DNA of 64,000 nt from an uncultured Oscillospiraceae bacterium (lineage in GTDB: Bacteria > Bacillota > Clostridia > Christensenellales > Aristaeellaceae). This document shows, piece by piece, positions 1-64,000 of the stretch. How positions within the stretch are numbered: position 1 is the stretch's first letter; every line of letters begins with the position of its first letter. Made by a program: the position numbers and the translations under genes. Below the pieces are notes generated by a model. It saw only the letters and a program-made list of their open reading frames with translations. It ran no database searches and was not told the origin of the DNA. Location of the stretch: positions 2,306 to 66,305 of the forward strand of contig CAZEIC010000001.1 of NCBI GenBank assembly GCA_964512175.1. Direction: 5' to 3'.

Positions 1-306
1 GCCGTTGCGGAGAACAACATCGAATGGCTGCGCGATCACATCGACGACCTGCCGAAGGACGACGCGCGCGAAATCGTCGCGCAGCTGATGGACGACGGTC
101 GGTGGGAGCTTGTGGGCGAACTGTGCGAAGAACTGGACGAAAGCGTGCTGGAAGAAGCCGCCCTGCGCGCCGCGAACGCCGGCAAGTGGGCGTTCGTGGA
201 GACGGCGGCGGAGGAACTGGACGAGAAAGCGCTGCACAAGCTCATCGACATGGCACTGGCGCAGTCCAACTGGGACATGATCAACCGTTTGAGCGAACTG
301 CTGTAA
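1..306 (+). CDS. C-terminal fragment of an acidic, Leu/Glu-rich helical protein of unknown function; its start lies upstream of the window
   Basis: Frame 1 is open from base 1 (AVAENNIEWLRDHIDDLPKDD...) and continues into the listed 88..306 ORF, ending at TAA. I recognise no motif. Confidence 0.4.
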   Translation, partial: AVAENNIEWLRDHIDDLPKDDAREIVAQLMDDGRWELVGELCEELDESVLEEAALRAANAGKWAFVETAAEELDEKALHKLIDMALAQSNWDMINRLSELL

Positions 307-367
307 AACTCCCGCGTAAACAGGAATTACACGCCTCCGTCGCGAATATTGCGGCGGAGTATCTTTT

Positions 368-1369
368 ATGGGAGGGTCTATGCGCATACAACAGGACGAG
401 CTGCTCATCAGGAGCGCGGCCGCAAGCGACGCGGAGCAATTGACGGCATGGTGGAACGACGGCGCGGTCATGGCGCACGCGGGATTCCCCAACGGCCTTG
501 GGCAGTCGCGCGAAGAAACGCTGCGGCAAATCGCGCGGAACGAAGCCGGGCTTTCGCAGCGCTGCATCATCGAAATCGGCGGCGCGCTCGCGGGCGAAAT
601 GAACTACAGGCTCGCGGAGAACGAGGCTGAAATCGGCATCAAGATCTGCGAAGCGGCGTACCAAAACAGGGGCTTTGGCAGCCGGTTGCTGGCGATGCTC
701 ATCCAATTTATGTTCACCGACCGGGCGATCAACGAGCCGCAAAAGCTCGAAAAAATCTGTCTGGACACCAACCTTCGCAACGAACGCGCCCAGCACGTCT
801 ATGAAAAGCTGGGCTTTGACCGCCTGCGCGTCAACGAAAACGCATGGCGCGACCAGCTCGGCGCGTGGCAGTCCTCGGTCGATTACGAAATGACGCGCAC
901 CGCGTGGTACAAGCGCTACGTGCTCGCGCCCTACTGGTCGCGCTTTCTCGCGGCGACCGGGCGCGCGCCCGAAACCCCGTGCGCGGAGCACTACTTCTTC
1001 TGTCTGGACGCTTACTGGGCGGACGCGCTTTTGAAGCTCGTGCTCGACGGCAAAAAGCGCGCGACGACGTCGAGCGCGCGCGCTTATGAACTGGACGGCA
1101 CGCCCCTCCCGCGCCCCAGCGACCTTGCCATCATCACCGATTGGGTCGGTATCCCAGGCTGCGTCGCCGAAACGACCGCCGTCACGCGCATGCGCTTTCG
1201 CGACATGACCTTCGATATCGCCTCGCGCGAAGGCGAGGACGAGGCGCTCGACACTTGGCGCGACGGGCACATCCGCTTTTTCACCGACGAAGGCCGGGAA
1301 ATGGGCTACGCGTTTGACGAGGACATGCAGATTCTGTTTGAGGACTTCGAGGTGATCTATCGCGAATAA
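368..1369 (+). CDS. GNAT-family N-acetyltransferase fused to a C-terminal ASCH-like domain
   Basis: The N-terminal half carries the GNAT acetyl-CoA region (YQNRGFGSRLL ... ERAQHVYEKLGF). The C-terminal half begins with an ASCH-type LVLDGKKRATTS segment. The alternative start at ATG 380 lies only 2 nt after GGGAGGG (371-377), too close for that element to serve as its RBS. Confidence 0.75.
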   Translation: MGGSMRIQQDELLIRSAAASDAEQLTAWWNDGAVMAHAGFPNGLGQSREETLRQIARNEAGLSQRCIIEIGGALAGEMNYRLAENEAEIGIKICEAAYQNRGFGSRLLAMLIQFMFTDRAINEPQKLEKICLDTNLRNERAQHVYEKLGFDRLRVNENAWRDQLGAWQSSVDYEMTRTAWYKRYVLAPYWSRFLAATGRAPETPCAEHYFFCLDAYWADALLKLVLDGKKRATTSSARAYELDGTPLPRPSDLAIITDWVGIPGCVAETTAVTRMRFRDMTFDIASREGEDEALDTWRDGHIRFFTDEGREMGYAFDEDMQILFEDFEVIYRE

Positions 1370-1373
1370 CAAA

Positions 1374-1399
1374 ACCGCCCCCTATGCCGGGAGCGGAAT
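1374..1399 (-). terminator. Putative intrinsic terminator downstream of tRNA-Thr
   Basis: The minus-strand transcript forms the hairpin CCGCUCCCGG-CAUA-GGGGGCGG followed by UUUUG, directly after the tRNA 3' end. Confidence 0.5.
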
Positions 1400-1475
1400 T
1401 GGAGCTGATGACCAGAGTCGAACTGGTGACCTCATCCTTACCAAGGATGTGCTCTACCTACTGAGCTACATCAGC
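1400..1475 (-). tRNA. tRNA-Thr, anticodon GGU, with encoded CCA
   Basis: The reverse complement reads GCTGATGTAGCTCAGTAGGTAGAGCACATCCTTGGTAAGGATGAGGTCACCAGTTCGACTCTGGTCATCAGCTCCA. It has a 7-bp acceptor stem, a D arm, an anticodon stem CATCC/GGATG with loop TTGGTAA (GGT), a GGTTCGA-type T arm (AGTTCGACT) and a 3' CCA. Confidence 0.93.
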
Positions 1476-1490
1476 AAAAGCAACGGTGCT

Positions 1491-1519
1491 ATCATAGCAG
1501 AAAACAGCGGCAAATGCAA
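1491..1519 (-). promoter_or_regulatory. Sigma-70-type promoter for tRNA-Thr
   Basis: On the minus strand, TTGCAT (1519-1514), a 17-nt spacer and TATGAT (1496-1491) lie about 15 nt upstream of the mature tRNA 5' end. An AT-rich palindrome sits just upstream at 1524-1540. Confidence 0.6.
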
Positions 1520-1559
1520 GCGGAAATTTTGACAAAATTTGCAATGCGCAGCGAGGAAC

Positions 1560-1708
1560 GGGGAGGGAATAAGGGATGAGGGAATAGGGACGAGGGATTA
1601 GGGATTAGGAGAACCGAGGAAGAGGGCGCGGTGTACTCGCGTCGTATCTTAATCACGCCCCCTACTCCCTATTCCCTACTCCCTTATCCCTTCTCCCTCG
1701 TCTCCCCT
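1560..1708. repeat. Imperfect inverted repeat of 7-nt-periodic G3N4 tracts (arm 1560-1611) and C3N4 tracts (arm 1658-1708) around a roughly 46-nt spacer
   Basis: Arm 1 is GGGGAGGGAATAAGGGATGAGGGAATAGGGACGAGGGATTAGGGATTAGGAG. Arm 2 is CCCCCTACTCCCTATTCCCTACTCCCTTATCCCTTCTCCCTCGTCTCCCCT. The G3 and C3 blocks stay in register, and roughly 5-6 of every 7 positions are complementary. Confidence 0.8.
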
Positions 1709-1713
1709 ATCGC

Positions 1714-2574
1714 CTACGCGTCGTTCCGCACGCATTTCCTCAAATACTCATATCCCGAGCGCAGCGCGGGCAGGCATTCCTCCATACCCTCGAACTCGAG
1801 CGACACGAAGCCGTCATAGCCGTTGGCTTGGAGATAATCAAGGCACCACTTGACGGGCACAGCGCCGTGTCCGACGACCGTGCCGCGCAGCGGCGCGCCG
1901 CCGCGCGACAGCATCCAGCCCGAACCGGGCGCTTCCTCGCCGCAGGGCTTCACGATGAAATCCTTGGCGTGGACATGGAAGGCATACGGCACGGCGATGG
2001 GCAGCGCGTGATACGCCGGCTCGTCGGCGCACAGGAAGTTACCGATATCGACCAGCCAGCCGTAGTTGGGGTGCGCGACCGCCTGCATCAGCGCCTCCAT
2101 GCGGTTGGCGTCCTGCATCATGTAACCGTGGTTTTCGGTGCAGGTCTTGATGCCGAGCGCCGCCGCATACTCCGTGACCTCGCGGATGGGGCGCTTGACC
2201 TGCTCGATGAAGCCCTGCCACGTCTCGCCCTCGGGGAGCTTTGTCCACGTCGTGTCGTGGCGCATCACCGGCGCGCCCAGCGCCTTGGCGATATCGACCT
2301 GCCCCTTGACGCGCGCGATTTCGCTTTCGCCGCGCGCAAGGAAGTCCGCGCCGACCGTGTACGCGATGATCGGCAGCCCGATCTCCGCGCAATGCGCCCT
2401 GATCGCCTCCGCGAGCGCGAGCAGGCTATCCGCCTTCTGCACGTCAAGCGAAAGGTCGATAAACTCGATGCCCTCGAAGCCGATTTCCTTGGCAAAGTCG
2501 CAGACGTCAAAATAGTTCGCGCCCGTCTGTTGGATGTGCTTCATGAAGCTGTAGCTCGATACGCCGATTTTCAT
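1714..2574 (-). CDS. Sugar phosphate isomerase/epimerase (xylose-isomerase-like TIM barrel, AP_endonuc_2 family)
   Basis: The 286-aa ORF has the typical layout: MKIGVSSYSF..., ENH in the middle, HVHAKD and a SLEFEG C-terminal metal-ligand region. Confidence 0.85.
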   Translation of the reverse strand: MKIGVSSYSFMKHIQQTGANYFDVCDFAKEIGFEGIEFIDLSLDVQKADSLLALAEAIRAHCAEIGLPIIAYTVGADFLARGESEIARVKGQVDIAKALGAPVMRHDTTWTKLPEGETWQGFIEQVKRPIREVTEYAAALGIKTCTENHGYMMQDANRMEALMQAVAHPNYGWLVDIGNFLCADEPAYHALPIAVPYAFHVHAKDFIVKPCGEEAPGSGWMLSRGGAPLRGTVVGHGAVPVKWCLDYLQANGYDGFVSLEFEGMEECLPALRSGYEYLRKCVRNDA

Positions 2575-2589
2575 GCGTGATTTCCTCCT

Positions 2590-3432
2590 TTAGAATAGGT
2601 TTTTGAGGAACGACACCGCCGTGCGGATATCCGCCGCCGGGTCGCCGCCGACCTCGCGCTCGATCGTCAGGAAGCCCGTATAGCCGATCTCGCGCAGCGC
2701 ATCCAGATAGCGCGCGAACGGCACGTCGCCCTCGCCGAGCGCGACCTCGATGAACGAAGCGTCCGTCACGGCGGACGGGTCTTCCGATATGCCGTAGATG
2801 ATTTCGGGGTTCTGGTCAAAGAGCTTGCGGCCGTCCTTGGCGTGCGTGTGCACGATGTAGTCTTTGAGCGTGTGCACGGCGGCGACCGGGTCGTCGCCCG
2901 TGACCATGACAAGGTTCGCCGGGTCAAGGTTGACCGCCACGCCGCGCGAATGCAGGGTGTCAAGGAAGGAGCGCAGCGTGTTCGCCGTTTCGGGGCCTGT
3001 CTCGACAGCGAAATGCGCGCCGAGGGAGTCCGCGTATTCCGCGAGCTGCCCGCAGGCGTCCTGCATGACGGCAAAGCGCGGATGCTGATGGTCGCTTGGC
3101 ACGACGCCGATGTGCGTCGTCACGATGTCTGTGCCGAAATCCTTGGCGAGGTCGAGGATACGCTTGGATTTCTCGATGAGCGCCGGGTTCTTGGCGGCGT
3201 CGCCAAAGCCCATGCCCAAATCACCGCACAGCGCGGAGATGCAAAGCCCCTCGCCCTTCACCAGCCGCATGCACTCGCGCCGCTTCTCGGGCGAGAGCGC
3301 CTCGGGCGTCATGTCGCCGCGCGTGACGTACACCTGCACGCCCTCGATGCCGAGCGCCGCCGTCGCCTTCAGCGCCTCCGGGAACGGCAGCCGAAAGGAT
3401 TCGAGCACCACCCCAATGGGAAATTTTGACAT
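2590..3432 (-). CDS. Sugar phosphate isomerase/epimerase (xylose-isomerase-like TIM barrel), paralogous to the neighbouring gene
   Basis: Motifs include AVETG, NLDPANL, HTHAKD and TIEREV. I place the start at MSKF (ATG 3432) because GGAGGA lies 5 nt upstream. The listed ORF extends 4 codons further. Confidence 0.85.
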   Translation of the reverse strand: MSKFPIGVVLESFRLPFPEALKATAALGIEGVQVYVTRGDMTPEALSPEKRRECMRLVKGEGLCISALCGDLGMGFGDAAKNPALIEKSKRILDLAKDFGTDIVTTHIGVVPSDHQHPRFAVMQDACGQLAEYADSLGAHFAVETGPETANTLRSFLDTLHSRGVAVNLDPANLVMVTGDDPVAAVHTLKDYIVHTHAKDGRKLFDQNPEIIYGISEDPSAVTDASFIEVALGEGDVPFARYLDALREIGYTGFLTIEREVGGDPAADIRTAVSFLKNLF

Positions 3433-3517
3433 ATGTTCCTCCATCCGCCGGCGCGCGCGCCGGGCATTTATTCACGCATATCAGTATACTGTATTTTGGC
3501 AAAAAGGCAAGTCCATG

Positions 3518-3546
3518 TTGACAAACGCCGAGCATTCGCGGATAAT
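3518..3546 (+). promoter_or_regulatory. Sigma-70-type promoter in the divergent intergenic region
   Basis: TTGACA (3518-3523), a 17-nt spacer and GATAAT (3541-3546) lie just upstream of the mannitol-dehydrogenase-family ORF. Confidence 0.55.
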
Positions 3547-3560
3547 AAACAGCAGTAGAC

Positions 3561-5228
3561 ATGACAGCGCTTCCACGGCACGAAAGGATGGGATGTACAT
3601 TGCATTTAAGTAACGCCGCGCTCAAAAACGCGGAGACTTGGCAAAAAGCGGGCATCGCGCTGCCCGCGTTCGATATCGCGAAGATGCGCGAAAAAACGGA
3701 CGGCGCACCGCAATGGATACACTTCGGCGCGGGCAACATCTTCCGCGCGTTTCCCGCCGCCGCCATGCAAAGGCTGCTGGACGCGGGGCTTGCAGACACG
3801 GGCATCATCGCGTGCGAGGCGTTCGACGGCGATATCATCACCAAGGCGTATGCGCCGTTTGATTCGCTGTCGCTGCTGTGCGTGCTCAAGGCGGACGGCA
3901 CGGTGGAAAACCGCGTCATCGCCTCGGTCGCGCGGGCGCTGCGCGTGGACGGCGCGTGCGAGGCGGACAGGAAAGCGCTGCTGGCAATGCTCGCCATGCC
4001 GTCCCTGCAAATGGTCTCGTTCACCATCACCGAAAAGGGCTACGCCGTGCGCGGCGCGGACGGACAGGCGCTCGCGCACATCCAGAAAGATATCGATAAC
4101 AAGCCCGAGAACGCCGCCTCCGCGCTGGGGCTGGCGTGCGCGGGGCTGCACGCGCGGTATCTCGCGGGCGGCGCGCCCGTGGCGCTGGTGAGCATGGACA
4201 ACTGCTCGCACAACGGCGACAAGCTGCGCGAGGGCGCGTTGTTCATCGCCGAGGGTTGGCGCGCGCGCGGGCATGTCGATGCGGGATTCGTCGCGTGGTT
4301 GTCGAATCGTAAGAACGTGTCCTTCCCGCTGACGATGATCGACAAGATCACGCCGCGCCCCGATGAAAAGGTGGCGGCGCTGCTTGCCTCGCTCGGCTTC
4401 GAGGACGCGGGCGTGATCGTGACCGACAAGGGCACATACACCGCCGCGTTCGTCAACGCCGAAGAAACGGAGTATCTCGTCGTGGAGGACGATTTCCCGA
4501 ACGGTCGCCCGCCGCTGGAAAAAGCGGGCTTCGTGATGACCGACCGGGGCACGGTCGACCGCGTCGAGCGCATGAAGGTGTGCACCTGCCTCAACCCGCT
4601 GCACACGGCGCTGGCGGTGCTCGGCTGCCTGCTGGGGTATGACAAAATCTTCCAAGAGATGCGTGACCCCGACCTTGCGGCGCTCGTGCGCGCGCTCGCT
4701 TTCCGCGAGGGCATGCCGGTCGTGACCGACCCGGGCGTGATTTCGCCCGAAACCTTCGCGCGCGAGGTCATCGAGAAGCGCTTCTCCAACCCGTTCATGC
4801 CCGACACGCCGCAGCGCATCGCGACGGACACCTCGCAAAAGCTACCCATCCGTTTTGGCGAGACCGTCAAGGCGTATATCGCGTCGGACACGCTGGATGT
4901 AGCTTCGCTGCGGTGCGTGCCGTTTGTGTACGCGGCGTGGCTGCGCTACCTGCTTGGCATCAGCGACGAGCTTACGCCGTTTGCCGTCAGCCCCGACCCG
5001 CGCCTTGCGGAGATGCAGGCGTTGCTCTCGGACGTGCGCGTCGGCGACGGCAGAGATTATACGGACGTTATCGCGCCCATCCTGCGCAGGGCGGAATTGT
5101 TCGGCGTGGACATATGCGAAACGGGGCTGGCGGACAAAGTGACCCGTTCTTTCCATGAAATGCTCAAAGGGCGCGGCGCTGTGCGGCGCGCGCTGCACGA
5201 ATTGATACGGGAGGGTGAAAACGCATGA
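3561..5228 (+). CDS. Long-form mannitol dehydrogenase family oxidoreductase (UxaB/UxuB/YeiQ-like)
   Basis: The N-terminal Rossmann segment WIHFGAGNIFRAF matches the family signature (compare QFGEGNFLRAF in altronate oxidoreductases). The ORF is 555 aa. The start is uncertain because the promoter -10 ends only 14 nt before ATG 3561; in-frame ATG 3588 and TTG 3600 are alternatives. Confidence 0.8.
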   Translation: MTALPRHERMGCTLHLSNAALKNAETWQKAGIALPAFDIAKMREKTDGAPQWIHFGAGNIFRAFPAAAMQRLLDAGLADTGIIACEAFDGDIITKAYAPFDSLSLLCVLKADGTVENRVIASVARALRVDGACEADRKALLAMLAMPSLQMVSFTITEKGYAVRGADGQALAHIQKDIDNKPENAASALGLACAGLHARYLAGGAPVALVSMDNCSHNGDKLREGALFIAEGWRARGHVDAGFVAWLSNRKNVSFPLTMIDKITPRPDEKVAALLASLGFEDAGVIVTDKGTYTAAFVNAEETEYLVVEDDFPNGRPPLEKAGFVMTDRGTVDRVERMKVCTCLNPLHTALAVLGCLLGYDKIFQEMRDPDLAALVRALAFREGMPVVTDPGVISPETFAREVIEKRFSNPFMPDTPQRIATDTSQKLPIRFGETVKAYIASDTLDVASLRCVPFVYAAWLRYLLGISDELTPFAVSPDPRLAEMQALLSDVRVGDGRDYTDVIAPILRRAELFGVDICETGLADKVTRSFHEMLKGRGAVRRALHELIREGENA

Positions 5229-6364
5229 AGTACAGGGCGCTTGGCAAGACGGGCGCGCAGGTCAGCGAGATCGGGCTGGGCTGCGAGCATTTGCAGGGCA
5301 AGGACGCGGGCTTGATATCCGACGTGATCAACGCCGCGGTGGACGCGGGCGTGAACATCATGGACGTGTTCATGGGCGAGCCCGAAGTCAGGACGAACAT
5401 CGGCAAAGCGCTCGGCGCGCGCAGGAAGCAGGTGCTTTTGCAGGCGCATTTCGGCGCGATCATGGAGAACGGGCAGTACCAGCGCACGCGCGATTTGGCG
5501 CTCGGCAAGCGCTTCTTCGAGGACTTCATGGAGCGCTTCCAGACCGATTATGTCGACATCGGCATGCTGCACTTCGTGGACGACGAGCAGGATCTCAAGA
5601 CGGTGCTCGAGGGCGGCATCTACGACTATCTGCTGTCTTTGAAGGAAAAGGGCGTCGTCAAATACATCGGCATGAGCTCGCACAACCCGCTTGTCGCGCT
5701 CAAAGCCGTGCCCTATCTCGACGTTTTGATGTTCTCGGTCAACCCGGCGTATGACCTTCTGCCCGAGGACACGGTCATTGACAACCTGTTCCAAGGCGAA
5801 ACGTATCAAAACCAAACCCTGCTGGGCATGAACCCTGTGCGCGAGCGCCTGTATAACGCCTGCGCCGAGCGCGGCGTTGCCATCACGGTCATGAAGGCGC
5901 TGGGCGGCAGCATGCTGCTCTACGACAAGGCCTCGCCCTTCGGCATGGCGATGACGCCGCATCAGGCGGCGCAGTACGCGCTGGAACGCCCGGCGGTCGC
6001 GAGCGTGCTGCTCGGCTGCCAGACGGTGGAACAGGTGCTGGAGAACACGCGCGAAGTTTCACCGGAGGAACTTGATTACTCCGCCATCCTCGGCGCGAGC
6101 AGGCAATACGCCGCGACCGGGCGCTGCATGTACTGTAACCATTGTCTGCCGTGCCCGCAAAGAATCGACATCGCGCAGGTCAACAAATACTACGATATCG
6201 CCAAGCACGCCGAAGCCGTGCCCGAAACGGTGCGCGAGCATTACAAGGCGCTCGAAAGCCACGCGGGCGACTGTATCGCCTGCGGCGCGTGCGAATCGCG
6301 CTGCCCGTTCAAAGTGCCCGTCATCGAGCGTATGGAGGCGGCGAAAGCGTTATTCGGTATCTGA
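5225..6364 (+). CDS. Aldo/keto reductase with a C-terminal 4Fe-4S ferredoxin-like extension
   Basis: The AKR core (GLGCEHL..., YVDIGMLHF) is followed by CNHCLPCP and CIACGACESRCP cysteine clusters. The ATGA start overlaps the upstream stop. Confidence 0.85.
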   Translation: MKYRALGKTGAQVSEIGLGCEHLQGKDAGLISDVINAAVDAGVNIMDVFMGEPEVRTNIGKALGARRKQVLLQAHFGAIMENGQYQRTRDLALGKRFFEDFMERFQTDYVDIGMLHFVDDEQDLKTVLEGGIYDYLLSLKEKGVVKYIGMSSHNPLVALKAVPYLDVLMFSVNPAYDLLPEDTVIDNLFQGETYQNQTLLGMNPVRERLYNACAERGVAITVMKALGGSMLLYDKASPFGMAMTPHQAAQYALERPAVASVLLGCQTVEQVLENTREVSPEELDYSAILGASRQYAATGRCMYCNHCLPCPQRIDIAQVNKYYDIAKHAEAVPETVREHYKALESHAGDCIACGACESRCPFKVPVIERMEAAKALFGI

Positions 6365-7051
6365 CGGCAAAAGCGCGGACAGCATATCGCGCGTGTAGGT
6401 GAAATAGAGCGCATCCTCGCACAGCAGCCCGGGCTGGATATAAAACACCGCGTTCGCGTTTTCGTCGGCGTAGAAGTCCTGCTCGGGGAAAAAGTCGAGC
6501 GCCAGCGCCTCGGGCGACCAGCCCTCGCGCAAGCCCTCCATGGCAAGGAGGGCTTTTTCAATGTCGGCAAGCACGAGCGCGGCAAGCTGCACCGAGCTTT
6601 CCCCCACCATCACAAGCCCGCGCAGCGTCAGCGTTTCGCCCTCATATTCGCCCGACGCGGCGAACACCTGCGAGCGCAACGTCGTTTGCTCGCGCCCGTC
6701 CACCGTCTGCGTCTGCCGCATGAGCACGCCGAAATAATCGTCGGTATCGCAGGTCACTTTGCAGATTTGCGACACCTGCTGCACGTCCTCGCCCGTCATA
6801 TCCGTCTCATTGGCGTACATTGGCAGCACGAGGTCGGTCATTTCGCTGAGCGCGACCTGATAATAATCGTTGACCCCGGCGGCAAACTGCGTATCGCCCT
6901 CAACGAACGGATAGCGGTAGATAAACCGATAGGTGGCGCTTTGCGCATCCGGATAAAACAGCTCGCCCTCGAGCCACGTAACGTCGCTCGCGGCAAGCGC
7001 GCAGACGGGCAGCAGCGCCGCGACAAGCATCAGACAAAGGAATCTTTTCAT
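6350..7051 (-). CDS. Secreted protein, DUF3298/DUF4163-like (RsiV/PdaC-type extracytoplasmic fold)
   Basis: The signal peptide is MKRFLCLMLVAALLPVCALAAS. The YRFIYRYPFVEG...GVNDYY segment is reminiscent of DUF4163. The family assignment is from memory only. Confidence 0.5.
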   Translation of the reverse strand: MKRFLCLMLVAALLPVCALAASDVTWLEGELFYPDAQSATYRFIYRYPFVEGDTQFAAGVNDYYQVALSEMTDLVLPMYANETDMTGEDVQQVSQICKVTCDTDDYFGVLMRQTQTVDGREQTTLRSQVFAASGEYEGETLTLRGLVMVGESSVQLAALVLADIEKALLAMEGLREGWSPEALALDFFPEQDFYADENANAVFYIQPGLLCEDALYFTYTRDMLSALLPSDTE

Positions 7052-7155
7052 GCGCACCTCGCTTTGTGAGCGTATTGACAAAATCCATCATACACCTTCG
7101 CGCGCGTATTGTCAAAATCCGCCGCGCATTGTATACTGATGAGCGAGGTGAGGAC

Positions 7156-7797
7156 ATGGGCATGGACGCGGCGCTGTTTGACATGGACGGGTTACTGCTG
7201 GACACCGAGCGTTTGGGCGTTTTGATGTGCAAGCGCGCGGGCGCGGCGTTCGGCTGCGAGCTATCGGAAGCGTTGATTTTGCGCACGCTCGGCACGACGG
7301 GCGCGCTTTGCAAAGAAATTTATCACACGGAGCATCCCGAGCTGCCGTTTGCCGAGTATTCGACGCTTTTTCGCGAACTGATGCTCGCCGAGATGGAGCA
7401 AAACGGCGTGCCCGTCAAGCCCGGCGCGCGCGAGCTGCTCGCGTCGCTTCAGGAAAAGGGCATCCCGCGCGCCGTGGTGTCCTCCTCCGGGGAATCCGCC
7501 GTGCGCAAGTATCTGGCGCTCGCGGGGCTGCTCGATTGCTTTGATTTGCTCGTCTGCGGGCGCGCCGACGTGCCCTCCAAGCCCGCGCCCGATATGTACC
7601 TGCGCGCGGCGCGGGACATCGGCGTGCCGCCCGAGCGCTGCCTTGTTCTGGAAGATTCTCCCAATGGTCTGCGTTCCGGGCGCGCGGCGGGCTGCGTGGT
7701 CTGCATGGTGCCCGATTTGATTCCGTATACCGAAGCGCTCGCGCCCTACTGCGATCACGTCGTGCCCTCGCTCATAGACGTGATCGCGCTGCTGTGA
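7156..7797 (+). CDS. HAD-superfamily hydrolase (beta-phosphoglucomutase-like subfamily IA)
   Basis: Motif I is FDMDGLLLDTE, and LEDSPNG lies in the motif IV region. The start at ATG 7156 is preceded by GAGGTGAGGA. Confidence 0.85.
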   Translation: MGMDAALFDMDGLLLDTERLGVLMCKRAGAAFGCELSEALILRTLGTTGALCKEIYHTEHPELPFAEYSTLFRELMLAEMEQNGVPVKPGARELLASLQEKGIPRAVVSSSGESAVRKYLALAGLLDCFDLLVCGRADVPSKPAPDMYLRAARDIGVPPERCLVLEDSPNGLRSGRAAGCVVCMVPDLIPYTEALAPYCDHVVPSLIDVIALL

Positions 7798-8258
7798 TCG
7801 CCGTCGCCTGCGTGGGGCGGCTGCGCGGCGCGTACCGCGAAGCGGCGGACGAATACGTCAAGCGGCTTTCGCGCTATACGAAGCTGGACGTTCTCGAAGT
7901 GCCCGACCAGCCCGAGCGCGACGGCGACGCGGAAAACGCGCAGGTCATGCGCAAGGAAGGCGAAGCGCTGCTTTCGCGCGTCAAGCCCGGCGACCGCGTG
8001 ATCGCGCTGTGCGTGGACGCCAAGCAACGATCGAGCGAGGAACTCGCGGCGCGCGTCAAGGCGGCGGACGAGCGCGCCCAGCGGCTGGTGTTCGTCGTCG
8101 GCGGCTCGCTGGGGCTGTCCCCCGCCGTGCTCGCGCGCGCCGACGAAACGCTGTCGATGTCGCGCATGACCTTCCCGCACCAGCTCGCGCGCGTGATGCT
8201 GCTGGAGCAGTTATACAGAGCCTGCAAAATCAACGCGGGCGAGAGATACCACAAATAA
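7794..8258 (+). CDS. rlmH: 23S rRNA (pseudouridine1915-N3)-methyltransferase RlmH
   Basis: This is a roughly 154-aa SPOUT protein containing YVKRL...LDVLEVPD...VFVVGGSLGLS...LSMSRMTFPHQLARVML. The GTG start overlaps the upstream TGA. Confidence 0.9.
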   Translation: MIAVACVGRLRGAYREAADEYVKRLSRYTKLDVLEVPDQPERDGDAENAQVMRKEGEALLSRVKPGDRVIALCVDAKQRSSEELAARVKAADERAQRLVFVVGGSLGLSPAVLARADETLSMSRMTFPHQLARVMLLEQLYRACKINAGERYHK

Positions 8259-8269
8259 GGAGCGCCCGC

Positions 8270-9367
8270 ATGCGTCTTGTCACCCTTCGCCTGCACGATT
8301 TCAGGAGCTACCGGCAGATCGCGCTCACGCCGCCCGAGGGCGTGACGGTCTTTGTCGGCGAGAACGGCGCGGGCAAGACCAACCTTCTGGAGGCGGTGCA
8401 TCTGTGCTGCCTTGGGCGCAGCCACAGGACGGCGTTTGACCGCGAGCTGATTCGCCACGGGCAGGAGACCGCCGCCGTGCAGATTCGCGTCGCCCGGAAA
8501 ACGGGCGAGGACGACGTGGGCGTGCGGCTGTACGCCCAGCAGAAGCGCAAAAAGCTGCTCTATATCAACGGCAAAACGGCGACGCGCATGGGCGAATTGA
8601 TGGGGCACGTCACCTGCGTGATGTTCTCGCCCGAGGATTTGGAGCTGATCAAGGGCGCGCCGCAAATCAGGCGGCGGTTCCTCGACATGCAGCTTTCCCA
8701 GCAGCAGCCGGCGTATTTTTACGCGCTGCAAACCTATAACACCGCGCTCAAGCAGCGAAACGCGCTGCTGCGCGCCCTTCAAAAAGGCGATATGCGCGAA
8801 AACGGCGAGCTCGCCGTCTGGGACGAGCAGCTCGCGCTCGCCGCCGCGCCCGTCGTGCGCGCGCGGCAAGCCGCCGCAAGGACGCTGTGCCAGCTCGCGG
8901 CGGCGCATTACGCCTACATCTCCGGGCGCGAGGAGGAACGCTTTCATTTCCTCTATCGCGGCGCGCTCGCGGAAAGCGGCGACCCCGCCGCCGACATGCG
9001 CAAAGGGCTTGCCGCCGCGCGCGAGGAGGAAATCCGGCGCGGGATCTCGTGCTTCGGTCCGCACCGCGACGATCTGTCCTTCACGCTCTCGGGCGAAGAC
9101 CTCAAAGCCTACGGCTCGCAAGGGCAGATCCGCACGGCGGCGCTGTCGCTGCGGCTCGCGGAATTCGACGTGCTGCGCGACGCGCAGGGCGAGCCGCCGC
9201 TGTTGCTGCTGGACGACGTGCTCTCCGAGCTGGACACCTCGCGCCGCGCGCGCCTGCTCTCGCGCATCGAGGGCGCGCAGGCGATGATCACCTGCACAGA
9301 CGTATCCGACCTGACAGGCGCGAGCCCCGCGTGCGTGCTGCGCGTCAAAGGAGGCGAGCTATCATGA
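8270..9367 (+). CDS. recF: DNA replication/repair protein RecF
   Basis: The protein starts MRLVTLRLHDFRSYRQ and has Walker A GENGAGKTNLLEA, the signature YGSQGQIRTAALSLRLAE and Walker B LLLLDDVLSELD. The start at ATG 8270 is preceded by AAGGAG. Confidence 0.92.
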   Translation: MRLVTLRLHDFRSYRQIALTPPEGVTVFVGENGAGKTNLLEAVHLCCLGRSHRTAFDRELIRHGQETAAVQIRVARKTGEDDVGVRLYAQQKRKKLLYINGKTATRMGELMGHVTCVMFSPEDLELIKGAPQIRRRFLDMQLSQQQPAYFYALQTYNTALKQRNALLRALQKGDMRENGELAVWDEQLALAAAPVVRARQAAARTLCQLAAAHYAYISGREEERFHFLYRGALAESGDPAADMRKGLAAAREEEIRRGISCFGPHRDDLSFTLSGEDLKAYGSQGQIRTAALSLRLAEFDVLRDAQGEPPLLLLDDVLSELDTSRRARLLSRIEGAQAMITCTDVSDLTGASPACVLRVKGGELS

Positions 9368-10011
9368 ACATCGACCATGTGCTCTGGGACTGGAACGGCA
9401 CGATCCTCGACGACGCATGGGTCGGGCTGTCGGTCATGAACGACCTTCTGGTAAAATATGGCAAGCCCCCGCTGTCCTCGCTCGAAGACTACCGCGAGGC
9501 GTTTTGCTTTCCCGTCATCGACTATTACACGCGCGTCGGGCTGCCGCGCGAGCAGTTCGCCGTCACGTCGCTGGAATGGGTGGACGGCTATTACGCGCTG
9601 GACGACCAATGCGCGCTGCAAAAAGGCGTGCTTGCAGCGCTCGAAGCTTTCCACGCGCGCGGCGCGTCACAGGCGGTGTTGTCCGCGCAGCAAATCGACC
9701 GCCTGAAAACGCAGGCGGCGCGCTACCCCATCGGGCAGTATTTCGACGAATTCATGGGGCTTTCGCACGTCTACGCGACCAGCAAGGTGCACCTTGGCAA
9801 GGAATGGCTCGCGCGCACGGGCGCGAAACCGGAAAATACGCTATTCATCGGCGACACGCTGCACGACAAGCAAACGGCGGACGCCATCGGCTGCCGATGC
9901 GCGCTCGTTGCATGCGGGCATCAGGCGCGCGCGGCGCTGGAGAGCGCGGGCTGCCCGGTGTTTGCAGACCCCGGCGAGGTCGCGGCGCATTATTTATCGC
10001 ACGGTGCGTGA
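9364..10011 (+). CDS. HAD-superfamily hydrolase (phosphoglycolate-phosphatase-like) with a variant motif I
   Basis: Motif I reads LWDWNGTILDD, and IGDTLHD lies near the C-terminus. The ATGA start overlaps the recF stop. Confidence 0.8.
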   Translation: MNIDHVLWDWNGTILDDAWVGLSVMNDLLVKYGKPPLSSLEDYREAFCFPVIDYYTRVGLPREQFAVTSLEWVDGYYALDDQCALQKGVLAALEAFHARGASQAVLSAQQIDRLKTQAARYPIGQYFDEFMGLSHVYATSKVHLGKEWLARTGAKPENTLFIGDTLHDKQTADAIGCRCALVACGHQARAALESAGCPVFADPGEVAAHYLSHGA

Positions 10012-10064
10012 CGAAACGCGCGCAGCCTCCGTCTAATGGCTGTAACGTTACGGGAGGTTGCGCC

Positions 10065-10523
10065 ATGGACAAGGAATTCTTCGCACGGGAGGTCGAAACG
10101 CACGCCGGTATGCTCTACCGCGTGGCGTTTGCCATCCTACAAAACGACGACGCTTGCAAAGACGCGCTTCAGGATGCGGCGCTCAAAGCATGGGAAAAAC
10201 GCGCCACGCTTCGTGAAGCGCGTTATTTTCGTACGTGGATCACGCGCATTCTCATCAACGCGTGCTACGACGCGCGGCGAAAGCGCGGGCGAACCGTTTC
10301 CATCGAGGAGATTCCCGAGCCTGCCGTCCAGCCTCCGGACCCCGCGCTGGCAATCGCGCTCGGGTCGCTGCCTGAAAAATTGCGCCTGCCGTTGACGCTG
10401 TGCTATTCGGAGGGCATGACCTACGCGCAGATCGCTTCGGCGCTGCATCTTCCGCTTCCGACGGTGCGCGGCAGAATTCACCGCGCCAAGGAAGCACTGA
10501 GAAAGGAGCTGGACGCAGAATGA
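10065..10523 (+). CDS. ECF-type RNA polymerase sigma-70 family factor
   Basis: The region 2 segment reads FRTWITRILINACYDARRK. The region 4 helix-turn-helix reads MTYAQIASALHLPLPTVRGRIHRAKEALR. Confidence 0.9.
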   Translation: MDKEFFAREVETHAGMLYRVAFAILQNDDACKDALQDAALKAWEKRATLREARYFRTWITRILINACYDARRKRGRTVSIEEIPEPAVQPPDPALAIALGSLPEKLRLPLTLCYSEGMTYAQIASALHLPLPTVRGRIHRAKEALRKELDAE

Positions 10524-11614
10524 AACGCCATGATACCGTGCCGAATCTCCGCGACGCTTTCGCGCCGATTCCCGAACCGTGCAAACAAGCGCTGATGAAC
10601 GTCGCACGCTCCGTACAGGAGGAATACCCCATGAAACGGAAACCGCTTCGCGTCGCGCTGATTGCGGCGCTCATCCTCGCGGCGACCATCGCCGTCGCCT
10701 ACGCCAGCCAGCAACTGGGCTGGGTGGACTTCTTCCAAGGGTATCAAGGCGTCGGCATCCCCAAGGCGGGCGTGGAACTGCTGACCGCCACGAAACCGCA
10801 AGCCTATCAAGTCGGTCCCTTGACCTTTACGTTCAACCAGATGCTCGCGGACGGACGCATCGCGCTGTGCGCGGCGGAAATCCGCGCGACAGACCATTCC
10901 GAGGCGCTCTACGCGCCCGAAACCGACATTTTCGACCCCGTGGACGCGGGCAGCGGCGACAACGTGCTGACGCGCTACCGTTTAGCGCCGCGCACAGGCT
11001 GGTTTGAAGCCGCGAAGCAGTTGAGCCTGCCCCTGTACGCCGTCCGCGCGACGGCGGAAGTGGACGAACCGTACTCCGCCGGGGTCGCGATGTCCGACGC
11101 GCTGTGGGGCGACGACGGTTCGATCACGTTTTTCTCCATGCCCTTCACGACCCCGGAAACGACCAAGGACGCGCTTCCGGTCACGCTGAACATGCGCGTG
11201 TGGCAGTACGACCCGGCGACGGGCGAGGTCATCGCCGAGTGGGAAAGCAGCGAACCCGCGGTCGTCCCGGTATCGGCGATGATCGAGGAAAGAACCTACC
11301 TGCCGCAGGGCGAAGCGGCGCTCCACGGCTTGGCGCTGACCAGCGTCCGCGCCGAGCGCTATGTCACGGGCGTATACTTGCTCACGACCTTCACCGCGCC
11401 CGAGGGCATGGACGAGGACGAGGCGGTACGGGCGGCGTATCACGTGGCCTTCCGCGACGCGCAAGGCGTTGATTTCCCCAGCGGCATCAGCCTGTCGGGC
11501 GATGCGAACACCGACGCATTCCCCACCGTCGTATTGCAAAGCATGATCACGGCGGAGGAACTGCCGGAAAGCATGCTGCTGACGGACGACACAAACACGG
11601 TCGAGGTTCGATAA
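10520..11614 (+). CDS. Putative anti-sigma factor: short cytoplasmic N-terminus, one TM helix and a large extracytoplasmic domain
   Basis: The ATGA start overlaps the sigma gene stop. The TM segment is LRVALIAALILAATIAVAYA. The roughly 290-aa extracytoplasmic part carries no motif I can name. Confidence 0.6.
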   Translation: MKRHDTVPNLRDAFAPIPEPCKQALMNVARSVQEEYPMKRKPLRVALIAALILAATIAVAYASQQLGWVDFFQGYQGVGIPKAGVELLTATKPQAYQVGPLTFTFNQMLADGRIALCAAEIRATDHSEALYAPETDIFDPVDAGSGDNVLTRYRLAPRTGWFEAAKQLSLPLYAVRATAEVDEPYSAGVAMSDALWGDDGSITFFSMPFTTPETTKDALPVTLNMRVWQYDPATGEVIAEWESSEPAVVPVSAMIEERTYLPQGEAALHGLALTSVRAERYVTGVYLLTTFTAPEGMDEDEAVRAAYHVAFRDAQGVDFPSGISLSGDANTDAFPTVVLQSMITAEELPESMLLTDDTNTVEVR

Positions 11615-11650
11615 AAAGGCAGGGGCTGGCGCGTGCCAGCCCCCGTACTC
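11614..11650. terminator. Bidirectional hairpin between convergent genes
   Basis: The stem GGGGCTGGC-gcgt-GCCAGCCCC (11622-11643) is flanked by an A-run on the plus side, which is a T-run for the minus-strand apbE transcript. Confidence 0.6.
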
Positions 11651-12732
11651 TATTTGGACGTTGCGCCTTGCGAGCGCGCAAACGTCTTCATGCCCTCCGA
11701 CATCAGCACCGTCCTATCGGGCAGCACCCACATCGCCTCCGCGCCCGGAAAGCGCGCGAGCAATTCCAAGCCGTCCGCCTGCGGCATCAAAAACAGCGCG
11801 GTGGACAGCAAATCCGCCATGCCCGAATCGGGGTACACGACCGTCACCGCGCGGAAAAAATCAGCGGGCATCAGCGTGTCCGGCGAAATGATATGGTGAT
11901 ACTTTACGTCGTCCACGACGTAATAGCGCTGATAATCGCCCGAGGTGACGGCGGAAAGGTTGGTGAAATACAGCACGTCCAGAATATCGCTGCCGTCGGT
12001 GGCAAACAGCGCGCCGTCCGGGTCTTGTACGGTGACGCCCCAGCGCAGCCGCCCGTCCTTGGGCGGTTCGCCCGCGACGATGTTCCCGCCCGCGCTCAAG
12101 ATGAACGAGGGCATATCCGACGCCAGCAGCATATCGCCCGCAAGCTGCGCGGCGTACCCCTTGGCGACCGCGCCGAGGTCGAGCCGCAGCTTGGGATCGG
12201 CGTAATAGACCGTGCGCGCGGTTTCGTCGAGGATCACGTCGTCAAAATCCGTGTGCTCCGCCGCCGCAAGCAGCCTGTCCATCGGCGGGAGCGCGGCGCT
12301 CGCGGGGTCGTACATGCCGTCCTCGCGGTAATCATGCCAAATCGACAGCACCGCGCCCATCGCGACGTTCACCGTGCCGTACAAAAGCGGCTGCTTCTCC
12401 TTGCAGTACGCGAGCAAATCAAACAGCTCGGGCTCTACCTGCATGGGCGCGTCCATCGCGCCGCGGTTGAGCGCATAGAGGTTGTTGACCCCGGCATACG
12501 GCTGGTAATTGTCGTAGAGCTTGTGCAGCCGCGTAAACAGCGCGCGCGTTTCGCTCGCCGCGCGTTCGAACGTCGCCTGATCCTTGGCAAAGCCGATGAG
12601 CGTTATCAGCGTGTCGAAGGTATCGAAAAAGGATGTGGAAAACTTTTGATAGCCCGCGTCCGCCTCGCAGCCGCCCAGCAGCGGCGCGCAGAGCAGCACC
12701 GCGAGCGCGAGCGCCAGAATGCGTTTCCTCAT
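11650..12732 (-). CDS. apbE: FAD:protein FMN transferase (ApbE family) lipoprotein
   Basis: The lipobox is LLGGC, and the ApbE core includes AVAKGYAAQLAGDML and SGDYQRYY. The start is taken at the second ATG (12732), which has a GAGGG at suitable spacing. Confidence 0.88.
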   Translation of the reverse strand: MRKRILALALAVLLCAPLLGGCEADAGYQKFSTSFFDTFDTLITLIGFAKDQATFERAASETRALFTRLHKLYDNYQPYAGVNNLYALNRGAMDAPMQVEPELFDLLAYCKEKQPLLYGTVNVAMGAVLSIWHDYREDGMYDPASAALPPMDRLLAAAEHTDFDDVILDETARTVYYADPKLRLDLGAVAKGYAAQLAGDMLLASDMPSFILSAGGNIVAGEPPKDGRLRWGVTVQDPDGALFATDGSDILDVLYFTNLSAVTSGDYQRYYVVDDVKYHHIISPDTLMPADFFRAVTVVYPDSGMADLLSTALFLMPQADGLELLARFPGAEAMWVLPDRTVLMSEGMKTFARSQGATSK

Positions 12733-12811
12733 TATAAACATACCCTCACAAATCTACCACAAAGCGCCCGGAGCGAACACTCCGGGCGCAGCTTGTCCAT
12801 GATAACGCGAA

Positions 12812-13363
12812 TTACTTCGCGGCGGCGGCGGCTTTCTCAAGGGACTTGAGGTATTCGCCGATGGTGATGGTGCAGGTCGCCTTCAGTTCTTCAACGTCGG
12901 GAACCTGGGTGTGGTTGCCGTCGCCCTTGTCATAGGTGGGGACAGCCAGCACGTCCGCGACGGTCTTGCCGATGCACCACGCTTCCAGCGCGGCAATCTG
13001 CTCGAACCACTCGGCGCCGATGGAGGAAGCCTTACGCATGCCATACGCTTCCTGCTTTTCCATCTTGGTGAGGATCTCGGCTTCCAGATCGTTGGTCACT
13101 TCGCCCTTGGGGGAGAAGGTCACTTTGGTCTGGGTGGTGTCCCACTTGACGAACTTGATGGTGCCGTCGTCGTTGAGGACGAGCGCGCAAGAGGTGGTGT
13201 TGACCTGCGCCTGACCGTCATAATCCACGCCGTCGTCCGTCACGGCAGCCTTGAGGGAGCCGATGCTAGTAACAGTGCCCAGCCCGAAGGTTTCGGCGGA
13301 AGCGGCAAGCGCCATGCCCAGGCACAGGGTGACGACCATCAGGAGAACGAGAAGCTTCTTCAT
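12812..13363 (-). CDS. Secreted protein of unknown function
   Basis: The signal peptide is MKKLLVLLMVVTLCLGMALAASA and an AAGGAG RBS is present. I found no recognisable catalytic or flavinylation motif. Confidence 0.6.
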   Translation of the reverse strand: MKKLLVLLMVVTLCLGMALAASAETFGLGTVTSIGSLKAAVTDDGVDYDGQAQVNTTSCALVLNDDGTIKFVKWDTTQTKVTFSPKGEVTNDLEAEILTKMEKQEAYGMRKASSIGAEWFEQIAALEAWCIGKTVADVLAVPTYDKGDGNHTQVPDVEELKATCTITIGEYLKSLEKAAAAAK

Positions 13364-13470
13364 GTTTTGATACGCTCCTTGTGTTTTATTGGCGGCTCAT
13401 GACCGCTCTTTGCACATTATAAGCGAAATTGCGGTGCATTACAAGCCTTTTCTAAAAATTTACGGACAGG

Positions 13471-14268
13471 CTACATGCGCGCGGACTTTTCCGAGCAAGC
13501 CTTGACGGCGGCAATCACCGCGTCGCGGAAACCCTTTTCTTCGAGCGTGCAGACGGCTTCGATCGTCGTCCCGGCGGGCGACGTGACCATGTCGCACAGC
13601 TCGGCGGGCGATTTGCCCGTTTCGAGCGCGAGCTTGCCCGCGCCCAGCACCGTCTGGGCGATCATGCGCGTCGCCTGCTCTTTTTGCATGCCGCCGCGAA
13701 TCGCCGCCGTGCGCATAGCGTCCATCAGCAGGAACACATACGCCGGGGCGCTGCCCGATATGCCGACGACGCAATCCATCAGCGACTCCGGCACGCGCTC
13801 CACGCGCCCAAGGCACGCAAGCAGCGCGCAAACATCGGAAAACATTTCCTCCGTCACGTATTCGTTTTGACAGACGGCGATCATGCCTTCGCCCACGAGC
13901 ACCGGGGTATTGGGCATGGCGCGGATGATCGCCGCCGGAAACGCAAGCAGCGCCGACAGCCGCGCGAGCGTGAACCCGGGCGCGACGGTGACAAGCAACG
14001 TATTGTTTTTCGCGAGCGCGGGCGCGATTTGCGCGAGCGCCGCCGGGTACTGCTGGGGCTTAACGGCGAGCACGCACAGCGCGCAGGACGCGGCGGTAAG
14101 ATTGTCGCAAACGGTCACGCCGTATTCGCGCGCGAGCGCCGCCGTTTTTGCGCCGTCCGCGTCCGAAACCAGCACGCGCTCTTTGCGGACAAGCCCGCTG
14201 CTTGCCAAGCCCTTGGCAAGGCTGCCGCCCATCGCGCCGCAGCCGATCACGCCTATGGAATCGAGCAT
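13471..14268 (-). CDS. proC: Pyrroline-5-carboxylate reductase
   Basis: The start MLDSIGVIGCGAMGGSLAKGL is a Rossmann GxGxxG. The C-terminal TSPAGTTIEA motif is typical of ProC. The listed ORF has a spurious 46-codon N-terminal extension. Confidence 0.9.
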   Translation of the reverse strand: MLDSIGVIGCGAMGGSLAKGLASSGLVRKERVLVSDADGAKTAALAREYGVTVCDNLTAASCALCVLAVKPQQYPAALAQIAPALAKNNTLLVTVAPGFTLARLSALLAFPAAIIRAMPNTPVLVGEGMIAVCQNEYVTEEMFSDVCALLACLGRVERVPESLMDCVVGISGSAPAYVFLLMDAMRTAAIRGGMQKEQATRMIAQTVLGAGKLALETGKSPAELCDMVTSPAGTTIEAVCTLEEKGFRDAVIAAVKACSEKSARM

Positions 14269-14290
14269 ATCGCCGCCGCCTTTCTGATAA

Positions 14291-15196
14291 TCACGGTACG
14301 AGCGTCGCGAAGTAAATAATGTCGGGCACGGAGCGCTTGAGCGGATTGCCCGGAGAGTTGATTTTCTTGTTCTGGAAAACCAGCGTGTTCGACGAGCCGC
14401 CGTCAAGGTTGTAGGCGATACGCACGCCCGTTTCGGACAGCGACGCGCCGATTTTCTGGACGGTCTTGGCGAACTGCGGAATCGTCATGCCGGTCTCGTC
14501 CGGGTCTTCCGGGCCTTCGGAGGAGACGATCAGGTATTCCAGCTTACCAAGCTGCGCGATGCACGCGCGCTGCGCCTGATTTTGCGCGCCGACGTTCTCA
14601 TAATTGATGAAATCCGACACCGCGACCTCTCCGTTCTCCACGAGGATCGGGCCGAAGGAGAACGTGTTCCAAATCGTCACGCCGTCTGGCAGCGCCGCCA
14701 TGAACGCTTCGACCGCGCGCTTGTTGGCGGCGAAAACGCCGTGCATGTCGCCGTTGGAATCCACCAGCAGCAAGTCCTCCCGGATGGGGCTGTTGCGATA
14801 GTTCTTCCCTTGGCGGATGATGAACCCCGCCTTGCGGCGCAGGTAGCTGTCGCCGTTGATGGCGACCACGGCGTTGTGCTTCTTGGCGATATCGCTCGCC
14901 ATCAGCGGGTCGCACTTATAAAAGCTCGACGCGGGCGCGGTGCGAAGCTGCGTGGGGTCGGCAATCTTGATGTGCGCGTACATGTACACCGTGTCATACT
15001 CGCGCCCCTCGCCGATGACCACGGAAATGGAAGCGTCCTTATACTCGCGGTCGGACAGATAATTCTCGGCTTTCGGCGGATGCCCGCCCGACAAATCAAC
15101 CTTCAGGGGCGCAAGCTCGCCCTCCGCCGCGCCGAAGCCCGCGAGCGCGGAAAGCAGCAATGCGATTGCAAGGATACGCCGGATGCCAAGGTGCAT
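14291..15196 (-). CDS. Secreted phosphodiester glycosidase family protein (NAGPA / DUF2233-like)
   Basis: A signal peptide (MHLGIRRILAIALLLSALAGFGAA) is followed by AINGDSY...LLLVD...FGPILVENG...AYNLDGGSS, the pattern of uncovering-enzyme-like domains. An AAGGAGGG RBS is present. Confidence 0.75.
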   Translation of the reverse strand: MHLGIRRILAIALLLSALAGFGAAEGELAPLKVDLSGGHPPKAENYLSDREYKDASISVVIGEGREYDTVYMYAHIKIADPTQLRTAPASSFYKCDPLMASDIAKKHNAVVAINGDSYLRRKAGFIIRQGKNYRNSPIREDLLLVDSNGDMHGVFAANKRAVEAFMAALPDGVTIWNTFSFGPILVENGEVAVSDFINYENVGAQNQAQRACIAQLGKLEYLIVSSEGPEDPDETGMTIPQFAKTVQKIGASLSETGVRIAYNLDGGSSNTLVFQNKKINSPGNPLKRSVPDIIYFATLVP

Positions 15197-15218
15197 GGTG
15201 TGTCCCTCCTTATGATGA

Positions 15219-16484
15219 TTACGGGGCGACCTTAAGCGACGTGCCAAAGCCGATGAGGCTGGTGACGCTGCGCGTCATGCCGCCGCCCGCGGTGTTCGCC
15301 GTGCCGCCCTTGTTGAGGCGCTCGCCCATGAAGACCAACGAAACCGTGCCGCCGCCGTCAAGGTTGAGCGCTTCCGTGACCCCCAGCGCGCGCATGCGGT
15401 CCGCCATCCAGTAGAAATGCGCGCCGTCCGACGTTTTCGTGCGGCCGTTGACCGTCAGAAGAATGTAGTGGTACGGCTCGATCATGCCGATGGCGCAGCG
15501 CGGCTCTTTGCGGAAGTTGTAGTCAACGTCGGCGGCATACTTGCCGTATTCGCCGTCCGTGAGCAGCACGGGCCCGAACGCCAGCGTGTGCACCGCGCCC
15601 ATCGCAAGGTATTCCTCGCCCGTGTGCGCGTCGCTGGCGAAGGCTTTCATGCTGCCGTCACTTAGCACCGCCATGACTTCGAGGTTGGGCAGTTTGTCGG
15701 TCGCGCCCGAACGGTAGGTTCTGTCGCTGAGCAGCTCGCCGTCGCGGATGACGATGCCCTGCATGATGCCGTACTGCCTGCGATGCCCGAAATAGTCGTC
15801 GGTGATGCCCAGCACGAGGTTGTTTTGCTTGGCGATGTCCACCGGCATGACGAAGGCGTAATAGCCCTTTTTGGTCTTCTCCGTCAGGCACGAGCGCAGG
15901 AAGGATTCCTCGCTCGCGTAGACCTCGCTCTCGAACCAGACGATAGGCTCGTTCGGGTCGGAAAAGCGCTTGATCTCGATGTGCAGAGAGTCGGAAATAT
16001 AGTACCAGTGCCCGTCCTCGTCGTCGGCAAACACGAACTCGCCGCCCGCCTCCGTCAAGAAGCCGCGCTCGTCCAGCGGCGGCAGCTCGGGCGCGGTGAC
16101 AGGCGCGACGACGGGCTTTCTTTGCGGCACGGTCTTGCCCGGGATAGCGGCATCGGAATAGATGAGCGCCTGCGTTTCGGGCGTGGCGTCGCCCGTCGCG
16201 GGCAGACCGTTGCTTTTCTGGAACTCTTTGACGCGCTTGGTCATGGTGGCGTTATACTTATGCGACAGGTTGTCGTAGGAACTAAAGTACCCCAGCCAGT
16301 ACAGGCGCTGTTTGAGCTTGAGCACGGAAATGCCCTCGTCGCCCTGCTCGAGCAGGGAATATGCCTGCGCGGGCGCTTCCGCCGTCTCGACAAGGCTCGC
16401 GCACGGCGCGCACAGCAGCGCCAACAGCAAGGCGACACACCCGATTCGCCGCGCCGCGCGGGAAAAGTCCGTCCATCCAATCAT
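15219..16484 (-). CDS. Secreted peptidoglycan-binding (PG_binding_1) domain fused to a phosphodiester glycosidase (NAGPA / DUF2233-like) domain
   Basis: The PG-binding repeat reads VLKLKQRLYWLGYF...KRVKEFQKSNGLPATGDATPET. The C-terminal part (FGPVLLTDGE ... ALNLDGGGT) is paralogous to the neighbouring gene. Confidence 0.75.
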   Translation of the reverse strand: MIGWTDFSRAARRIGCVALLLALLCAPCASLVETAEAPAQAYSLLEQGDEGISVLKLKQRLYWLGYFSSYDNLSHKYNATMTKRVKEFQKSNGLPATGDATPETQALIYSDAAIPGKTVPQRKPVVAPVTAPELPPLDERGFLTEAGGEFVFADDEDGHWYYISDSLHIEIKRFSDPNEPIVWFESEVYASEESFLRSCLTEKTKKGYYAFVMPVDIAKQNNLVLGITDDYFGHRRQYGIMQGIVIRDGELLSDRTYRSGATDKLPNLEVMAVLSDGSMKAFASDAHTGEEYLAMGAVHTLAFGPVLLTDGEYGKYAADVDYNFRKEPRCAIGMIEPYHYILLTVNGRTKTSDGAHFYWMADRMRALGVTEALNLDGGGTVSLVFMGERLNKGGTANTAGGGMTRSVTSLIGFGTSLKVAP

Positions 16485-16574
16485 GTGCGTTCATCCTGTT
16501 TCCGTGCGCATGGCGCACTGTTTTTCCGTCAAATTATAGCCAATGCGGAAAGCAATGTCAACCCGCGCGAACGC

Positions 16575-18974
16575 TCATTTGTTCGCTTCGAGGAACGCGC
16601 CGAAGAACGTCGCCTTCTCTTCCTTGGTAACGTCAAGCCACTTGCACACCGCCTCCACCACGACGGCGGGGCGCTCGCGCAGCACCTTGCGGACGTTCTG
16701 CACGCTGCCCTCCCACGCTTTAAGCGTCAGCGGCCAGCGTTCGCACTGATACGGGATGAACGGGCGCATGCGCGCCACCCACGCGTCCAGATGCGCGTCG
16801 AGCGCGCTCTTTGTGAACTTTTGGACAAGCAGCTCGCCGAGCCGCGCCAGAAACTGTTCACGCATGGCGGGCACGCCCATGAGCGCTGAGAACGGCACAT
16901 GGTCAAATTCGTTCTCCACGCGCGCGCTTTTGGCGCGCAGGAAGCGCTGCAGCGGCATGATACCCGTGCCGACCGTCTCCATCGCGGTGTCCAAATCGTA
17001 CAGCACCCATTTCCACTTGCCGCCGGGCACGCGGTAAAACCGCGCGTTCGTCACGTCGCGGCTGCCCGAGACGATCATGAACGCGGCGTAGTCAAAATAG
17101 CTGTCCACGTCGATTTGCGACAGCACGTAATCAAGCGCCTCCGGGGCGTTCAGGCTGTGCGCCTTGATGTACGCGTGCAGCGCGAGGTACTCGTCGGGCG
17201 AGCCGTTGTTGGCGACCGTGCCGTCGCCCACGAGAATCGTGATATCGTCGATGGTATCCTCGTCCGTCACGCCCTCATACTGGGCGACGGCGTGCTTGTT
17301 CACGCGCTCGCGGAGGTTGTAGTGCCCCCAGAGCTTGCCGTTGATATAGAGCAGCACGGGCTGGCAGTCGGACACCATGCAGTTTACGTCCATAGCAAGG
17401 CTGGTGATCAGCGCGTCGCGGAAGCGCAGGCCGTTCTTCGTGCCCTCCGTGCCGCAGCTTCGCAGCGTGATGGACTGGTAAGAAGCGTAATCGCGGTTGG
17501 GGAAGGGGTTGAAAGCAAACGCGTCCGCGCCGTACGCCTTACGCGCGAACAGCGCCATGCCCTTCTGGCTGAACCTGCGCGAGCCCTCGCCCGCGATGCA
17601 ATAGCCGCAGAGCGCGTTGAGCGCGCTCTCCCCCGCCTCGTCGAAATACTCGATTTGCACGGGGTATTCCCACATTTCGTTATACTTGGCGTACGCGCCC
17701 GTGCGCTGGTCGTCGAAATACGCCTTGTCCACCATCATCGACACCACCGGCACGCCGGGCGCGTCCGTCAGGAAGTACGTCGCGGCGACCGGGCTGGATA
17801 GGATCTCTCCCGGCGCGACAGCAGCCGCGCGCAGCAGCGTCGTTTTCGTGAACGTCAAGGGTTCTGTGTACAGCGTGGAACGCGCCGTCGGCGTGCCGCC
17901 GTCCAGCGTATAGCGAACCTCGCTCCCGGTGGGCGCGGAGAGCGTTACCGTGACAGAACCGGCATAAAACCCGCCCGAAAGGCTCAATACCGGTGCGTCG
18001 GTGCGCGCCCGATAGCTCGCGTCGGGGTTCTTTTTCCCGGGCGTCGATACGTCCAGATAACCCAGCGAACCGTCGCCCGCGCGGCCGTAGGCAATGTTGC
18101 CGTACTGCGCGGGAAGCCGCAGAACGTCTATGATTTCCGCGTCCGCGTCGCGCAGAACGAGCGTCGCGCCCTTGGCGGACAGCGCAAAGCCCGCGGCGAT
18201 CTCGCCCTTGTCGACAGGCTCGTCCGTGCAGTAGAGAACGACGTATTGCCCCGCTTTGAGCGTAATATCCGGCAGCGTGTAAGACTTGCCGCCCGAAAGC
18301 GCGGTGGCAAGCGAATATCCCGCAAGGTTCAGCGCTTCGCCCGAAACGTTGCGAAGCTCCAGCCAGTCGTGCCCCGGGTCGTCCTGAAACGGCGCGCACG
18401 ACGCCATGACCTCGTTGATGACGACGCGCCCGCCGACCGCAGGCAGCCCGTCCTCCGCAACGATCTTATTCTCTTGACCCGGCGTTGGCAGCCACGAAAG
18501 CCGCCACTCGCCGTCCGCTTCTCGCGCGAATGCAACGTCCGTCTGCTGCGCGCCGAAGGTCGCGCTGTCAATGGCAGCGCCGTCTTGATACAGCGTCACC
18601 GTCTCGCCGCCCGCACCGAGCTTGAACGCGGCGCGCCACTCGCCCGCCACGCTCTCGCCGACGCCGTCGCAATACACGAGCAGGTACTCCCCCGCCCCGA
18701 GCGTCGCGCCCTCGGGAAACTGGAAAGCGTATGGATTTTTCGCATCGTCCGACAGCGAATAGGCGGTCAGCAAGATCGCCGTATCGGTCGGGTTATACAG
18801 CTCCAGCCAGTCGGGCGACGCGCCCGCCGCGTCCTCGAGCGTGCCCGAGTTGGACGCCATCAATTCATTGATTCGCAAGCCCCGCGCCTGTTCGGCAAGC
18901 GCTGGGAGCATGCTCGCCAGCAGCGCGCAAACGCAGGCGGCGGCAAGCGCTCTCTTTATCGCGGTTTGTCCCAT
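16575..18974 (-). CDS. Secreted multidomain CotH kinase-family protein (two lamin-tail LTD domains, a chitobiase/hexosaminidase-C-like domain and a CotH domain)
   Basis: After the signal peptide there are two LTD-type repeats (LRINELMASN...DWLELYN and VVINEVMAS...DWLELRN). A VRYTLDGGTPT segment follows, then a CotH-like C-terminal region (LRSCGTEG...LLYINGKLWGHYNLRERV...). Confidence 0.8.
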   Translation of the reverse strand: MGQTAIKRALAAACVCALLASMLPALAEQARGLRINELMASNSGTLEDAAGASPDWLELYNPTDTAILLTAYSLSDDAKNPYAFQFPEGATLGAGEYLLVYCDGVGESVAGEWRAAFKLGAGGETVTLYQDGAAIDSATFGAQQTDVAFAREADGEWRLSWLPTPGQENKIVAEDGLPAVGGRVVINEVMASCAPFQDDPGHDWLELRNVSGEALNLAGYSLATALSGGKSYTLPDITLKAGQYVVLYCTDEPVDKGEIAAGFALSAKGATLVLRDADAEIIDVLRLPAQYGNIAYGRAGDGSLGYLDVSTPGKKNPDASYRARTDAPVLSLSGGFYAGSVTVTLSAPTGSEVRYTLDGGTPTARSTLYTEPLTFTKTTLLRAAAVAPGEILSSPVAATYFLTDAPGVPVVSMMVDKAYFDDQRTGAYAKYNEMWEYPVQIEYFDEAGESALNALCGYCIAGEGSRRFSQKGMALFARKAYGADAFAFNPFPNRDYASYQSITLRSCGTEGTKNGLRFRDALITSLAMDVNCMVSDCQPVLLYINGKLWGHYNLRERVNKHAVAQYEGVTDEDTIDDITILVGDGTVANNGSPDEYLALHAYIKAHSLNAPEALDYVLSQIDVDSYFDYAAFMIVSGSRDVTNARFYRVPGGKWKWVLYDLDTAMETVGTGIMPLQRFLRAKSARVENEFDHVPFSALMGVPAMREQFLARLGELLVQKFTKSALDAHLDAWVARMRPFIPYQCERWPLTLKAWEGSVQNVRKVLRERPAVVVEAVCKWLDVTKEEKATFFGAFLEANK

Positions 18975-20179
18975 GTTTCCCCCGTCAGCAGGTTGATGCC
19001 GGTCGATATGAACAGCATTTGGTCTACGCCCTCGACCTTGACAAGCTGCCCCGTGCGCCTGTGTCCGCAGGCGAACAGCTCGCCGTCTTGCTTCATGACC
19101 AGCAAGCCCTGTCCGCAGACGAACAACTTCGCCTCACCCGCCGCCATGACCTCGGCGGGCAGCAAATGTCCAAACCGCTGCTGCGCGCGCAAGCCCTCGG
19201 CGCTCTTGGCGAAATAGCGGCTGCCCCACGACCAGAGCGAGCCGTCCTCCAGCATGACGAGCGCCTGCGCGGAATACACGCTGATGTCCGTCACACGCAT
19301 CGGCAGCGGCACGCGCGTGGGCGTTCTGACGCTTTTGCCGCCCGTGTCCACGCCGCACTGGAGCAAATCGTTCGTGCCCCAAGCGTATACGTCGCCGTTT
19401 TCGTCGAGCACCGCCGCCCAGTACCCACCGCCCGCGAGCTTTTTGACCTTGATGCCGCCCAGCGGGAGCGCGACGGGCTTTGCGACCTTTTTCCCCTTCT
19501 GACCGAGGATCTGCCCGTATTCGTTGTTGCCCCATGCGTACACCGTGCCGTCCGCGCCAAGCGCCATGGAGAACGTGCCGCCCGCCTCGACCGACACGAT
19601 GTCCGCAAGCGGCAGCTTGGCGGGCGCGTTGACGAACACGTTGCTCTGCGACCCCGCGCCGACCTGCCCGTAATCGTTGCGCCCAAAGGCGTAGACCTCG
19701 CCCTTGTCGGTCAGCGCGAGCGTCTGCCCAAAGCCCGTCGAAAGCTGCGTAATCGTCTCGTCCGGCAGAATCGTGAGCTTTTTGTGCGCCATGAGGTCAA
19801 AACCGTTGCCCGGGAGCATCTGCCCGTGCCGGTTGCGCCCCGTGCCGTACAGGTCGCCGCCGGCATACACCAGATAGCTGTAATCACACCCGGCGACGAT
19901 ATCGACAAGCCCGGTATAATCGAGCTTGAGCGCCTTTTCTTCCTTATTTAATATCGCGCGTAAGACGGGCGTGTCGCCGCCCTTGCGCCCCGTGCCGAGC
20001 TGCCCGTACTGGTTCATGCCGAAGGCGTACAGCGTGCCGTCCGCCGCCAGCGCGTAGGCGTAGCCCCCGCCGATGGCGAGGATCACGCCGCTGTCCTCGT
20101 CCCGGTGCGATTCCGCAAACGCGCCCGCGCCAAGCAGCACGCAAAGCGCCAAGCATACGGCGAGTATTCGTTTCGTCAT
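18956..20179 (-). CDS. Secreted RCC1-repeat (beta-propeller) protein
   Basis: The signal peptide is MTKRILAVCLALCVLLGAGAFA. Repeated YxFGxNxYGQLG-type blades follow (YAFGMNQYGQLGTG, YGTGRNRHGQM, YAFGRNDYGQVGAG, YAWGNNEYGQILG, YAWGTNDLLQCG). The stop overlaps the CotH start by 19 nt. Confidence 0.8.
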   Translation of the reverse strand: MTKRILAVCLALCVLLGAGAFAESHRDEDSGVILAIGGGYAYALAADGTLYAFGMNQYGQLGTGRKGGDTPVLRAILNKEEKALKLDYTGLVDIVAGCDYSYLVYAGGDLYGTGRNRHGQMLPGNGFDLMAHKKLTILPDETITQLSTGFGQTLALTDKGEVYAFGRNDYGQVGAGSQSNVFVNAPAKLPLADIVSVEAGGTFSMALGADGTVYAWGNNEYGQILGQKGKKVAKPVALPLGGIKVKKLAGGGYWAAVLDENGDVYAWGTNDLLQCGVDTGGKSVRTPTRVPLPMRVTDISVYSAQALVMLEDGSLWSWGSRYFAKSAEGLRAQQRFGHLLPAEVMAAGEAKLFVCGQGLLVMKQDGELFACGHRRTGQLVKVEGVDQMLFISTGINLLTGETWDKPR

Positions 20180-20195
20180 GCCGCGCCCCCTTTCA

Positions 20196-21014
20196 TCACC
20201 GTTTGACCGTCGCCAGACACAGCCAGTTGGGCAGCGCGGCGACCGGGTTATAGCGCCAGTCGTGCATGCGGTCGATTTGCTCGCGGGTCGCCTTCGCGCC
20301 GTCCACAAGCTCCTCCAGCGGCAGCCAGAACGGCGTTTCGTAGTCCTTCTCCGCAAACGCCTCCTCGACGCGCGACAGGCGCAGCCCCGCGTCCAGCTGG
20401 GCGTTGAGGATGTCCTGCAAGCGCCAATGGAACGTGATCTCGCCGCCGTCGTCGTAAGGGCCTACGTCGTCATAAGGCTTCATCACCTTGAAGCCGTCGT
20501 CAAACGGGCGCTGGAACGGGTGGATCTCGTACATCACATATGCGCCGCCGGGCTTGAGCACGCGATATACGCTCTGGTACATGCGCGCAAGGTCGTCAAT
20601 CCACACATGCACGCCGTTGGACGTGTACACCAAATCATATGAGCCGTCCTCGATGCCCGCAAGCCCCATCGTGTCCGCGCGGACGAATGTGATCGCGCCG
20701 TCCAGCCCGCAGCGCGCGGCGGCGGCATGCGCGTTCTCAAGCTGCCTTTCGGCGATATCGCACGACGTGACGCGCGCGCCGAGCGCCGCGAACGCGAGCA
20801 CCGCGAGGTTGTCGCCGCTCGACGGCACGCACACGCGCTTGCCCGAAAAATCGCCGATATATTGCGACAGCAAGCCCCACGCGGCGGCGTGGAACGCGCT
20901 CCCAGGGTCTTTCAGGATGGCGTTTAGTTTATCCTCGCCGTGCGAGAACGCCGCGTACTTCCCCGCAAAGGCGTTCCAGCTCGCGCGGTTTTTCTCGGAA
21001 ACTGCGTCGGACAT
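20196..21014 (-). CDS. Class I SAM-dependent methyltransferase
   Basis: The motif I region reads VCVPSSGDNLAVLAFAALGARVTSCD, followed by LKPGGAYV. The gene starts 4 nt after guaA. Confidence 0.8.
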   Translation of the reverse strand: MSDAVSEKNRASWNAFAGKYAAFSHGEDKLNAILKDPGSAFHAAAWGLLSQYIGDFSGKRVCVPSSGDNLAVLAFAALGARVTSCDIAERQLENAHAAAARCGLDGAITFVRADTMGLAGIEDGSYDLVYTSNGVHVWIDDLARMYQSVYRVLKPGGAYVMYEIHPFQRPFDDGFKVMKPYDDVGPYDDGGEITFHWRLQDILNAQLDAGLRLSRVEEAFAEKDYETPFWLPLEELVDGAKATREQIDRMHDWRYNPVAALPNWLCLATVKR

Positions 21015-21018
21015 GCCG

Positions 21019-22566
21019 TCACTCCCACTCGATGCTCGCCGGGGGCTTGGTCGTCACGTCCAGCAGCACGCGGTTGACGCGCGGAACTTCGTTGACGATG
21101 CGGCGGGAGATGAGCGCGAGCGTTTCATACGGGATGCGCGCCCAATCGGCGGTCATGAAATCGTCGGTCGTGACCGCACGGATGGCGACCGCGCGCTCAT
21201 AGGTGCGCTCGTCGCCCATCACGCCCACGCTTTGCGAGCCGGTCAGCACGGTGAAATACTGGCTGATGCCGTGCGAAAGCCCGGCGTTGTCGATTTCCTC
21301 GCGCAGGATCGCGTCCGTCTGGCGAACGATATCGACATTCACGAACGTGAGCGCGCCCAGCGTGCGGATGGCAAGCCCGGGGCCGGGGAACGGCTGCCGC
21401 CAGACCATGTACGCGGGCAAGCCCAGTGCCTCGCCAAGCGCGCGCACTTCGTCTTTAAACAGCATGCGCAGCGGCTCGATGAGGCTGTCAAACCCAAGCT
21501 CCTTGGGCAGACCGCCGACGTTGTGATGGCTCTTGATGACGCTCGCGCCCTCGGTTGCGCCCGACTCGATCACGTCGGGATAGATCGTGCCCTGCGCGAA
21601 ATGCTCGTGCTTGCCGAGCTTTTTCGCTTCCTCGCGGAACACGTTGACGAACTCCGCGCCGATGATTTTACGCTTTTGCTCGGGGTCGGACACGCCCGCG
21701 AGCTTGTCCATGAACCGCTGGCGCGCGTCCACGGCGATCAATTTGACCGGGAAATTGCGCGTGAACACATCGCGCACCTGCTCTGGCTCGTTTGCGCGCA
21801 TGAACCCGTGATCGACGAACACGCACGTCAGCCTGTCGCCGATCGCCTTGTGGATGAGCGCCGCCGTGACGGAGGAATCCACGCCGCCCGACAGCCCGAG
21901 CAGCACATGTTCGTCCGGCGCGACCGCCTCGCGAATCAGCTTCACCGCCGCTTCGCCGAAGTTTTTCATGTGCCAGTCGCCCGTGCAGCCGCACAGCGAA
22001 AGCAGGAAGCGCTCGATGATCGCCATGCCGTTTTGCGTGTGCGTCACCTCGGGGTGGAACTGTACGCCCAGCAGCTTGCCGTCGGCGCTCTGCATGGCGG
22101 CGACCGGGCAGCTCTCGGTGTTCGCGATGGCGCGGAAGCCCTCGGGCATGCGCGTCACCTGATAGGTGTGGCTCATCCAGCAGGCGTTTTCCTCGGCAGC
22201 GTCCGCCAGCAGCGGCGCGCGCGTGTCCATGCGGACATTGACAAGCCCGTACTCGCGCTTGCCCGCCGCCGCGACCTCGCCGCCCAGCGAAAGCCCCATC
22301 AGCTGCATGCCGTAGCAGATGCCCAGTACGGGCACGCCCAGCGAAAACACGCCGCTGTCGCAGCGCGGCGCATCCGTTTCCAGCACGCTCGCCGGACCGC
22401 CCGACAGGATGACGCCGACCGGAGAGAGCGCCTTGACGCGCTCCAGCGGCGCGGAGCACGGAAGCACCTGCGAATAGACGTGCAGCTGGCGCACGCGGCG
22501 CGCGATGAGCTGCGTGTACTGCCCGCCAAAGTCCAGGATCACGATGCACTGATGCAAGAGAGTCAA
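21019..22566 (-). CDS. guaA: GMP synthase (glutamine-hydrolysing)
   Basis: The protein has a GATase domain (GICYGMQL, HPE), the ATP-PPase P-loop LGLSGGVDSSV and the C-terminal KPPASIEWE. Confidence 0.95.
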   Translation of the reverse strand: MTLLHQCIVILDFGGQYTQLIARRVRQLHVYSQVLPCSAPLERVKALSPVGVILSGGPASVLETDAPRCDSGVFSLGVPVLGICYGMQLMGLSLGGEVAAAGKREYGLVNVRMDTRAPLLADAAEENACWMSHTYQVTRMPEGFRAIANTESCPVAAMQSADGKLLGVQFHPEVTHTQNGMAIIERFLLSLCGCTGDWHMKNFGEAAVKLIREAVAPDEHVLLGLSGGVDSSVTAALIHKAIGDRLTCVFVDHGFMRANEPEQVRDVFTRNFPVKLIAVDARQRFMDKLAGVSDPEQKRKIIGAEFVNVFREEAKKLGKHEHFAQGTIYPDVIESGATEGASVIKSHHNVGGLPKELGFDSLIEPLRMLFKDEVRALGEALGLPAYMVWRQPFPGPGLAIRTLGALTFVNVDIVRQTDAILREEIDNAGLSHGISQYFTVLTGSQSVGVMGDERTYERAVAIRAVTTDDFMTADWARIPYETLALISRRIVNEVPRVNRVLLDVTTKPPASIEWE

Positions 22567-22578
22567 CCCCTTCCAAGC

Positions 22579-23142
22579 TTAATCATTGGTGTATTGCCTT
22601 GCGTCTTCATAGGTTTTCAGGATGCGCACAGCGACCTCCGCGCGCGTCTGCCGCGAATCCATCGCCTGCTTTTCGATGAAGCGGTGCGCCTGCTTTTCCG
22701 GCATGGACAGCACGCGCTCGAGCGTGCGCTTGGCGCGATCGACGAGCCTTAGCTCCTCCATCTTGCGCAAAAGCTGGACGTTCTCCAGGAGCAGGTATGC
22801 GGCGCGCGCGTGCATCGCCCCGCAAAAGGTAAGCGCCTGCCGGAGCGTATCGCGGCGCACGGGCTTTCGGAGCGTCAGCACGCCGCATTCCTCCGCCTGC
22901 GGGCACGCCTCCTTCGCCAGCAGCACGACCGCGCTGGGCGTGCTGCGCGCCGCGTCCACGCACAATGAAACAATCCGCGCGTCCGCGCCGTCGCACAAAA
23001 GCAGCGCGGGCGCGTGCTCGTCCACCAGCGCGCGCGCCTGCTCGGCGCACGCGGCAAGCAGCACGGGCGCATACCCCGCTTCCGTCAGGAGCGCCGCCAG
23101 CATATCCGCGCTTTTCCCGGACAACAGCACGCAAGACGGCAC
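22579..23142 (-). CDS. ANTAR-domain RNA-binding regulator with an N-terminal receiver-like domain
   Basis: The C-terminal ANTAR region reads LVDRAKRTLERVLSMPEKQAHRFIEKQAMDSRQTRAEVAVRIL. The N-terminal roughly 110 aa are CheY-like but lack the usual N-terminal acidic pair. The GTG start has a GAGGTG RBS. Confidence 0.8.
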   Translation of the reverse strand: MPSCVLLSGKSADMLAALLTEAGYAPVLLAACAEQARALVDEHAPALLLCDGADARIVSLCVDAARSTPSAVVLLAKEACPQAEECGVLTLRKPVRRDTLRQALTFCGAMHARAAYLLLENVQLLRKMEELRLVDRAKRTLERVLSMPEKQAHRFIEKQAMDSRQTRAEVAVRILKTYEDARQYTND

Positions 23143-23161
23143 GCGGCTTCACCTCATTTGC

Positions 23162-23190
23162 ATTATCGCACAGTTTACGGGCGCAGACAA
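23162..23190 (-). promoter_or_regulatory. Sigma-70-type promoter upstream of the ANTAR-guaA gene string
   Basis: On the minus strand: TTGTCT (23190-23185), a 17-nt spacer and GATAAT (23167-23162). Confidence 0.5.
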
Positions 23191-23193
23191 GCC

Positions 23194-24270
23194 TTATTTC
23201 GACGGTTTTTCGATGCTGTGGATCAAATCGAGCACCGCTTGCGTGCCGTCGGCGGGCGGCGCGGCCTTCAGCGCGGCGCGCAGGATATCGCGGTCGCGCC
23301 AGAGCGCGGACAGCGCCTCGACGAGCGCGTCTTCGGTGAGCTTCTCCTGCGGGAGCACGCGCGCCAATCCGCGCGATTGGTAGCTCTCGGCGTTGAGCAC
23401 CTGATCGCCGCGGCTGGTGTTGCCCTTGGGGTACGGCACCAGCAGCATCGGCAGGCACAGCGCCTGAAACTCGCACAGCGCGTTCGCGCCCGCGCGCGAG
23501 AGCACCATGTCCGCCGCCGCCATGACGCTCGGCAGTTCGTCCGACAAAAACTCGACCTGATAATACCCCGGCGTTCCGGAAAGCGACGCGTCCAGATTGC
23601 CCTTGCCGCAAATGTGCGCGATTTGGAAGCGCGGAAGCAGCCTTGGCAGCGCGGCGCGGAGCACGCTGTTGACGCTCTGCGCGCCGAGGCTGCCGCCCAT
23701 CATCATCAGGATAGGCTTATCGCCCGCAAGCCCGGTCAGCGATAGCCCGCGCTCGCGGCTGCCGGAGAACAGCTCGGGGCGCAGCGGCGTACCGGTGTAT
23801 ACGCCCTTATCGCCCAGCGCCTTGGCGCACTCGGGGAACGTCGTGGCGACGCGGCGGGCAAAGCGCGAGCAGATTTTGTTGGCAAGCCCGGGCGTCAAAT
23901 CGCTCTCGTGGCACAATACCGGCACGCCGTGTATTGCCGCGCCGACCACCACGGGCACGGACACGAACCCGCCCTTGGAAAACAACACGTCGGGCTTGAG
24001 CGCGCGCATGAGCGCAGCCGCCTGACACGCGCCAGCAAGCACGCGGAACGGGTCGGTCAAGTTCTTGATATCGCGGTAGCGGCGCAGCTTGCCGGACTGG
24101 ACGGCGTGGTAGGTCACGCCCGGTAGATTGCCCATCATGCCGTGCTCGATGCCGCCCTCCGTGCCGACGTAGTGCACGTCGTAACCCTCCGAAAGCAGAT
24201 GCGGGAGCAGCGCCAGATGCGGGGTCACATGCCCCGCCGAACCGCCGCCCGTCAGTACGATACGCTTCAA
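23194..24270 (-). CDS. murG: Undecaprenyldiphospho-muramoylpentapeptide beta-N-acetylglucosaminyltransferase MurG
   Basis: KRIVLTGGGSAGHVTP is the G-loop, and the GT28 C-terminal region reads MMMGGSLGAQSVN...RAGANALCE. I prefer the TTG start at 24270, which follows GGGGGAGGGAAGGAAG. The listed ORF starts 14 codons earlier. Confidence 0.9.
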   Translation of the reverse strand: MKRIVLTGGGSAGHVTPHLALLPHLLSEGYDVHYVGTEGGIEHGMMGNLPGVTYHAVQSGKLRRYRDIKNLTDPFRVLAGACQAAALMRALKPDVLFSKGGFVSVPVVVGAAIHGVPVLCHESDLTPGLANKICSRFARRVATTFPECAKALGDKGVYTGTPLRPELFSGSRERGLSLTGLAGDKPILMMMGGSLGAQSVNSVLRAALPRLLPRFQIAHICGKGNLDASLSGTPGYYQVEFLSDELPSVMAAADMVLSRAGANALCEFQALCLPMLLVPYPKGNTSRGDQVLNAESYQSRGLARVLPQEKLTEDALVEALSALWRDRDILRAALKAAPPADGTQAVLDLIHSIEKPSK

Positions 24271-24424
24271 AGCTTCCTTCCCTCCCCCGTAGAACGTGGT
24301 AAAGTATACCATAGTATGCGCGCGCGTGCCAGAACTATTTCAACGCGATGTTTGCAGACTGTTCACACTTTTCGCGTTTCCGCGCGGCGCGGCGGGTGTA
24401 TATCCAAGGCAGGAGGTGGAGAGC

Positions 24425-25369
24425 ATGAAATTTGTTCTGATCCTATTGATTCTCTGCTTGACCCTAACGACCGCGTTCGCGCAGACAGACGACAGGAAAG
24501 GAGAAGACAGCGCCTTGACATTGCAAAACGACGAAGCCGTCATTTATTTCGCGGGCGGCTGCTTCTGGGGCATCGAAGAACTGATGCGCCTCGTGCCGGG
24601 CGTGACGGACGCGACAAGCGGCTACGCCAACGGCACGACCGAGAGCCCGACCTATCGCGAGGTAACGACGGGCAAGACCGGGCATCGCGAGACGGTGCGC
24701 GTCGTCTACCGCCCCGCAGACGTGAGCCTGCAGGCGCTGCTGTCGTTGTTTTTCTCGACCATCGACCCGACCGTGGAGAACCGGCAGGGCAACGATGTGG
24801 GCAAGCAGTACCAGACGGGCGTATACTACGTCGGAGAGACGGACGCAGGCATCGTGCGCGCGGCGGCGGAGAGGGAGCGCGCGCGGCAGGAAAAGTTCGT
24901 TGTGGAGATCGCGCCACTGACGAGCTTCTATCCCGCAGAGTCCGAGCATCAGGATTACCTCGAACGCAATCCCGGCGGCTATTGCCACATCGGCGCGGAC
25001 GCTTTCGACCGCGCGCGCGGGCTGACGGCAAATTCCGAACATCCGTCCGCCGCGGAATACAGGAGCATCGCGCCCGCGCTCGCCAAGGCGTGGCTGGACG
25101 ACGGCAGACCGCTTCGCCTCATGGACGTGCGCACCAAGGCGGAATACGACGGCGGGCGCATCCCGGGCGCGGAGCTGCTGCCGGTGGAGGCCATCGGCGC
25201 GGACATGCCCGACATGCTGACCAACCTGCATGAAACCATCCTCGTCTACTGCCGTTCGGGCAGGCGCAGCCGCGACGCGGCAAACAAGCTCGTCGCCATG
25301 GGCTACACGGCGGTGTACGACTTGGGCGGCATCAACGACTGGGGCTACGAAACGGTCAAGACGGAATGA
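24425..25369 (+). CDS. msrA: Secreted peptide-methionine (S)-S-oxide reductase MsrA fused to a C-terminal rhodanese domain
   Basis: The signal peptide is MKFVLILLILCLTLTTAFA. The MsrA active site is FAGGCFWG, with a later GGYCHIG. The rhodanese active-site loop is YCRSGRRS. Confidence 0.88.
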   Translation: MKFVLILLILCLTLTTAFAQTDDRKGEDSALTLQNDEAVIYFAGGCFWGIEELMRLVPGVTDATSGYANGTTESPTYREVTTGKTGHRETVRVVYRPADVSLQALLSLFFSTIDPTVENRQGNDVGKQYQTGVYYVGETDAGIVRAAAERERARQEKFVVEIAPLTSFYPAESEHQDYLERNPGGYCHIGADAFDRARGLTANSEHPSAAEYRSIAPALAKAWLDDGRPLRLMDVRTKAEYDGGRIPGAELLPVEAIGADMPDMLTNLHETILVYCRSGRRSRDAANKLVAMGYTAVYDLGGINDWGYETVKTE

Positions 25370-25380
25370 TCCAGACAGGC

Positions 25381-25413
25381 AAAACGCCCGGAGCGCTTAT
25401 CCGGGCGTTTTTG
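25381..25413 (+). terminator. Intrinsic terminator after msrA
   Basis: The stem AACGCCCGG-agcgcttat-CCGGGCGTT is followed by TTTGC. Confidence 0.7.
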
Positions 25414-25453
25414 CATATGAAATATTGAAGGAATCCGCTTTCAAATTCGCTCG

Positions 25454-26698
25454 TTGTGTAGTATAATCATCGCAATACAACTTTCAGAGGAGGTGCGGGA
25501 CACGAAATACGTGCTCATCATCGGCGACGGTATGGCGGACGCGCCGATCGCCGCGCTCGGCGGGCGCACGCCGCTTGCGGCGCTAACGCTCCCGGCGTTT
25601 GACGCGCTGGCGGGCGGGACGCTTGGGCTTGCGCGCACCGTGCCCCCCGGCGTGCCGCCCGGAAGCGACACGGCGATCCTCTCGATTTTCGGGTATGACC
25701 CGCGAACATACTACACCGGCAGGAGCGTGCTCGAAGCCGCCGGGGTGGGCGTATTCCTTCAGGAAGGCGAGGTTTCGCTGCGGTTGAACCTGTGCGCGCA
25801 GGAGGGCGGCGTACTATTGTCGCACAACGGCGGCGGCGTCGCGGGCGCGGAAGCCGTCGCGCTGATGGAAGCGCTGGTCGCCGACGAGCGCTTCTCACAA
25901 ATTGCGAAAACGCTGGGCTTGCGCGTCACGATATCCGATACATTCCGGCACATCGGCGTGCTGCGCGGCGGCGAGGACTTTCGCCTGACCGAGCCGCATA
26001 ACGTACTGGGCGAGCGCGTGGACGCGCATTACCCGCAGGGCGCGTACGCCGAGGAACTGACGGCGCTGATGCGCGCGAGCGTCGCGTGTCTGGACGCGCA
26101 CCCGGTCAACGCCGCGCGGCGCGCGCGCGGGCAGTTGCCCGTAAATCTTTTGTGGTGTTGGGGGCCCGGGCGCGCGGCAAAGCTGCCGAGCTTCCCGGAA
26201 AAATACGGGCATGCGGGCGCGGTCGTCAGCGCCGTACCGCTGGTATGGGGCATCGCGGCGCTCGCGGGGCTGCAAACGCCCAAGGTGACGGGCGCAACGG
26301 GCGAACTGGACACGAACTATGCGGGAAAAGCGCAGGCGGCGCTTGCCGCGCTGCGCGGCGGCGCGGACTTTGCCTGCGTGCACGTCGAAGCGCCCGACGA
26401 AATGGCGCACGCGGGCGACTTGGAGAGAAAGTGCGAGGCGATTCGCCGCGTCGAACGGCTGGTCTGCCAGCCCATACTGGACGCGCTGCCGGGTATCGAC
26501 CGCGATTTCCGCGTGCTGTTGATGCCCGATCACCCGACGCTGCTGCACACGCGCACGCACGACGCGTCGCCCGTGCCCTACGCGCTCTACGATTCCCGCG
26601 CGCACGGCGCGCCGCGCAAGTTTTCGGAAGAAACCGCCGCCAAGGGGGACGAGATCCCCGGCACGCGGCTGATGGACAAACTATTTGAAAGGTCGTGA
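25454..26698 (+). CDS. apgM: Cofactor-independent phosphoglycerate mutase, archaeal-type (ApgM / metalloenzyme superfamily)
   Basis: KYVLIIGDGMAD is the typical ApgM N-terminus, and HVEAPDEMAHAGD and LLMPDHPT are metal-ligand regions. The true start is ambiguous (see the findings). The coordinates given are the maximal ORF. Confidence 0.85.
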   Translation: MCSIIIAIQLSEEVRDTKYVLIIGDGMADAPIAALGGRTPLAALTLPAFDALAGGTLGLARTVPPGVPPGSDTAILSIFGYDPRTYYTGRSVLEAAGVGVFLQEGEVSLRLNLCAQEGGVLLSHNGGGVAGAEAVALMEALVADERFSQIAKTLGLRVTISDTFRHIGVLRGGEDFRLTEPHNVLGERVDAHYPQGAYAEELTALMRASVACLDAHPVNAARRARGQLPVNLLWCWGPGRAAKLPSFPEKYGHAGAVVSAVPLVWGIAALAGLQTPKVTGATGELDTNYAGKAQAALAALRGGADFACVHVEAPDEMAHAGDLERKCEAIRRVERLVCQPILDALPGIDRDFRVLLMPDHPTLLHTRTHDASPVPYALYDSRAHGAPRKFSEETAAKGDEIPGTRLMDKLFERS

Positions 26699-26702
26699 CG
26701 AT

Positions 26703-27617
26703 ATGATCCTGTGCGACGCGCACGCCGACACCCTCTACAACCTGCAAACCCGCCCCGGAGCGAAAAACGACATCACGCTCGAGCGCTTGAAAAAGGGCGG
26801 CGTATCGCTGCAAACGCTTGCTATGTACGTCGGTCAGGGGCGCAAGGGCGACGTGGAAGCGCTCATGCGCGGCATGCTCGACCGCTTCGCCGAATTGAAG
26901 GCGGCGGGCTGGGTACAGGCGGACGACCCTTCCGAGGCGGTCGACGGCGAAAGCAAGGTCATGCTCTCGGTCGAGGGCTGCGAGCCGTTCGAGCTGGGGC
27001 TGTCGGTCATCGCCGAGTACCGCGCGCTGGGCGTGCGCATGGCGGCGATCACATGGAATTACGAGAACGGTCTGGGATTCCCGGCGGTATCGGGCAGCGA
27101 GGAGGGCTTGAAGCCCTATGGATTACAGGCGGTGCGCGAAATGCAGCGCCTCGGCATCGCCGCCGACGTGTCGCACCTCAACGAGCGCGGGTTTTACGAT
27201 ATCCTCGATAAGACCGACGCGCCGCCGCTTGCCTCGCATAGCTGCTGCGCGGCGCTCAAGCCGCACCCGCGCAACCTGACCGACCGCCAGCTTCGCGATT
27301 TGTTCTCGGCGGGCGGGTTCGTGGGCGTGAACTTTTACCCGGCGTTCCTGACGGACGGCAAATGCACGGTGGACACGCTGATTGACCATATCGACCACAT
27401 GCACCAGCTTGGCGGCGCGGGCATGGTGGGCTTCGGCTCGGACTTTGACGGCATCGAGCGCAAGCCCGAAGGGCTGGAAAACCCCGAGGACTATCCCGCG
27501 CTGCTTTCGGCGCTCCAGCGGCGCGGATATGATGAAAGCACCGTCGAGGACATCGCGGGGCGGAGCTTTCAGCGGTATTTCGCACGCCTGAAGAATGGAA
27601 ATCAGATTGCATTGTAA
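26703..27617 (+). CDS. Membrane dipeptidase family protein (peptidase M19)
   Basis: The protein starts MILCDAHADTLYNL and contains VEG...ITWNYEN, DVSHLN and GFGSDFDG, the zinc-ligand regions of M19 enzymes. Confidence 0.88.
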   Translation: MILCDAHADTLYNLQTRPGAKNDITLERLKKGGVSLQTLAMYVGQGRKGDVEALMRGMLDRFAELKAAGWVQADDPSEAVDGESKVMLSVEGCEPFELGLSVIAEYRALGVRMAAITWNYENGLGFPAVSGSEEGLKPYGLQAVREMQRLGIAADVSHLNERGFYDILDKTDAPPLASHSCCAALKPHPRNLTDRQLRDLFSAGGFVGVNFYPAFLTDGKCTVDTLIDHIDHMHQLGGAGMVGFGSDFDGIERKPEGLENPEDYPALLSALQRRGYDESTVEDIAGRSFQRYFARLKNGNQIAL

Positions 27618-27635
27618 TGCGCTTTGTACTATAAT
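27607..27635 (+). promoter_or_regulatory. Sigma-70-type promoter for the downstream membrane-protein gene
   Basis: TTGCAT (27607-27612), a 17-nt spacer and TATAAT (27630-27635). The -35 element lies inside the last codons of the dipeptidase gene. Confidence 0.55.
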
Positions 27636-27682
27636 ATGCGTAACGCCGAAAATCAACGGCGCACGGAAGGGGTTGCACCGCA

Positions 27683-28648
27683 TTGACCGACACGCACAAG
27701 AGACCGCCGTACATCGTCGCGCTGGAAGGGTATAAAAAGAACCTGCCGCGCCTGCTGCTGATGCTGCTGTTCCAGATTGCGCTGCGGCTGATATCGCTGA
27801 TGCCCGTGCTGTTCACGTTGAACGGCGGCAGGCTGCCGTACCTCGGAGAAACGTACACGCCCATCGTCAGCGTCGGCGTAACGGCGCTGCTGTATCTGTT
27901 TCTGGTCAACCCGTTTCGCGTCTGGGGCGCGAGCGTGCTGTGCTCGTGCGTGTCCAGAAGCAAGCGCAAGCTCAACGTCACACAGCCGCACTACAAGAAA
28001 TGGATGCGCTTGAGCCACAGGCGGCTCGCCTACGTGCTGCCGTGGACGCTGCCGCTGATTGCCATTTCGGTCTTCATATACGTCTGGTTCAACGTGCTGC
28101 CGTTCACGCAGGCGGGGCTGATCATCACCGATATCGGCGCGATCTTCGGCGGGCGCTATGAAACGGGCGCGGTCGCGGTGGGCGTGGCGTTTGTCGCGTG
28201 CGTGCTGCTGACGGCGTTTGGCTGGTGGCTGAACCTCGCGCTGGATTATCAGCCCGTGGTCGAGCTTGGCACGCGCCGCAGCGTCGAGCGCGCCAAGGAC
28301 GGGCGCGAACAGGCGTGGCGCGATCTGATCAAGACGACGGGCTTGAACCTGCTTCTGTCTATTCCGGCGATGATCGGGTACGCCGTCATCCTCTACCTGA
28401 TTGCCAAGGAAGGCTTGCTGGACAGGCTCACGGGCAACATGAAAATGGATTTGCAGGTCGCCGCGCAGTTCATCAAAACGACGCTGACGACGGGCAATGT
28501 CTCCTCCCTAACGGTCTGGCTGACGGTCGGCTGCGAGCTGATTTTGCACCTGCCGTTCTACCTCTGGCGCAAGCTCAACCACGCGGTCGTCGTGCAAAGG
28601 ATCTGCCGGCGGCGCGACGGCATGCGCTACGTGGACACGCGCGCGTGA
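27683..28648 (+). CDS. Polytopic membrane protein of unknown function
   Basis: There are several hydrophobic segments (LLLMLLFQIALRLISLMPVLF, VTALLYLFLV, LPWTLPLIAISVFIYVWF, among others). The TTG start follows GGAAGGGG. I recognise no motif. Confidence 0.6.
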   Translation: MTDTHKRPPYIVALEGYKKNLPRLLLMLLFQIALRLISLMPVLFTLNGGRLPYLGETYTPIVSVGVTALLYLFLVNPFRVWGASVLCSCVSRSKRKLNVTQPHYKKWMRLSHRRLAYVLPWTLPLIAISVFIYVWFNVLPFTQAGLIITDIGAIFGGRYETGAVAVGVAFVACVLLTAFGWWLNLALDYQPVVELGTRRSVERAKDGREQAWRDLIKTTGLNLLLSIPAMIGYAVILYLIAKEGLLDRLTGNMKMDLQVAAQFIKTTLTTGNVSSLTVWLTVGCELILHLPFYLWRKLNHAVVVQRICRRRDGMRYVDTRA

Positions 28649-29385
28649 AAAACAGCGAAAGCGCGCGGCTGGACGGGTTATTGGCGAGCCTCGCGCTCGG
28701 CTCGCGCGCGCAGTGCGCGCGCATGGTGCGCGAAGGGCGCGTGACGGTGGACGGCAAGACCGCGACCGACGCGGGCATGCGGGTCGCAAAGGAAGCGACA
28801 CTTTCGCTCGACGGTGCGGCGCTCGACGCGCGGACGGAGCGCCACGTCATGCTTAACAAGCCCGCGGGCGTTCTGACCGCCGCGCGCGACGGCAAGCAGC
28901 CGACGGTGCAGGCGCTGCTGCCGGAGGTGTATACCGCGCTTGGCTGTATGCCCGTCGGGCGGCTGGACAAGGACACCGAAGGACTTTTGCTGTTTACGAC
29001 AGACGGGCAGCTCGCGCACAGGCTGCTGTCACCCAAGCGGCACGTCTGGAAGGAATACGAGGCGACGCTCGACGGCGAAGTCGGCGCGGGCGATATTGCG
29101 GCGTTCGCGCAAGGGCTGACGCTGTCCGACTTCACGGCGCTCCCGGCGGCGCTCTCCCCCCTGCCCGGCGCTCGGGCGCGCGTGCGCGTGCGCGAGGGCA
29201 AGTTTCACCAAGTCAAGCGCATGTTCGAGGCGCGCGGAAAACGCGTGCTCGCGCTCAAACGGCTGTCCTTCGGGTCGCTTCTGCTGGACGAGGCGCTCGC
29301 GCCCGGGCAGTTCCGCGAACTGACGGACGATGAAATCGTATCTCTCTATCAAACATGCTCTGCAAAGGATGATGTAGGTGGCTGA
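28645..29385 (+). CDS. RsuA/RluB-type rRNA pseudouridine synthase (S4 domain plus catalytic domain)
   Basis: The S4 region is RLDGLLASLALGSRAQCARMVREGRVTVDG. The catalytic motif is GRLDKDTEGLLLFTTDG. The GTG start at 28645 overlaps the upstream TGA. Confidence 0.85.
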   Translation: MKNSESARLDGLLASLALGSRAQCARMVREGRVTVDGKTATDAGMRVAKEATLSLDGAALDARTERHVMLNKPAGVLTAARDGKQPTVQALLPEVYTALGCMPVGRLDKDTEGLLLFTTDGQLAHRLLSPKRHVWKEYEATLDGEVGAGDIAAFAQGLTLSDFTALPAALSPLPGARARVRVREGKFHQVKRMFEARGKRVLALKRLSFGSLLLDEALAPGQFRELTDDEIVSLYQTCSAKDDVGG

Positions 29386-29980
29386 ACAGTATTTCACGAG
29401 CGAACCCACCAGCGCGAACGCGCCCGTTACCTGCACGTTCGAGTACAGAGGGCGGCACTTGGAGTTTCGCTCCGACGCGGGCGTGTTCTCCAAGGGCGAG
29501 TTGGACACCGGCACGCGCGTGCTGCTCTCGGCGCTTCCCGGCGAGGTGCGCGGGCGCGTGCTCGATTTGGGCTGCGGCTGGGGCGCGCTGGGCGTGTGCG
29601 TCGGGAAAATCAACCCGGACGCCGAGATCGTGCTGTCGGACGTGAACACGCGCGCCATCGCGCTGGCGCGGGACAACGCCGCGCGCAACGGCGTGACCGT
29701 GACGTGCGTCGTGAGCGACGGCTTTGAACGGCTGGACGGCATGTTCGACCAGATCCTGCTCAACCCGCCCATCCGTGCGGGCAAGCAAACGGTGTACAGG
29801 CTGTTTTCAGAGTGCGCCGACCATCTGGCGGAAAACGGCGAATTGTTCATCGTCATCCGCAAGCAACAGGGCGCGCCGTCGGCGCTGGAGCATCTCAAAA
29901 CGCTCTTTGACCACGCGATGGTCGTGGACAAAAGCGGCGGTTACTGGGTCATTTGCTGTGTGGGAGGAAAAAGGGCATGA
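29378..29980 (+). CDS. Class I SAM-dependent methyltransferase, RsmC/RsmD-like small (MTS) domain
   Basis: VLDLGCGWGALG is motif I, and ILLNPPIRAGK is the NPPxH/R-type motif IV. It is co-directional and overlapping with the pseudouridine synthase gene. Confidence 0.8.
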   Translation: MAEQYFTSEPTSANAPVTCTFEYRGRHLEFRSDAGVFSKGELDTGTRVLLSALPGEVRGRVLDLGCGWGALGVCVGKINPDAEIVLSDVNTRAIALARDNAARNGVTVTCVVSDGFERLDGMFDQILLNPPIRAGKQTVYRLFSECADHLAENGELFIVIRKQQGAPSALEHLKTLFDHAMVVDKSGGYWVICCVGGKRA

Positions 29981-31152
29981 ATTACGATCGCGCTTTCTTT
30001 GACGGGGGTATCCAGCGGCACGGAACTGCCTGCGAAAAGTGGGACGACGAAGCGATGATCGCGCGGGACGATATCGCGCTCTGGGTGGCGGACATGGATT
30101 TCCCCTGCGCCGAGCCGATTGCGCGCGCCATCGCCGAGCGCGCTAAGCACCCGTGCTACGGCTACACGTTCCAGAGCGAGGAAGACGCGGGCGCGCTGCT
30201 TTCCTTCCTGCAAAGAAGGCACGGGCTGACGGTCAAGGCGGAGCAAACGGTCATGCTGCCGTGCGTGGTGACGGGGCTGCGCGCGTGCGTGCGCGCGCTG
30301 ACCAAGCCAGGCGACGGCGTGATACTGCAATCTCCGGTGTACGGTCCTTTCCGTTTTTCCGTCGAGGACAACGGCCGCCGCGTACTCGACGCGCCGCTTA
30401 CGCGCGACGAACACGGGCGCTGTCACATGGATTTGGCGGCGGTCGAAGCGCATCTGAAAGCGGGCGCGCGGCTGATGCTGCTGTGCAGCCCGCACAACCC
30501 GGTATCGCGGCTGTGGTCGGAGGGCGAGCTGGACGCGCTGCTTTCGCTGCTTATGCAATACGACGCGTATCTGGCATCCGACGAGATCCACGCGGACTTC
30601 GTGTACGCGCCCGCGCGCTTTACGCCGATCCTGTCGCGTCCGGGGGCGGAAAAGCGTGTCATTTCGCTGGTTGCCGCGAGCAAGACGTTCAATATCGCGG
30701 GTTTGCAGCAGGCGACGGTAATTTCTTTTGATGATAATTTGCTGAAAGCAGTGCAGCGCGAACTGCGCGCGTGCGGCGCGGTCAGCGGCAACATTTTCGC
30801 GCTGGCGGCGACGCGCGCGGCGTATTCGGAATGCGACGCGTGGCTCGACGCGCTGCTTAAATACCTCGACGAGGGGCGCGAGATCGTCAAGAGCGAAATC
30901 GCGCGGCTGCTGCCCAAGGCGGTGCTCTCGCCCATCGAGGCGACGTATCTGGCGTGGCTCGATTTGCGCGCCTACGGCATGACGACAGAGGTAATGATGC
31001 AAAAAGCCAAGGCGCGCGGCGTGGTGCTCACGTCCGGGACGTTCTTTGGCGACGCGGCGGGCGAGGGCTTCCTGCGCGTCAACTTCGGCTGCCCGCACGC
31101 GCAGCTTCGCGAAGGATTGAAACGGCTCGCGACAGCCATCAAGGAGGGGTAA
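29977..31152 (+). CDS. patB: MalY/PatB-family PLP-dependent C-S lyase / aminotransferase
   Basis: The N-terminus RHGTACEKWD is typical of PatB/MalY, SPHNP is present, and SKTFNIAG is the PLP-lysine region. The ATGA start overlaps the upstream stop. Confidence 0.85.
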   Translation: MNYDRAFFDGGIQRHGTACEKWDDEAMIARDDIALWVADMDFPCAEPIARAIAERAKHPCYGYTFQSEEDAGALLSFLQRRHGLTVKAEQTVMLPCVVTGLRACVRALTKPGDGVILQSPVYGPFRFSVEDNGRRVLDAPLTRDEHGRCHMDLAAVEAHLKAGARLMLLCSPHNPVSRLWSEGELDALLSLLMQYDAYLASDEIHADFVYAPARFTPILSRPGAEKRVISLVAASKTFNIAGLQQATVISFDDNLLKAVQRELRACGAVSGNIFALAATRAAYSECDAWLDALLKYLDEGREIVKSEIARLLPKAVLSPIEATYLAWLDLRAYGMTTEVMMQKAKARGVVLTSGTFFGDAAGEGFLRVNFGCPHAQLREGLKRLATAIKEG

Positions 31153-31156
31153 TATA

Positions 31157-32524
31157 ATGAAGGAATTAGAAGGCATCCTGCAATCGCTCAAACAGCCGAT
31201 GATCGACACGCTGCGCGCGTGGATACAGATCCCCAGCGTCAAGGGCACGCCGGAACCGGGCGCGCCGTTCGGGCGCGAGGTGCGCCGCGCGCTGGACAGA
31301 GCGCTTGCCGACTGCGAAGCGCTGGGCTTCAAGACAGAGACGTTCGACGGGTACGCCGCGCACGCCGACCTCGGCGAGGGCGAAGACAAGGACGCGCTGG
31401 CGATACTGGCGCATCTGGACGTTGTCCCGCAGGGCGACGGCTGGGACTACCCGCCGTTTGGCGCGGAGATCGCGGACGGGCGCGTCTACGGGCGCGGAAC
31501 GAGCGACGACAAGGGACCGTGCGTGGCGGCGCTGTACGCCATGCAGGCGGTCAAAATGGCGGGCGTGCCGCTCAAACGCAAGGTGCGCCTGATCCTCGGG
31601 TGCGACGAGGAATCGGGCTGGGAGGACATCGCGTACTACAAAACGCGCGCGGTCATGCCCGACATGGGCTTCAGCCCCGACGCGTGCTACCCGGTCATCA
31701 ACATCGAAAAAGGGCTGTGCCACCTCGCGGTACGCGGCGAGAATGCCAAAACCGGGCTGCGCGTGCTGGAAATCAGCGCGGGCGAGCGCCCCAACGTCAT
31801 CCCCGGCAAGGCGAGCGCGCTGGTCGCGGGCGGCGACGAATTGATCGCGGCGGTCGCGGAGATCGGCAAGCGCCACGGCTTTGACATGTCCGCCAAGCGC
31901 GAGGGCGCTGGCGTCCGCGTGTATTCCGAAGGCGTGACGGGGCACGCGGCGTATCCCGAGGCGGGCAAGAACGCCATCGGGCAGCTGCTGATCACGCTGC
32001 GCGACTTGGGCGCGGAGGGCGCTGTCGCAACGCTGGCAAACGCCGTGGGCATGGAATACGACGGCGAATCGCTCGGCGTGCGCGTGGAGGACGGGCTTTC
32101 GGGCAAGCTGACGTGCAATCTGGGCATCCTGCGCGTGGACGATTCTTCGGTGTACGCCACGCTCGATATCCGCTACCCCGTGCTGGCGAACGCCGAGCGC
32201 ATGGTCGACACGCTGCGCGCGCGTCTGCCCGGGCTGTCGGTCACAGTCGATACGCTCAAAGCGCCGCATCATGTACAAGCAGAAAGCAAGCTCGTACAGA
32301 GCCTGCTCTCGGCGTATACCGAGGTCACGGGGCTGCCGGGCGAGGCGATCGCCATCGGCGGCGGCACGTACGCGCGCGCGCTCAAGGAAGGCGTCGCGTT
32401 CGGCTCTACGTTCCCGGGCGATCCGGACATCGCGCACCAGGCGAACGAGCATATCTCCATCGATTCGTTGATGAAAAACCTCGAAATCTTCACGCGCGCC
32501 ATCATCAAGCTGGCGGGAAAATAG
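31157..32524 (+). CDS. pepV: M20-family dipeptidase (PepV/Sapep-like)
   Basis: Motifs include HLDVVPQGDGW, GRGTSDDKGP and GCDEESGW, and the length of about 455 aa is typical of PepV. Confidence 0.88.
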   Translation: MKELEGILQSLKQPMIDTLRAWIQIPSVKGTPEPGAPFGREVRRALDRALADCEALGFKTETFDGYAAHADLGEGEDKDALAILAHLDVVPQGDGWDYPPFGAEIADGRVYGRGTSDDKGPCVAALYAMQAVKMAGVPLKRKVRLILGCDEESGWEDIAYYKTRAVMPDMGFSPDACYPVINIEKGLCHLAVRGENAKTGLRVLEISAGERPNVIPGKASALVAGGDELIAAVAEIGKRHGFDMSAKREGAGVRVYSEGVTGHAAYPEAGKNAIGQLLITLRDLGAEGAVATLANAVGMEYDGESLGVRVEDGLSGKLTCNLGILRVDDSSVYATLDIRYPVLANAERMVDTLRARLPGLSVTVDTLKAPHHVQAESKLVQSLLSAYTEVTGLPGEAIAIGGGTYARALKEGVAFGSTFPGDPDIAHQANEHISIDSLMKNLEIFTRAIIKLAGK

Positions 32525-32540
32525 CCGCTGGGAGGACATT

Positions 32541-32897
32541 ATGGAAACGCAAACCATCACCTGTATCAACTGCCCGGTGGGCTGCCGGATGGAAGTGACC
32601 GTCGAAAACGGCGCGGTCACAGCCGTAAAAGGGAACACCTGCAAGCGCGGCGAGAGCTACGCGCATCAGGAGTGCGTCGCGCCCGAGCGCATGGTCACGG
32701 CGGTCGCGCCGGTCGCGGGCAGCGATATGCCCGTCAGCGTCAAGACGCGCACGCCCATCCCCAAGGGCAAAATCAAGGCGTGCATGGCGCAGATCGAAGC
32801 GCTGTCGCTGCAAGCGCCCATCCGCATGGGCGACGTGGTGCTCCCAAACGTCGCGGAAACGGGCGTGGACGTGATCGCCACCAAATCCGTGCCATGA
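32541..32897 (+). CDS. DUF1667 domain protein (small Cys-rich)
   Basis: ITCINCPVGCRMEV...GNTCKRG is the characteristic DUF1667 N-terminus, and the ORF is 118 aa. Confidence 0.8.
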   Translation: METQTITCINCPVGCRMEVTVENGAVTAVKGNTCKRGESYAHQECVAPERMVTAVAPVAGSDMPVSVKTRTPIPKGKIKACMAQIEALSLQAPIRMGDVVLPNVAETGVDVIATKSVP

Positions 32898-33835
32898 AAC
32901 CCATCAAAATGCGCCCCGCCTTTCGCCACGGCACGGACACCCCGTGGGGCGGCGACGGCTTGAAAACGCGCTTTGGCATCGACATCCCGGACGAGCGAAC
33001 GGGCGAAGCGCTGGTCGTCAGCGCCATCCCCGGCCTGTGCTCGCGGGACGATAGCGGCACGCCGCTGGACGCGCTGATCGCGCAATATGGCGCGGAACTG
33101 ACGGGCGCGCGGTATGCAAGCGAGTTTCCGCTGCTCCTGAAACTGCTCGACGCGCGCGACCGGCTCAGCGTGCAGGTGCACCCGGGCGACGCATACGCGC
33201 GCGAACACGAGGGCAAGCTCGGCAAGTCCGAAGCATGGGTCGTTTTGCATGCGCAGCACGGCGCGCGCATCGTGTACGGCGTGCAAAAGGGCGTGACAAA
33301 AGAGCAATTGCAAGCCGCGTCGCGGGAAGGCCGCGCGGTGGAGGGGCTTTTGCGCTTCGTGCCCGCGCGCGCGGGCGATGTGTTTTATATCCCGTCGGGC
33401 ACGGTGCACGCCATTTTGGAAGGGCTGACGCTCTACGAAATCCAGCAGTCCAGCGACGTGACCTACCGCTTCTACGACTGGGACAGGCAGGACGCGCGCG
33501 GTAACAAGCGCCCGCTGCACATCCAGAAGGCGGTGGACGTGACGGACACGGCGTTGCGCATGGATGCCGCCGTCCCCAAGCGGCTGGACGACTGCCGCGA
33601 ATCGCTGCTGGACACCGAGCATTTCGCGCTGGAGCGCTGGACGGGCGCGAAAGACGCGCGCGTCACGCCGCGAAACGGCGCGTTCGGCATCATCACGGCG
33701 CTTGCGCCCGCAACGCTCCTATCGGGCGGCGAAGCGCTCGCGCTGTCGCCCGGCGAAAGCGCGCTGCTCCCCGTGGCGCTGGATAATACGCTGCTGACCT
33801 GCCCGGGCGCGTGTTTGATGGCATATCCGGCATAA
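32894..33835 (+). CDS. manA: Type I phosphomannose isomerase (cupin)
   Basis: Motifs include TPWGG, LLLKLLDARDRLSVQVHP, GKSEAWVVL and GTVHAI. The ATGA start overlaps the DUF1667 stop. Confidence 0.82.
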   Translation: MKPIKMRPAFRHGTDTPWGGDGLKTRFGIDIPDERTGEALVVSAIPGLCSRDDSGTPLDALIAQYGAELTGARYASEFPLLLKLLDARDRLSVQVHPGDAYAREHEGKLGKSEAWVVLHAQHGARIVYGVQKGVTKEQLQAASREGRAVEGLLRFVPARAGDVFYIPSGTVHAILEGLTLYEIQQSSDVTYRFYDWDRQDARGNKRPLHIQKAVDVTDTALRMDAAVPKRLDDCRESLLDTEHFALERWTGAKDARVTPRNGAFGIITALAPATLLSGGEALALSPGESALLPVALDNTLLTCPGACLMAYPA

Positions 33836-33926
33836 AACTGTCAATTTTCGTATAAAATATCACGTTTCGGTACTTGCCGGAACGTGTATTCTTATGATAT
33901 ACTTCTTTGCAGTTGACGGAGGGCGT

Positions 33927-34844
33927 ATGGACAGATCGGCATTTGAGGCGCGCCTGTACGCGCTCGTTCCCGGCGACCGCGTGCGAAAAGACGCGGCGCT
34001 AGCGGAGTTTACCACGCTGCGCGTGGGCGGGCGGGCGGACTATCTGGTATCGCCCGCGACGGAGGAGCAGGCGCGGCTGGCGTTATCGGCGGCGCGCGAG
34101 TGCGGCGTGCCCGTGCTGATCCTCGGCAACGGCTCGAACGTGCTCTGCCGGGACGGCGGCTTTCGCGGCATGACGCTGCGCTTGGGGCAGGACTTTTCGG
34201 CGATGACGCGGACGGACGAAGGGCTGACGGCGCAGGCGGGCGCGGCGCTCCCGGCGGTCTCGCGCTTCGCGCTCTCGCACGGGCTGACGGGGCTGGAATT
34301 CGCCTCCGGCATTCCCGGCACGGTCGGCGGCGCTGCCGCCATGAACGCGGGCGCGTACGGCGGCGAGATGGCGCAGGTCGTGTCGCGCGTGCGCGCGCTG
34401 ACGCAGGACGGGGCGTTTGTCGAACTGTCGGGCGAGTCGCTGCGTTACCGTTATCGCGGGAGCGCCGTCATGGACGAGGGCATGCTGGCGCTCTCCGTCG
34501 ATTTCGCGCTGCAGCCGGGCGACCGCGAGCAGATCGCCGCGCGCATGGCGGAGCTTGCCGCCGCGCGGCGTGAAAAGCAGCCGCTGACATTCCCCAGCGC
34601 AGGCTCGTTTTTCAAGCGTCCGGAGGGGCATTTCGCGGGCGCGCTCATCGAGCAGGCGGGACTGAAGGGTACGCGCGTCGGCGGCGCGCAGGTGTCGGAG
34701 CTGCACGCGGGCTTCCTCATCAACACGGGCGGCGCGACCGCGAAGGATTTTCTGGATTTGATGGCGCTCGTCCAGCGCGAGGTATACGCGCGGTTTTCCG
34801 TGACGCTCGAGCCCGAAGTGCGCATCGTGGGCGAGGACATATGA
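33927..34844 (+). CDS. murB: UDP-N-acetylenolpyruvoylglucosamine reductase
   Basis: Motifs include TTLRVGGRADYLV, ILGNGSNVL, GIPGTVGGAAAMNAGAYG and PSAGSFFKRP. The start is preceded by GGAGGG. Confidence 0.92.
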   Translation: MDRSAFEARLYALVPGDRVRKDAALAEFTTLRVGGRADYLVSPATEEQARLALSAARECGVPVLILGNGSNVLCRDGGFRGMTLRLGQDFSAMTRTDEGLTAQAGAALPAVSRFALSHGLTGLEFASGIPGTVGGAAAMNAGAYGGEMAQVVSRVRALTQDGAFVELSGESLRYRYRGSAVMDEGMLALSVDFALQPGDREQIAARMAELAAARREKQPLTFPSAGSFFKRPEGHFAGALIEQAGLKGTRVGGAQVSELHAGFLINTGGATAKDFLDLMALVQREVYARFSVTLEPEVRIVGEDI

Positions 34845-35803
34845 CGTTCTCGATGGAGGTCAAGCACGAGCTGGCGCGCGTTTCGGCGGAGCGCCCGTGC
34901 TGCACGGCGAGCGAGCTCAACGCGCTGACACAGTTTTGCGGCGCGGTGCGCTTCGAAAACGTCGGGCAGGCGAGCGTCGTTTACACGGCAAGCAGCGCGA
35001 CCGTCGCCAAGCGCATCCTGCTGCTGCTCAAGCGCCGCGCGAGCGTATCGCCCGAACTGCGCGTTATCCGGCACGCGCGCTTCGGCGGGCAGCGGGAATA
35101 CCGCCTGTCGGTGTCCGGGCGCGAGGGCTGGGAGCTGCTGTCGTCGCTGCACATTCTACGCGATATGGGCGAGGATATCCGGCTGCGGACGCTCTCACAC
35201 CGCGCGCTGACGAGAAAGTGCTGTCGCAGGGCATACCTGCGCGGCGCGTTCCTCGCGGTCGGCTCGGTCACGTCGCCCGAAAAGGGGCGGCATCTACAGT
35301 TTTTGACCGCCACGCCCGTGCTGGCTAACGCGCTCGCGCGCGTGCTCGCGGCGGGGGACGTGACGGCAAAGCAGCTTGCCAAGGATGGCGGCACGATGGT
35401 GTATCTCAAGGACGGCGACCAGATCGTGACGCTGCTGTCGCTGATGGGCGCGAGTCAGTCGCTCATGCGCATGGAGAACATCCGTGCGCAGCGCTCGCTT
35501 CGCAACGCCGTCACGCGCATGACGAACTGCGACGCGGGCAACCTCGAAAAGCAGCTCGCCGCCTCGCGCGAACAGGTGCGTATGATTACGGCGCTGTCGC
35601 TCGGCGTAGGGCTGTCCTCGCTGCCGGGCGAGCTTGCGGCGCTGGCGCGATTGCGCCTATCCAACCCCGACGCCTCGCTTGCCGAGCTGGGCGCGATGCT
35701 CGACCCGCCGCTTGGCAAATCGGGCGTATCCCACAGACTGCGGAAGATCCGCGACATCGCGGAGCAAATAGGAGTGAAGGATCATGACGACCAGACAGAT
35801 TGA
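34841..35803 (+). CDS. whiA: DNA-binding protein WhiA
   Basis: The protein starts MTFSMEVKHELARV and has a degenerate LAGLIDADG region (YLRGAFLAVGSVTSPEKG) and the C-terminal helix-turn-helix GKSGVSHRLRKI. Confidence 0.92.
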   Translation: MTFSMEVKHELARVSAERPCCTASELNALTQFCGAVRFENVGQASVVYTASSATVAKRILLLLKRRASVSPELRVIRHARFGGQREYRLSVSGREGWELLSSLHILRDMGEDIRLRTLSHRALTRKCCRRAYLRGAFLAVGSVTSPEKGRHLQFLTATPVLANALARVLAAGDVTAKQLAKDGGTMVYLKDGDQIVTLLSLMGASQSLMRMENIRAQRSLRNAVTRMTNCDAGNLEKQLAASREQVRMITALSLGVGLSSLPGELAALARLRLSNPDASLAELGAMLDPPLGKSGVSHRLRKIRDIAEQIGVKDHDDQTD

Positions 35804-36041
35804 TTTGACGGGACTGACGCCGTTCCAGCGCGAGCATGTCGTTCGCCTCGTCAACGTCGCCAATGGCTACGTTTCGCACATTCTTTTGGAACACCGCAAC
35901 CGCACCATCAACGGCAAATCCATGCTGGGGCTGTTGTCGCTGGGCGACGTTCAAAACGAGTCCGTGACGCTGATCGTTGACGGAGACGACGAAAAAGAAG
36001 CGCTCGAGGCAGTCGCCGACGCGCTTCTTTGCAAGGCTTGA
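35784..36041 (+). CDS. HPr-family protein lacking the His15 phosphorylation site (Crh-like)
   Basis: This 85-aa protein has GKSMLGLLSLG, matching the Ser46 regulatory region of HPr/Crh. The position of GLHARPA reads GLTPFQRE, with no His. It overlaps the whiA 3' end by 20 nt. Confidence 0.75.
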   Translation: MTTRQIDLTGLTPFQREHVVRLVNVANGYVSHILLEHRNRTINGKSMLGLLSLGDVQNESVTLIVDGDDEKEALEAVADALLCKA

Positions 36042-36050
36042 CGCGGTTGA

Positions 36051-36581
36051 TTATAGGTTTTGGTAGCCGTTGAACCACGCGCGCTGTTCAAACGGCAGCT
36101 TTTTCGCGCGCGGGCTTTCCTTCTTGGGAATTCCGACGGGCAGGAACGCGACAAGCTCCATGTCCTCGGGCACGGAGAGCACGTCCGCCATGCGCCTGCC
36201 GATGCGGTCTTCGTCGGTGATATAGCCCTCGATCCAGCAGCTCGCGTAGCCCAGCGCGGTGATCGCCAGCAGCATGTTCTCGATGGCGGCGGCGTAGTCC
36301 TGCACATAATACGTGCGGTCGCGGTAGGCGACGATGCGCTTTGTCAGCACGCAGACGGCGGCGGGCGCGGAGGCGTAGGTCGGCTTTTGCATCAAATCCG
36401 CGATGCTTGCGAGCAGCGCCTTGTCGTCCACGGCGATCAGGCTGGTCGTCTGTTTGTTGCACCCCGACGGCGCGGACAGCCCCGCTTCCATGATCTTGCG
36501 CAAATCCTCGCGCGGCACGGGCGCGTCCTGATAATACCCCCGAAAGCTGTACCGGTTCAGTAGCGCGTCGAACAACTCCAT
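36051..36581 (-). CDS. Nitroreductase family protein
   Basis: The protein starts MELFDALLNRYSFRGY and contains APSGCNKQ and a later IENMLLAITALGY, typical of FMN nitroreductases. The listed ORF has a spurious N-terminal extension. Confidence 0.8.
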   Translation of the reverse strand: MELFDALLNRYSFRGYYQDAPVPREDLRKIMEAGLSAPSGCNKQTTSLIAVDDKALLASIADLMQKPTYASAPAAVCVLTKRIVAYRDRTYYVQDYAAAIENMLLAITALGYASCWIEGYITDEDRIGRRMADVLSVPEDMELVAFLPVGIPKKESPRAKKLPFEQRAWFNGYQNL

Positions 36582-36597
36582 GCGGCGTTCCCCCGTT

Positions 36598-38745
36598 TCA
36601 TTTTTTCTCGTATCGAATCGGCACGCTGACAGTCGGCGCGCCCTCGTCTTTTTTGGTGAACGTGAACATGCCGTCGCGAATGGCGAGCGTGCCCGTGCTG
36701 CCTGCCACCGCGCCATCCTTGAGCAGCAGCGTCACCAGCTTTTCACTCAGCAGCGGTCCGCCGCCGCGCTTGGCGCAGTCCTTCCAGAGCGTGAATCTGC
36801 AGCCGTTCTTCCAATCGGAGCAGCCGAACGCCTTGGCGTTTTCCTGCACGGGCTTGCCGCACAGCGGGCAGACCACGCCCGCTACGGGCGTGACGGTCGA
36901 GGCGCTCTTGCCCTTGCCGCGCCCGCCGCGCTGTTCCTTTTCAAACACGCCGTCGCCCTGCTGCCCGCGCGCGTACTCCACCAGAAACGCGCTCATGCGG
37001 CGAATGCCCTCCATAAACCGCGCGGTGTCGCGCTTGCCCGCCGCGATTTCGTTGAGCGCAAGCTCCCATTTCCCGGTCATTTCGGGCGAGGCGATCTCCT
37101 CCGGCGCGACGGCAATCAGCCGCACGCCCTTATCGGTCGCGAATATCGCGCGCCCTTTTCGGCTTGCGTACCCCACCGTGATCAGCCTTTCGATGATGGC
37201 GGCGCGCGTGGCGGGCGTGCCCAGCCCCGAGCCCTTCATCTGCTCGCGCAGCGCCTCGTCCGCGAGGTCGCGCCCGGCGTATTCCATGGCGGAAAGGATG
37301 CTCGCGTCGGTGTGCGGCGGCGGCGGCTTGGTCGCTTCCTTCTTGACGGTCGCCTTTTGTACGGCGCGCGCGTCGCCTTTTTGCAGCGCGGGCAGCGTCT
37401 GCTCGCCGTCGGGCGCTTTCTCGGCGGATTGGTAGACCGCTTTCCAACCCAGAACGCGCACGACGCGCCCGGACGATTTGAACGTTTGTTCCTCGCAGAC
37501 CGTCGTCACGCGGATAGCGTCGTACTCGTGCGCCGGGTAGAACGCGGCGATCAGGCGCTTGGCGATCAAATCAAACAGCGCGCGGTCGTCGGGCGGGAGC
37601 TTCTGCACGTCGGTCTTGCGCGTGGTCGGGATGATGGCGTGATGGTCGGACACGCGCGCGTTGTCGAACACGCGCTTGGAGTACGGCAGCTTGCCCTCGC
37701 GATACGGTATGCCCGAAACCAGCGGCTGATACGCCGCGTCGAGGCAATCCAGCGCGGTCTTGGCGCGCCCGATCATATCGTTGGGCAAATACCGGCTGTC
37801 GGTGCGCGGGTAGGTGACGGCTTTCCACTTTTCGTATAAATCCTGCGCGATTTTGAGCGTCTTTTGCGCGGTGAAACCCAGCTGGCGGTTCGCGTCGCGC
37901 TGGAGCGAGGTCAAATCGTAGAGCTGCGGCGGAAGCTCGCGCTTTTCCTCGCGCGTCACCTCGGCGACCGTCGCTTGTTTGCCCTTGACGCGCTTTGCCA
38001 GCGCGTCCGCTGTCGCCTTATCGGGAATGCGGACGTTCTCGCGCTCGTCCTTGTTGTTCGCATCGAACCATTGCCCCGCGTAATCGCCGAAATCGGCGGT
38101 CAGCGTGTGGTATTCGACGGGCTTGAAATCCGCGATTTCGTGATGCCGCTTGACGAGCAGCGCGAGCGTCGGCGTTTGCACGCGGCCGACGGACAAAAGC
38201 GCGTCGTAGCGCAGAGTGAACGCGCGGCTGGCGTTCATGCCGACCAGCCAATCGGCTTGCGAACGGCACGCCGCCGACTGGTACAGCCCGTCATACGCCG
38301 AGGCTGGCTTGAGCGCGGCGAAGCCCTCGCGAATCGCCTCGTCGGTCATGGAGCTGATCCACAGCCTGTCCACGGGCTTTTGGCACTTCGCCTGCTCGTA
38401 AATCAGCCGGAAGATCAGCTCGCCCTCGCGCCCAGCGTCGGTCGCGCAGATCACGCGCTCGCAGTCCTTTTGGCAAATCAGCTTCTTGATGACCGAAAAC
38501 TGCGGCTTGGTCTTGGGGATGACCTTGGTCGGGATGGTTTCGGGCAGGATCGGCAAGTCTTCCATGCGCCATTTCTTATAGCGCGCGTCCAGCTCGTCCG
38601 GCTCGCAAAGCGTCACCAGATGCCCGACCGCCCACGTTACAATGTATCCCTCACCCTGAACGAACCCCTGACCCGCCTCGCGGCACTTGAGCACGCGCGC
38701 GATATCGCGCCCGACGCTCGGCTTCTCCGCGACGACGACGATCAC
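36598..38745 (-). CDS. topB: DNA topoisomerase III
   Basis: The TOPRIM region reads [14 protein letters not shown]...WAVGHL. The active-site region reads [11 protein letters not shown]. The C-terminal Cys clusters are CPLCGK...CSDWKNGC. The GTG start overlaps the hslU stop. Confidence 0.9.
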
Positions 38746-40103
38746 AGGATGTACCTGCGCACGTCGGCGCGCTTGGCGGCGCTCAAATGCTCGCGCACGT
38801 ACTCGGCGGTGATGTTCAGGTAGATATCGGGCATATCGTCGCCGCCCGCGTTGAAGGAAATATCTTCCAGCAGTTCCTCGAACACCGCGTGCAACCTGCG
38901 CGCGCCGATGTCCTCGCCGACCTCGTTGGACAGGTACGCCGCCCGCGCGATCTCCTGCAGCGCGCCCTCCTCGAACGTCAGGTGCACCTTGTCCGCCGCC
39001 AGCAGCGCGGTGTATTGCAGCGTGAGCGCGTTGTCGGGCTGCGTCAGGATGCGCACGAAATCGTCCACCGTCAGGCTCTTGAGCGTGACGTGCACCGGGA
39101 AACGCCCCTGCAGCTCGGGAATCAAATCGGTCACTTTCGCAACGTGGAACGCGCCCGCCGCGATGAACAGCATGAAATCGGTGCGCACCGCGCCGTACTT
39201 GGTGTTGACGGTCGAGCCTTCGACGATCGGCAGGATATCGCGCTGCACGCCCTCGCGCGAAACGTCGGGACCGTGCCCGCCGCCGTGCCCCGCGACCTTG
39301 TCGATTTCATCGAGGAAGACGATGCCGTTTTGCTCGGCGCGGCGCACCGCTTCCTCGCGCACGGCGTCCTCGTCGATGAGCTTTTGCGATTCCTCGGCAA
39401 TCAGGATTTTGCGCGCCTCGCGCACCTTGACGTGCCGCAGCTTGGTTTTTTTGGGCATCAGCCCGCCCATCATGTCGCCGATGTTGATGGAGCTGCCGCC
39501 GACCTCGAGCTGCGGCGTATTTTCCTCGACCTCGATTTCGAGCTCGTATTCCTCCAGCTCGCCGCGCATGAGCTGCGCGCGCACGTCCTCGCGGCGCACG
39601 GCGAGCTTCTGCTTTTCGTCGTCCGACGGCTCGGGCTCTTTCGCCTTGCCCAGCAGCATTTCCAGCGGGTTGCCGGACGGCTTTTTAGGCGGGTGCACGA
39701 GAAGCGACAGCAATCGATCCTCGGCAAGCACGGTGGCGCGCGTTTTGACGCGCTGCGTGTGCTCGTCCTTGACCATGCGCACGGCGTTCTCCATCAAATC
39801 GCGGATGATGCCCTCCACGTCGCGCCCGACGTAGCCCACCTCGGTGAACTTCGTCGCCTCGACCTTGACGAACGGCGCTTCCACGAGCTTGGCGAGCCTG
39901 CGCGCGATTTCGGTCTTGCCAACGCCCGTAGGTCCGATCATCAGGATATTTTTCGGATAGATTTCCTCGCGCATCTCCTCGGACACCAAGGATCTGCGGT
40001 AACGGTTGCGCAGGGCGATGGCGACGGCGCGCTTTGCCTCGTCCTGCCCGATGATGTATCTGTCCAGTTCGCGCACGACTTCGCGCGGCGTTAGTTCTTT
40101 CAT
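38742..40103 (-). CDS. hslU: ATP-dependent protease ATPase subunit HslU
   Basis: Walker A is [17 protein letters not shown] and Walker B is IVFLDEIDK. The I-domain and the C-terminal ...RYIL are present. Confidence 0.95.
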
Positions 40104-40633
40104 ACTTCCTCCACGATGATGTTGTCGTTGGTGAACACGCAGATGGACGCGGCGACGTGCAGCGCCTTATCGGCGATCTCGCGCGCCGAAAGGTCGGTGT
40201 TCTGTATCAACGCGCGCGCTGCGGCAAGCGCGTAATTGCCGCCCGAGCCGATGGCGCACACGCCGTCGTCCGGGTCGATGACCTCGCCCGTGCCCGACAG
40301 GATCAGCAGGCTTTCCTTGTTCGCCACGATCATCATGGCTTGCAGCTGCCGGAGCACCTTATCGCCGCGCCAGTCCTGCGCGAGGTTCACCGCCGCGCGC
40401 TCGAGGTTGCCGCCGCACTGCATGAGCTTTTCCTCGAAGCGCTCGCACAGCGTGAACGCGTCGGCGACCGAGCCCGCAAAGCCCACCGCCACCTGCCCGT
40501 CGAGGATGCGGCGCACCTTCTTCGCCGAGTTCTTGAAGATGGTGTTCTCCCCCATCGTCACCTGACCGTCGCCCGCGATGGCGGTCACGCCGTTCCTGCG
40601 CACGGCGCATATGGTCGTTCCCATCATGCTCAT
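40100..40633 (-). CDS. hslV: ATP-dependent protease subunit HslV
   Basis: The protein starts [11 protein letters not shown], with a Thr nucleophile after processing, and contains [10 protein letters not shown] and GSGGNYA. The ATGA start/stop overlaps occur on both sides. Confidence 0.93.
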
Positions 40634-41904
40634 AAACCGTTTTGCTCCTTTTCTGTCGTAGATATCCAGTCGATGATGTCTCTGGCGACCGCCGCGTCCA
40701 GCAGCGCGGGCGTCGCGTACTCCGACACCGTGCCGCGATAGCGCTCGTCGCCCGTATAGCGCATCAGCAGATGATTGAGGTTCGGATAATGCTTGTAGTC
40801 CACAAAATCGCGTTCGCCAAGCGCTTCGCGCCACGCGTCCATGCCGATAGCGTCGCGCACCTGAAAATCCGCGCCGCCGTTGAGAATGAGCGTCGGCAGC
40901 GCAAGGTCGAGAAGCGCCGCCGGCATGTCGGTCGGCATGGTGTTGAAATACGGCGTATCGCCGCCTTGCAGCTCGGCGGATTCCTCGCCAGCAAGCTCCT
41001 TTTGCTGCGCGGCGACGACCTCCAGCAGCGTCCTTGGCGAGCCGCACAACAGCAGCATGCCGGAGAACGCGCCGCCCGACAGCCGCGCGATCTCGGGCGC
41101 GAGCATCGCGCCGAGGCTGTGCCCGCACAGGTAAATATTGGCAATCCTATCGTCCGCACGCAGCAGCGCAGCCGCCGCCAGCGCGTCGTCCACCATCTCG
41201 TCATACACGGAAAAATCGGCGTAATCCTCGCTCGATGCGATCTTTTCGCCGTAGACCAGCGTGCGCTTGTCGTACCGCAACGAGGCGATACCCGCCTCCG
41301 CGAGCGCGTAGGCAAGGTCGCGGAACATTTTGGTGCGCCCGATCGTCTCGTCCCGGTCGTTGGGCCCCGAACCGTGAACCAATAACACGGCGGGCACGGG
41401 CGCGCCCGCGTCCTTGGGCAGCGTCAGCGTGCCGGGGAGCGCCCACTGGGTATCTTTTCCAATCACGACCTCGGTTTCCGTCGCGCCGTCCGGCAGCGAA
41501 AGCGCCGCGAACTCCACGTTTTCGATTTCGGGCGCGGGCGACACGAACAGCCCCGCAATCTTGCCGTTTTGGTCGTACGTCACGGTCGCCGTCAAATCAT
41601 TGCCCGTCATGAGCATGTGCACGGCGTGCACGGAATACGCCTCCACTTGGGCGACCGTCTCGCTGTGGAAGCCGACGAACTCGCCGCCCAGCGCGCGCAT
41701 CTGCCCCCACAGCAGCGCAAGCTGCGCCTTGGGAAAGGCGTTTTGCATGGTATCGTCAAACTGCGCAAACAGCGCGTCGTCCTGGTCGCCCGCCATGAGC
41801 GCGGTCAGGAATGCGCGCGCGGAACTGTCCGTCACCTCGGCAAACGCGCATGAAAAGAGCAAAACCAGCGACAACAGGAAGCAAAATCCGCGTTTCATCT
41901 TCAT
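40630..41904 (-). CDS. Secreted DUF3887-like domain fused to an alpha/beta hydrolase
   Basis: The signal peptide is [22 protein letters not shown]. The N-terminal region [12 protein letters not shown]...LWGQM...G is DUF3887-like. The hydrolase part has [10 protein letters not shown] and the nucleophile elbow GHSLGA. Confidence 0.8.
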
Positions 41905-41934
41905 CCCTCCCACGCAAAGCATACCACAAACGGC

Positions 41935-43266
41935 TTATCCCTGTCGAGTCTGTGCCGCCGTAATGTCCAAATCGGCGGCTATCTCCCGCACAACCGCGAG
42001 CGCGCGATCGGCAATCGCCTCATAGCGCTGCTGCTTGTTGCGGATGCGCGCAGGCGGCGCGTCCATCAGCCCGAACGTCGCGTTCATGGGCTGAAAATTG
42101 CGGTTGGCGGCGGACACATAGCAGCCCAGCGCGCCGATGGCGGTGCTTCTGGGGAACGTAATTTCCGGCAAGCCAAGCATGCGCCGCGCAAGCGACACCC
42201 CGGCGACCAGCCCGCTCGCCGCGCTCTCGACATACCCCTCCACGCCCGTCATCTGCCCCGCGAAATACAGCCCGGGGAGCGAGCGCATCTGGTAGCTCGC
42301 GTCCAGCAAGCCGGGGCTATTGAGGAAGGTATTGCGGTGCATCACGCCATAGCGCGCGAACGTCGCGTTTTCCAGCCCGGGAATCAGCCCGAACACGCGC
42401 TTTTGCTCGGGGAATTTGAGGCGCGTCTGGAAGCCGACGAGGTTGTACAGCGTCGCCGAAGCGTCGTCCTGCCGAAGCTGCACGACGGCGAACGCCTCTT
42501 TTCCGGTGCGCGGGTCGAAAAGACCCACCGGCTTCATCGGCCCGAATGCCAGCGCCATATGCCCCCGGCGCGCCATCGACTCCACCGGCATGCAGCCCTC
42601 AAACACCGCGTCTTCCTCGAACCCGTGCACGGGCGCGGTCTCGGCGGTCAACAGCGCGGCAACGAACGCATCGTATTCCTCGCGCGTCATCGGGCAGTTG
42701 AGGTAATCCTCGCCGCGCCCGTAGCGCGAGGCGCGGTAGATTTTGTCCATGTCCAGCGATTCCGCCGTGACGATGGGCGCGGCGGCGTCGTAGAAATGCA
42801 GCGTCCCGACCTCGGGCTTGGCGGATATGGCGTTTGCCAGCGCGTCCGAGGTCAGCGGTCCCGTCGCGACGATCGCGGGCGGCGCGGGCATTTCCGAAAC
42901 CTCCGCGCGCACGATCTCAACCAGCGGATGGCTCTCCAAAGCGTCGGTGATATGCCCGGAAAACGCTTCCCTGTCCACCGCCAGCGCGCCGCCGGCTGGC
43001 ACGCGCGCCGCGTCCGCCGCGCGCATGACGAGCGAGGACAGCGCGCGCATTTCTTCCTTTAATAAGCCCACGGCGTTTTGCAGCCTGTCGGAGCGCAGCG
43101 AATTGGAGCAGACCAGCTCCGCAAAGCGCGGCGAATGGTGCGCCGGGCTCATGCGCGCGGGCTTCATTTCCATCAACCGCACGGGCACGCCCATGCGCGC
43201 GAGCTGCCACGCCGCCTCGCACCCCGCCAGCCCCGCGCCGACGACGGTCGCGCGGCGCTCACTCAT
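41935..43266 (-). CDS. trmFO: Methylenetetrahydrofolate--tRNA-(uracil-5-)-methyltransferase TrmFO
   Basis: [16 protein letters not shown] is the FAD GxGxxG motif, followed by ELVCSNSLR and [16 protein letters not shown]. Confidence 0.93.
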
Positions 43267-45370
43267 CTTTTTCCTCGACCGGCACGCGGTGGCGGCACGT
43301 CTCGTTGGCGCATAGATGCCACGCGTCGCCCTTGCGCCCGCGCTTGAGCGTCATATAGCCGCCGCACTTCTCGCAGCGCTCGCGCACCGGCATCTCCCAC
43401 GACACGAACGAGCACTCGGGGTATTTCTCGCAGCCGTAAAACTTGCGGTTCTTCTTGCTCGTCTTCTCCAGCAGCCGCGCGCCGCAGACCGGGCACGGCG
43501 CGTCGATATACACCAGCACGGGCTTGGTGTTGCGGCAGTCGGGGAAGTTCGGGCAGGCGAGGAACTTACCGTACCTGCCCATGCGGTAGACCATCTGCGC
43601 GCCGCATTTATCACAAACCACGTCGGACGGCTCGTCCTTGATGTGCACCTTTTCGATCGTCTGCTCCGCCTCTTTGAGCGTCTTCTCGAACGGCGGGTAG
43701 AACTCGCGCAGGATATCGCGCCAATCCTTGCCGCCCGCCTCAATGGCGTCGAGCTTGTTTTCCAGCCCGGCGGTGAACTCGGGGTCTACGATGTCGCCAA
43801 AGTAATTGGTCATCATGCTGGTCACCATGCGCCCCAGCTCGGTCGGGAACAGGCGCTTGTTTTCCCTTGCGACATACCCGCGCGCGATGATCGTCGTGAT
43901 CGTCGGCGCGTAGGTGGACGGTCTGCCGATGCCGCGCTCCTCGAGCACGCGCACGAGCGAGGCTTCGGTGTATCGCGCGGACGGCTGCGTGAAGTGCTGC
44001 GCGACCTCGGTCTCCGTCACCGTCACAGCGTCGCCCACCGCGAACACCGGCAGCGTGGATTCCGCCGTTTCGGCGGCGTCGTCCTGACTCTCTTCATACA
44101 CGCCCGTGAATCCGGCAAAGCGCTTGTGCTCGCCGATAAACCGCAGCCCCACGCCACCGCCCTGCACGTCCATCGTCAGGGTATCGTACACCGCGCTCGT
44201 CATCTGGCTGGCGATGAACCGCGAGTAGATCAGCCGATACAGCTGGAACTGCTCCTTGGTCAGCGAGCCTTTGATGTCCTCCGGCACGCGGCGAACGTCG
44301 GTCGGGCGGATCGCCTCGTGCGCGTTCTGCGCGTTGGAACGGCTCTTGTAGACGTTTGGTTCGGGCGGCAAAAACGCCTCGCCGAAGCGCTCGGGGATGT
44401 ATTCGCGCACGGCGGCGAGCGCCTCGTCGCTGACGGTCACGGAGTCTGTGCGGATGTAGGTGACGATGCCCTGCAAGCCCTCGTTTTCAAGCTCTACGCC
44501 TTCGTAGAGCTGCTGGACGACCTGCATGGTCTTTTGCGTGGTGAAATTGAGCTTGCGCCCCGCCTCCTGCTGCAAGCTGGAGGTCGTGAACGGCGGCGCG
44601 GGCTGGCGCTTGCGCTCGCCCGGCTTCATCGCCTGCACGGCGAACGTCGCTTTCTCGATGCGCGCTTTGGCGGCTTCCGCCTGCTCAGCGTTCGTGACCG
44701 ACGCTTTCTCGCCATCGAGCGTGGCGAGCTTGAGCTTGAACGTCGTCTTGCGCCCGCGCGCGTTGGGCAGCAGCGCCGTCGCCGTCACATCCCAGAATTC
44801 CTCGGGGATGAACGCCTCGATGTCCTGCTCCCTGTCCACGACCAGCCGCGTCGCCACGCTCTGCACGCGCCCCGCCGACAGCCCTTTTTTCACCTTCGCC
44901 CACAAAAGCGGGCTGATTTTGTAGCCCACCAGCCTGTCCAGCGCGCGGCGCGCCTGCTGCGCGTCCACCAAGTCCATGTCCAGCGGACGCGGGCTGGCGA
45001 GCGCGTTCTGAATCGCCTTTTTGGTGATCTCGTGGAACTCGATGCGGCACGGCTGCTCGGTGTCCATCGAAAGCGTCTGCGCCAGATGCCAAGAAATCGC
45101 CTCGCCCTCGCGGTCAGGGTCAGTCGCCAGAAAGATGCGCGACGCGCCCTTGGCTTCCTTGCGGATGCGCATGAGGATCTTGCCCCTGCCGTGAATCGTG
45201 ATGTACTTCATGGCGTAGTCGTTTTCGGTGTCCACGCCGATTTGCGATTTGGGCAGGTCGCGCACATGCCCCTGCGAAGCCTCCACCTTGTAGCCCTTCC
45301 CCAGAAATTTTGCGATCGTGCGCGCCTTCGCGGGCGATTCCACGATCACGAGTTTATACGCTGCCGCCAT
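43259..45370 (-). CDS. topA: DNA topoisomerase I
   Basis: The TOPRIM region reads [18 protein letters not shown]. The active-site region reads YIRTDS. The C-terminus carries several CxxC zinc-ribbon repeats. Confidence 0.95.
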
Positions 45371-45394
45371 GTTCTTCCTCCACCTTATCCGTAT

Positions 45395-46474
45395 TTATCT
45401 TGCGAGCCTGTACGCGCGCCCCGGAAGCTTTTCCAGCTTGCCGTACATTTCAAGAATCGTCAGTTGCGCGCCGAGCGCGTCGGACGTGAGCCCCGTCTCG
45501 GTCATCAGTTCCTCGAACGTTTTTTCCTCATAAAACAGCGCGCGCAGCACGGGGTCGTCGGGCATGTCGCTTTCTTCCTGCGTTGCGACGGGCTGCAGCG
45601 TCCAGCGCATTTCCGAGAGGATATCCTGCGCGCAGGTGCACAGCACGCCGCCCTCGTGCAGCATTTTCAGCGGGATGGCGCTGCCCGGCGCGTCCACCTC
45701 GCCCGGGAGCGCGAACACCGTGCGCCCTTGATTGAGCGCGTGGTTGACGGTCGAAAACGAGCCGCTTTTCTCGCGCGCCTCGGTCACGAGCGTCGCGTGC
45801 GACAGCCCGCTGATGACGCGGTTGCGGTACGGGAAATGGTACGGCTGCGGCGGAGCGTCCAGCGCGAACTCGCTGACGATCGCGCCGCCCGACGCGACGA
45901 TTCTGTCGGCAAGCTCCTTGTTTTCCTCGGGGTACACCCTGCCGATGCCGCAGCCGAGCACCGCCACCGTGCGCCCGCGCGCGTCGAGCGCGCCCTCGTG
46001 CGCCGCCGTGTCCACGCCGCGCGCCAGCCCGCTGACGACCGTCACGCCGACCTCCGCCAGCTCTCTCGCGATGCGTCGGGACTGCGCTTTGCCGTAGCGC
46101 GTCGCGGCGCGCATGCCGATGACCGCGACGGCGAATTCCTCCGCGCGCATGTCGCCGCGCACAAACAGCACGTCCGGCGGGTCGGCGATGTGCGACAGCA
46201 GATAGGGGTACTGCGGAGAACCGAGGAACAGCGCGTGCGCACCGTATCGCTCGAGCTGCGAAAGCAAGCCCTCCAGCCCCGCGTCGCGCCGCGCCTTGAG
46301 CGCGCGGTACACGTTGTCGCCCAGCGTATCTCGGTGGCGCTCGCCGAACGTCTCATACAGCGCCTGCGCGCCGCCGAGCGCGTCCGCCAGCCGCATGCGC
46401 GCGTTGAGCCTGTCGATCGGCGCGTCCGCCAGCCAGATTCGACAAAGCTGCTCTTTCGTATACGTCAACCGCAT
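45395..46474 (-). CDS. dprA: DNA-processing protein DprA
   Basis: The Rossmann-like DprA core reads VAVIGMRAATRYG...VVSGLARGVDTAAHEGAL...TVAVLGCG. The C-terminus is winged-helix-like. The ATG at 46474 shares one base with the comM stop. Confidence 0.9.
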   Translation of the reverse strand: MRLTYTKEQLCRIWLADAPIDRLNARMRLADALGGAQALYETFGERHRDTLGDNVYRALKARRDAGLEGLLSQLERYGAHALFLGSPQYPYLLSHIADPPDVLFVRGDMRAEEFAVAVIGMRAATRYGKAQSRRIARELAEVGVTVVSGLARGVDTAAHEGALDARGRTVAVLGCGIGRVYPEENKELADRIVASGGAIVSEFALDAPPQPYHFPYRNRVISGLSHATLVTEAREKSGSFSTVNHALNQGRTVFALPGEVDAPGSAIPLKMLHEGGVLCTCAQDILSEMRWTLQPVATQEESDMPDDPVLRALFYEEKTFEELMTETGLTSDALGAQLTILEMYGKLEKLPGRAYRLAR

Positions 46475-48018
46475 CAACTCCAATACTTTCCGTCCATCGA
46501 GCGATACTGCACCGCCTCCGCCATGCACGCGGGCGTGACCGTTTCCTCGCCGGACAAATCGGCGATCGTCTGCGCGACGCGGCGCAGGCGGTCGTAGGCG
46601 CGCATGCTCATGCCGAACCTGTCCATCGCGAGCGTCAGCAGCTTGCGCGCTTCCTCCGTCATCAGGCAAAACGCGTCCAGCGCGCTTGCCGGAAGCTGCG
46701 CGTTACAGTGGTACGGCGTGCCCGCGAACCTTTGCGCCTGCCTGTCCCGCGCGCGCTGCACGCGCTCGCGCACGGCGCGCGTGCCCTCGGCGGCGGGCGC
46801 GGACGCGACCTCGGCGACCGGCACGGCGTCCACCTCGACTTGGATGTCGATGCGGTCCAGCAGCGGTCCCGACACGCGGGCGAGGTATTTACGGATCTCA
46901 TGCTCCGAGCAGCGGCACTTTTTCATGCGGCTGCCGTAAAAGCCGCACGGGCACGGATTCATGCTGGCAACCAGCATGCAGCGGGACGGGTACTGCGTGC
47001 GCGCGCGGACGCGCGAGATCGTCGCCACGCCGTCCTCCAGCGGCTGCCGGAGCGCCTCGAGCGCCGAACGCGGGTATTCGGGCAGCTCGTCCAGAAACAG
47101 AACGCCGTTGTGCGCCAGCGAGATCTCGCCCGGCGCGGCGTTGGAGCCGCCGCCCACCAGCGCGGGCATCGACGCGGAATGATGCGGCGTGCGGAAGGGA
47201 CGCTCGGTCATCAGCCCCGCGTCCGGCGGCAGCAGCCCCGCGACGCTGTGGATGCGCGTCGTTTCAAACGCCTCGTCGAGCGTCATTTGCGGCAATATGC
47301 CCGGCAGGCAGCGCGCGAGCATCGTTTTGCCGCTGCCCGGCACGCCGACCATCAGCAGGTTATGTCCGCCCGCCGCCGCGACCTCCAGCGCCCGACGCGC
47401 GCCCTGCTGCCCGCGTATCTGCGCAAGGTCGCAGCGGATGTCCTGCGCGGACAGCAGCGCTTCATAGGCGACCTGTTCCTGCGCGGGGATGGGGTCGCGC
47501 CCGCAAAGGTGCGCGACGGCTTCCGAAAGCGAGCGCGCGGGGTGCACGTTCAAGCCCTGCACCGCCTGCAATTCCTTGGCGTTCCCGGCAGGCAGGATGA
47601 TGTCCCGGATACCGTGCGCCTGCGCGCCCAGCGCGATCGCCAGCGCGCCGCGCACCGGCACGAGCCGCCCGTCGAGCGCAAGCTCGCCCACCAGCAGCGG
47701 TTCGCTCTGTACGCGCGCCGCCGCCTGACGGCTCGCGAAGATCAGCGCGACGGCAATCGACAGATCGAACGCCGCGCCCTCCTTGCGCAAATCGGCGGGC
47801 GAAAGGCTGACGGTCGTCTGCCCCATCGGCATGGCAAAACCCGAATTGCGCAGCGCGGCGCTCACGCGGTCGCGGCTCTCGCGCACGGCGGTGTCGGGCA
47901 GCCCCGCCATCGCAAACACCTGCGCGCCCCCGCCGCCGGCGCAGTACGCCTCGACCGTCACAAGCTCGCCCTCGACCCCCGTCAGGGCAAAGCACAGCGT
48001 TCGCGCGAGCATGGGCAT
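46474..48018 (-). CDS. comM: YifB/ComM-family Mg-chelatase-like AAA+ ATPase
   Basis: The N-terminal Lon-protease-like domain is followed by Walker A MVGVPGSGKTMLA and Walker B VLFLDELPE. The Cys cluster is NPCPCGFYGS...CRC. Confidence 0.92.
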   Translation of the reverse strand: MPMLARTLCFALTGVEGELVTVEAYCAGGGGAQVFAMAGLPDTAVRESRDRVSAALRNSGFAMPMGQTTVSLSPADLRKEGAAFDLSIAVALIFASRQAAARVQSEPLLVGELALDGRLVPVRGALAIALGAQAHGIRDIILPAGNAKELQAVQGLNVHPARSLSEAVAHLCGRDPIPAQEQVAYEALLSAQDIRCDLAQIRGQQGARRALEVAAAGGHNLLMVGVPGSGKTMLARCLPGILPQMTLDEAFETTRIHSVAGLLPPDAGLMTERPFRTPHHSASMPALVGGGSNAAPGEISLAHNGVLFLDELPEYPRSALEALRQPLEDGVATISRVRARTQYPSRCMLVASMNPCPCGFYGSRMKKCRCSEHEIRKYLARVSGPLLDRIDIQVEVDAVPVAEVASAPAAEGTRAVRERVQRARDRQAQRFAGTPYHCNAQLPASALDAFCLMTEEARKLLTLAMDRFGMSMRAYDRLRRVAQTIADLSGEETVTPACMAEAVQYRSMDGKYWS

Positions 48019-48037
48019 CCCCCCGTCTTTCGTAGCG

Positions 48038-51000
48038 TCAATACCAAATCCAGTTCTGGAATATGCGGACGGCTTCCATCCACGAGATGGGCGCCATCAC
48101 GCCGCTGGCATACGGGAAATACGCGATGAACACGGCGGCGGCAAGCGCGATGAACCCCCATGCCGCCCATTTGCCGATTTTGGGCGCAACGTCATATAGC
48201 CAGTCAAAGCACAGCGCGATGCACAGGATGATGAACGGCACGCTGGTGAAGTAGTGGTAGATGTACGTCCCGCGCGGCACGAACATCCACGGAACGAACT
48301 GCGCGGCGTAGGAAATCAGCAGCAGCGCGGGGCGCATGTCGTTTTCCTTGGTGTGCAGCGCCGGAACGCCCGCGCGCACATGCCGCCAGATCATGACGCA
48401 CAGCGCGACGACCGCCGCCAGCAGCCCGCCCCACCAGATGGCGAGGTTGCCCAGCGCCGTGATGCTCACCGCCATGCCGAACGGCTCGAACTTGCCTTGA
48501 TGGTAGAAAATGGGCTGTAAGCACAGCGGCCACTCGTACCACGGCGAGGCGAACGGGTGATCCGCGCCGCGCCCCGGCTCGGAATGGTATTCCAGCATGC
48601 CCTGCGCCGCCTGCACGACGCGCTCGAGCGACACGCCGCCAGCCGCGCGGAAGTACGGGATATAGGACAGGTAGTAAATCAGCGCGGGAATGGCGACGAA
48701 GAACGCGAGGCAACACGCGAGCGTCAGCAGGATGCGCTTGTTGGCGGTCTGCGCGGCGACCTCGATGACGGCGTCGCGCGCGAACGGTGTCTCTGGCTTT
48801 TCCTTGCGTTTCCTCGGCTTATCCCTTTGCGCGAGCATCGCGCGCGCGCAAACGCCCTCGCGCCAGCGCCTGTACATCGACCAGAAGAAGACGACCGCCA
48901 GCCCAACGCCCGCGTAGCAGCCCGTCCATTTGCTGGCGACCGCCAGCCCGAAAAACAGCCCCGACAGCCCCAGCGGCACGAGCGTTTTCCAGAAGGGCAC
49001 GGCGAAAAAGTCCATCAATACGTACCGGAACATGCAGTAGGACGCAAGGATGATGAACAGCACCACGAAGCTGTCGATGGTGGCGATGCGCGTCTGCGTG
49101 AAGTGCATGCAGTCCAGCGCCAGCAGCAGCATCGGCATCGCGGCAAGCAGCCGGCGTTTTGTCAGAAGTTTGCCCAGCATATACATGCCCGGCAGCATCA
49201 ACACGCCGCAGAGCGCGCCCGCGAAGCGCCAGCCGAACGGCGTCATGCCGAAGATGGCGATCGCCCAGCTGATGAACACCTTGCCAAGCGGCGGGTGCGA
49301 AGTCTCGTAGGTGCGCAGCCCGTGCAGATGCTCGTAACCCGTGCGCGCGTGGTACATCAAAATACATGCTGTTGAACCACGAAGGCTCGTCGGTCATCAC
49401 GGTTTGCTCGTCGATCAGCGCCTGCGCGTCTTCCAGCGCCTCCACGCCTTCTTCCAACACCAGCGACACCGGCAATACCTCGCCCGTGTCCGCGTCGCGG
49501 AACTGGATCTCCCAGATGTCGATGCCGATGTCCTTGGCGGTCAGCAGGATATAGCGCCCCTGCATCTCGCGCGTGGCGGCGAGGTAGGAGATCGCGCCCG
49601 GCTCGCCCGCCGTCTCAACGACGTACTTCCACTGGTAGCAGTCGCCGTCGGTCAGGCAGGCGTAGTACGCCTCGCCGTAGTACGCGCCGTCCTCGCTCGT
49701 CTGCAAGGTAAACTCCGAGTTCTGCGGCCAGTGGATGCCGCCGTAATACAGCGCCCGGAAACGCCGTGTTTCGCCCAAATCGAGCACCACCTGCTCGTCC
49801 CATTCATGCGCCGTCCAGCTCGTCTGCGGCGCTTGCGTCGCGCCGAGATTGACCAGCGCGAGCACGGCGTACAAAGCCGTCGCCGTCAGCATGATCAGCC
49901 AGTCTTTTTTGTCCATTCGCCTTGTCTCGGGCGGGTTGCGCAGCGTGCGCGCCGCGTGCGATTCCAGCGGCGCGTCCTGCCGCGTCGGCGCTTCGCGAGC
50001 GGCAGACAGCGGCGGCAGCGGCGCTCTGTCCGGGTCGGTGACGGCGCCGGACAGATACAGCGCGTAAGCCAGCGCCGCGCAGTTGAGCGCCGAGAGAAGA
50101 TACTCCAGCGCGGCGGAATCGCTCTCGATGCCCGCCACGGGCGCTTGCAGGTGCGCCGCCGCGCCGCCGATGCGGATGTTTCTGTCCAGCACGAGCGACA
50201 CGTTGAGGAACACCGTCGCCATCAGAAGGATGGCAAGCCATAGCGCGCGCCTGTCCTTTTCCAGCGCGTAAGCGACGAGGAACAGCGGCACGGCGGCGAA
50301 CAGGTAGCGCTCGTGCATCATGCCGCCCAGCACGAACATCGCAAGCAGCAGCACGCCGCCCATGAACGGCAGATGCCGGATGGAGCGCCCGCGGAAGTAG
50401 ACAGCGGCGGCGCAGACGACGCACACGCAGAGCATCAGCGCGCTATACGCGCCGTAGGTCATCGCAACGGGCAGCAGCGCGATTTGCGCGAGCACGCACA
50501 GCGCGATGTACGGCGCGGGCGCGCGCAGGTCTAGCAGCTTCTTATAGTCGCCTTTCGCGCGCCAGACCAGCCAGCCGAGCGCCGGCAGGAACAGGCAGAT
50601 CGCTGTAAAGCGCAGACCGAAGGGCGCAAGCGTCCCGGCGGGCGTCCAGTTCTTGCCAAACAGGAAGTACAGGTTGCAGCCGTTGACCGAGGCGTAGCCG
50701 TACTGCCCCATCGTGTCGCCGTATAGTTCGAGCAGCCAGCCGACGCCGCCCATGTTCACCGAGAACGGCGCGATAACGGCGATCGCCAGCACAAGCGCCG
50801 CGCCCAGCCCAATCAGCATGTCGCGCAGCGTCTTTTTATCGAAATGCCAGACAAGCTCGCAAATCAGCGCCATCAGCCCCAACGGCCCGAACATCAACGC
50901 CTGCGGCTTCATGAGCACCGACAGCATGTATACAGGCAGCGCGAAGCGCCACTTGCCGTCCGCCGCGAAAAGCACGGTCAACAGAATCAGCAGCGTCAGC

Positions 51001-52145
51001 ACGCTGTCGGTTTGCCCCCATGCGGCGCTGGTCGCAAACGCCATCGGCGAAAACGCGAACAGCATGGACAGCGCGGCGGCGGCGGTCGCGGGCAGGTACC
51101 GCTTTCCGATATAATAGAGCGTCAGCGCGATGCCGATATCGCAGAGGATGGGCGGCAGCTTGACCGCCAGCTCGCTCGCGCCCGCCCCGCCCGACAGCGC
51201 GTCGACCAGCCAGAGCACGAGCATATAGGCGGGCGGATAATCGCTGTGCCCCGCCCCGAGGTAGAAATTCGCAGGACCGCCCGCGCCCATGGCGCTCGCC
51301 CAGCCCCGGAAACAGCCGATGTCCACGTCGTACCCCGGAATCGTCCCGGCGATCAGCAGCCGCAGCCCCAGCGCGACCAGCAGCAGCGCGCCCAGTGCAA
51401 ACGGCACGGCGCGCTCGCGCTTGTCATCGAGCGCTTTCATCTCGCGCATGCCGTCCATGTAACGCGCGAGGAACGCGCAGACGGCGCACGCGGCGAGCGC
51501 GACCGGCAGCAGCCACCGCCACGCGGGCGAAGGCTCGTCCGAGGCGGGCTGCGCGGAAGCGACCTGATACAGCTTCTGCAGCGCGTACCCCGACGGCACG
51601 CTGTCCACGCGCATGAGGCTCACGCTGTCGAACGTCGCCTCGCCCGTCGCCTCGCCCGAATACCCGCCGAGCCGCGCGAAGACCGTCAGCCGCGTCTGCG
51701 ATTCGCCCGTTTGCCCGTAAAGCGCGATTTCGCGCCATTCGCCGCCGGTGTCGTACACAGCGTCCGACAGGGCGTTCACACCCTCGACCGACACGTTCGC
51801 GCCGTACCCGCCCGCGCAGTCCGCCTTGACGCGCGCGGTGAGCCTGTACATCGTGTTTGGCGACACCGAGACGATTTGCGCGAAACGCGCGTCGTTGGCG
51901 GCGTGGTTGACGATCGTGACAACGCCGTTCTCCGCGGAATACTCGGTGTACCCGGGCGTGGCGATCCACGCGTCGGTATACCACTGGCTCGGCAGCCCGG
52001 CGGCGTCGAGCGCCTCAAACTCGGTGTTGGCAAGCAGCTCCTCATACGTGCCGCCGCCCGAGCGACCGCCCGTAAGCAGCAAAACGGCGGCCGCGATCGC
52101 GACGAGCGCGGCGGCGATGATGATCCACAGTGTCTTTTTGTTCAT
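48038..52145 (-). pseudogene. Giant membrane glycosyltransferase gene interrupted by a frameshift near 49355. The upstream part (52145..~49356) has a TM anchor, a CBM-like domain, a GT-C-like polytopic domain and a discoidin-like domain. The downstream part (49360..48038) is a PMT/GT39-type glycosyltransferase.
   Basis: The two listed ORFs (48819..52145 and 48038..49360) overlap in different frames. The meaningful sequence of the first ends at ...SWFNSMYFD. The second begins (L)MYHARTGYEHLHGLRTYETSHPPLGK, a PMT-family N-terminus. The remaining roughly 180 codons of the first ORF are Arg/Ala-rich off-frame sequence. Confidence 0.7.
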
Positions 52146-52154
52146 GGTCGCTCC

Positions 52155-52490
52155 TCAAAACGCGCCGGGATAGTGGTTCACGCCCGCCGCCGTGATATCC
52201 AGAATATCAAAGCGCGCGTCGGGCTTGGGATGAAACCTTTGCATGTAGCCTTCCGCCGCGCGGCGCACCCTGCGGCGCTTGTCCGCGTCCACAGCCGCAG
52301 CGCCCGCGCCGATGCGCCCCGACGGGCGGTACTTGACCTCGAAGAACACGAGCAAGCCGTCTTTCCTTGCGATCAAATCGATTTCGCCGCCCGCCGCGCG
52401 GTACCTGCTAGCCACCACGCGGTAGCCATTCGCTTTCAGGTATCGCCGCGCGAGCAGCTCGCCCCGTATGCCGAGAAGGTATGCGTTCAT
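52155..52490 (-). CDS. yraN: YraN-family (UPF0102) endonuclease-like protein
   Basis: GELLARRYLKANGYRVVASRYRAAGGEIDLIA...VFFEVKYR is the characteristic PD-(D/E)xK pattern of this family. Confidence 0.85.
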   Translation of the reverse strand: MNAYLLGIRGELLARRYLKANGYRVVASRYRAAGGEIDLIARKDGLLVFFEVKYRPSGRIGAGAAAVDADKRRRVRRAAEGYMQRFHPKPDARFDILDITAAGVNHYPGAF

Positions 52491-53107
52491 ACGTTGATAA
52501 AATGCCCGATGAAGCTGCGCCTATGCGCGGGGCACGCGCCGCACGCGCGGAGCGCGGCGATGTGCTCGGGCGTGCCGTAGCCCTTGTGCTTGGCAAAGCC
52601 GTACTCCGGATACAGCGCGTCGAGCAGCAGGCAATCCTTGTCGCGCGTGACCTTGGCGACGACGCTCGCCGCCGCGATCGAATAGGAAAGCGCGTCGCCG
52701 TGCTCGATGGCGCGCGTTTCGCCGGGCAACCCCAGCCCCGTCACGGCGTCCACCAGAAAAATCTGCGCGCCCGCGCCCTCCGCCGCGCGGCGCATGGCGT
52801 TCTTCGTCGCCTGCAATATGTTGATATCGTCGATTTCGGCGGGTGACGCTTTGCCTACGCCCACAAACAGCGCCGTTTGCAGGATCTCCTCGTAGACCTG
52901 CTCGCGCCGCGCGGGCGAAAGTTTCTTGGAATCGTCCACCCACGGCAGCAGCGGATACGGCGGCATCACGACGCACGCGGCGACCACGTCCCCGGCAAGC
53001 GGGCCTCTGCCCGCCTCGTCGATACCCGCCACGCGCATGCCCAGCGCCCACAGCGCCGCGTCGTGCGCGGCGAGCGCCTCAACCCTTTGCAGCCTGCTCT
53101 GTCGCAT
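52487..53107 (-). CDS. rnhB: Ribonuclease HII
   Basis: Motifs include AGIDEAGRGPLAGDVV, DDSKKL and GYGTPEH. Confidence 0.93.
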   Translation of the reverse strand: MRQSRLQRVEALAAHDAALWALGMRVAGIDEAGRGPLAGDVVAACVVMPPYPLLPWVDDSKKLSPARREQVYEEILQTALFVGVGKASPAEIDDINILQATKNAMRRAAEGAGAQIFLVDAVTGLGLPGETRAIEHGDALSYSIAAASVVAKVTRDKDCLLLDALYPEYGFAKHKGYGTPEHIAALRACGACPAHRRSFIGHFINV

Positions 53108-53948
53108 CGTCCTCTACCTTTTCCAGCGTGATGCGCCCCAGCTTGCCCGCGCGGAACTCGTCCAGCACCACGGCGCAAGCGCGGTCGATGTCGTATTCGC
53201 CGCCGCGCAGCAGAAAGCCGCGTCCCTTGCAGACCGCTTCCATCAGCGCCAGCCCCGAAAGCGTGGTATCCTTGACTTTGAAACGCTCGGCGACCGCATC
53301 GGGCGCGGCGGCGAGCAAGTCCGTCATGAGCGACAGCGCCAGCGCGTACACGTCGAGCACCTCGTCGCGAATCGTGCCGATGTAGGAAAGCCGCTTGGCG
53401 GCGAGCGCGTCCGACAGCCGCGGCCACAGCAAGCCCGGCGTGTCCAGCAATTCCAGATAATCGTTGACGCGCACCCACTGGTTGGCGCGCGTCACGCCCG
53501 GACGGTCGCCGACCTTGGCGACTGCGCCGCCGTGCAGCCGGTTGATCAGCGTGCTTTTGCCGACGTTGGGCACGCCCACGACCATCGCGCGCACCGTCTT
53601 TTTGATGCCGCGCGCGGCGGCGCGCTCCACGGTGTCCCGCGCCGCGCGGTCGATGAGCGAAAGTGCCTCGCCCGCCTTCGCCTGCGAGTTGACGGCGGCG
53701 CAAAAGCGGTATTCGTGCGCGCGGAAATACGCGAGCCAGCGCTGCGTCTCGCGCGCTTCCGCGAGATCCGCCTTGTTGAGCAGCAACACGCGCTGCTTGC
53801 CCTCGGTCAGCTGCGCAAGGTCGGGATTGCGGCTGGACAGCGGCAGCCGCGCGTCGCACAATTCGACGACGACGTCCACGCGCATGAGCTGGTCGATGAG
53901 CAGGCGTTTCGCTTTCGCCATGTGCCCGGGATACCAGTTGATCTGCAT
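53079..53948 (-). CDS. rbgA: Ribosome biogenesis GTPase A (YlqF/RbgA)
   Basis: The protein starts MQINWYPGHMAKA. The GTPase motifs are circularly permuted (LLNKADL ... VGVPNVGKSTLINRL ... DTPG). Confidence 0.92.
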   Translation of the reverse strand: MQINWYPGHMAKAKRLLIDQLMRVDVVVELCDARLPLSSRNPDLAQLTEGKQRVLLLNKADLAEARETQRWLAYFRAHEYRFCAAVNSQAKAGEALSLIDRAARDTVERAAARGIKKTVRAMVVGVPNVGKSTLINRLHGGAVAKVGDRPGVTRANQWVRVNDYLELLDTPGLLWPRLSDALAAKRLSYIGTIRDEVLDVYALALSLMTDLLAAAPDAVAERFKVKDTTLSGLALMEAVCKGRGFLLRGGEYDIDRACAVVLDEFRAGKLGRITLEKVEDDATEQAAKG

Positions 53949-54090
53949 GCGAGCCTCTTTTTCCAGAATTTGTCATACAAACCCAATGTCGAGTTTTCCT
54001 TATAGTAATATCATGCTTTCCACTAAAAAGCAAGGAACATTTTCATATTTTACAGTTCGTTTGCACATGCTACCGGGCGAGGTGAACTGC

Positions 54091-56304
54091 ATGCAGGCGA
54101 TCATCATGGCGGGCGGCGAGGGCGTGCGCCTGCGTCCCATGACGCTCGACAGACCCAAGCCCATCGTCCCGCTGCTGGGCGAGCCGGTCATGGGCTACGC
54201 CCTCAAGCTCCTCAAAAGCCACCGCGTGACCGATGTGACCGCGACGCTCTATTACCGCCCCAAGGACGTGCGCGCCGCCTTCGGCAAGGGCGAGCGCTAT
54301 GGCGTGCGCATGCGGTATCAGGAGGAAGCCGTGCAGATGGGCACGGCGGGCGGCGTGCTGCTGGCGGGCGCGCACGTCAAGGGCACGTTCCTCGTGCTCT
54401 CGGGCGACGGGCTGACAGACTGCGATCTGTCCGACGCGCTCAAATTCCACAAAGAAAAGGGCGCGCTGGCGACGCTCGTCGTCAAGCGCGTGCCCGTGCC
54501 GCTCGCATACGGGCTGGTGCTGACGGACGAAGGCGGGCGCATCAAGCGGTTCATCGAGAAGCCGGGCTGGCGGCAGGCGTATTCCGATTTGTGCAACACC
54601 GGGTTGTATATATTGGAGAGGCGGCTGTTGGACGCGATCCCCGAGGGCGTGCCCTACGACTTTGGCAAGCAGCTTTTCCCGGCGCTGCTCGAAAAAGGCG
54701 AGAAGCTGTACGCCTACGAAACGCCGGGGTACTGGTGCGACGTGGGCGATCAGGCGGCGTATCTGCGCGCCCAGCGCGACCTCATGGCGGGTAAAGTACG
54801 CGTCGCGCTGCCCGACTGCGTGCGCATTTCCGACGGCGCGTGGCGCGACGCTTCGGCGCGCGTGCATGAGAGCGCCGTGCTCGAGGACGGCTGCTACATC
54901 GGCGAGAACGCGATCGTCGGCGCGGGCGCGCGGCTGTCGCGCTGCTGCCTGTGGCGCGGCGCGCGGGTGCGCGAGAAAAGCGAACTGGCGGGATGCGTCG
55001 TCTGCGATCGCGCGACGGTCGGCGTTTCGGCGCGGCTGTCGCAGGATACCGCGCTCGCAGCAGGCGCGTCGGTCGGCGCGCGCGCGTTCCTCGCGCCCGG
55101 GGTGAAGGTCTACCCGTCGCTGCGCGTCGCGCCCGACGCGGTCGCGATGGAAACGGTCATCTACGGCGACTACGCGTGCCCGCGCTTTGAGGAAATCGCC
55201 TCGCCCCAGCAGGCGTGCGCGCTGGTTTCCGCGCTCTGCCGCGCGCGCCCCGCCAAACGCGTGGTATTGCAGCGCACCGAGGGCGCGGAGGCGCTCTATC
55301 ACGTCGTGGCGGGCGCGCTTTTGCGCATGGGCGCGGACGTGATCCTCGCCGATCTCGGCACGCCCGGCATGCTCGCGGCGCTCGTGCGCGCGCTGCGCGC
55401 GGGGCAGGGCGTGTTCGTGCATCAGGACGCGCTCGACGCGCGCGATCAGCGCGGACTGCCCTATCCCCGTCCGGCGCTCGCCGCCGTCGAGCAGGCGGCG
55501 CTTCGCCGCGAGGGCGACCAGCCGAGCGAGCAGCCCGGTCAGACAAGCGCGTTCACGGGCGCGGTGGAGGTATACGCGGCAAGCCTGCCCGACGCGCCCG
55601 CCGCGTGCGCCGCGCTGCCCATCGCCGTCGTCTCGCAAAGCTCGCATATTCGCGCGCTCGCACGCGAGGTGCTGACCCGAAAAGGCATGAAAAACGCGCG
55701 CGTGACCGACGATCAGGCGCTGCTTCCCGGCGAGACGGGCTTTCTGCTCCCCTCGGACGGAACGCGCGCGCTGGCGTATGCGTCCGGCGTCACGCCGCCC
55801 GAGGAAACGCAGGCGCTGCTGCTGGCGCGCGCGCTCGCGAACGCGGGCGAGCAAACGCTCTATGCCTTTGACGGCTTGCCGTCGGCGGCGGAGACGCTCG
55901 CGCCCGTGCAGCCGCCGGACGGCAGCGAAGCCTGCGCGCGACAAACGCTGATGTGGTCGGACGGTCTTTCACGCATGCTGCTGACGCTGCCGCTGCTGAT
56001 GGAGCGTCCGCTGGACGGCTTGCTCGCCGCGCTGCCCGCCGCGCACATGATATCACGCGACGTGCCCTGCCCCGCCTCCGGCAAGAGCCGCGTGCTGCGC
56101 GCGCTCGCGGATACGGGCGGCGACGTGACGCTCGGCAGCGGCGTGCGCATCCACGATATGCGCGGCACCGCTTCCATCCTGCCCGACGAAACCCGCGCGA
56201 GCGTGCGCGTCACGGCGGAATCGGCAAACGCCGAGTTCGCCTGCGAACTGTGCGATTTCTATTCGGACAGGGTCGCGAAAGCCGCGCGCGGGGAAACAGA
56301 ATGA
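54091..56304 (+). CDS. Sugar-1-phosphate nucleotidyltransferase with a left-handed beta-helix region, fused to a degenerate phosphohexomutase-like C-terminal half
   Basis: The N-terminus is MQAIIMAGGEGVRLRPMT. Hexapeptide-repeat-like sequence follows. The C-terminal roughly 400 aa are collinear with PGM/PMM domains but carry no TASHNP-type phosphoserine loop. An in-frame ATG at 54067 is an alternative start. Confidence 0.8.
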   Translation: MQAIIMAGGEGVRLRPMTLDRPKPIVPLLGEPVMGYALKLLKSHRVTDVTATLYYRPKDVRAAFGKGERYGVRMRYQEEAVQMGTAGGVLLAGAHVKGTFLVLSGDGLTDCDLSDALKFHKEKGALATLVVKRVPVPLAYGLVLTDEGGRIKRFIEKPGWRQAYSDLCNTGLYILERRLLDAIPEGVPYDFGKQLFPALLEKGEKLYAYETPGYWCDVGDQAAYLRAQRDLMAGKVRVALPDCVRISDGAWRDASARVHESAVLEDGCYIGENAIVGAGARLSRCCLWRGARVREKSELAGCVVCDRATVGVSARLSQDTALAAGASVGARAFLAPGVKVYPSLRVAPDAVAMETVIYGDYACPRFEEIASPQQACALVSALCRARPAKRVVLQRTEGAEALYHVVAGALLRMGADVILADLGTPGMLAALVRALRAGQGVFVHQDALDARDQRGLPYPRPALAAVEQAALRREGDQPSEQPGQTSAFTGAVEVYAASLPDAPAACAALPIAVVSQSSHIRALAREVLTRKGMKNARVTDDQALLPGETGFLLPSDGTRALAYASGVTPPEETQALLLARALANAGEQTLYAFDGLPSAAETLAPVQPPDGSEACARQTLMWSDGLSRMLLTLPLLMERPLDGLLAALPAAHMISRDVPCPASGKSRVLRALADTGGDVTLGSGVRIHDMRGTASILPDETRASVRVTAESANAEFACELCDFYSDRVAKAARGETE

Positions 56305-56332
56305 TCCGCCTTGACGCGTTTTGGAAAAAGCC

Positions 56333-56361
56333 TTGACATCCTCGCGCGACAAACATATAAT
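56333..56361 (+). promoter_or_regulatory. Consensus sigma-70 promoter of the candidate small RNA
   Basis: TTGACA (56333-56338), exactly 17 nt of spacer, and TATAAT (56356-56361). Confidence 0.75.
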
Positions 56362-56367
56362 AACATC

Positions 56368-56588
56368 GTCGGGATGCTTCCTGAGGTGCCCGCCAGCCCT
56401 CTGTTTTTACCCACATTTCATATAACGGAGTCCGCGTCGGTATCATGGATGTCATGCCCCCGTGCCACGCACGCCAGGGGACGGCAGAAGGGTTCGCAGG
56501 ACACCGGCCTGCTTAACATAGCGGGTGAAAAAATGGAGGACAGCGACACCTTGGGGCATTCGAAAAGAGCGCGGAGACGCGCTTTTTT
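56368..56588 (+). ncRNA. Candidate free-standing structured small RNA of about 220 nt; class not determined
   Basis: It lies between a perfect promoter and an intrinsic terminator (AGCGCG-gaga-CGCGCT plus T6, 56568-56588). A closing helix pairs 56372-56393 with 56521-56561 (GGAUGCUUCC/GGGGCAUUC, GAGGUG/CACCUU, CCCGC/GCGGG). Internal hairpins include GCAGG-acaccgg-CCUGC and CAUG-gaugu-CAUG. The next gene has its own promoter. Confidence 0.55.
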
Positions 56589-56659
56589 GTTGCAAATTCA
56601 GCATACAAATCCAGTATGAATTTTACTACATTATCAGAGAACAAACAGACAAAAGCCTA

Positions 56660-58228
<1,569 letters not shown>

Positions 58229-58375
58229 CATAAATGCCCCCCTCCGAGGCGGTCGCGTGCCATAAAATAACATTTTGTTGCGAGTTTTGCTTGCATTGCG
58301 GTGCGTTTTGTATTATACTGCTCATGTATACATGCGCCCATTCGTTGATCGCTAAGATTTGAGGAGGGACTACGC

Positions 58376-59497
58376 TTGAAAAGAAAAGTGCTCCTATGCC
58401 TGCTGGCGCTTCTGATAGCGCTGCCGCTTGCGTCGTTTGCAACAACCACCGAGGAGACTGAAGTGCCCGCCTACGATCCAGGCGTGTTCTTTACGCACCC
58501 CGAACTGGGCGAGCAGATTCTGGTGGACTACCATCACGGTCAGCCTGAGATCATCATCTACGGCATGCCGTATTACGTGGTGGTCGACACGCAGGAAACG
58601 CCCTATCGCGGGCTGACGGCGAACGACATCAAGGTCGTAACCGAAGACATGCCCGACCCGTACACGGCGCTGGAACAGTTCTACACGAGCGCGACGACCG
58701 ACGAGGACGGCAAGCCGCCCTTCGAGTTCGAGTACGCCGGTCTCCCGAAGGAGAACGTAGAAAAGCTCAACACGCTGCCCGAGGAAGACCGCTTCGACGC
58801 TCTCATGCTGCTCTACGGCTTCCGAGGCGCGGACGGCTACGACCTGCTCAAAGCTATGCCGGGCTTTGAAGACGTTGATACCGAAGCGCTCAAGGCGAAC
58901 CACAAGGAATACACCGTCGTCATCGACGGCGTGACGTATCCTTACCGCATCATCATGTTCCGCGTGGACGAGATCGGCGGCGAATCGTATTACGAGCGCT
59001 ATAATTTCGTTTACTACATGAACGAGTGGCGGCTGGCGCGCATCACGGTGGAGTACGTCGAGGGCTATGACGAGCGCGTGAAGGACATCTACGGCTCCGC
59101 CTTTGCGGTTGAAGCGCTCGATATCGGCGCGGACGACGCGGACGCTTTCCGCGGCGTTTCGTGGACGGCGACGCAGGAAGAAGTCATCGCAGCCGAGGGC
59201 GGCACGCTCGAAGGCAACACGCTCAAGAAAGGTCCGGTCACCATCTACAAGCTGCAAGCGGATCTGTCCTACGTCTTTGACGACGACGGCAACCTCCTCT
59301 ACCGCGAATACACACTACCGGACGATGGCGACGTTTCCTTCACCTCCGCGTTCGTGTCGCTGTACATGCGCTACGTCGATCCCATCGAAATCGACGCGGG
59401 CAAGAACAAAACATGGGTCATGGAAGACGTACGAATCGAATTGATTCACGACGAGCACAATTCGACGATTCGCTTCATCCCGCGCACGGACAGCTAA
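58376..59497 (+). CDS. Secreted acidic protein of unknown function
   Basis: The TTG start lies 7 nt after GAGGAGGG, and the signal peptide is MKRKVLLCLLALLIALPLASFA. I recognise no motif. Confidence 0.6.
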   Translation: MKRKVLLCLLALLIALPLASFATTTEETEVPAYDPGVFFTHPELGEQILVDYHHGQPEIIIYGMPYYVVVDTQETPYRGLTANDIKVVTEDMPDPYTALEQFYTSATTDEDGKPPFEFEYAGLPKENVEKLNTLPEEDRFDALMLLYGFRGADGYDLLKAMPGFEDVDTEALKANHKEYTVVIDGVTYPYRIIMFRVDEIGGESYYERYNFVYYMNEWRLARITVEYVEGYDERVKDIYGSAFAVEALDIGADDADAFRGVSWTATQEEVIAAEGGTLEGNTLKKGPVTIYKLQADLSYVFDDDGNLLYREYTLPDDGDVSFTSAFVSLYMRYVDPIEIDAGKNKTWVMEDVRIELIHDEHNSTIRFIPRTDS

Positions 59498-59508
59498 TAT
59501 CACAGTAT

Positions 59509-59549
59509 AAAAGAGCGCCCTGTCACGAAAAATGACGGGCGCTCTTTTC
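59509..59549. terminator. Intrinsic terminator hairpin
   Basis: The stem AGAGCGCCCTGTCA-cgaaaaa-TGACGGGCGCTCT is flanked by AAAA and TTTT, so it could work in both directions. Confidence 0.7.
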
Positions 59550-59608
59550 ATATGCGCCGCTCAGCGTTCATACACTGGCACGGAATAGGAACGGGAGGTA
59601 GGGCGTGC

Positions 59609-60670
59609 ATGGTTCACCATCTGTTCGCGGGCAGCAACACCCGCGCGGGATATATCGGGTTTCTGGGAAGCCTACTGCCGAGGGAAGACACGGCGCACGT
59701 TTACTATATCAAGGGCGGACCGGGCGTTGGCAAATCCAGCCTCATGCGCGATATCGGGCGCGCGCTGGAGCGCGAGGACGGTTTGGTGGAATACTTTCAT
59801 TGCTCGGGCGACCCCGAGAGTCTGGACGCGGTGGTATCGCACGCGCGCGGCGTGATTCTTGCGGACGGCACGGCGCCGCACATGCTCGACCCGCGCCTCC
59901 CAGGCGCGCTGGACAGCATCGTGGATTTGGGGCAGTGCTTCGACACGCGCGCGCTGATGGCGGCGCGGAGCGAGATCGACGCGCTGAATGCCGACGTTGC
60001 CCGCCTGTACGCGCGCGCGACGCGATACCTTGCGGGCGCGGACGCGGCGCGGCGCGATACCGCGAGCATATACCACGAAGCCGTGGAGCGCGGCGCGCTG
60101 AACAGTCTGCGCGCGCGGCTGACGGAGCTGATCCCGTCCGCGCCCGAGGGCGAGCCACGGCGGCTGTTCGCGCAGGCGATCACCTGCCGGGGCGTGCTCA
60201 ACTACATGGACGACGCGCTGACCGGCCGCGTCGTCAGCCTCGATCTGCCGTGGGGCTATCGCCCGGGCGAGATCCTAGCGCCCGTCATTTCCGCCGCGAG
60301 CGCACGCGCCGTCACCTGCTCGGTGTATTACGACCCGCTGGACGCGGAGCAGCCCTCGCATGTCGGCTTTTCCGGGTTCACGGTGACTAGCTGCGTCGTG
60401 CCCGACGCCGAACGCGCCGCGCTGCCGTTTGACGCGGCGTTCCTGCGCAGGCAAAGCAGCGCGATCGCCTTCAACCGCGCCGCGCACGACCTGCTCATCA
60501 ATCAGGCGGTGGAATGCCTCGCGCAGGCGAAGGATAAGCACGACGCGCTCGAACGGCTGTATGTGGACAGCATGGACTTTGGCAAATGGGAGCGCGCGCG
60601 CGACGACATCTGGGCGCAAATCGCCGCCTTGTTCCCGCCGACGCGCACAAAAAGCCCCCTCGCGGAATAA
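59609..60670 (+). CDS. P-loop NTPase of unknown function (resembles the conserved Firmicute PRK06851-type ATPase)
   Basis: Walker A is YYIKGGPGVGKSS. The start at ATG 59609 is preceded by GGGAGG. The family name is from memory and unverified. Confidence 0.6.
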   Translation: MVHHLFAGSNTRAGYIGFLGSLLPREDTAHVYYIKGGPGVGKSSLMRDIGRALEREDGLVEYFHCSGDPESLDAVVSHARGVILADGTAPHMLDPRLPGALDSIVDLGQCFDTRALMAARSEIDALNADVARLYARATRYLAGADAARRDTASIYHEAVERGALNSLRARLTELIPSAPEGEPRRLFAQAITCRGVLNYMDDALTGRVVSLDLPWGYRPGEILAPVISAASARAVTCSVYYDPLDAEQPSHVGFSGFTVTSCVVPDAERAALPFDAAFLRRQSSAIAFNRAAHDLLINQAVECLAQAKDKHDALERLYVDSMDFGKWERARDDIWAQIAALFPPTRTKSPLAE

Positions 60671-60693
60671 ACTGTCCCTGAGGGGGAATCGCC

Positions 60694-60948
60694 ATGACGC
60701 TGTCGGAATTACGCGCGAAGGACGTTGTGAACATACAGACGGGCAAGCGCCTCGGGAAAGTGATTGATTTGGAATTCTGCGAGCGCGACGGCTGTATCAC
60801 CGCCATCGTCGTTCCGGGGGAAACCAAATTTTCGCAAATGCTCCGGGGCGAAAAGTGCGGCGTCGTCATTCCATGGCAGCGTATCTGCCGGATCGGCGAC
60901 GACATCATTCTGGTCGAACTGGAGCCGGGAGAAACGCCGGAGGAATGA
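60694..60948 (+). CDS. YlmC/YmxH-family sporulation protein (PRC-barrel)
   Basis: The 84-aa protein reads LSELRAKDVVNIQTGKRLGKVIDLEF...ITAIVVPG...IPWQRICRIGDDIILVE. Confidence 0.85.
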   Translation: MTLSELRAKDVVNIQTGKRLGKVIDLEFCERDGCITAIVVPGETKFSQMLRGEKCGVVIPWQRICRIGDDIILVELEPGETPEE

Positions 60949-60958
60949 CCGCTATCGA

Positions 60959-61807
60959 TTATTCAAACTCGATAAACTTCTTGAGCTCGGCAATTTCATA
61001 CGCCATATCCTCGGCGACGACCACGCGGTGCATGCTGATCGTCGCCATGTGATATTCGCCCATCGGCGAGCGCATTTGCTCGGGCAGCTTGATTTCGTCC
61101 ATCATCACGGCGATCATGACCGAGGTCAATTCGTTCATGGTGATGTTGGTGTCGAGCATGGGCAGCGCGGCGTCCGCGAAATCCATCAGCCCGTCGGAAT
61201 TGAGCAGCATGATCTTATCCATGCAGGCGATCAGCACGCGGCGCTGACGCTCGGTGCGGTTCAAATCGCTGCGCTCGTCGGACGGGTCGCGATTGCGCAT
61301 GAATTGGGCGGCGGTCACGCCGTCCATTTTTTTCAGCCCCGGTTCGGTAAAGAGCACGCTGCCGTCGGGGTGGCGCATACCCGCAAGGTCGTAATCGTAA
61401 ATCATGACCTCCAAGCCGCCCAGCGCGTCGATGATCTCGTTCATGCGGGTAACGTCGATAGCCGCGTAATAACGGATGTCAGTCTCAAACAGCTCGTTGA
61501 CGACGTCCAGCGACATGCGCGGACCGCCGAAGTAGAGCGCGGTGCAGAGCTTGTTCCTGCCCAGATTGTCCGGCAGGGTCACAAGGTAATCGCGATCGAT
61601 GCTCGCCATGCGCGTTTCCCCGGTGTCTAGGTTGACGCTGCCGATGATCATCGCGTCCGAGCGCCCCCAGCCGGTGTCGCCCGCGACCTGCGCCGCCTGC
61701 TCGTCCACGCCCATGAGCAGCACCGTCAGCGTATTGCTTCCCGCCGCCAGCGCCATAGACGGAACGGCGAGCAAAAGTACCAGAATCAGAACAGTCCATC
61801 GCTTCAT
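60959..61807 (-). CDS. LCP-family (LytR-CpsA-Psr) cell-envelope polymer transferase
   Basis: A signal/anchor (MKRWTVLILVLLLAVPSMALA) is followed by LLMGVDE...GRSDAMIIGSVN...ASIDRD, which is typical of LCP proteins. Confidence 0.85.
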   Translation of the reverse strand: MKRWTVLILVLLLAVPSMALAAGSNTLTVLLMGVDEQAAQVAGDTGWGRSDAMIIGSVNLDTGETRMASIDRDYLVTLPDNLGRNKLCTALYFGGPRMSLDVVNELFETDIRYYAAIDVTRMNEIIDALGGLEVMIYDYDLAGMRHPDGSVLFTEPGLKKMDGVTAAQFMRNRDPSDERSDLNRTERQRRVLIACMDKIMLLNSDGLMDFADAALPMLDTNITMNELTSVMIAVMMDEIKLPEQMRSPMGEYHMATISMHRVVVAEDMAYEIAELKKFIEFE

Positions 61808-61878
61808 TCGGGTCGCGCGCCTCCTGTCAATCATTCCGTGTCAGTATACCGCAATTCACCCGTGTGCGCAAGCGAGCA

Positions 61879-62862
61879 TCAAAGGGTCGCGACCAGCACC
61901 GCCTTGATGGTGTGCAGCCGGTTCTCCGCTTCGTCGAACACCTTGCTGTATCGGGAACGGAAGACCTCGTCGGTCACTTCCATTTCGCGGATGCCGTGCT
62001 TGGCAAAAACCTCTTGGGCGACCGTCGTTTCCAAATCATGGAAGGACGGCAGGCAATGCAGGAACACAACATCGGGGTTGCCCGTGGCGTGGAGCGTGTC
62101 CATCGTCACGCGGCAGGGCGCAAGCAGCGCGATGCGCTCGGCGAACTTGTCCTCCTCGCCCATCGACACCCATACGTCGGTATACACAACGTCCGCGCCC
62201 GCGACGTCCGCCATATGCTCCGAGAGCGTCACGCTGCCGCCCGTTTCGGCGCAGAGCGCGCGCATGCGCGAGACAAGCTCCTCGCTCGGAAAGAGCGCCT
62301 TAGGTGCGATGGCGGTGAACTGCATACCCAGCTTGGCGCAGATGATCATCAGCGAATTGCCCATGTTGTTGCGCGCGTCGCCGAGGTAGGCGAGCTTGCA
62401 TTCGGAAAGCGGCTTTTTTGCGCGCTCCTCAATCGTCATCAGGTCCGCGAGCACCTGCGTCGGATGATACAAATCGGTCAGCCCGTTCCAGACCGGCACA
62501 CCGGAATACTCCGCCAGCAGCTCGGCGGTTTCCTGTTTGTACCCCCGGAACTCGATGCCGTCGTAGAACCGCCCGAGCACGCGCGCGGTATCCTCCAGCG
62601 ACTCTTTCTTGCCCATCTGGCTGCCGGACAGGTAGGTCGCGCCCGCGCCCTCCTGCATGGCGGCGACCTCGAAGGCACAGCGCGTGCGCGTCGAAGTCTT
62701 CTCAAAAATCAGCACGATGTTCTTGCCGTCCAGCAGCTTTTCGCGGCTGCCGAGGCGCTTTTTTTGCTTGAGATCGCCCGCGAGCGCGAGCAGATAGCGG
62801 ATCTCATCCGGCGAATAATCCATGAGCGTAAGCAGGGAGCGCCCTTTTAGGTTGATTGGCAT
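61879..62862 (-). CDS. argF: Ornithine carbamoyltransferase
   Basis: STRTRCAFE is the carbamoyl-phosphate site, DVWVSMG is the ornithine SMG loop, and HCLP is present. The start at ATG 62862 is preceded by AGGAGG. Confidence 0.92.
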
Positions 62863-62904
62863 GCCATTGTCCTCCTGTCGGCAATCATGCGTCAGCACCG
62901 CCCC

Positions 62905-62933
62905 ATCATAACAGGAATTGGCGTTTCTTGCAA
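62905..62933 (-). promoter_or_regulatory. Sigma-70-type promoter of argF
   Basis: On the minus strand: TTGCAA (62933-62928), a 17-nt spacer and TATGAT (62910-62905). Confidence 0.55.
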
Positions 62934-62934
62934 G

Positions 62935-62973
62935 AAAAAAGCGCGGCGAGCGATTGTCTTCCTGCTCCCGCGC
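62935..62973 (-). terminator. Intrinsic terminator after the small membrane-protein gene
   Basis: The minus-strand RNA forms GCGCGGGAGC-aggaagacaatc-GCUCGCCGCGC followed by U6. Confidence 0.6.
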
Positions 62974-62987
62974 CTATACCCGCACGC

Positions 62988-63377
62988 TTATGCGAGACTT
63001 CCCCGCCACATGCCCGTCAGCCCGCCGCCAGCAACGCCCATCGCGAGGTCGGCGACATACGCGGTCACGCCGGGCTGCTGCCCGGTCAGCGCGGCATACG
63101 CGAACACCCCGAGCGCCATGTACGCGATGCCGACCACCGCGCCGCGCAGCATGCCGTTGTCGCCGCCCTTTTGCACGGCTCGGGACACGCCGATAAAGAT
63201 CGCCGCCAGCTTGATCAGCTGATTGACGACGCGAATCACGCCGTCCGACGGGTTCAGCCATGCAATCAGCAGCGCGAACACGCAGACGGCGGCGGCGGTG
63301 AACAGGATCGCCATCACAACGCCCATGAGCAAGCCCGCGCCCATCCCCTTGCGCGCGCGAACACTCGTCCTCATCAA
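62988..63377 (-). CDS. Small Gly-rich membrane protein (TIGR04086/YrzE-like)
   Basis: The 129-aa protein has four hydrophobic Gly/Ala-rich segments and lies directly downstream of yajC, as I recall for this family. Confidence 0.65.
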   Translation of the reverse strand: MMRTSVRARKGMGAGLLMGVVMAILFTAAAVCVFALLIAWLNPSDGVIRVVNQLIKLAAIFIGVSRAVQKGGDNGMLRGAVVGIAYMALGVFAYAALTGQQPGVTAYVADLAMGVAGGGLTGMWRGSLA

Positions 63378-63439
63378 AAAGCACCCCCTCTGGACGCTTT
63401 GTATGCCAGAGAAAGGTGTTTTATGAAAGTATGCGCGAA

Positions 63440-63817
63440 TCAGACCAGCGCTTCGGCGTCGTTTTCGACGGAGACTTCCTCAACGTTGCGAACCGCCCAG
63501 CGCGCGATCACCAATTCGGTGTTTTTCTGGCTGACGGAGAGGATGAGCGTGTCGTCGCGGATGCCGGTGATCGTGCCGTAGATGCCGCCGATGGTGCAGA
63601 TGCGGTCGCCCACCTTGAGCGCCTTGAGCATTTCCTTGGCTTTCTTGTCCTTCTTGCGCTGCGGGCGAATCAAGAAGAAATAGAAGACCACGACGATGAG
63701 AATCAGCGGGACAAAAGAGCCCAGCAGCGTCGCCGCGGGAGAGACCTCGCCCTCGGCGACCGCCGCGCCCGTCTCGGCGACCGCGCGCGAGATGTTGAAT
63801 AACCAGTCCATCAGCAT
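63440..63817 (-). CDS. yajC: Preprotein translocase subunit YajC
   Basis: A single TM (LLGSFVPLILIVVVFYFFLIRPQRKK) is followed by LKVGDRICTIGGIYGTI, the YajC signature. The N-terminus is somewhat longer than usual. Confidence 0.88.
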   Translation of the reverse strand: MLMDWLFNISRAVAETGAAVAEGEVSPAATLLGSFVPLILIVVVFYFFLIRPQRKKDKKAKEMLKALKVGDRICTIGGIYGTITGIRDDTLILSVSQKNTELVIARWAVRNVEEVSVENDAEALV

Positions 63818-63858
63818 TGAGATAACCGCCTTTCCTGTAAATCAGTCCACGGTACAGT

Positions 63859-63887
63859 ATTATAACAAGATTTTTCCCGTTTCGCAA
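63859..63887 (-). promoter_or_regulatory. Sigma-70-type promoter of yajC with an extended -10
   Basis: On the minus strand: TTGCGA (63887-63882), a 17-nt spacer ending in TGT, and TATAAT (63864-63859). Confidence 0.55.
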
Positions 63888-64000
63888 CCATAGAATGCGG
63901 CGGAAATGCGTTCGCGCGCATTTTCCGATCGGCGGACTCCCTTATTTCACAGTGATGACGGCGATATCTATATGAAGGAATATCCGATTGAACCTGCCGC

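Follow-up and report, generated by a model that had tools for sequence, protein, structure and literature searches.

Exported RCC1-like, CotH-type and NAGPA-type proteins encoded side by side in a genome of uncultured Clostridia

Among Clostridia of the gut, the rumen and digesters, exported kinases of the CotH family and bacterial glycosidases of the NAGPA family are both very common, and to our knowledge no substrate is known for either. Several described proteins resemble them. In CotH of Bacillus subtilis, D228 is the catalytic residue and D251 binds metal, and the studied cotH constructs are under sigma-K control (PMC7821199). According to the authors of a study on cellulosomal CotH homologs, an extracellular protein would not be expected to have kinase activity (PMC12774918). 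In human NAGPA, Asp286 of the DGGGS motif is essential, Arg316 binds phosphate, and E226 and T227 contact GlcNAc (PMC13474241). For lamin-tail domains (LTDs), the predicted ligands are eDNA or analogous anionic polymers of the cell surface, deletion of the LTD partly impairs the function of B. subtilis ShfP, and NAGPA is among the domains fused to the radiation of LTD phosphoesterases (PMC11488536).

We analyzed a locus in which such proteins are encoded together, on the minus strand at 14291-20179 of a 64-kb stretch of DNA (the window). Its four genes, all of them real, encode an RCC1-like protein, an LTD-LTD-Ig-CotH protein and two NAGPA proteins, NAGPA1 and NAGPA2 (see table). An earlier note on this DNA had read them as a single extracellular module. 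We lean instead toward four Sec-exported envelope proteins of uncultured Clostridia (Bacillota) that form no dedicated four-gene pathway. We think it most likely that they are wall-associated enzymes of vegetative cells whose substrates, as we infer, are phosphodiester-linked wall glycopolymers.

Features of the four-gene locus and its surroundings (positions in the window; aa, residues of the encoded protein)
Feature	Coordinates	Strand	Description
guaA	22566-21019	-	4 nt before methyltransferase; translation, Pfam
SAM-dependent methyltransferase	21014-20196	-	16 nt before RCC1; translation, Pfam
RCC1	20179-18956	-	exported RCC1-like beta-propeller, 407 aa
CotH protein	18974-16575	-	exported LTD-LTD-Ig-like (CHB_HEX_C/Fn3_assoc)-CotH kinase-fold protein, 799 aa
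Lamin-tail domain 1	18555-18890	-	aa 29-140; best Pfam LTD stretch
Lamin-tail domain 2	18027-18428	-	approximately aa 183-316; second Pfam LTD stretch, boundaries approximate
Ig-like CHB_HEX_C_1/Fn3_assoc module	17775-17978	-	aa 333-400; Pfam 1.2e-16 and 3.2e-13
CotH kinase-fold domain	16578-17777	-	modeled aa 400-799, Pfam 462-771; Pfam and AlphaFold
Sigma-70-type promoter	16533-16561	-	TTGACA-17 nt-TATAAT, 12/12 match, within the 90-nt CotH-NAGPA1 gap
NAGPA1	16484-15219	-	exported PG_binding_1 plus NAGPA phosphodiester glycosidase, 421 aa
NAGPA2	15196-14291	-	exported stand-alone NAGPA phosphodiester glycosidase, 301 aa
proC	14268-13471	-	22 nt after NAGPA2; Pfam P5CR_dimer 1.3e-36
Promoter-like site	13444-13416	-	downstream of proC
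Exported 183-aa ORF	13363-12812	-	no family assigned; downstream of proC
Strong terminator hairpin	12789-12764	-	closes the run

The domain assignments proposed from the letters alone were all confirmed by Pfam HMMs, and AlphaFold and Foldseek agree for the CotH domain and NAGPA1. RCC1 has the repeat and RLD profile of a seven-bladed RCC1-like propeller (WD40_RLD 1.8e-95, 320.8 bits against a threshold of 150; RCC1 3.2e-38, 130.5 bits), and matches the PDB sequences of UVR8, HERC2 and RCC1 at 1e-52 to 2e-24 and that of BLIP-II weakly. In the CotH protein, the two LTDs (Pfam 2.6e-31) are followed by an Ig-like module with profile matches to the C-terminal domain of the beta-hexosaminidase 6Q63; the second LTD is also supported by an internal repeat in tblastn and by a conserved INEVMAS...TPG block. 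The CotH domain spans profile positions 5-321 of 322 in PF08757 (1.5e-34; 120.4 bits, cut-off 23.8). Modeled alone, it reaches a pLDDT of 92 and a pTM of 0.90 in AlphaFold, and the top Foldseek match is B. cereus CotH (5JD9/5JDA; E 2e-13, TM 0.67-0.75), with PI3K and Fam20 kinases next. A single-sequence phmmer search of the PDB gave no match, where a profile search succeeded; in the profile alignment, the NFD and WDYD aspartates of 5JD9 are matched by D640 and D660, which correspond to D228 and D251 in B. subtilis. Across 66 CotH homologs, the catalytic D640 and metal-binding D660 are invariant and the catalytic N643 is at least 90% conserved; the best homologs of the whole protein are 46-47% identical and share its architecture. 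The CotH domain keeps its fold and catalytic residues, and kinase activity is predicted from sequence and model. An exported kinase would, however, need an extracellular phosphate donor, which counts against a phosphorylation step by CotH.

Both NAGPA proteins score above the PF09992 cut-off of 25 bits (NAGPA1 80.8 bits, 1.8e-22; NAGPA2 78.3 bits, 1e-21). In NAGPA1 the core, approximately aa 145-415, is preceded by a PG_binding_1 domain at aa 53-107 (16164-16328; Pfam 1.4e-11, 44.9 bits against 23). Its AlphaFold model (pLDDT 89.6) matches 3OHG (DUF2233; 9e-13) and the vertebrate NAGPA structures 6U11, 6PKI and 6PKU in Foldseek, and the N-terminal domain adopts the three-helix fold of the SleB N-domain 6TCI (TMt 0.83) and of phage endolysin PG-binding domains. 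The fold of NAGPA2 is assigned by profile only, through clear matches to 5H3K, 3OHG, 6U11 and 6PKI; a single-sequence phmmer search of the PDB returned just a marginal one. NAGPA1 carries the motif NLD376GGGT, with D376, G377, G378 and R405 invariant in 55 homologs, and NAGPA2 the motif NLD265GGSS, with D265, G266, G267 and R288 conserved. The conserved Arg (R288, R405) lies 23-29 residues past the catalytic Asp, a spacing similar to that in the human enzyme, and is a candidate equivalent of the phosphate-binding Arg. Both NAGPA domains keep fold and catalytic residues, and glycosidase activity is predicted on those grounds; as their motifs are DGGGT and DGGSS and not the vertebrate DGGGS, the sugar specificity of NAGPA1 and NAGPA2 may differ. 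The catalytic residues that the functional reading of the CotH and NAGPA-like domains presupposed are present on alignment.

All four proteins look exported, as had been proposed, by a heuristic on N-terminal charge and hydrophobicity. Each has two or three Lys/Arg residues and then a hydrophobic core of 12 residues (Kyte-Doolittle 2.6-3.4); the signal peptide of RCC1 reads MTKRILAVCLALCVLLGAGAFA, followed by E. No second TM-like segment was found in any of the four, and the flanking methyltransferase and ProC have no such N-terminal signal. A lipoprotein reading, which would have explained the link to Lgt-like genes in relatives described below, was rejected, as the NAGPA2 signal peptide contains no Cys and the other three have no lipobox.

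Each of the four starts is preceded by a Shine-Dalgarno motif (AGGGGG-6 nt-ATG for RCC1, AAGGAGG for NAGPA2). The 19-nt overlap of the RCC1 stop with the CotH ATG and the 22-nt gaps on either side of NAGPA2 proved exact, and the overlap implies that RCC1 and CotH are translationally coupled. The housekeeping flanks, guaA and a SAM-methyltransferase upstream and proC downstream, were likewise borne out by translations and Pfam. The tight packing of the four genes is real but unspecific: in the co-directional run murG-ANTAR-guaA-MT-RCC1-CotH-NAGPA1-NAGPA2-proC (MT, methyltransferase), the gaps are 51, 12, 4, 16, -19, 90, 22 and 22 nt, the 90-nt CotH-NAGPA1 gap being absent from the earlier note, and the housekeeping genes lie equally close. 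Since guaA and proC share apparent operons with the array, packing is no evidence for a module. The CotH-NAGPA1 gap also contains a perfect sigma-70 promoter, one of only two such matches in the 64-kb window as against none in 100 shuffles. There are therefore apparently at least two predicted transcription units, guaA-MT-RCC1-CotH and NAGPA1-NAGPA2-proC. No terminator-like site was found on the minus strand in this gap by the promoter and terminator scan, so read-through past the internal promoter is possible. The NAGPA2-proC gap contains no terminator-like site, and proC is probably co-transcribed with NAGPA1 and NAGPA2; between guaA/methyltransferase and RCC1 the promoter scan found no promoter-like site. 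Rfam identified neither riboswitches nor leaders in the region, and only one tRNA, at 1403-1475. The GC3 of the four genes (0.82-0.86) equals that of their neighbors, so the genes are native. Horizontal acquisition was rejected, as GC and GC3 match the neighbors and the flanks are core genes. The host genome has a GC content of approximately 63%.

These data bear on two opposed readings. The first, that of the earlier note, is one dedicated four-gene extracellular module that phosphorylates and/or trims phosphodiester-linked glycans on the wall or spore surface. It draws support from the RCC1-CotH coupling and from four exported proteins with intact catalytic residues, but the perfect internal promoter splits the array, and the packing of guaA and proC is no looser. 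The second is a coincidental juxtaposition of four unrelated exported-protein genes within a long co-directional run of mixed function, which also contains murG, an ANTAR regulator, guaA, the methyltransferase, proC and ApbE. Against coincidence, the 19-nt RCC1-CotH overlap implies coupled expression.

To place the array in relatives, we compared 84 CotH-centered loci (stored flanks up to 10 kb), found with an alignment of 12 closer CotH sequences, and 34 dereplicated NAGPA2 lineages. The four-gene set is not co-conserved: all four genes occur together in 0/84 CotH-centered loci and 0/34 NAGPA2 lineages, where only pairs or triples were found. The CotH orthologs have no conserved neighbor across the 84 loci, their context being highly variable, and in 80 of them neither NAGPA nor RCC1 lies nearby within flanks of up to 10 kb; the link between CotH and NAGPA is thus weak. 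In 21 of the 24 evaluable lineages, the gene after NAGPA2 is a divergent Lgt-like one. RCC1 follows the Lgt-like gene in L096, L097, L099, L103, L111, L112, L117 and L124, and NAGPA2 directly in L109; these RCC1-linked loci form a single clade, and the association may reflect one inherited arrangement rather than repeated selection. The order NAGPA1-NAGPA2-Lgt-like occurs in L167 and L171, and NAGPA2-Lgt-like-CotH once (L081). Among NAGPA1 relatives on long contigs, the closest (53% identity) has a CotH gene followed by PGB-NAGPA1; this CotH, of 554 aa, is differently built and non-orthologous. Wall enzymes found beside these families in relatives include NlpC/P60, Amidase_3 and a PIG-L-NAGPA fusion. 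Part of the pair pattern could be regional synteny, as the HTH-pot ABC genes that continue from L111 are the same ones that precede NAGPA1 in L168 and L172. The Lgt genes found near CotH were rejected as members of the NAGPA2-linked family, since NCBIfam identifies them as canonical lgt, which is different.

Because family pairs recur in different relatives, a loose functional association is plausible, with NAGPA2 and the Lgt-like gene as its conserved core. The claim of one extracellular module survives in part: export, domains and recurring pairs, among them the independent CotH-NAGPA1 adjacency with the 554-aa CotH, speak for it, whereas the internal promoter, the failure of the four genes to co-occur in any locus compared, the lack of a conserved neighbor for CotH orthologs and the absence from the window of the Lgt-like gene, the best-conserved NAGPA2 partner, speak against it. 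We consider a dedicated module unlikely. Coincidence, which the highly variable context of CotH would suit, is rather unlikely too: different family pairs adjoin in several relatives, in varied orders and even with a non-orthologous CotH, while we roughly estimate chance adjacency at 0.2-0.5% per locus.

The spore surface, offered earlier as an alternative location, is disfavored. On this reading CotH would be a coat-protein kinase, like its Bacillus counterpart, and the NAGPA proteins would trim spore-surface glycans. B. subtilis synthesizes its coat proteins in the mother-cell cytoplasm, and these proteins have no signal peptide. The best-known role of CotH is that of a spore-coat kinase (PMC7821199), and NAGPA1 has a PG_binding_1 domain similar to the N-terminal domains found in SleB and SleC. 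However, all four proteins carry Sec signal peptides, whereas Bacillus CotH works within the mother cell. A consensus vegetative promoter precedes the NAGPA genes, which probably share a transcript with proC, and RCC1-CotH follow guaA. No sporulation gene was found among the approximately 55 window ORFs scanned, and the CotH family is widespread in gut and rumen Clostridia MAGs labeled Christensenellales, an order with a non-sporulating cultured member. We regard a spore role as very improbable. Equally hard to credit is an offensive or foraging role, in which the exported enzymes would attack foreign walls or exogenous phospho-glycans in competition or in nutrient and phosphate scavenging. 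Conflict systems of Bacillota have been proposed in which NAGPA domains are fused to wall-binding domains and NlpC/P60 (bioRxiv 10.1101/2025.01.14.632903), the PG-binding domain of NAGPA1 resembles phage endolysin ones, and teichoic acids are phosphate stores degraded by surface phosphoesterases (PMC11488536). The locus nevertheless lacks toxin, immunity and polymorphic features as well as diversifying binding domains. Members of the families lie at conserved, single-copy-like positions beside housekeeping genes, and the probable co-transcription with proC suggests routine physiology.

The cell-wall theme itself is supported, by a PG-binding domain in NAGPA1, by NlpC/P60 and Amidase_3 beside the families in relatives, and by an LCP-family gene in the window. 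Among the approximately 55 window ORFs scanned with Pfam, that gene (60959-61834, approximately 41 kb away) is the sole phosphodiester-forming candidate; a Stealth-type transferase, already noted as not visible, was indeed not found among them. Under the favored reading of vegetative, wall-associated enzymes, NAGPA1 would be tethered to peptidoglycan via PG_binding_1 and NAGPA2 would be free or membrane-proximal. Both would hydrolyze sugar-1-phosphate phosphodiester bonds in wall glycopolymers, candidate targets being an LCP-made linkage of the GlcNAc-1-P-6-MurNAc type or sugar-phosphate repeat units, and polymers might thereby be trimmed or released in vegetative wall turnover. The two LTDs and the Ig-like module may anchor the CotH protein to anionic wall polymers or eDNA, and the protein could phosphorylate an extracytoplasmic substrate, with the co-translated RCC1 propeller as the obvious candidate partner or substrate. 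In related Clostridia, a loose envelope neighborhood appears to comprise a DUF6273 protein, PGB-NAGPA, NAGPA, the divergent Lgt-like membrane protein, RCC1, NlpC/P60, an amidase and, in some cases, CotH, of which this genome would hold a rearranged subset. A bolder version, which we consider distinctly unlikely, is that related Clostridia possess an undescribed extracytoplasmic envelope system built on a core of NAGPA and the divergent Lgt-like membrane transferase, joined by RCC1, DUF6273, PG-tethered NAGPA, NlpC/P60 and sometimes LTD-CotH; in the rearranged window CotH would be translationally coupled to RCC1, the kinase "writing" and the glycosidases "erasing" phosphate-linked marks on wall glycopolymers or lipid-anchored polymers. 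If the loose linkage reflects shared function, it points to phosphodiester-linked wall glycopolymers and their trimming or release, and raises the question of extracellular phosphorylation of wall glycopolymers or wall proteins. The near-universal pairing of NAGPA with the Lgt-like gene in relatives is a more robust lead than the array in the window.

A search of a literature library for papers combining CotH with a phosphodiester glycosidase found none, and yielded nothing specific on secreted CotH or bacterial RCC1 proteins. CotH of B. subtilis and B. cereus (5JD9/5JDA) has the same PF08757 domain, atypical kinase fold and both catalytic aspartates. The window protein is approximately 15% identical to Bacillus CotH, adds a Sec signal peptide, two LTDs and an Ig-like module, which make it extracytoplasmic, has no cotB/cotG-like Ser-rich substrate gene nearby, and lies in a vegetative-type transcription context. 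It is therefore not a Bacillus-type coat protein H, which is cytoplasmic, without signal peptide, sigma-K-controlled and linked to cotB/cotG. The cellulosomal CotH homologs, such as Ccel_1101 of R. cellulolyticum (PMC12774918), are likewise extracellular CotH-family proteins of Clostridia; the window protein has LTDs in place of their dockerin. ShfP-type LTD surface phosphoesterases of B. subtilis resemble the CotH protein in combining a signal peptide, LTD and Ig-like modules with a phosphoryl-transfer-type catalytic domain (PMC11488536), but in the window this domain has the CotH kinase fold rather than a calcineurin-like phosphoesterase fold, and no sporulation link is evident.

Vertebrate NAGPA and BACOVA_00430 (DUF2233, 3OHG) share PF09992 and the fold of the window NAGPAs (Foldseek 9e-13 to 1e-10). 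The window proteins keep the D-G-G loop and its catalytic Asp, along with a downstream Arg at Arg316-like spacing; identity is 16-20%, and DGGGT/DGGSS replaces DGGGS. Unlike vertebrate NAGPA, the window proteins have no propeptide or furin site, EGF stalk or TM helix, and NAGPA1 has a PG-binding domain. For a pathway like that of mannose-6-phosphate, which combines Stealth/GNPT with NAGPA, none of the approximately 55 window ORFs supplies the transferase partner. Among Clostridia, NAGPA1 and NAGPA2 are ordinary members of the PG_binding_1 plus NAGPA and stand-alone (COG4632-type) glycosidases, with relatives in hundreds of clusters at 40-60% identity and with the same architecture. JGI labels COG4632-type glycosidases "exopolysaccharide biosynthesis protein". 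In these relatives NAGPA2 is nearly always followed by the Lgt-like gene, whereas in the window it is followed by proC. Each of the four genes is an ordinary member of a common Clostridia family, and the window, which establishes no new pathway, is one more unusual arrangement of them.

The RCC1, CotH, NAGPA1 (peptidoglycan-binding plus NAGPA) and NAGPA2 (stand-alone NAGPA) genes each match a minus-strand ORF, and Pfam confirms every domain named for them. Direct reading of the sequence bears out that the end of RCC1 and the CotH ATG share 19 nt and that NAGPA2 is flanked on both sides by 22-nt gaps, and a Shine-Dalgarno-like motif lies 5' of every start. All four N-termini feature 2-3 basic residues and then a 12-residue stretch of strong hydrophobicity, with no further TM-like segments found in any of the four proteins; by this heuristic they look exported, as the earlier note had claimed, and the flanking methyltransferase (MT) and ProC lack the pattern. 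A genomic island is ruled out, since the four genes have the GC and GC3 of their neighbours and the wider window holds core chromosome genes (murG, guaA, proC, murB-whiA, topA, dprA, trmFO and hslU). A fifth exported protein of the run (183 aa; signal peptide MKKLLVLLMVVTLCLGMALAASA|E) is separated from the four genes by proC, and has no Pfam or NCBIfam match and no relative among the fetched loci.

Coordinates of features in the window and in loci of relatives (L-numbers)
Feature	Position	Strand	Remark
RCC1	20179-18956	-	ORF
CotH	18974-16575	-	ORF
NAGPA1	16484-15219	-	ORF; PG-binding NAGPA protein
NAGPA2	15196-14291	-	ORF; stand-alone NAGPA protein
Exported ORF	12812-13363	-	183 aa; promoter-like site 13444-13416, terminator 12789-12764
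ANTAR-domain gene	22579-23142	-	187 aa
PMT-family ORF pair	48038-52145	-	1108 aa and 440 aa
Nucleotidyl-transferase ORF	53464-56304	+	946 aa; domain and hexapeptide repeats at residues 212-551
Second perfect promoter	56333-56361	+	~325 nt upstream of next entry
Arabinofuranosidase-domain ORF	56687-58228		
LCP gene	60959-61834	-	
lgt near CotH	L035:13336-14157; L045:11911-12711; L072:5160-5984; L075:11942-12739; L037		NCBIfam scores of 180-192 bits for the genes in L035, L045, L072 and L075
NAGPA2-Lgt-like pairs	L081, L085-L166, L167, L171; e.g. L111:9944-11894, L096:9959-11911		
RCC1 in NAGPA2 clade	L096:11908-13077; L097:3366-4532; L099:11876-13075; L103, L109, L111/L112, L117, L124		
NlpC/P60 after RCC1	L111:13094-13912		example
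DUF6273	L167:7224-7988; L096:1362-2108; also L095, L102, L106, L107, L171		
Envelope-protein run	L096:1362-14398		

The kinase and glycosidase domains retain their folds and catalytic residues; a lack of these residues, named in the earlier note as grounds for rejecting its reading, is seen neither in CotH nor in the two NAGPA domains. In a homologue profile, CotH D640 and D660 align to the Asp residues of Bacillus cereus CotH (5JD9) that correspond to D228 and D251 of B. subtilis, whose functional roles have been described (PMC7821199); neither varies among 66 homologues, and N643 hardly does. The model of CotH residues 400-799 (pLDDT 92) has 5JD9 and 5JDA as top Foldseek matches (TM 0.67-0.75), with PI3K and Fam20 kinases ranking next. 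For NAGPA, profile search reaches 3OHG and vertebrate NAGPA structures, which the NAGPA1 model (pLDDT 89.6) also matches, while its N-terminal domain resembles the peptidoglycan-binding domains of SleB and endolysins. The human NAGPA structure (2026) features an invariant DGGGS loop, an essential Asp286 and a phosphate-binding Arg316 (PMC13474241), whereas the loop reads DGGGT in NAGPA1 (NLD376-GGGT) and DGGSS in NAGPA2 (NLD265-GGSS). Asp-Gly-Gly and a downstream Arg (R405 in NAGPA1, R288 in NAGPA2) are kept across homologues.

The tight packing emphasized in the earlier note is real but not confined to these four, the housekeeping genes being equally packed: the co-directional run murG-ANTAR-guaA-MT-RCC1-CotH-NAGPA1-NAGPA2-proC has successive gaps of 51, 12, 4, 16, -19, 90, 22 and 22 nt. 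The sole larger gap, between CotH and NAGPA1, contains a perfect TTGACA-17-TATAAT promoter, then an RBS and the NAGPA1 ATG; such promoters occur twice in the 64-kb window and in none of 100 shuffles. No terminator-like site was found on the minus strand in the CotH-NAGPA1 or NAGPA2-proC gaps, and the first strong terminator of the run lies beyond the 183-aa ORF. The simplest reading of these signals would be two units, (guaA-MT-)RCC1-CotH and NAGPA1-NAGPA2-proC, with read-through from one into the other possible. Both units look vegetative rather than sporulation-specific, and the suggested spore-surface role is not borne out. The ANTAR-domain (RNA-binding antiterminator) gene lies between murG and guaA, ending 12 nt upstream of the latter, and Rfam detects no riboswitch around this region. 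The second perfect promoter precedes an ORF with an alpha-L-arabinofuranosidase C-terminal domain.

To assess gene neighbourhoods, 80 CotH-centred loci from species-representative genomes and 4 Logan contigs were screened by tblastn, phmmer and HMMs. Even the best CotH homologues share no more than 46-47% identity with the window protein, whose lineage is thus poorly sampled. Among the 84 loci, L068 and L081 alone have a NAGPA2-like gene near CotH, and L069 alone has RCC1 there; when all flanking ORFs were clustered, no conserved neighbour emerged, the commonest family occurring in 10/84 loci in mixed orientation. The Lgt genes near CotH in L035, L045, L072 and L075 score as canonical lgt. Overall, five loci, representing roughly two lineages, carry lgt downstream of their CotH orthologue at a distance of up to ~2 kb; in L045 and L075 the two genes are directly adjacent.

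NAGPA2 homologues are abundant, and their contexts, including those from 80 metagenome loci, were dereplicated at 80% identity to 34 lineages. An Lgt-family gene lies immediately 3' of NAGPA2 in 21 of the 24 evaluable lineages, including a human-gut clade. Its product, a membrane protein of 318-341 aa, scores 42 bits on Pfam LGT, but on the NCBIfam lgt equivalog, where the cut-off is 118.9, it reaches only 24-69 bits; it is a divergent Lgt paralogue. The two genes seem to form a conserved unit that is so far uncharacterised; the window holds no Lgt-like gene. An RCC1 homologue (E about 1e-70) is also present in 6/18 NAGPA2 lineages with enough sequence, or eight with two shorter contigs included; CotH and a NAGPA1-like gene each occur near NAGPA2 in a single lineage (L081 for CotH). 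In a neighbour-joining tree the RCC1-linked loci form one clade, with the window NAGPA2 elsewhere, grouping with L085, and the RCC1-NAGPA2 link may go back to one arrangement passed on by descent. Within that clade, the Lgt-like gene is followed by the exported RCC1 propeller (E about 1e-70 to window RCC1), then usually by NlpC/P60, or Amidase_3 in L096.

The NAGPA1 architecture is likewise common. Among relatives on long contigs, the closest (53% identity) is directly preceded by a gene for a 554-aa CotH, L167 and L171 show the order NAGPA1-NAGPA2-Lgt-like, and a pot-type ABC operon lies upstream in L168-170 and L172. Further neighbours in relatives include NlpC/P60, Amidase_3, DUF6273, a PIG-L-NAGPA fusion and PGA_cap proteins. 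The exported DUF6273 protein, absent from the window, recurs just upstream of NAGPA1 or NAGPA2 in several relatives. L096 carries a long run of exported envelope proteins, comprising DUF6273, a 708-aa PIG-L deacetylase-NAGPA fusion, three PGA_cap proteins, an LRR protein and NlpC/P60, alongside NAGPA2, Lgt-like, RCC1 and Amidase_3.

The four-gene array is thus unique among the sampled loci, which counts against a conserved system rather than for one, and the neighbourhood data bear out neither strict co-conservation of the four genes nor the dedicated module proposed earlier, although the cell-wall theme holds. Pure coincidence of four juxtaposed genes is nonetheless an uncomfortable explanation: varying pairs of the same families adjoin in different relatives, in differing orders, and in one CotH-NAGPA pair the CotH is built differently, which favours the view that the genes came together independently. 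By our rough estimate, a family with a few copies would be adjacent by chance at about 0.2-0.5% of loci; the CotH-NAGPA cases (the window, the P0244 contig, L081 and L068) are therefore suggestive, but few. Regional synteny may lie behind part of the pattern, as hinted by L111, where NAGPA2-Lgt-like-RCC1-P60 is directly continued by the HTH-pot genes found ahead of NAGPA1 in other loci.

LytR-CpsA-Psr (LCP) enzymes attach wall glycopolymers to peptidoglycan via a phosphodiester, chemically the same kind of bond as the NAGPA target, and the LCP gene in the window could encode a 'writer' of the kind of bond that NAGPA cleaves. In a sugar-1-phosphodiester, NAGPA enzymes cut at the glycosidic C-O bond (PMC13474241); for the lamin-tail domains (LTDs) found in surface enzymes of bacteria, the predicted ligands are eDNA or analogous anionic polymers, and one such domain adds to the surface anchoring of ShfP (PMC11488536). 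Building on this bond chemistry, linkage likeness and polymer binding, together with family knowledge, both NAGPA proteins would trim or release wall glycopolymer in vegetative cells, one of them tethered to peptidoglycan, while the CotH kinase, anchored by its LTDs, would have a target outside the cytoplasm; its prime candidate partner is the RCC1 propeller, which is co-translated with it. Weak points of this putative mechanism are the variant DGGGT/DGGSS motifs and the phosphate donor needed outside the cell (see also PMC12774918).

Elsewhere in the window, two overlapping ORFs in different frames both carry PMT-family (protein O-mannosyltransferase-like) domains; they may represent two separate genes, one gene broken by a frameshift, or the result of a mis-set start. 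A further ORF combines a nucleotidyl-transferase domain and hexapeptide repeats with long N- and C-terminal parts lacking Pfam matches.

The most interesting by-product of this analysis lies outside the window: NAGPA2 is almost always paired with a divergent Lgt-like gene, and RCC1 and NlpC/P60 often join the pair. Our literature search found no paper joining CotH with a phosphodiester glycosidase. Taken singly, none of the four genes is out of the ordinary: all belong to large families that have names yet are uncharacterised, namely 'CotH kinase family protein', 'phosphodiester glycosidase family protein' and RCC1-repeat protein.

What the first reader, a model, noticed from the sequence alone, without database searches (positions are those of the whole stretch)
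48038..52145. Giant chimeric glycosyltransferase: two GT-C-like membrane modules and two carbohydrate-binding-like modules on one reading unit
With the frameshift bridged, the locus would encode roughly 1,370 aa. The parts, in order, are:
- an N-terminal TM anchor;
- a roughly 150-aa beta-sandwich-looking segment (NTEFEALDAAGLPSQWYTD ... ATFDSVSLMRV) resembling CBM4_9/galactose-binding-like modules;
- a long polytopic region with GYDVDIGCFRGWA and HSDYPPAYMLVLW, which recall the first-loop acidic motif and DYPP motif of GT-C enzymes (ALG6/8-, Gpi18/PIG-V-, DUF2029-like);
- another TM;
- a discoidin/F5-8-type-C-like segment (WDEQVVLDLGETRRFRALYY ... IWEIQFRD);
- a PMT/GT39-type module (YHARTGYEHLHGLRTYETSHPPLGK ...).

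Two lipid-carrier-dependent glycosyltransferase modules plus two lectin-like modules in one polypeptide is not an architecture I can match to a described enzyme. The gene sits between otherwise conserved housekeeping neighbours: rbgA-rnhB-yraN on one side and comM-dprA-topA on the other.
Basis: partly seen in the sequence, partly recalled or inferred. Interest (0 to 1): 0.7.

Follow-up and report, generated by a model that had tools for sequence, protein, structure and literature searches.

The report
Broken fused double membrane glycosyltransferase gene
This is one about 1,370-codon gene, broken here by a 5-base deletion, for a membrane enzyme that joins two lipid-sugar-dependent glycosyltransferases and two sugar-binding-like domains; the design is real but common in Clostridia and Paenibacillus and has never been studied experimentally.

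Summary
On the minus strand, 52145-48038 is a single gene cut into two ORFs by a 5-nt deletion. All 82 homologous loci examined read TTY GAY GAR ATC TAY; the window reads TTT GAT G TAC. The deletion removes the Glu of the PMT 'DE' catalytic motif.

The repaired protein has these parts, in order:
- a membrane anchor;
- a CBM4_9-like beta-sandwich;
- a GT87/ALG6/PimE-like GT-C module;
- a TM helix;
- a CBM32/discoidin-like sandwich placed in loop 1 of a PMT (GT39) module.

The 'unmatched architecture' reading is only half right. More than 100 intact single-ORF homologues (44-50% identity, full length) exist. They occur in at least 80 species genomes: Clostridia MAGs plus cultured Paenibacillus and Gorillibacterium. 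In Clostridia they sit in the same rnhB/yraN-X-comM slot. A July 2026 preprint mentions the Paenibacillus GT39-GT87 fusion in passing.

Elsewhere the two halves are adjacent separate genes. In Bacilli the gene is followed by a PgfS/GtrB-like GT2, GtrA and a sortase.

Best model: extracytoplasmic, polyprenyl-phosphate-sugar-dependent O-glycosylation. The PMT module would initiate and the GT87-like module would extend, as Pmt and PimE do in mycobacteria. The function is inferred, not shown. Interest is moderate.

The parts
48038..52145 (-). Whole gene (about 1,370 codons once the 5-nt deletion is repaired). GGAG ribosome-binding site 6 nt upstream of the ATG at 52145. Nine nt separate it from the yraN stop, and 19 nt separate its own stop from the comM start.
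52071..52139 (-). N-terminal membrane anchor (aa 3-25). It follows the positively charged MNKK, so the N-terminus is inside.
   Evidence: Hydropathy; helix 3-25 in the model
51570..52043 (-). Extracytoplasmic CBM4_9-like beta-sandwich (aa ~35-192). Invariant motifs: NDARF.Q, GANLS, RLGGYSGE.
   Evidence: Foldseek: 4d0q TMt 0.71, CBM4 1gui, CBM16, CBM61. Window sequence: weak Pfam CBM_4_9_1. Stand-alone relatives pass CBM_4_9. Invariants:
51441..51521 (-). Return TM helix (aa 209-235), which brings the chain back to the cytoplasm before module 1.
50040..51425 (-). GT-C module 1 (aa 241-702, about 14 TM helices), GT87/ALG6/PimE-like. Invariant D275 lies at the start of the first extracytoplasmic helix. 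Other invariant motifs: DYPP 302-305, WGQxD 376-380, KPQ 413-415, MHERY 610-614.
   Evidence: Pfam PMT_2 37.9 bits. Foldseek: ALG6 6snh E 2e-5, PimE 9dm5, GPI-MT-I 9wno. Relatives pass Pfam GT87. Invariants in 67 of 67 sequences
49911..50039 (-). Low-confidence Pro/Arg-rich cytoplasmic linker between the two enzymes (aa 703-745).
   Evidence: pLDDT 52-75; poorly conserved
49842..49910 (-). First TM helix of the PMT module (aa 746-768).
49458..49817 (-). CBM32 / F5-8-type-C (discoidin)-like beta-sandwich (aa ~777-896). It is inserted in extracytoplasmic loop 1 of the PMT module, ahead of the DE motif.
   Evidence: AF2 pLDDT 90.2. Foldseek: CBM32 4a42 and 7d29 TMt 0.55, lactadherin C2. Pfam F5_F8_type_C is weak here but is on record for many homologues
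49352..49358 (-). Lesion: GAT G TAC where every homologue reads GAY GAR AT[CTA] TAY. This is a 5-nt deletion. It removes the Glu of the catalytic DE motif and the following Ile, and shifts the frame by +1.
   Evidence: 82 of 82 homologous loci read YFDE[IVL]YH.RT
48041..49354 (-). Rest of the PMT (GT39) module in the second frame (438 codons, no further stop or shift), followed by the stop at 48040-48038.
   Evidence: Pfam PMT_2, PMT and PMT_4TMC. PDB sequence hits: yeast Pmt4 9e61 E 2e-15, Pmt1 6p25
48819..49355 (-). Out-of-frame tail of ORF A (about 178 codons of non-homologous sequence overlapping ORF B). It is a by-product of the deletion, not a domain.

Best explanation
What the locus is. 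It is a single gene for a roughly 1,370-aa polytopic membrane protein that fuses two lipid-carrier-dependent (GT-C fold) glycosyltransferases. Each is preceded by a membrane helix and an extracytoplasmic beta-sandwich of carbohydrate-binding-module type. The order is: anchor, CBM4_9-like, TM, GT87/PimE/ALG6-like module, cytoplasmic linker, TM, CBM32-like, PMT (GT39) module.

Topology. By helix order, both sandwiches and every invariant polar motif of both modules face the outside of the cell.

Inferred mechanism:
- A GtrB/PgfS-type GT2 loads a monosaccharide onto undecaprenyl phosphate in the cytoplasm.
- A GtrA-type protein helps flip it across the membrane.
- The PMT module transfers the sugar to Ser/Thr of secreted or wall-anchored proteins.
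- The GT87-like module adds further residues from the same donor, as Pmt and PimE do as separate enzymes in mycobacteria.
- The sandwiches hold the glycosylated acceptor near the active sites, a role like the MIR domain of eukaryotic PMTs.

State in this window. A 5-nt deletion has destroyed the DE motif and split the gene. As deposited, the PMT half is dead. The first half would carry a 178-residue nonsense tail.

Shown: gene unity, the lesion, the domain folds, conservation, synteny and the partner genes in relatives. Inferred: donor, acceptor, division of labour and the role of the sandwiches.
For: One gene:
- More than 100 single-ORF homologues of 1340-1440 aa, with 97-100% coverage.
- Alignment is continuous across the break.
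- 82 of 82 homologous loci have YFDE[IVL]YH.RT where the window lacks 5 nt.

Two GT-C modules:
- Pfam PMT, PMT_2 and PMT_4TMC on the C-terminal half. PMT_2 above cut-off on the first module.
- Model of aa 1-745 has pLDDT 89.8. Foldseek matches ALG6, PimE and GPI-MT-I.
- Stand-alone relatives pass Pfam GT87.

Module 1 looks catalytic and autonomous:
- D275, DYPP, WGQxD, KPQ and MHERY are invariant in 67 of 67 fused proteins, and D275, DYPP, WGQxD and MHERY recur in all five stand-alone forms read while KPQ is kept in three of the five (KPH and KPQG variants in the others).
- Complete 640-700-aa stand-alone forms exist.

Functional coupling (Rosetta stone):
- The stand-alone form lies next to a separate PMT gene in L084 and close to one, two genes away, in L085. 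In one contig it lies right after yraN, with the next gene overlapping it by 4 nt.

Donor:
- In 6 of 6 Bacilli loci the gene is followed by a GT2 whose best NCBIfam matches are PgfS and ArnC, then by GtrA.
- GT2 genes also sit in both stand-alone clusters L084 and L085, and a GtrA gene in L084.

Protein acceptor:
- Homology to PMT.
- A sortase gene downstream in 4-5 of 6 Bacilli loci.
- Precedents: Pmt plus PimE in Actinobacteria (PMC12757957), and PgfS or GtrB plus a GT-C enzyme glycosylating Ser/Thr-rich regions in streptococci (PMC12041528).
Against: - No experiment exists on any family member.
- The C-terminal module scores 51 bits against the 800-bit cut-off of the NCBIfam Pmt equivalog. 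It is therefore not an orthologue of the characterised actinobacterial Pmt, and the sugar need not be mannose.
- The window's module 1 does not itself reach the Pfam GT87 threshold.
- Its active-site assignment rests on invariance and spacing relative to PimE, not on a superposition.
- No GT2 or GtrA gene lies within the 64-kb window.
- CBM-type domains and the PimE precedent (a glycolipid acceptor) would fit a glycan or lipid acceptor equally well.
- The preprint reads the fusion as a Pmt1-Pmt2-like dimer, with a possibly non-catalytic partner.
Confidence: 0.55

Rival explanations
1. Pseudo-heterodimer model. The GT87-like module is mainly a structural partner of the PMT module, holding or recruiting the acceptor as Pmt2 does for Pmt1. 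The fusion hard-wires an obligatory PMT dimer rather than a second catalytic step.
For: The preprint 10.64898/2026.07.15.738315 reports two things. Mycobacterial Pmt is predicted to pair with ML2687c, a GT87-like protein that lacks catalytic residues. It also cites the Paenibacillus GT39-GT87 fusion (UniProt V9WAU2) as support for dimerisation. In addition, the two halves stay together, fused or nearby in the same cluster, in every context examined.
Against: Unlike ML2687c, module 1 keeps an invariant Asp at the PimE D58-like position. It also keeps invariant Lys, His, Gln and Tyr candidates in extracytoplasmic loops in 67 of 67 sequences. It has its own CBM and occurs as a complete stand-alone protein. 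The two models are not exclusive.
Confidence: 0.2
2. Non-protein acceptor. The enzyme decorates or builds a cell-envelope glycopolymer or glycolipid (secondary wall polymer, teichoic-acid-like polymer or lipoglycan). The two CBM-like domains would bind the growing glycan.
For: - Both sandwiches have CBM folds.
- The nearest structural relatives of module 1 (PimE, GPI-MT-I, ALG6) act on lipid-linked glycans.
- GtrA/GtrB/GT-C sets in Firmicutes often modify teichoic acids; YfhO is noted in PMC12041528.
- The gene's core-genome position fits an envelope housekeeping role.
Against: The C-terminal module hits the PMT-specific models PF02366 and PF16192 and solved Pmt4 and Pmt1. All characterised GT39 enzymes act on protein Ser/Thr (established knowledge). 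A sortase gene is linked in Bacilli.
Confidence: 0.2
3. The break is an assembly or sequencing artefact, and the organism has an intact gene.
For: - There is no other stop or shift in the 438 codons after the lesion.
- GC3 stays at 0.87, and all invariant residues are kept.
- Other assemblies of related species also hold fragments broken at other places (P0131, P0133).
Against: A 5-nt loss in non-repetitive sequence is not a typical homopolymer error. The same 1108-aa truncated product is what the public record holds (P0001). No conspecific intact allele was found.
Confidence: 0.35
4. Two genuine genes, or a programmed +1 frameshift, rather than a lesion.
For: Natural two-gene versions of the family exist. 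ORF B has in-frame TTG and ATG codons at its start.
Against: - Natural splits fall at the domain boundary after module 1, not inside the DE motif.
- Here TM1 and the CBM32-like domain of the PMT module are left on ORF A.
- There is no ribosome-binding site before ORF B and no slippery or stop context.
- Even with a +1 shift the product would lack Glu-Ile, which 82 of 82 homologues keep.
Confidence: 0.03

Closest known systems
Actinobacterial protein O-mannosylation: Pmt (GT39) plus PimE or other GT87 enzymes (PMC12757957; PimE structure PMC12041525)
   Same: It combines a GT39 enzyme with a GT87-type GT-C enzyme. Both act outside the membrane from a polyprenyl-phosphate-monosaccharide donor. 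Like the actinobacterial Pmt, the PMT module has no MIR domain. Module 1 has an invariant Asp at the start of its first extracytoplasmic helix, as with D58 in PimE.
   Different: - Here the two enzymes are one polypeptide, with the GT87-like part first.
- Each carries its own CBM-like sandwich.
- The PMT module is far below the NCBIfam Pmt equivalog cut-off (51 against 800 bits).
- The host is Clostridia or Bacilli.
- Sugar and acceptor are unknown.
Paenibacillus GT39-GT87 fusion (UniProt V9WAU2), mentioned in bioRxiv 10.64898/2026.07.15.738315
   Same: It is most probably the same family. The Paenibacillus and Gorillibacterium loci found here align over residues ~30-1368 at 32-35% identity with the same four parts.
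   Different: That mention is one sentence, with no analysis of the CBM-like domains, distribution, synteny or partner genes. V9WAU2 itself could not be fetched or aligned here. The window's copy is clostridial, sits in a different genomic context, and is broken.
Eukaryotic Pmt1-Pmt2 / POMT1-POMT2 heterodimers (PDB 6P25, 9E61)
   Same: Two GT-C subunits work as a pair. A lectin-like luminal domain accompanies the catalytic membrane domain. The DE motif lies in loop 1. There are sequence hits to Pmt4 and Pmt1.
   Different: - The partner here is a GT87/ALG6-like module, not a second PMT.
- The lectin-like domain is a CBM32-type sandwich in loop 1, not a MIR beta-trefoil in loop 5.
- The link is a covalent fusion.
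Three-component GtrA/GtrB/GT-C glycosylation systems of Firmicutes (streptococcal GtrB-PgtC2 and PgfS-PgfM1; PMC12041528)
   Same: A GT2 whose best match is PgfS, and a GtrA protein, directly follow the gene in 6 of 6 Bacilli loci. These systems carry out extracytoplasmic O-glycosylation of Ser/Thr-rich regions of surface proteins, and a sortase gene is linked here.
   Different: The GT-C enzymes of those systems belong to the YfhO family and have a single module. Here the transferase is a GT87-like plus GT39 fusion. The GT2 scores 305 against a 500-bit cut-off, so it is not a PgfS orthologue.

Membership tests
GT39 / PMT (protein O-mannosyltransferase) | N-terminal PMT / PMT_2 membrane domain above the Pfam gathering score | tested here: met
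   PF13231 62.2 bits (cut-off 26.1); PF02366 50.3 bits (cut-off 22.7), aa 950-1096
GT39 / PMT (protein O-mannosyltransferase) | C-terminal four-TM region (PMT_4TMC) | tested here: met
   PF16192 84.9 bits (cut-off 32.4), aa 1176-1366, covering 4-202 of 202 profile positions
GT39 / PMT (protein O-mannosyltransferase) | Asp-Glu (DE) catalytic motif in extracytoplasmic loop 1 | tested here: not met
   The family has it: YFDE[IVL]YH.RT in 82 of 82 loci. The window reads YFD followed by the frame break, because the 5-nt deletion removes the Glu.
GT39 / PMT (protein O-mannosyltransferase) | Orthology to the characterised bacterial Pmt (NCBIfam equivalog NF058602) | tested here: not met
   51.1 bits for the window protein and 92.9 bits for the Paenibacillus homologue, against a cut-off of 800
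GT39 / PMT (protein O-mannosyltransferase) | Transfer of mannose from polyprenyl-P-mannose to protein Ser/Thr | not testable with these tools
   Needs enzymology or glycoproteomics.
GT87 (PimE-like polyprenyl-P-mannose mannosyltransferases) | Match to Pfam GT87 (PF09594) above the gathering score | tested here: inconclusive
   The window module hits only PMT_2. One of 13 fused members hits GT87, at E 0.74. Stand-alone relatives (33-35% identical to the window module) pass it: 25.1, 29.0 and 35.3 bits against a cut-off of 25.
GT87 (PimE-like polyprenyl-P-mannose mannosyltransferases) | GT-C fold similar to PimE | tested here: met
   Foldseek 9dm5: E 9e-4, TM 0.57 normalised to the target. ALG6 6snh (E 2e-5, 0.55) and GPI-MT-I 9wno (0.59) match equally well, so the fold does not single out GT87.
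GT87 (PimE-like polyprenyl-P-mannose mannosyltransferases) | Catalytic Asp at the tip of the first juxtamembrane helix, plus Lys and His that hold the donor phosphate (PimE D58, K195, H322) | tested here: inconclusive
   D275, K413 and H611 are invariant and lie in extracytoplasmic positions. Spacing is similar: D58 to K195 is 137 residues and D275 to K413 is 138. No superposition or direct alignment to PimE could be made.
GtrA/GtrB/GT-C three-component extracytoplasmic glycosylation system | Adjacent GT2 polyprenyl-phosphate sugar synthase and GtrA-family protein | tested here: inconclusive
   Present in 6 of 6 Bacilli loci; stand-alone clusters L084 (GT2 and GtrA) and L085 (GT2 only) also carry partner genes. 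Absent from the 64-kb window and from all but one clostridial locus. The partners may lie elsewhere in the genome.
CBM4_9 and CBM32 (F5/8 type C) carbohydrate-binding modules | Beta-sandwich fold of the family | tested here: met
   N-terminal domain: 4d0q TMt 0.71, 1gui, and CBM16 and CBM61. Middle domain: CBM32 4a42 and 7d29 TMt 0.55. Window Pfam scores are below cut-off (14.8 and 15.7 bits). Relatives pass CBM_4_9, and PF00754 is on record for many homologues.
CBM4_9 and CBM32 (F5/8 type C) carbohydrate-binding modules | Binding of a carbohydrate ligand | not testable with these tools
   Needs binding assays.

The most novel reading that the evidence does not exclude
The fused protein is a self-contained two-step protein O-glycosylation machine, with PMT initiation and GT87-like elongation and lectin-like domains giving processivity. 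It would be a vertically inherited core gene of Christensenellales-type gut and rumen Clostridia and of Paenibacillus. General PMT-type protein O-glycosylation, so far studied in bacteria only in Actinobacteria, would then be widespread in Bacillota.
Probability: 0.35. Interest if true: 0.6.

Novelty: new member of a known kind. Interest (0 to 1): 0.35.

Why it matters
Bacterial GT39 enzymes have been studied almost only in Actinobacteria (PMC11727336, PMC12757957). This family shows that many gut, rumen and soil Bacillota carry a PMT hard-wired to a GT87-like enzyme. In Clostridia it sits in a conserved core-genome position.

If it glycosylates surface proteins, it would define an unexplored layer of cell-surface chemistry in abundant gut commensals such as the Christensenellales and their relatives.

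It would also give a natural single-chain model for how PMTs cooperate with a second GT-C protein.

Cultured Paenibacillus carriers, which have the whole GT2-GtrA-sortase cluster next to the gene, make this directly testable.

The particular copy in this window is damaged and adds little on its own.

Tried and rejected
1. A profile of module 1 against all PDB sequences found no GT-C hit. Only the fold search linked it to ALG6 and PimE.
2. I first recalled ALG6 and PimE as 'GT-C_B'. The PimE paper places PimE, ALG6, ArnT and PglB in GT-C_A, so that label was dropped.
Full-length proteins exceed the 1200-aa limit. The relative packing of the two modules (pseudo-dimer or not) therefore could not be modelled. 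No model coordinates are accessible for mapping invariant residues.
4. The contig encoding P0001 is not on record. The source genome is not among the species representatives scanned, where the best match is 50% identical.
5. An exact-flank scan of JGI metagenomes for an intact or deleted conspecific allele found nothing.
6. A programmed frameshift or two genuine genes: rejected, as set out under the rival explanations.
7. A recurrent break point: rejected. The other fragmentary products (P0131, P0133) start at other positions and keep the DE motif.
8. No paralogue of any of the four parts lies in the window.
9. No GT2 or GtrA homologue lies in the window.


Full report
**1. The observation**

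On the minus strand two ORFs overlap. ORF A runs 52145..48819 (1108 aa). ORF B runs 49360..48038 (440 aa). Translating the three frames around 49280-49460 shows where the genuine reading changes frame.

- It runs in ORF A's frame to ...SWFNSMYFD, with D930 at 49358-49356.
- It continues in ORF B's frame from YHARTGYEH..., with TAC at 49354-49352.
- The last 178 codons of ORF A are out-of-frame sequence overlapping ORF B.
- The start is well formed: TGA of yraN, then GGAG, then 6 nt, then ATG.
- The stop lies 19 nt before comM.

**2. The lesion**

In the 83 related loci held at that point I found 82 copies of the motif. Every one reads YFDE[IVL]YH.RT, typically TAT TTT GAY GAR ATC TAC CAY. The window reads TAT TTT GAT G TAC CAC. 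So the window lacks 5 nt.

- The loss removes the Glu of the PMT loop-1 'DE' motif and the next residue, and shifts the frame.
- Nothing else is wrong with the 438 downstream codons. All family-invariant residues are kept and GC3 is 0.87.
- The event is therefore either very recent or an assembly artefact. I cannot tell which.
- The public record holds the same truncated 1108-aa product (P0001).
- No conspecific intact allele turned up.
- A programmed shift is very unlikely. There is no slippery or stop context, and the shifted product would still lack Glu-Ile.

**3. The parts**

Pfam results on the repaired protein:

- PMT_4TMC, E 7e-24.
- PMT_2, E 9e-17.
- PMT, E 3e-13. All three fall within aa 950-1366.
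- The first polytopic region on its own also passes PMT_2 (37.9 bits against a cut-off of 26.1).
- The two soluble segments give only weak CBM_4_9_1 and F5_F8_type_C hits.

AlphaFold2 model of aa 1-745, using 66 homologues, has pLDDT 89.8 and pTM 0.83. Foldseek against the PDB gives:

- N-terminal sandwich: CBM modules 4d0q (TM 0.71), CBM4 1gui, CBM16 and CBM61.
- Membrane part: yeast ALG6 6snh (E 2e-5), PimE 9dm5 and GPI-mannosyltransferase I 9wno, with target-normalised TM 0.55-0.59.

A second model, aa 739-930 (pLDDT 90.2), matches CBM32 / F5-8-type-C domains. ORF B hits solved yeast Pmt4 and Pmt1 by sequence.

The second polytopic region is a GT-C enzyme module, not a transporter.

Helix order in the model, with the positive-inside N-terminus and linker, places the following outside the cell:

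- both sandwiches;
- D275;
- DYPP (302-305);
- WGQxD (376-380);
- KPQ (413-415);
- MHERY (610-614);
- the DE motif.

This placement is an inference from helix parity. The CBM32-like domain sits between TM1 and the DE motif, inside loop 1 of the PMT module.

**4. How common it is**

- A search of 5.8 billion proteins returned more than 100 single-ORF homologues of 1340-1440 aa. They are 44-50% identical over 97-100% of the repaired protein. Where named, they are called 'glycosyltransferase family 39 protein' or 'phospholipid carrier-dependent glycosyltransferase'.
- A scan of one genome per species found at least 595 genomes with a relative.
- The best 80 were almost all full length. Seventy-four were clostridial MAGs labelled Christensenellales, Limiplasma, Fimadaptatus, Aristaeellaceae or 'Oscillospiraceae'. 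Six were Bacilli: Paenibacillus and Gorillibacterium, at 32-35% identity.
- phmmer with aa 1-745 against 1.84 billion cluster representatives gave 3665 hits, 516 of them at E <= 1e-30.

**5. Synteny**

- The 48%-identical homologue P0035 lies in rbgA-rnhB-yraN-X-comM-dprA-topA-trmFO-hslVU.
- Of the 74 clostridial loci, 68 have rnhB or yraN directly upstream.
- Of the 67 clostridial loci with a downstream flank, 57 have comM directly downstream.
- Fifty-three loci have both.
- The Bacilli loci do not share this context.

The gene is therefore an old, vertically kept resident of this slot, not an insertion.

**6. Evidence on function from relatives**

(a) Stand-alone forms.
- About 86 of the best 150 representatives, by my count, are 1200 aa or longer. 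About 20 are complete 640-700-aa proteins consisting of anchor, CBM and module 1 only.
- All five read keep D-I-x-x-F/N, DYPP, WGQxD and MHERY; KPQ is kept in three, with KPH and KPQG variants in the other two.
- Three of the five pass Pfam GT87, and two pass CBM_4_9.

(b) Their contexts.
- L084: GtrA, GT2, a PMT_2 protein, a small CBM-like protein, the stand-alone form, a separate 980-aa PMT, then GT2.
- L085: the stand-alone form, a PMT_2 protein, a CBM_4_9 protein, an 830-aa PMT, then GT2.
- One short contig: yraN, the stand-alone form, then a next gene overlapping it by 4 nt.
- The separate PMT of L084 aligns with the C-terminal half of the fused family at 36% identity. It carries its own copy of the N-terminal CBM-like domain.
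- Together these form a Rosetta-stone pattern: two cooperating neighbours that are fused in some lineages.

(c) Bacilli loci.
- In 6 of 6 the fused gene is followed by a GT2 and a GtrA protein. A sortase follows in 4-5 of 6, and in the loci whose further downstream ORFs were listed (L074 and L069, Pfam-confirmed in L074) a transglutaminase-like gene comes next.
- The GT2's best NCBIfam matches are PgfS and ArnC, both below their cut-offs. That marks it as a polyprenyl-phosphate sugar synthase of unknown sugar.

**7. Mechanism**

Two precedents frame the model.
- In Actinobacteria, Pmt (GT39) starts protein O-mannosylation and PimE or another GT87 enzyme extends it from polyprenyl-P-mannose (PMC12757957). 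PimE's key residues are D58, K195 and H322 (PMC12041525).
- In streptococci, a GT2 (GtrB or PgfS) plus a GT-C enzyme glycosylates Ser/Thr-rich extracytoplasmic regions, including those of sortase-anchored adhesins (PMC12041528).

The most economical reading is as follows.
- Und-P-monosaccharide is made by a GtrB/PgfS-like GT2 and flipped with the help of GtrA.
- The PMT module initiates on protein Ser/Thr.
- The GT87-like module elongates.
- The sandwiches retain the glycosylated acceptor. This is an analogy to MIR domains, drawn from my own knowledge.

What is shown: folds, conservation, fusion versus adjacency, and partner genes. What is inferred: donor sugar, acceptor class, division of labour and the role of the CBM-like domains.

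**8. Rivals**

- Dimer model. A preprint predicts that mycobacterial Pmt pairs with a catalytically dead GT87-like protein. It cites the Paenibacillus GT39-GT87 fusion (UniProt V9WAU2) as evidence that PMTs work as dimers. That scaffold reading is possible. However, module 1 here keeps its invariant candidate catalytic residues and exists on its own, so I favour activity.
- Glycan or lipid acceptor. This remains open, given the CBM folds and the PimE and ALG6 precedents.
- Artefact. Whether the deletion is real is a separate, unresolved question.

**9. Comparison and novelty**

- The C-terminal module is a GT39/PMT-family member by Pfam. It is not an orthologue of the characterised Pmt (51 against 800 bits). 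In this window it fails the DE-motif test.
- Module 1 is GT87-like by transitive homology and fold, but does not itself reach the GT87 model.
- Fused GT87-GT39 proteins are already in databases in large numbers and have been mentioned once in the literature. They have not been characterised.
- The window holds a damaged further member. Its value is as a pointer to an unstudied, widespread family for which cultured Paenibacillus strains offer a test bed.

Noticed in passing
window 54085-56304 (+): A 739-aa sugar-phosphate nucleotidyltransferase lies divergent from rbgA. Pfam hits: NTP_transferase E 7e-47, hexapeptide/LbH, and weak GMPPB_C. It has a long C-terminal extension. It could supply an activated sugar such as GDP-mannose, but it is not a conserved neighbour of the family; it is absent next to rbgA in L081.
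   Followed up: partly
L074 13199-15002; L080 13173-13847; also L066, L069: In Paenibacillus the cluster continues with a sortase (Pfam Sortase, E 1e-34 to 4e-39) and a transglutaminase-like protein. This hints that wall-anchored proteins are the acceptors.
   Followed up: partly
L074 5929-7917; L066 223-2220; L069 7740-9308: A second polytopic protein (528-662 aa) lies directly upstream of the fused gene in three Paenibacillus loci. It has an ArnT-like 'GLNQDEA' loop and a C-terminal CBM_35-like domain (E 2e-4). It may be a third GT-C of the same pathway.
   Followed up: no
L084 6969-9911, L084 3798-4751, L085 5777-6610: The same CBM4_9-like module recurs on several proteins of the unfused clusters. 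It appears on the separate 980-aa PMT (N-terminal copy, 29% identical to the fused protein's N-domain) and on small 277-317-aa membrane-anchored CBM-only proteins.
   Followed up: partly
P0131 (507 aa) and P0133 (923 aa) in the 90% cluster of P0035: Other public assemblies of a related species hold C-terminal fragments of the gene starting at different internal Met codons, with the DE motif intact. Long genes of this family are often broken in MAG assemblies, at no fixed site.
   Followed up: yes
window 56687-58228 (+): A GH51-type alpha-L-arabinofuranosidase (Alpha-L-AF_C, E 1e-47) lies just beyond the nucleotidyltransferase. It is unrelated to the finding.
   Followed up: no
window 36598-38745 (-) and 38742-43266 (-): Downstream of topA the order trmFO (GIDA), a 430-aa secreted-looking ORF and hslU (AAA_2) matches the homologous locus L081. 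A second topoisomerase-like ORF (715 aa, '[16 protein letters not shown]') follows; it was not checked.
   Followed up: no
window 43316-46597 (+), 50844-52580 (+) and others: Very long ORFs (up to 1093 aa) run antisense to real genes. They are Arg/Ala/Pro-rich and are a by-product of 64-70% G+C, not genes.
   Followed up: partly

Follow-up and report, generated by a model that had tools for sequence, protein, structure and literature searches.

Genes and transcription signals at the locus

The window, i.e. the whole 64,000-nt stretch of DNA that was analyzed, carries the element under study at positions 56333-56588 of the forward strand. The element lies between a gene for a protein with nucleotidyl-transferase and beta-helix domains and a gene for an arabinofuranosidase. 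The features of the locus were, in order:

about 54064-56301 (+): upstream gene, with NTP_transferase and left-handed beta-helix domains
56333-56361 (+): sigmaA/sigma70-type promoter of the RNA gene assigned below to 6S, TTGACA (56333-56338), 17 nt, TATAAT (56356-56361), 12/12
56372-56561 (+): body of the 6S RNA (ssrS), ~190 nt, delimited by the Rfam match (56375-56561), the consensus fold and covariation
56563-56588 (+): intrinsic terminator, GCGCG-GAGA-CGCGC (56569-56573 with 56578-56582) and T6 (56583-56588)
56660-56688 (+): downstream promoter, TTGACA-17-TATCAT, 11/12
56729-58228 (+): alpha-L-arabinofuranosidase, 499 aa (ORF as listed, 56687-58228)

The upstream ORF was listed at 53464-56304 (+), with a TTG start and 946 aa. 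In this translation, the NTP_transferase domain starts at residue 212, and alignments with homologues start near 54090; the real gene probably encodes about 740 aa, comprising a nucleotidyl-transferase and a hexapeptide-repeat region. A C-terminal part of ~400 aa had no Pfam match. On the other side of the element, the ATG listed for the arabinofuranosidase (56687) falls within the -10 hexamer of that gene's own promoter, and translation most likely begins at a later ATG (56729), preceded by the ribosome-binding site AAGGAG. The exact 499-aa protein had no record in the public gene index.

The two promoters, the stem-loop with its T6 tract and an ORF spanning both promoter and terminator (56311-56619) had all been described in the initial annotation, and all four were recovered. 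Transcription from the upstream promoter would start near G56368. Three promoter-like sites were counted in a 2-kb stretch, compared to 0.4 expected from shuffles. The terminator (stem-loop 56569-56582) was visible both in the sequence and in the fold, where additional A-U and G-U pairs lengthened the stem to 56563-56588. The consensus scanner did not call this terminator; our reading is that it was missed because the extension of the stem consumes the T-run. Coding regions here are ~60-75% GC, and long spurious ORFs are common in such high-GC genomes.

Assignment to the 6S RNA family

In an Rfam scan with permissive filters, RF00013 (6S/SsrS RNA) matched positions 56375-56561 (+) over the full length of the model (positions 1-187 of 187). 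The score was 52.6 bits, only about 6 bits above the gathering score of 46.4. The E-value was 9.7e-10 when 56250-56750 was scanned and 1.2e-07 for the 64-kb window, in which the same permissive scan returned no second 6S RNA. A default scan of the window (gathering threshold, speed filters) reported tRNA only and not the 6S RNA. The latter was lost in the speed filters, not through a sub-threshold score.

The RNA belongs to the RF00013 family, and all of the 6S characteristics open to computation (score, rod shape and helices with compensatory changes) were found in it. We consider it almost certain that the element at 56333-56588 is a free-standing ssrS gene encoding a 6S RNA of the canonical type. 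The initial annotation had given the class of the RNA as unknown, with “6S-like” among the possibilities. The first statement does not hold in view of this confident match to a known housekeeping RNA and of the scores of the syntenic homologues reported below; the possibility, on the other hand, was the correct one. The gene is an ordinary member of a family that is already known. This particular sequence may nevertheless be unannotated, because default filters miss the 6S RNA here.

Secondary structure

Published 6S RNAs are rod-shaped and ~200 nt long, with a central bubble between a closing stem and an apical stem (PMC8876501). The transcript 56368-56588 (+) had a minimum free energy (MFE) of -89.8 kcal/mol (z = -3.06), and none of 200 shuffles was equally stable; the z-score of the reverse strand was -1.77. 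The same architecture of closing stem, central bubble and apical stem was obtained from the single-sequence MFE and from RNAalifold consensus folds of 8 and 61 sequences (the alignments are described below). A hairpin in the 3' side of the bubble was present in every one of these folds. As modeled, the fold of 56372-56561 is the canonical 6S rod, with the following parts:

56372-56408 with 56529-56561 (+): closing stem, in segments of 6, 9, 3 and 11 bp
56372-56408 (+): 5' strand of the closing stem; helices 1-2, 21 pairs, 9 of them with compensatory changes, 97-99% of cells paired
56398-56408 (+): inner segment of the closing stem, 5' strand of the P2 or “downstream” helix
56409-56425 (+): 5' central bubble, ACCCACAUUUCAUAUAA, predicted to be open in the single-sequence and consensus folds
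56426-56506 (+): internal (apical) stem, an interrupted helix of 56426-56465 with 56469-56506
56426-56506 (+): helices 3-6 of the apical stem, 21 pairs, 10 with compensatory changes
56466-56468 (+): apical loop, capping the apical stem
56507-56528 (+): 3' central bubble, containing a 7-bp hairpin
56507-56513 with 56520-56526 (+): 3'-bubble hairpin, 7 bp, loop UAACAU
56529-56561 (+): 3' strand of the P2 helix and of the closing stem, from the helix list and covariation

The ends of the RNA are paired with each other in the fold: 56372-56393 forms 18 bp in three segments with 56543-56561, and the closing helix goes on with 11 bp between 56398-56408 and 56529-56539. A self-closing helix had been proposed initially, and its 5' range (56372-56393) stands; the 3' range given at the time (56521-56561) was too broad, the true partner being 56543-56561.

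Homologues and covariation

Homologues of the upstream gene were located in 16 GTDB representative genomes, all of them metagenome-assembled genomes (MAGs) of uncultured Clostridia, Clostridiales, Eubacteriales or Oscillospiraceae and, where a source was stated, from rumen or gut samples. The upstream protein was 39-48% identical to these homologues. Two of the 16 loci end at contig edges, which left 14 that could be assessed. A full-length 6S RNA, scoring 50.3-67.2 bits in Rfam, was found beside the upstream-gene homologue in seven genomes, in each case on the same strand and starting 41-162 nt past the NTP-transferase gene. In the flanks of the other seven loci, no 6S RNA was found even in E-value mode. 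The synteny is therefore limited to a sub-clade, in which the NTP-transferase gene is the conserved upstream neighbor of 6S. The seven RNAs and that of the window were assembled into an eight-sequence alignment (A1). Mean column identity in A1 was 83%, compared to only ~45% for the neighboring protein.

Metagenome contigs were also searched with a 20-nt block from the 3' bubble (TAACATAGCGGGTGRAAAAA), and 78 loci were retrieved. All 78 proved to be homologous elements with nhmmer, three of them cut by a contig end. The total was thus 85 homologues (7 from GTDB and 78 from metagenomes) from genomes and metagenomes of gut and rumen Clostridia. An NTP-transferase gene lies upstream of 6S in about 24 of these 85 loci. 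Sixty full-length, non-duplicate homologues were aligned with the window RNA to give a second alignment (A2) of 61 distinct sequences.

In A2, 97.8% of cells were paired, as opposed to 44-52% when the partners were slid by 1-3 columns. The covariation in related genomes that would be expected of the structured RNA first annotated was present: 19 of the 49 consensus pairs had compensatory changes, with 191 cells changed on both sides, whereas the slid controls yielded 4-11 pairs and none of 500 shuffles reached the values of A2. The eight-sequence set gave a like result. Both the closing stem and the apical stem contain compensatory changes in A2. The 3'-bubble hairpin (helix 7) was invariant in all homologues, and a part of it was fixed by the search pattern; covariation therefore speaks neither for nor against this hairpin. 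The 3'-bubble block is invariant in A2 because it served as the search pattern. The 5'-bubble block TTTTTACCCACATTTC was nearly invariant as well, and in this case not by construction.

Alternative readings of the locus

The RNA could be a 6S-like paralogue or derivative, comparable to 6S-2 of B. subtilis or to the actinobacterial Ms1, that binds polymerase in another way or lacks pRNA-mediated release, with the canonical 6S gene located elsewhere in the genome. The Rfam score of 52.6 bits is modest, the window offers a view of 64 kb of the genome, and 7 of the 14 uncut GTDB loci have the upstream gene without an adjoining 6S RNA; the 6S gene therefore moves around. Against this, the RNA has every canonical element of a 6S RNA in conserved form, its 5' bubble is much like the template region of the E. 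coli RNA (see below), and the window holds no second 6S RNA even with permissive filters. Ms1 is rod-shaped and 6S-like, as is the window RNA, and binds RNA polymerase. It binds the core enzyme, however, and not the sigmaA holoenzyme, and is confined to Actinobacteria (PMC9130861), whereas the window RNA comes from Clostridia and matches the 6S model itself. We regard such a paralogue or derivative as highly improbable.

A cis-acting leader or riboswitch that controls the arabinofuranosidase gene (56729-58228) is less probable still, to the point of being scarcely tenable. The RNA does precede that gene by ~140 nt, in the same orientation, but the strong terminator (56563-56588) and the separate promoter (56660-56688) intervene, and no riboswitch or cis-regulatory family was matched in 56250-56750 at E-values up to 10. 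Among the other 85 loci, none had an arabinofuranosidase homologue adjoining the RNA, which therefore is not a leader. The initial annotation had argued for an independent small RNA, and correctly so: the gene is independent of its neighbors. Instead, the 6S RNA was followed within ~150-210 nt by a tRNA gene in two related MAGs (L005, 6650-6738; L007, 6796-6850); the downstream neighbor of 6S is therefore variable in the clade.

A small protein-coding gene can be dismissed with similar assurance: the 102-aa ORF at 56311-56619 is open across the region, but it begins upstream of the promoter and continues through the terminator, it had no Pfam match, substitutions among the homologues are of the compensatory kind that preserves base pairing, and a conserved peptide is ruled out by stops in all three forward frames in 35 of the 61 homologues and by lengths that vary in single-nucleotide steps (187-195 nt).

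Conservation of the promoter

The ssrS gene retains its signals among the homologues. Sufficient upstream sequence was available for 59 of them, and 54 of these had a perfect TTGACA-17/18-TATAAT; the other five scored 11/12. The -10 hexamer ended 5-14 nt upstream of the 6S body in these 59 homologues, and a GC-rich hairpin followed by a T-run was located within ~50 nt downstream of most homologues. The window and all of the loci, taken together on both strands, amount to 691 kb, in which the perfect TTGACA-N17-TATAAT occurred at 77 sites; 72 of these were directly upstream of a 6S homologue. In this clade the perfect promoter is almost restricted to the 6S gene, which is the one slightly unusual trait of the locus.

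The conservation of a perfect promoter suggests very strong expression of the 6S gene. It could further be speculated that the promoter has been selected for binding the sigmaA holoenzyme tightly enough to escape sequestration by its own 6S product, or to outcompete it; 6S RNA would then still accumulate while weaker promoters are shut down. We hold this to be unlikely on balance. Reports from E. coli that tie sensitivity to 6S RNA to a weak -35 element or to weak binding of the polymerase would fit the idea, but the data conflict and are themselves disputed (PMC5982834).

Predicted pRNA template and proposed mode of action

Known start sites of product RNAs (pRNAs) are U44 in E. coli 6S RNA and C40 in B. 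subtilis 6S-1 (PMC8876501). For transfer of the former, ssrS of E. coli K-12 (NC_000913.3, 3055983-3056165) was aligned to the RF00013 model. U44 was thereby placed at position 45 of the model, which is occupied by C56414 in the alignment of the window. The 5'-bubble sequence CCCACAUUUCAUA aligns with CCGAUAUUUCAUA of E. coli, which contains U44. Because U44 maps to C56414 and the local sequences agree, pRNA synthesis is predicted to start at C56414 and to yield 5'-GUGGGUAAAAACAG; the 5' end of this putative pRNA, from template position 56414 downwards, would be 5'-GUGGGUAAAAA. The template would be read from 56414 towards 56401. Posterior probabilities of the Rfam alignment were only moderate near the inner closing stem and the edge of the 5' bubble, and the predicted start may therefore be off by a few nucleotides.

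Of the 11 pairs in the helix 56398-56408/56529-56539, a 14-mer pRNA would displace 8. When the RNA was refolded in ViennaRNA with the pRNA template blocked, the P2 helix was lost, and neither a clear new collapse helix nor an extended hairpin appeared. The rearrangement on release is therefore proposed for the unwinding of P2 only.

6S RNAs have been described as competing with DNA promoters for binding to the housekeeping holoenzyme and as templating short pRNAs upon outgrowth, when the pRNA:6S hybrid rearranges the RNA and frees the polymerase (PMC8414754; PMC8876501; PMC3299989). By analogy with such RNAs, we infer polymerase binding, the start and sequence of the pRNA, and a growth-phase behavior for this 6S RNA. 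Transcription would proceed from the perfect sigmaA promoter, beginning near 56368, to the intrinsic terminator at 56588. The body of the product (56372-56561) would form a rod whose large central bubble mimics an open promoter. As E. coli 6S and B. subtilis 6S-1 do, the RNA would occupy the active-site cleft of the sigmaA RNA polymerase holoenzyme and, as growth slows, sequester it. Following a nutrient upshift, the polymerase would use the 5' strand of the bubble as a template, starting opposite C56414, to produce a short pRNA. The pRNA:6S hybrid would then unwind the 11-bp helix, refold the RNA and release the polymerase.

Comparison with known 6S RNAs

Of the characterized RNAs, 6S-1 of B. 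subtilis (bsrA) was likened to the window RNA from its published description: it comes from a related lineage (Firmicutes) and has the same rod and open 5' central bubble (PMC8876501). Free 6S-1 is described as already having a small hairpin in its 3' bubble, and the same has been predicted for 6S-1-type RNAs of Firmicutes (PMC8876501); the 7-bp hairpin predicted for the free window RNA agrees with this Firmicutes 6S-1-type feature. As with C40 of 6S-1, a template C would specify an initial G in the predicted pRNA of the window, and this pRNA would invade P2, the inner helix of the closing stem (PMC8876501). The two RNAs differ in that a central-bubble-collapse helix was not predicted for the window RNA on refolding.

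E. coli ssrS and the window RNA both align end to end with RF00013, although with very different scores (139.8 bits for E. coli, compared to 52.6 bits). They are alike in the template region, CCGAUAUUUCAUA in E. coli vs. CCCACAUUUCAUA in the window, and the housekeeping holoenzyme would be the expected target of both. The 3' bubble of the E. coli RNA is unstructured until pRNA synthesis brings about a 9-bp hairpin (PMC8876501), whereas that of the window RNA is predicted to form its 7-bp hairpin in the free state. The genes are also differently placed. In E. coli, ssrS is flanked by zapA and by fau, a cyclo-ligase gene; in lactic acid bacteria, the 6S gene is found near rarA/upsA (PMC8414754); and in the window, it follows the NTP-transferase-domain gene and has its own perfect promoter and terminator.

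Value for annotation

Broad surveys of 6S RNA are said to have been made by Barrick in 2005 and Wehner in 2014. The understanding of 6S RNA is unchanged by the gene at 56333-56588. Its value lies in annotation: for an uncultured gut or rumen lineage of high-GC Clostridia, ssrS has been placed, and its ends, promoter, terminator and predicted pRNA are defined. The case also illustrates that a speed-filtered default Rfam scan can overlook a 6S RNA that scores over the family threshold, and ssrS may be absent from routine annotation of this high-GC lineage. The 61-sequence alignment could serve as the seed of a clade-specific model. 6S RNA is stated to occur in nearly all bacteria (PMC8414754).

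Other matches and consensus promoters

A tRNA-Thr gene (GGU) is located at window positions 1400-1475 (-). Beside it, at 1547-1711 (-), the plant microRNA family MIR2118 gave a match of 34.5 bits (gathering score, 85; E = 0.006) that is almost certainly due to chance. It was rejected along with weak matches to Pab160 and ceN114; the three scored far under their thresholds and represent archaeal or eukaryotic families.

Apart from the 6S promoter, the window contains a single perfect TTGACA-17-TATAAT site, at 16533-16561 (-). A 421-aa ORF (15219-16484, -) starts ~50 nt downstream of it, and this promoter therefore precedes a protein-coding ORF, not a second RNA. Four perfect promoters in the remaining loci were not directly upstream of a 6S homologue (L041, 2790-2818; L044, 9152-9180; L063, 2935-2963; and L078, 738-766 on the minus strand). 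The last of these is ~70 nt past the 6S RNA of its locus, on the same strand, an arrangement like that of the near-perfect promoter at 56660-56688 after the 6S RNA of the window.
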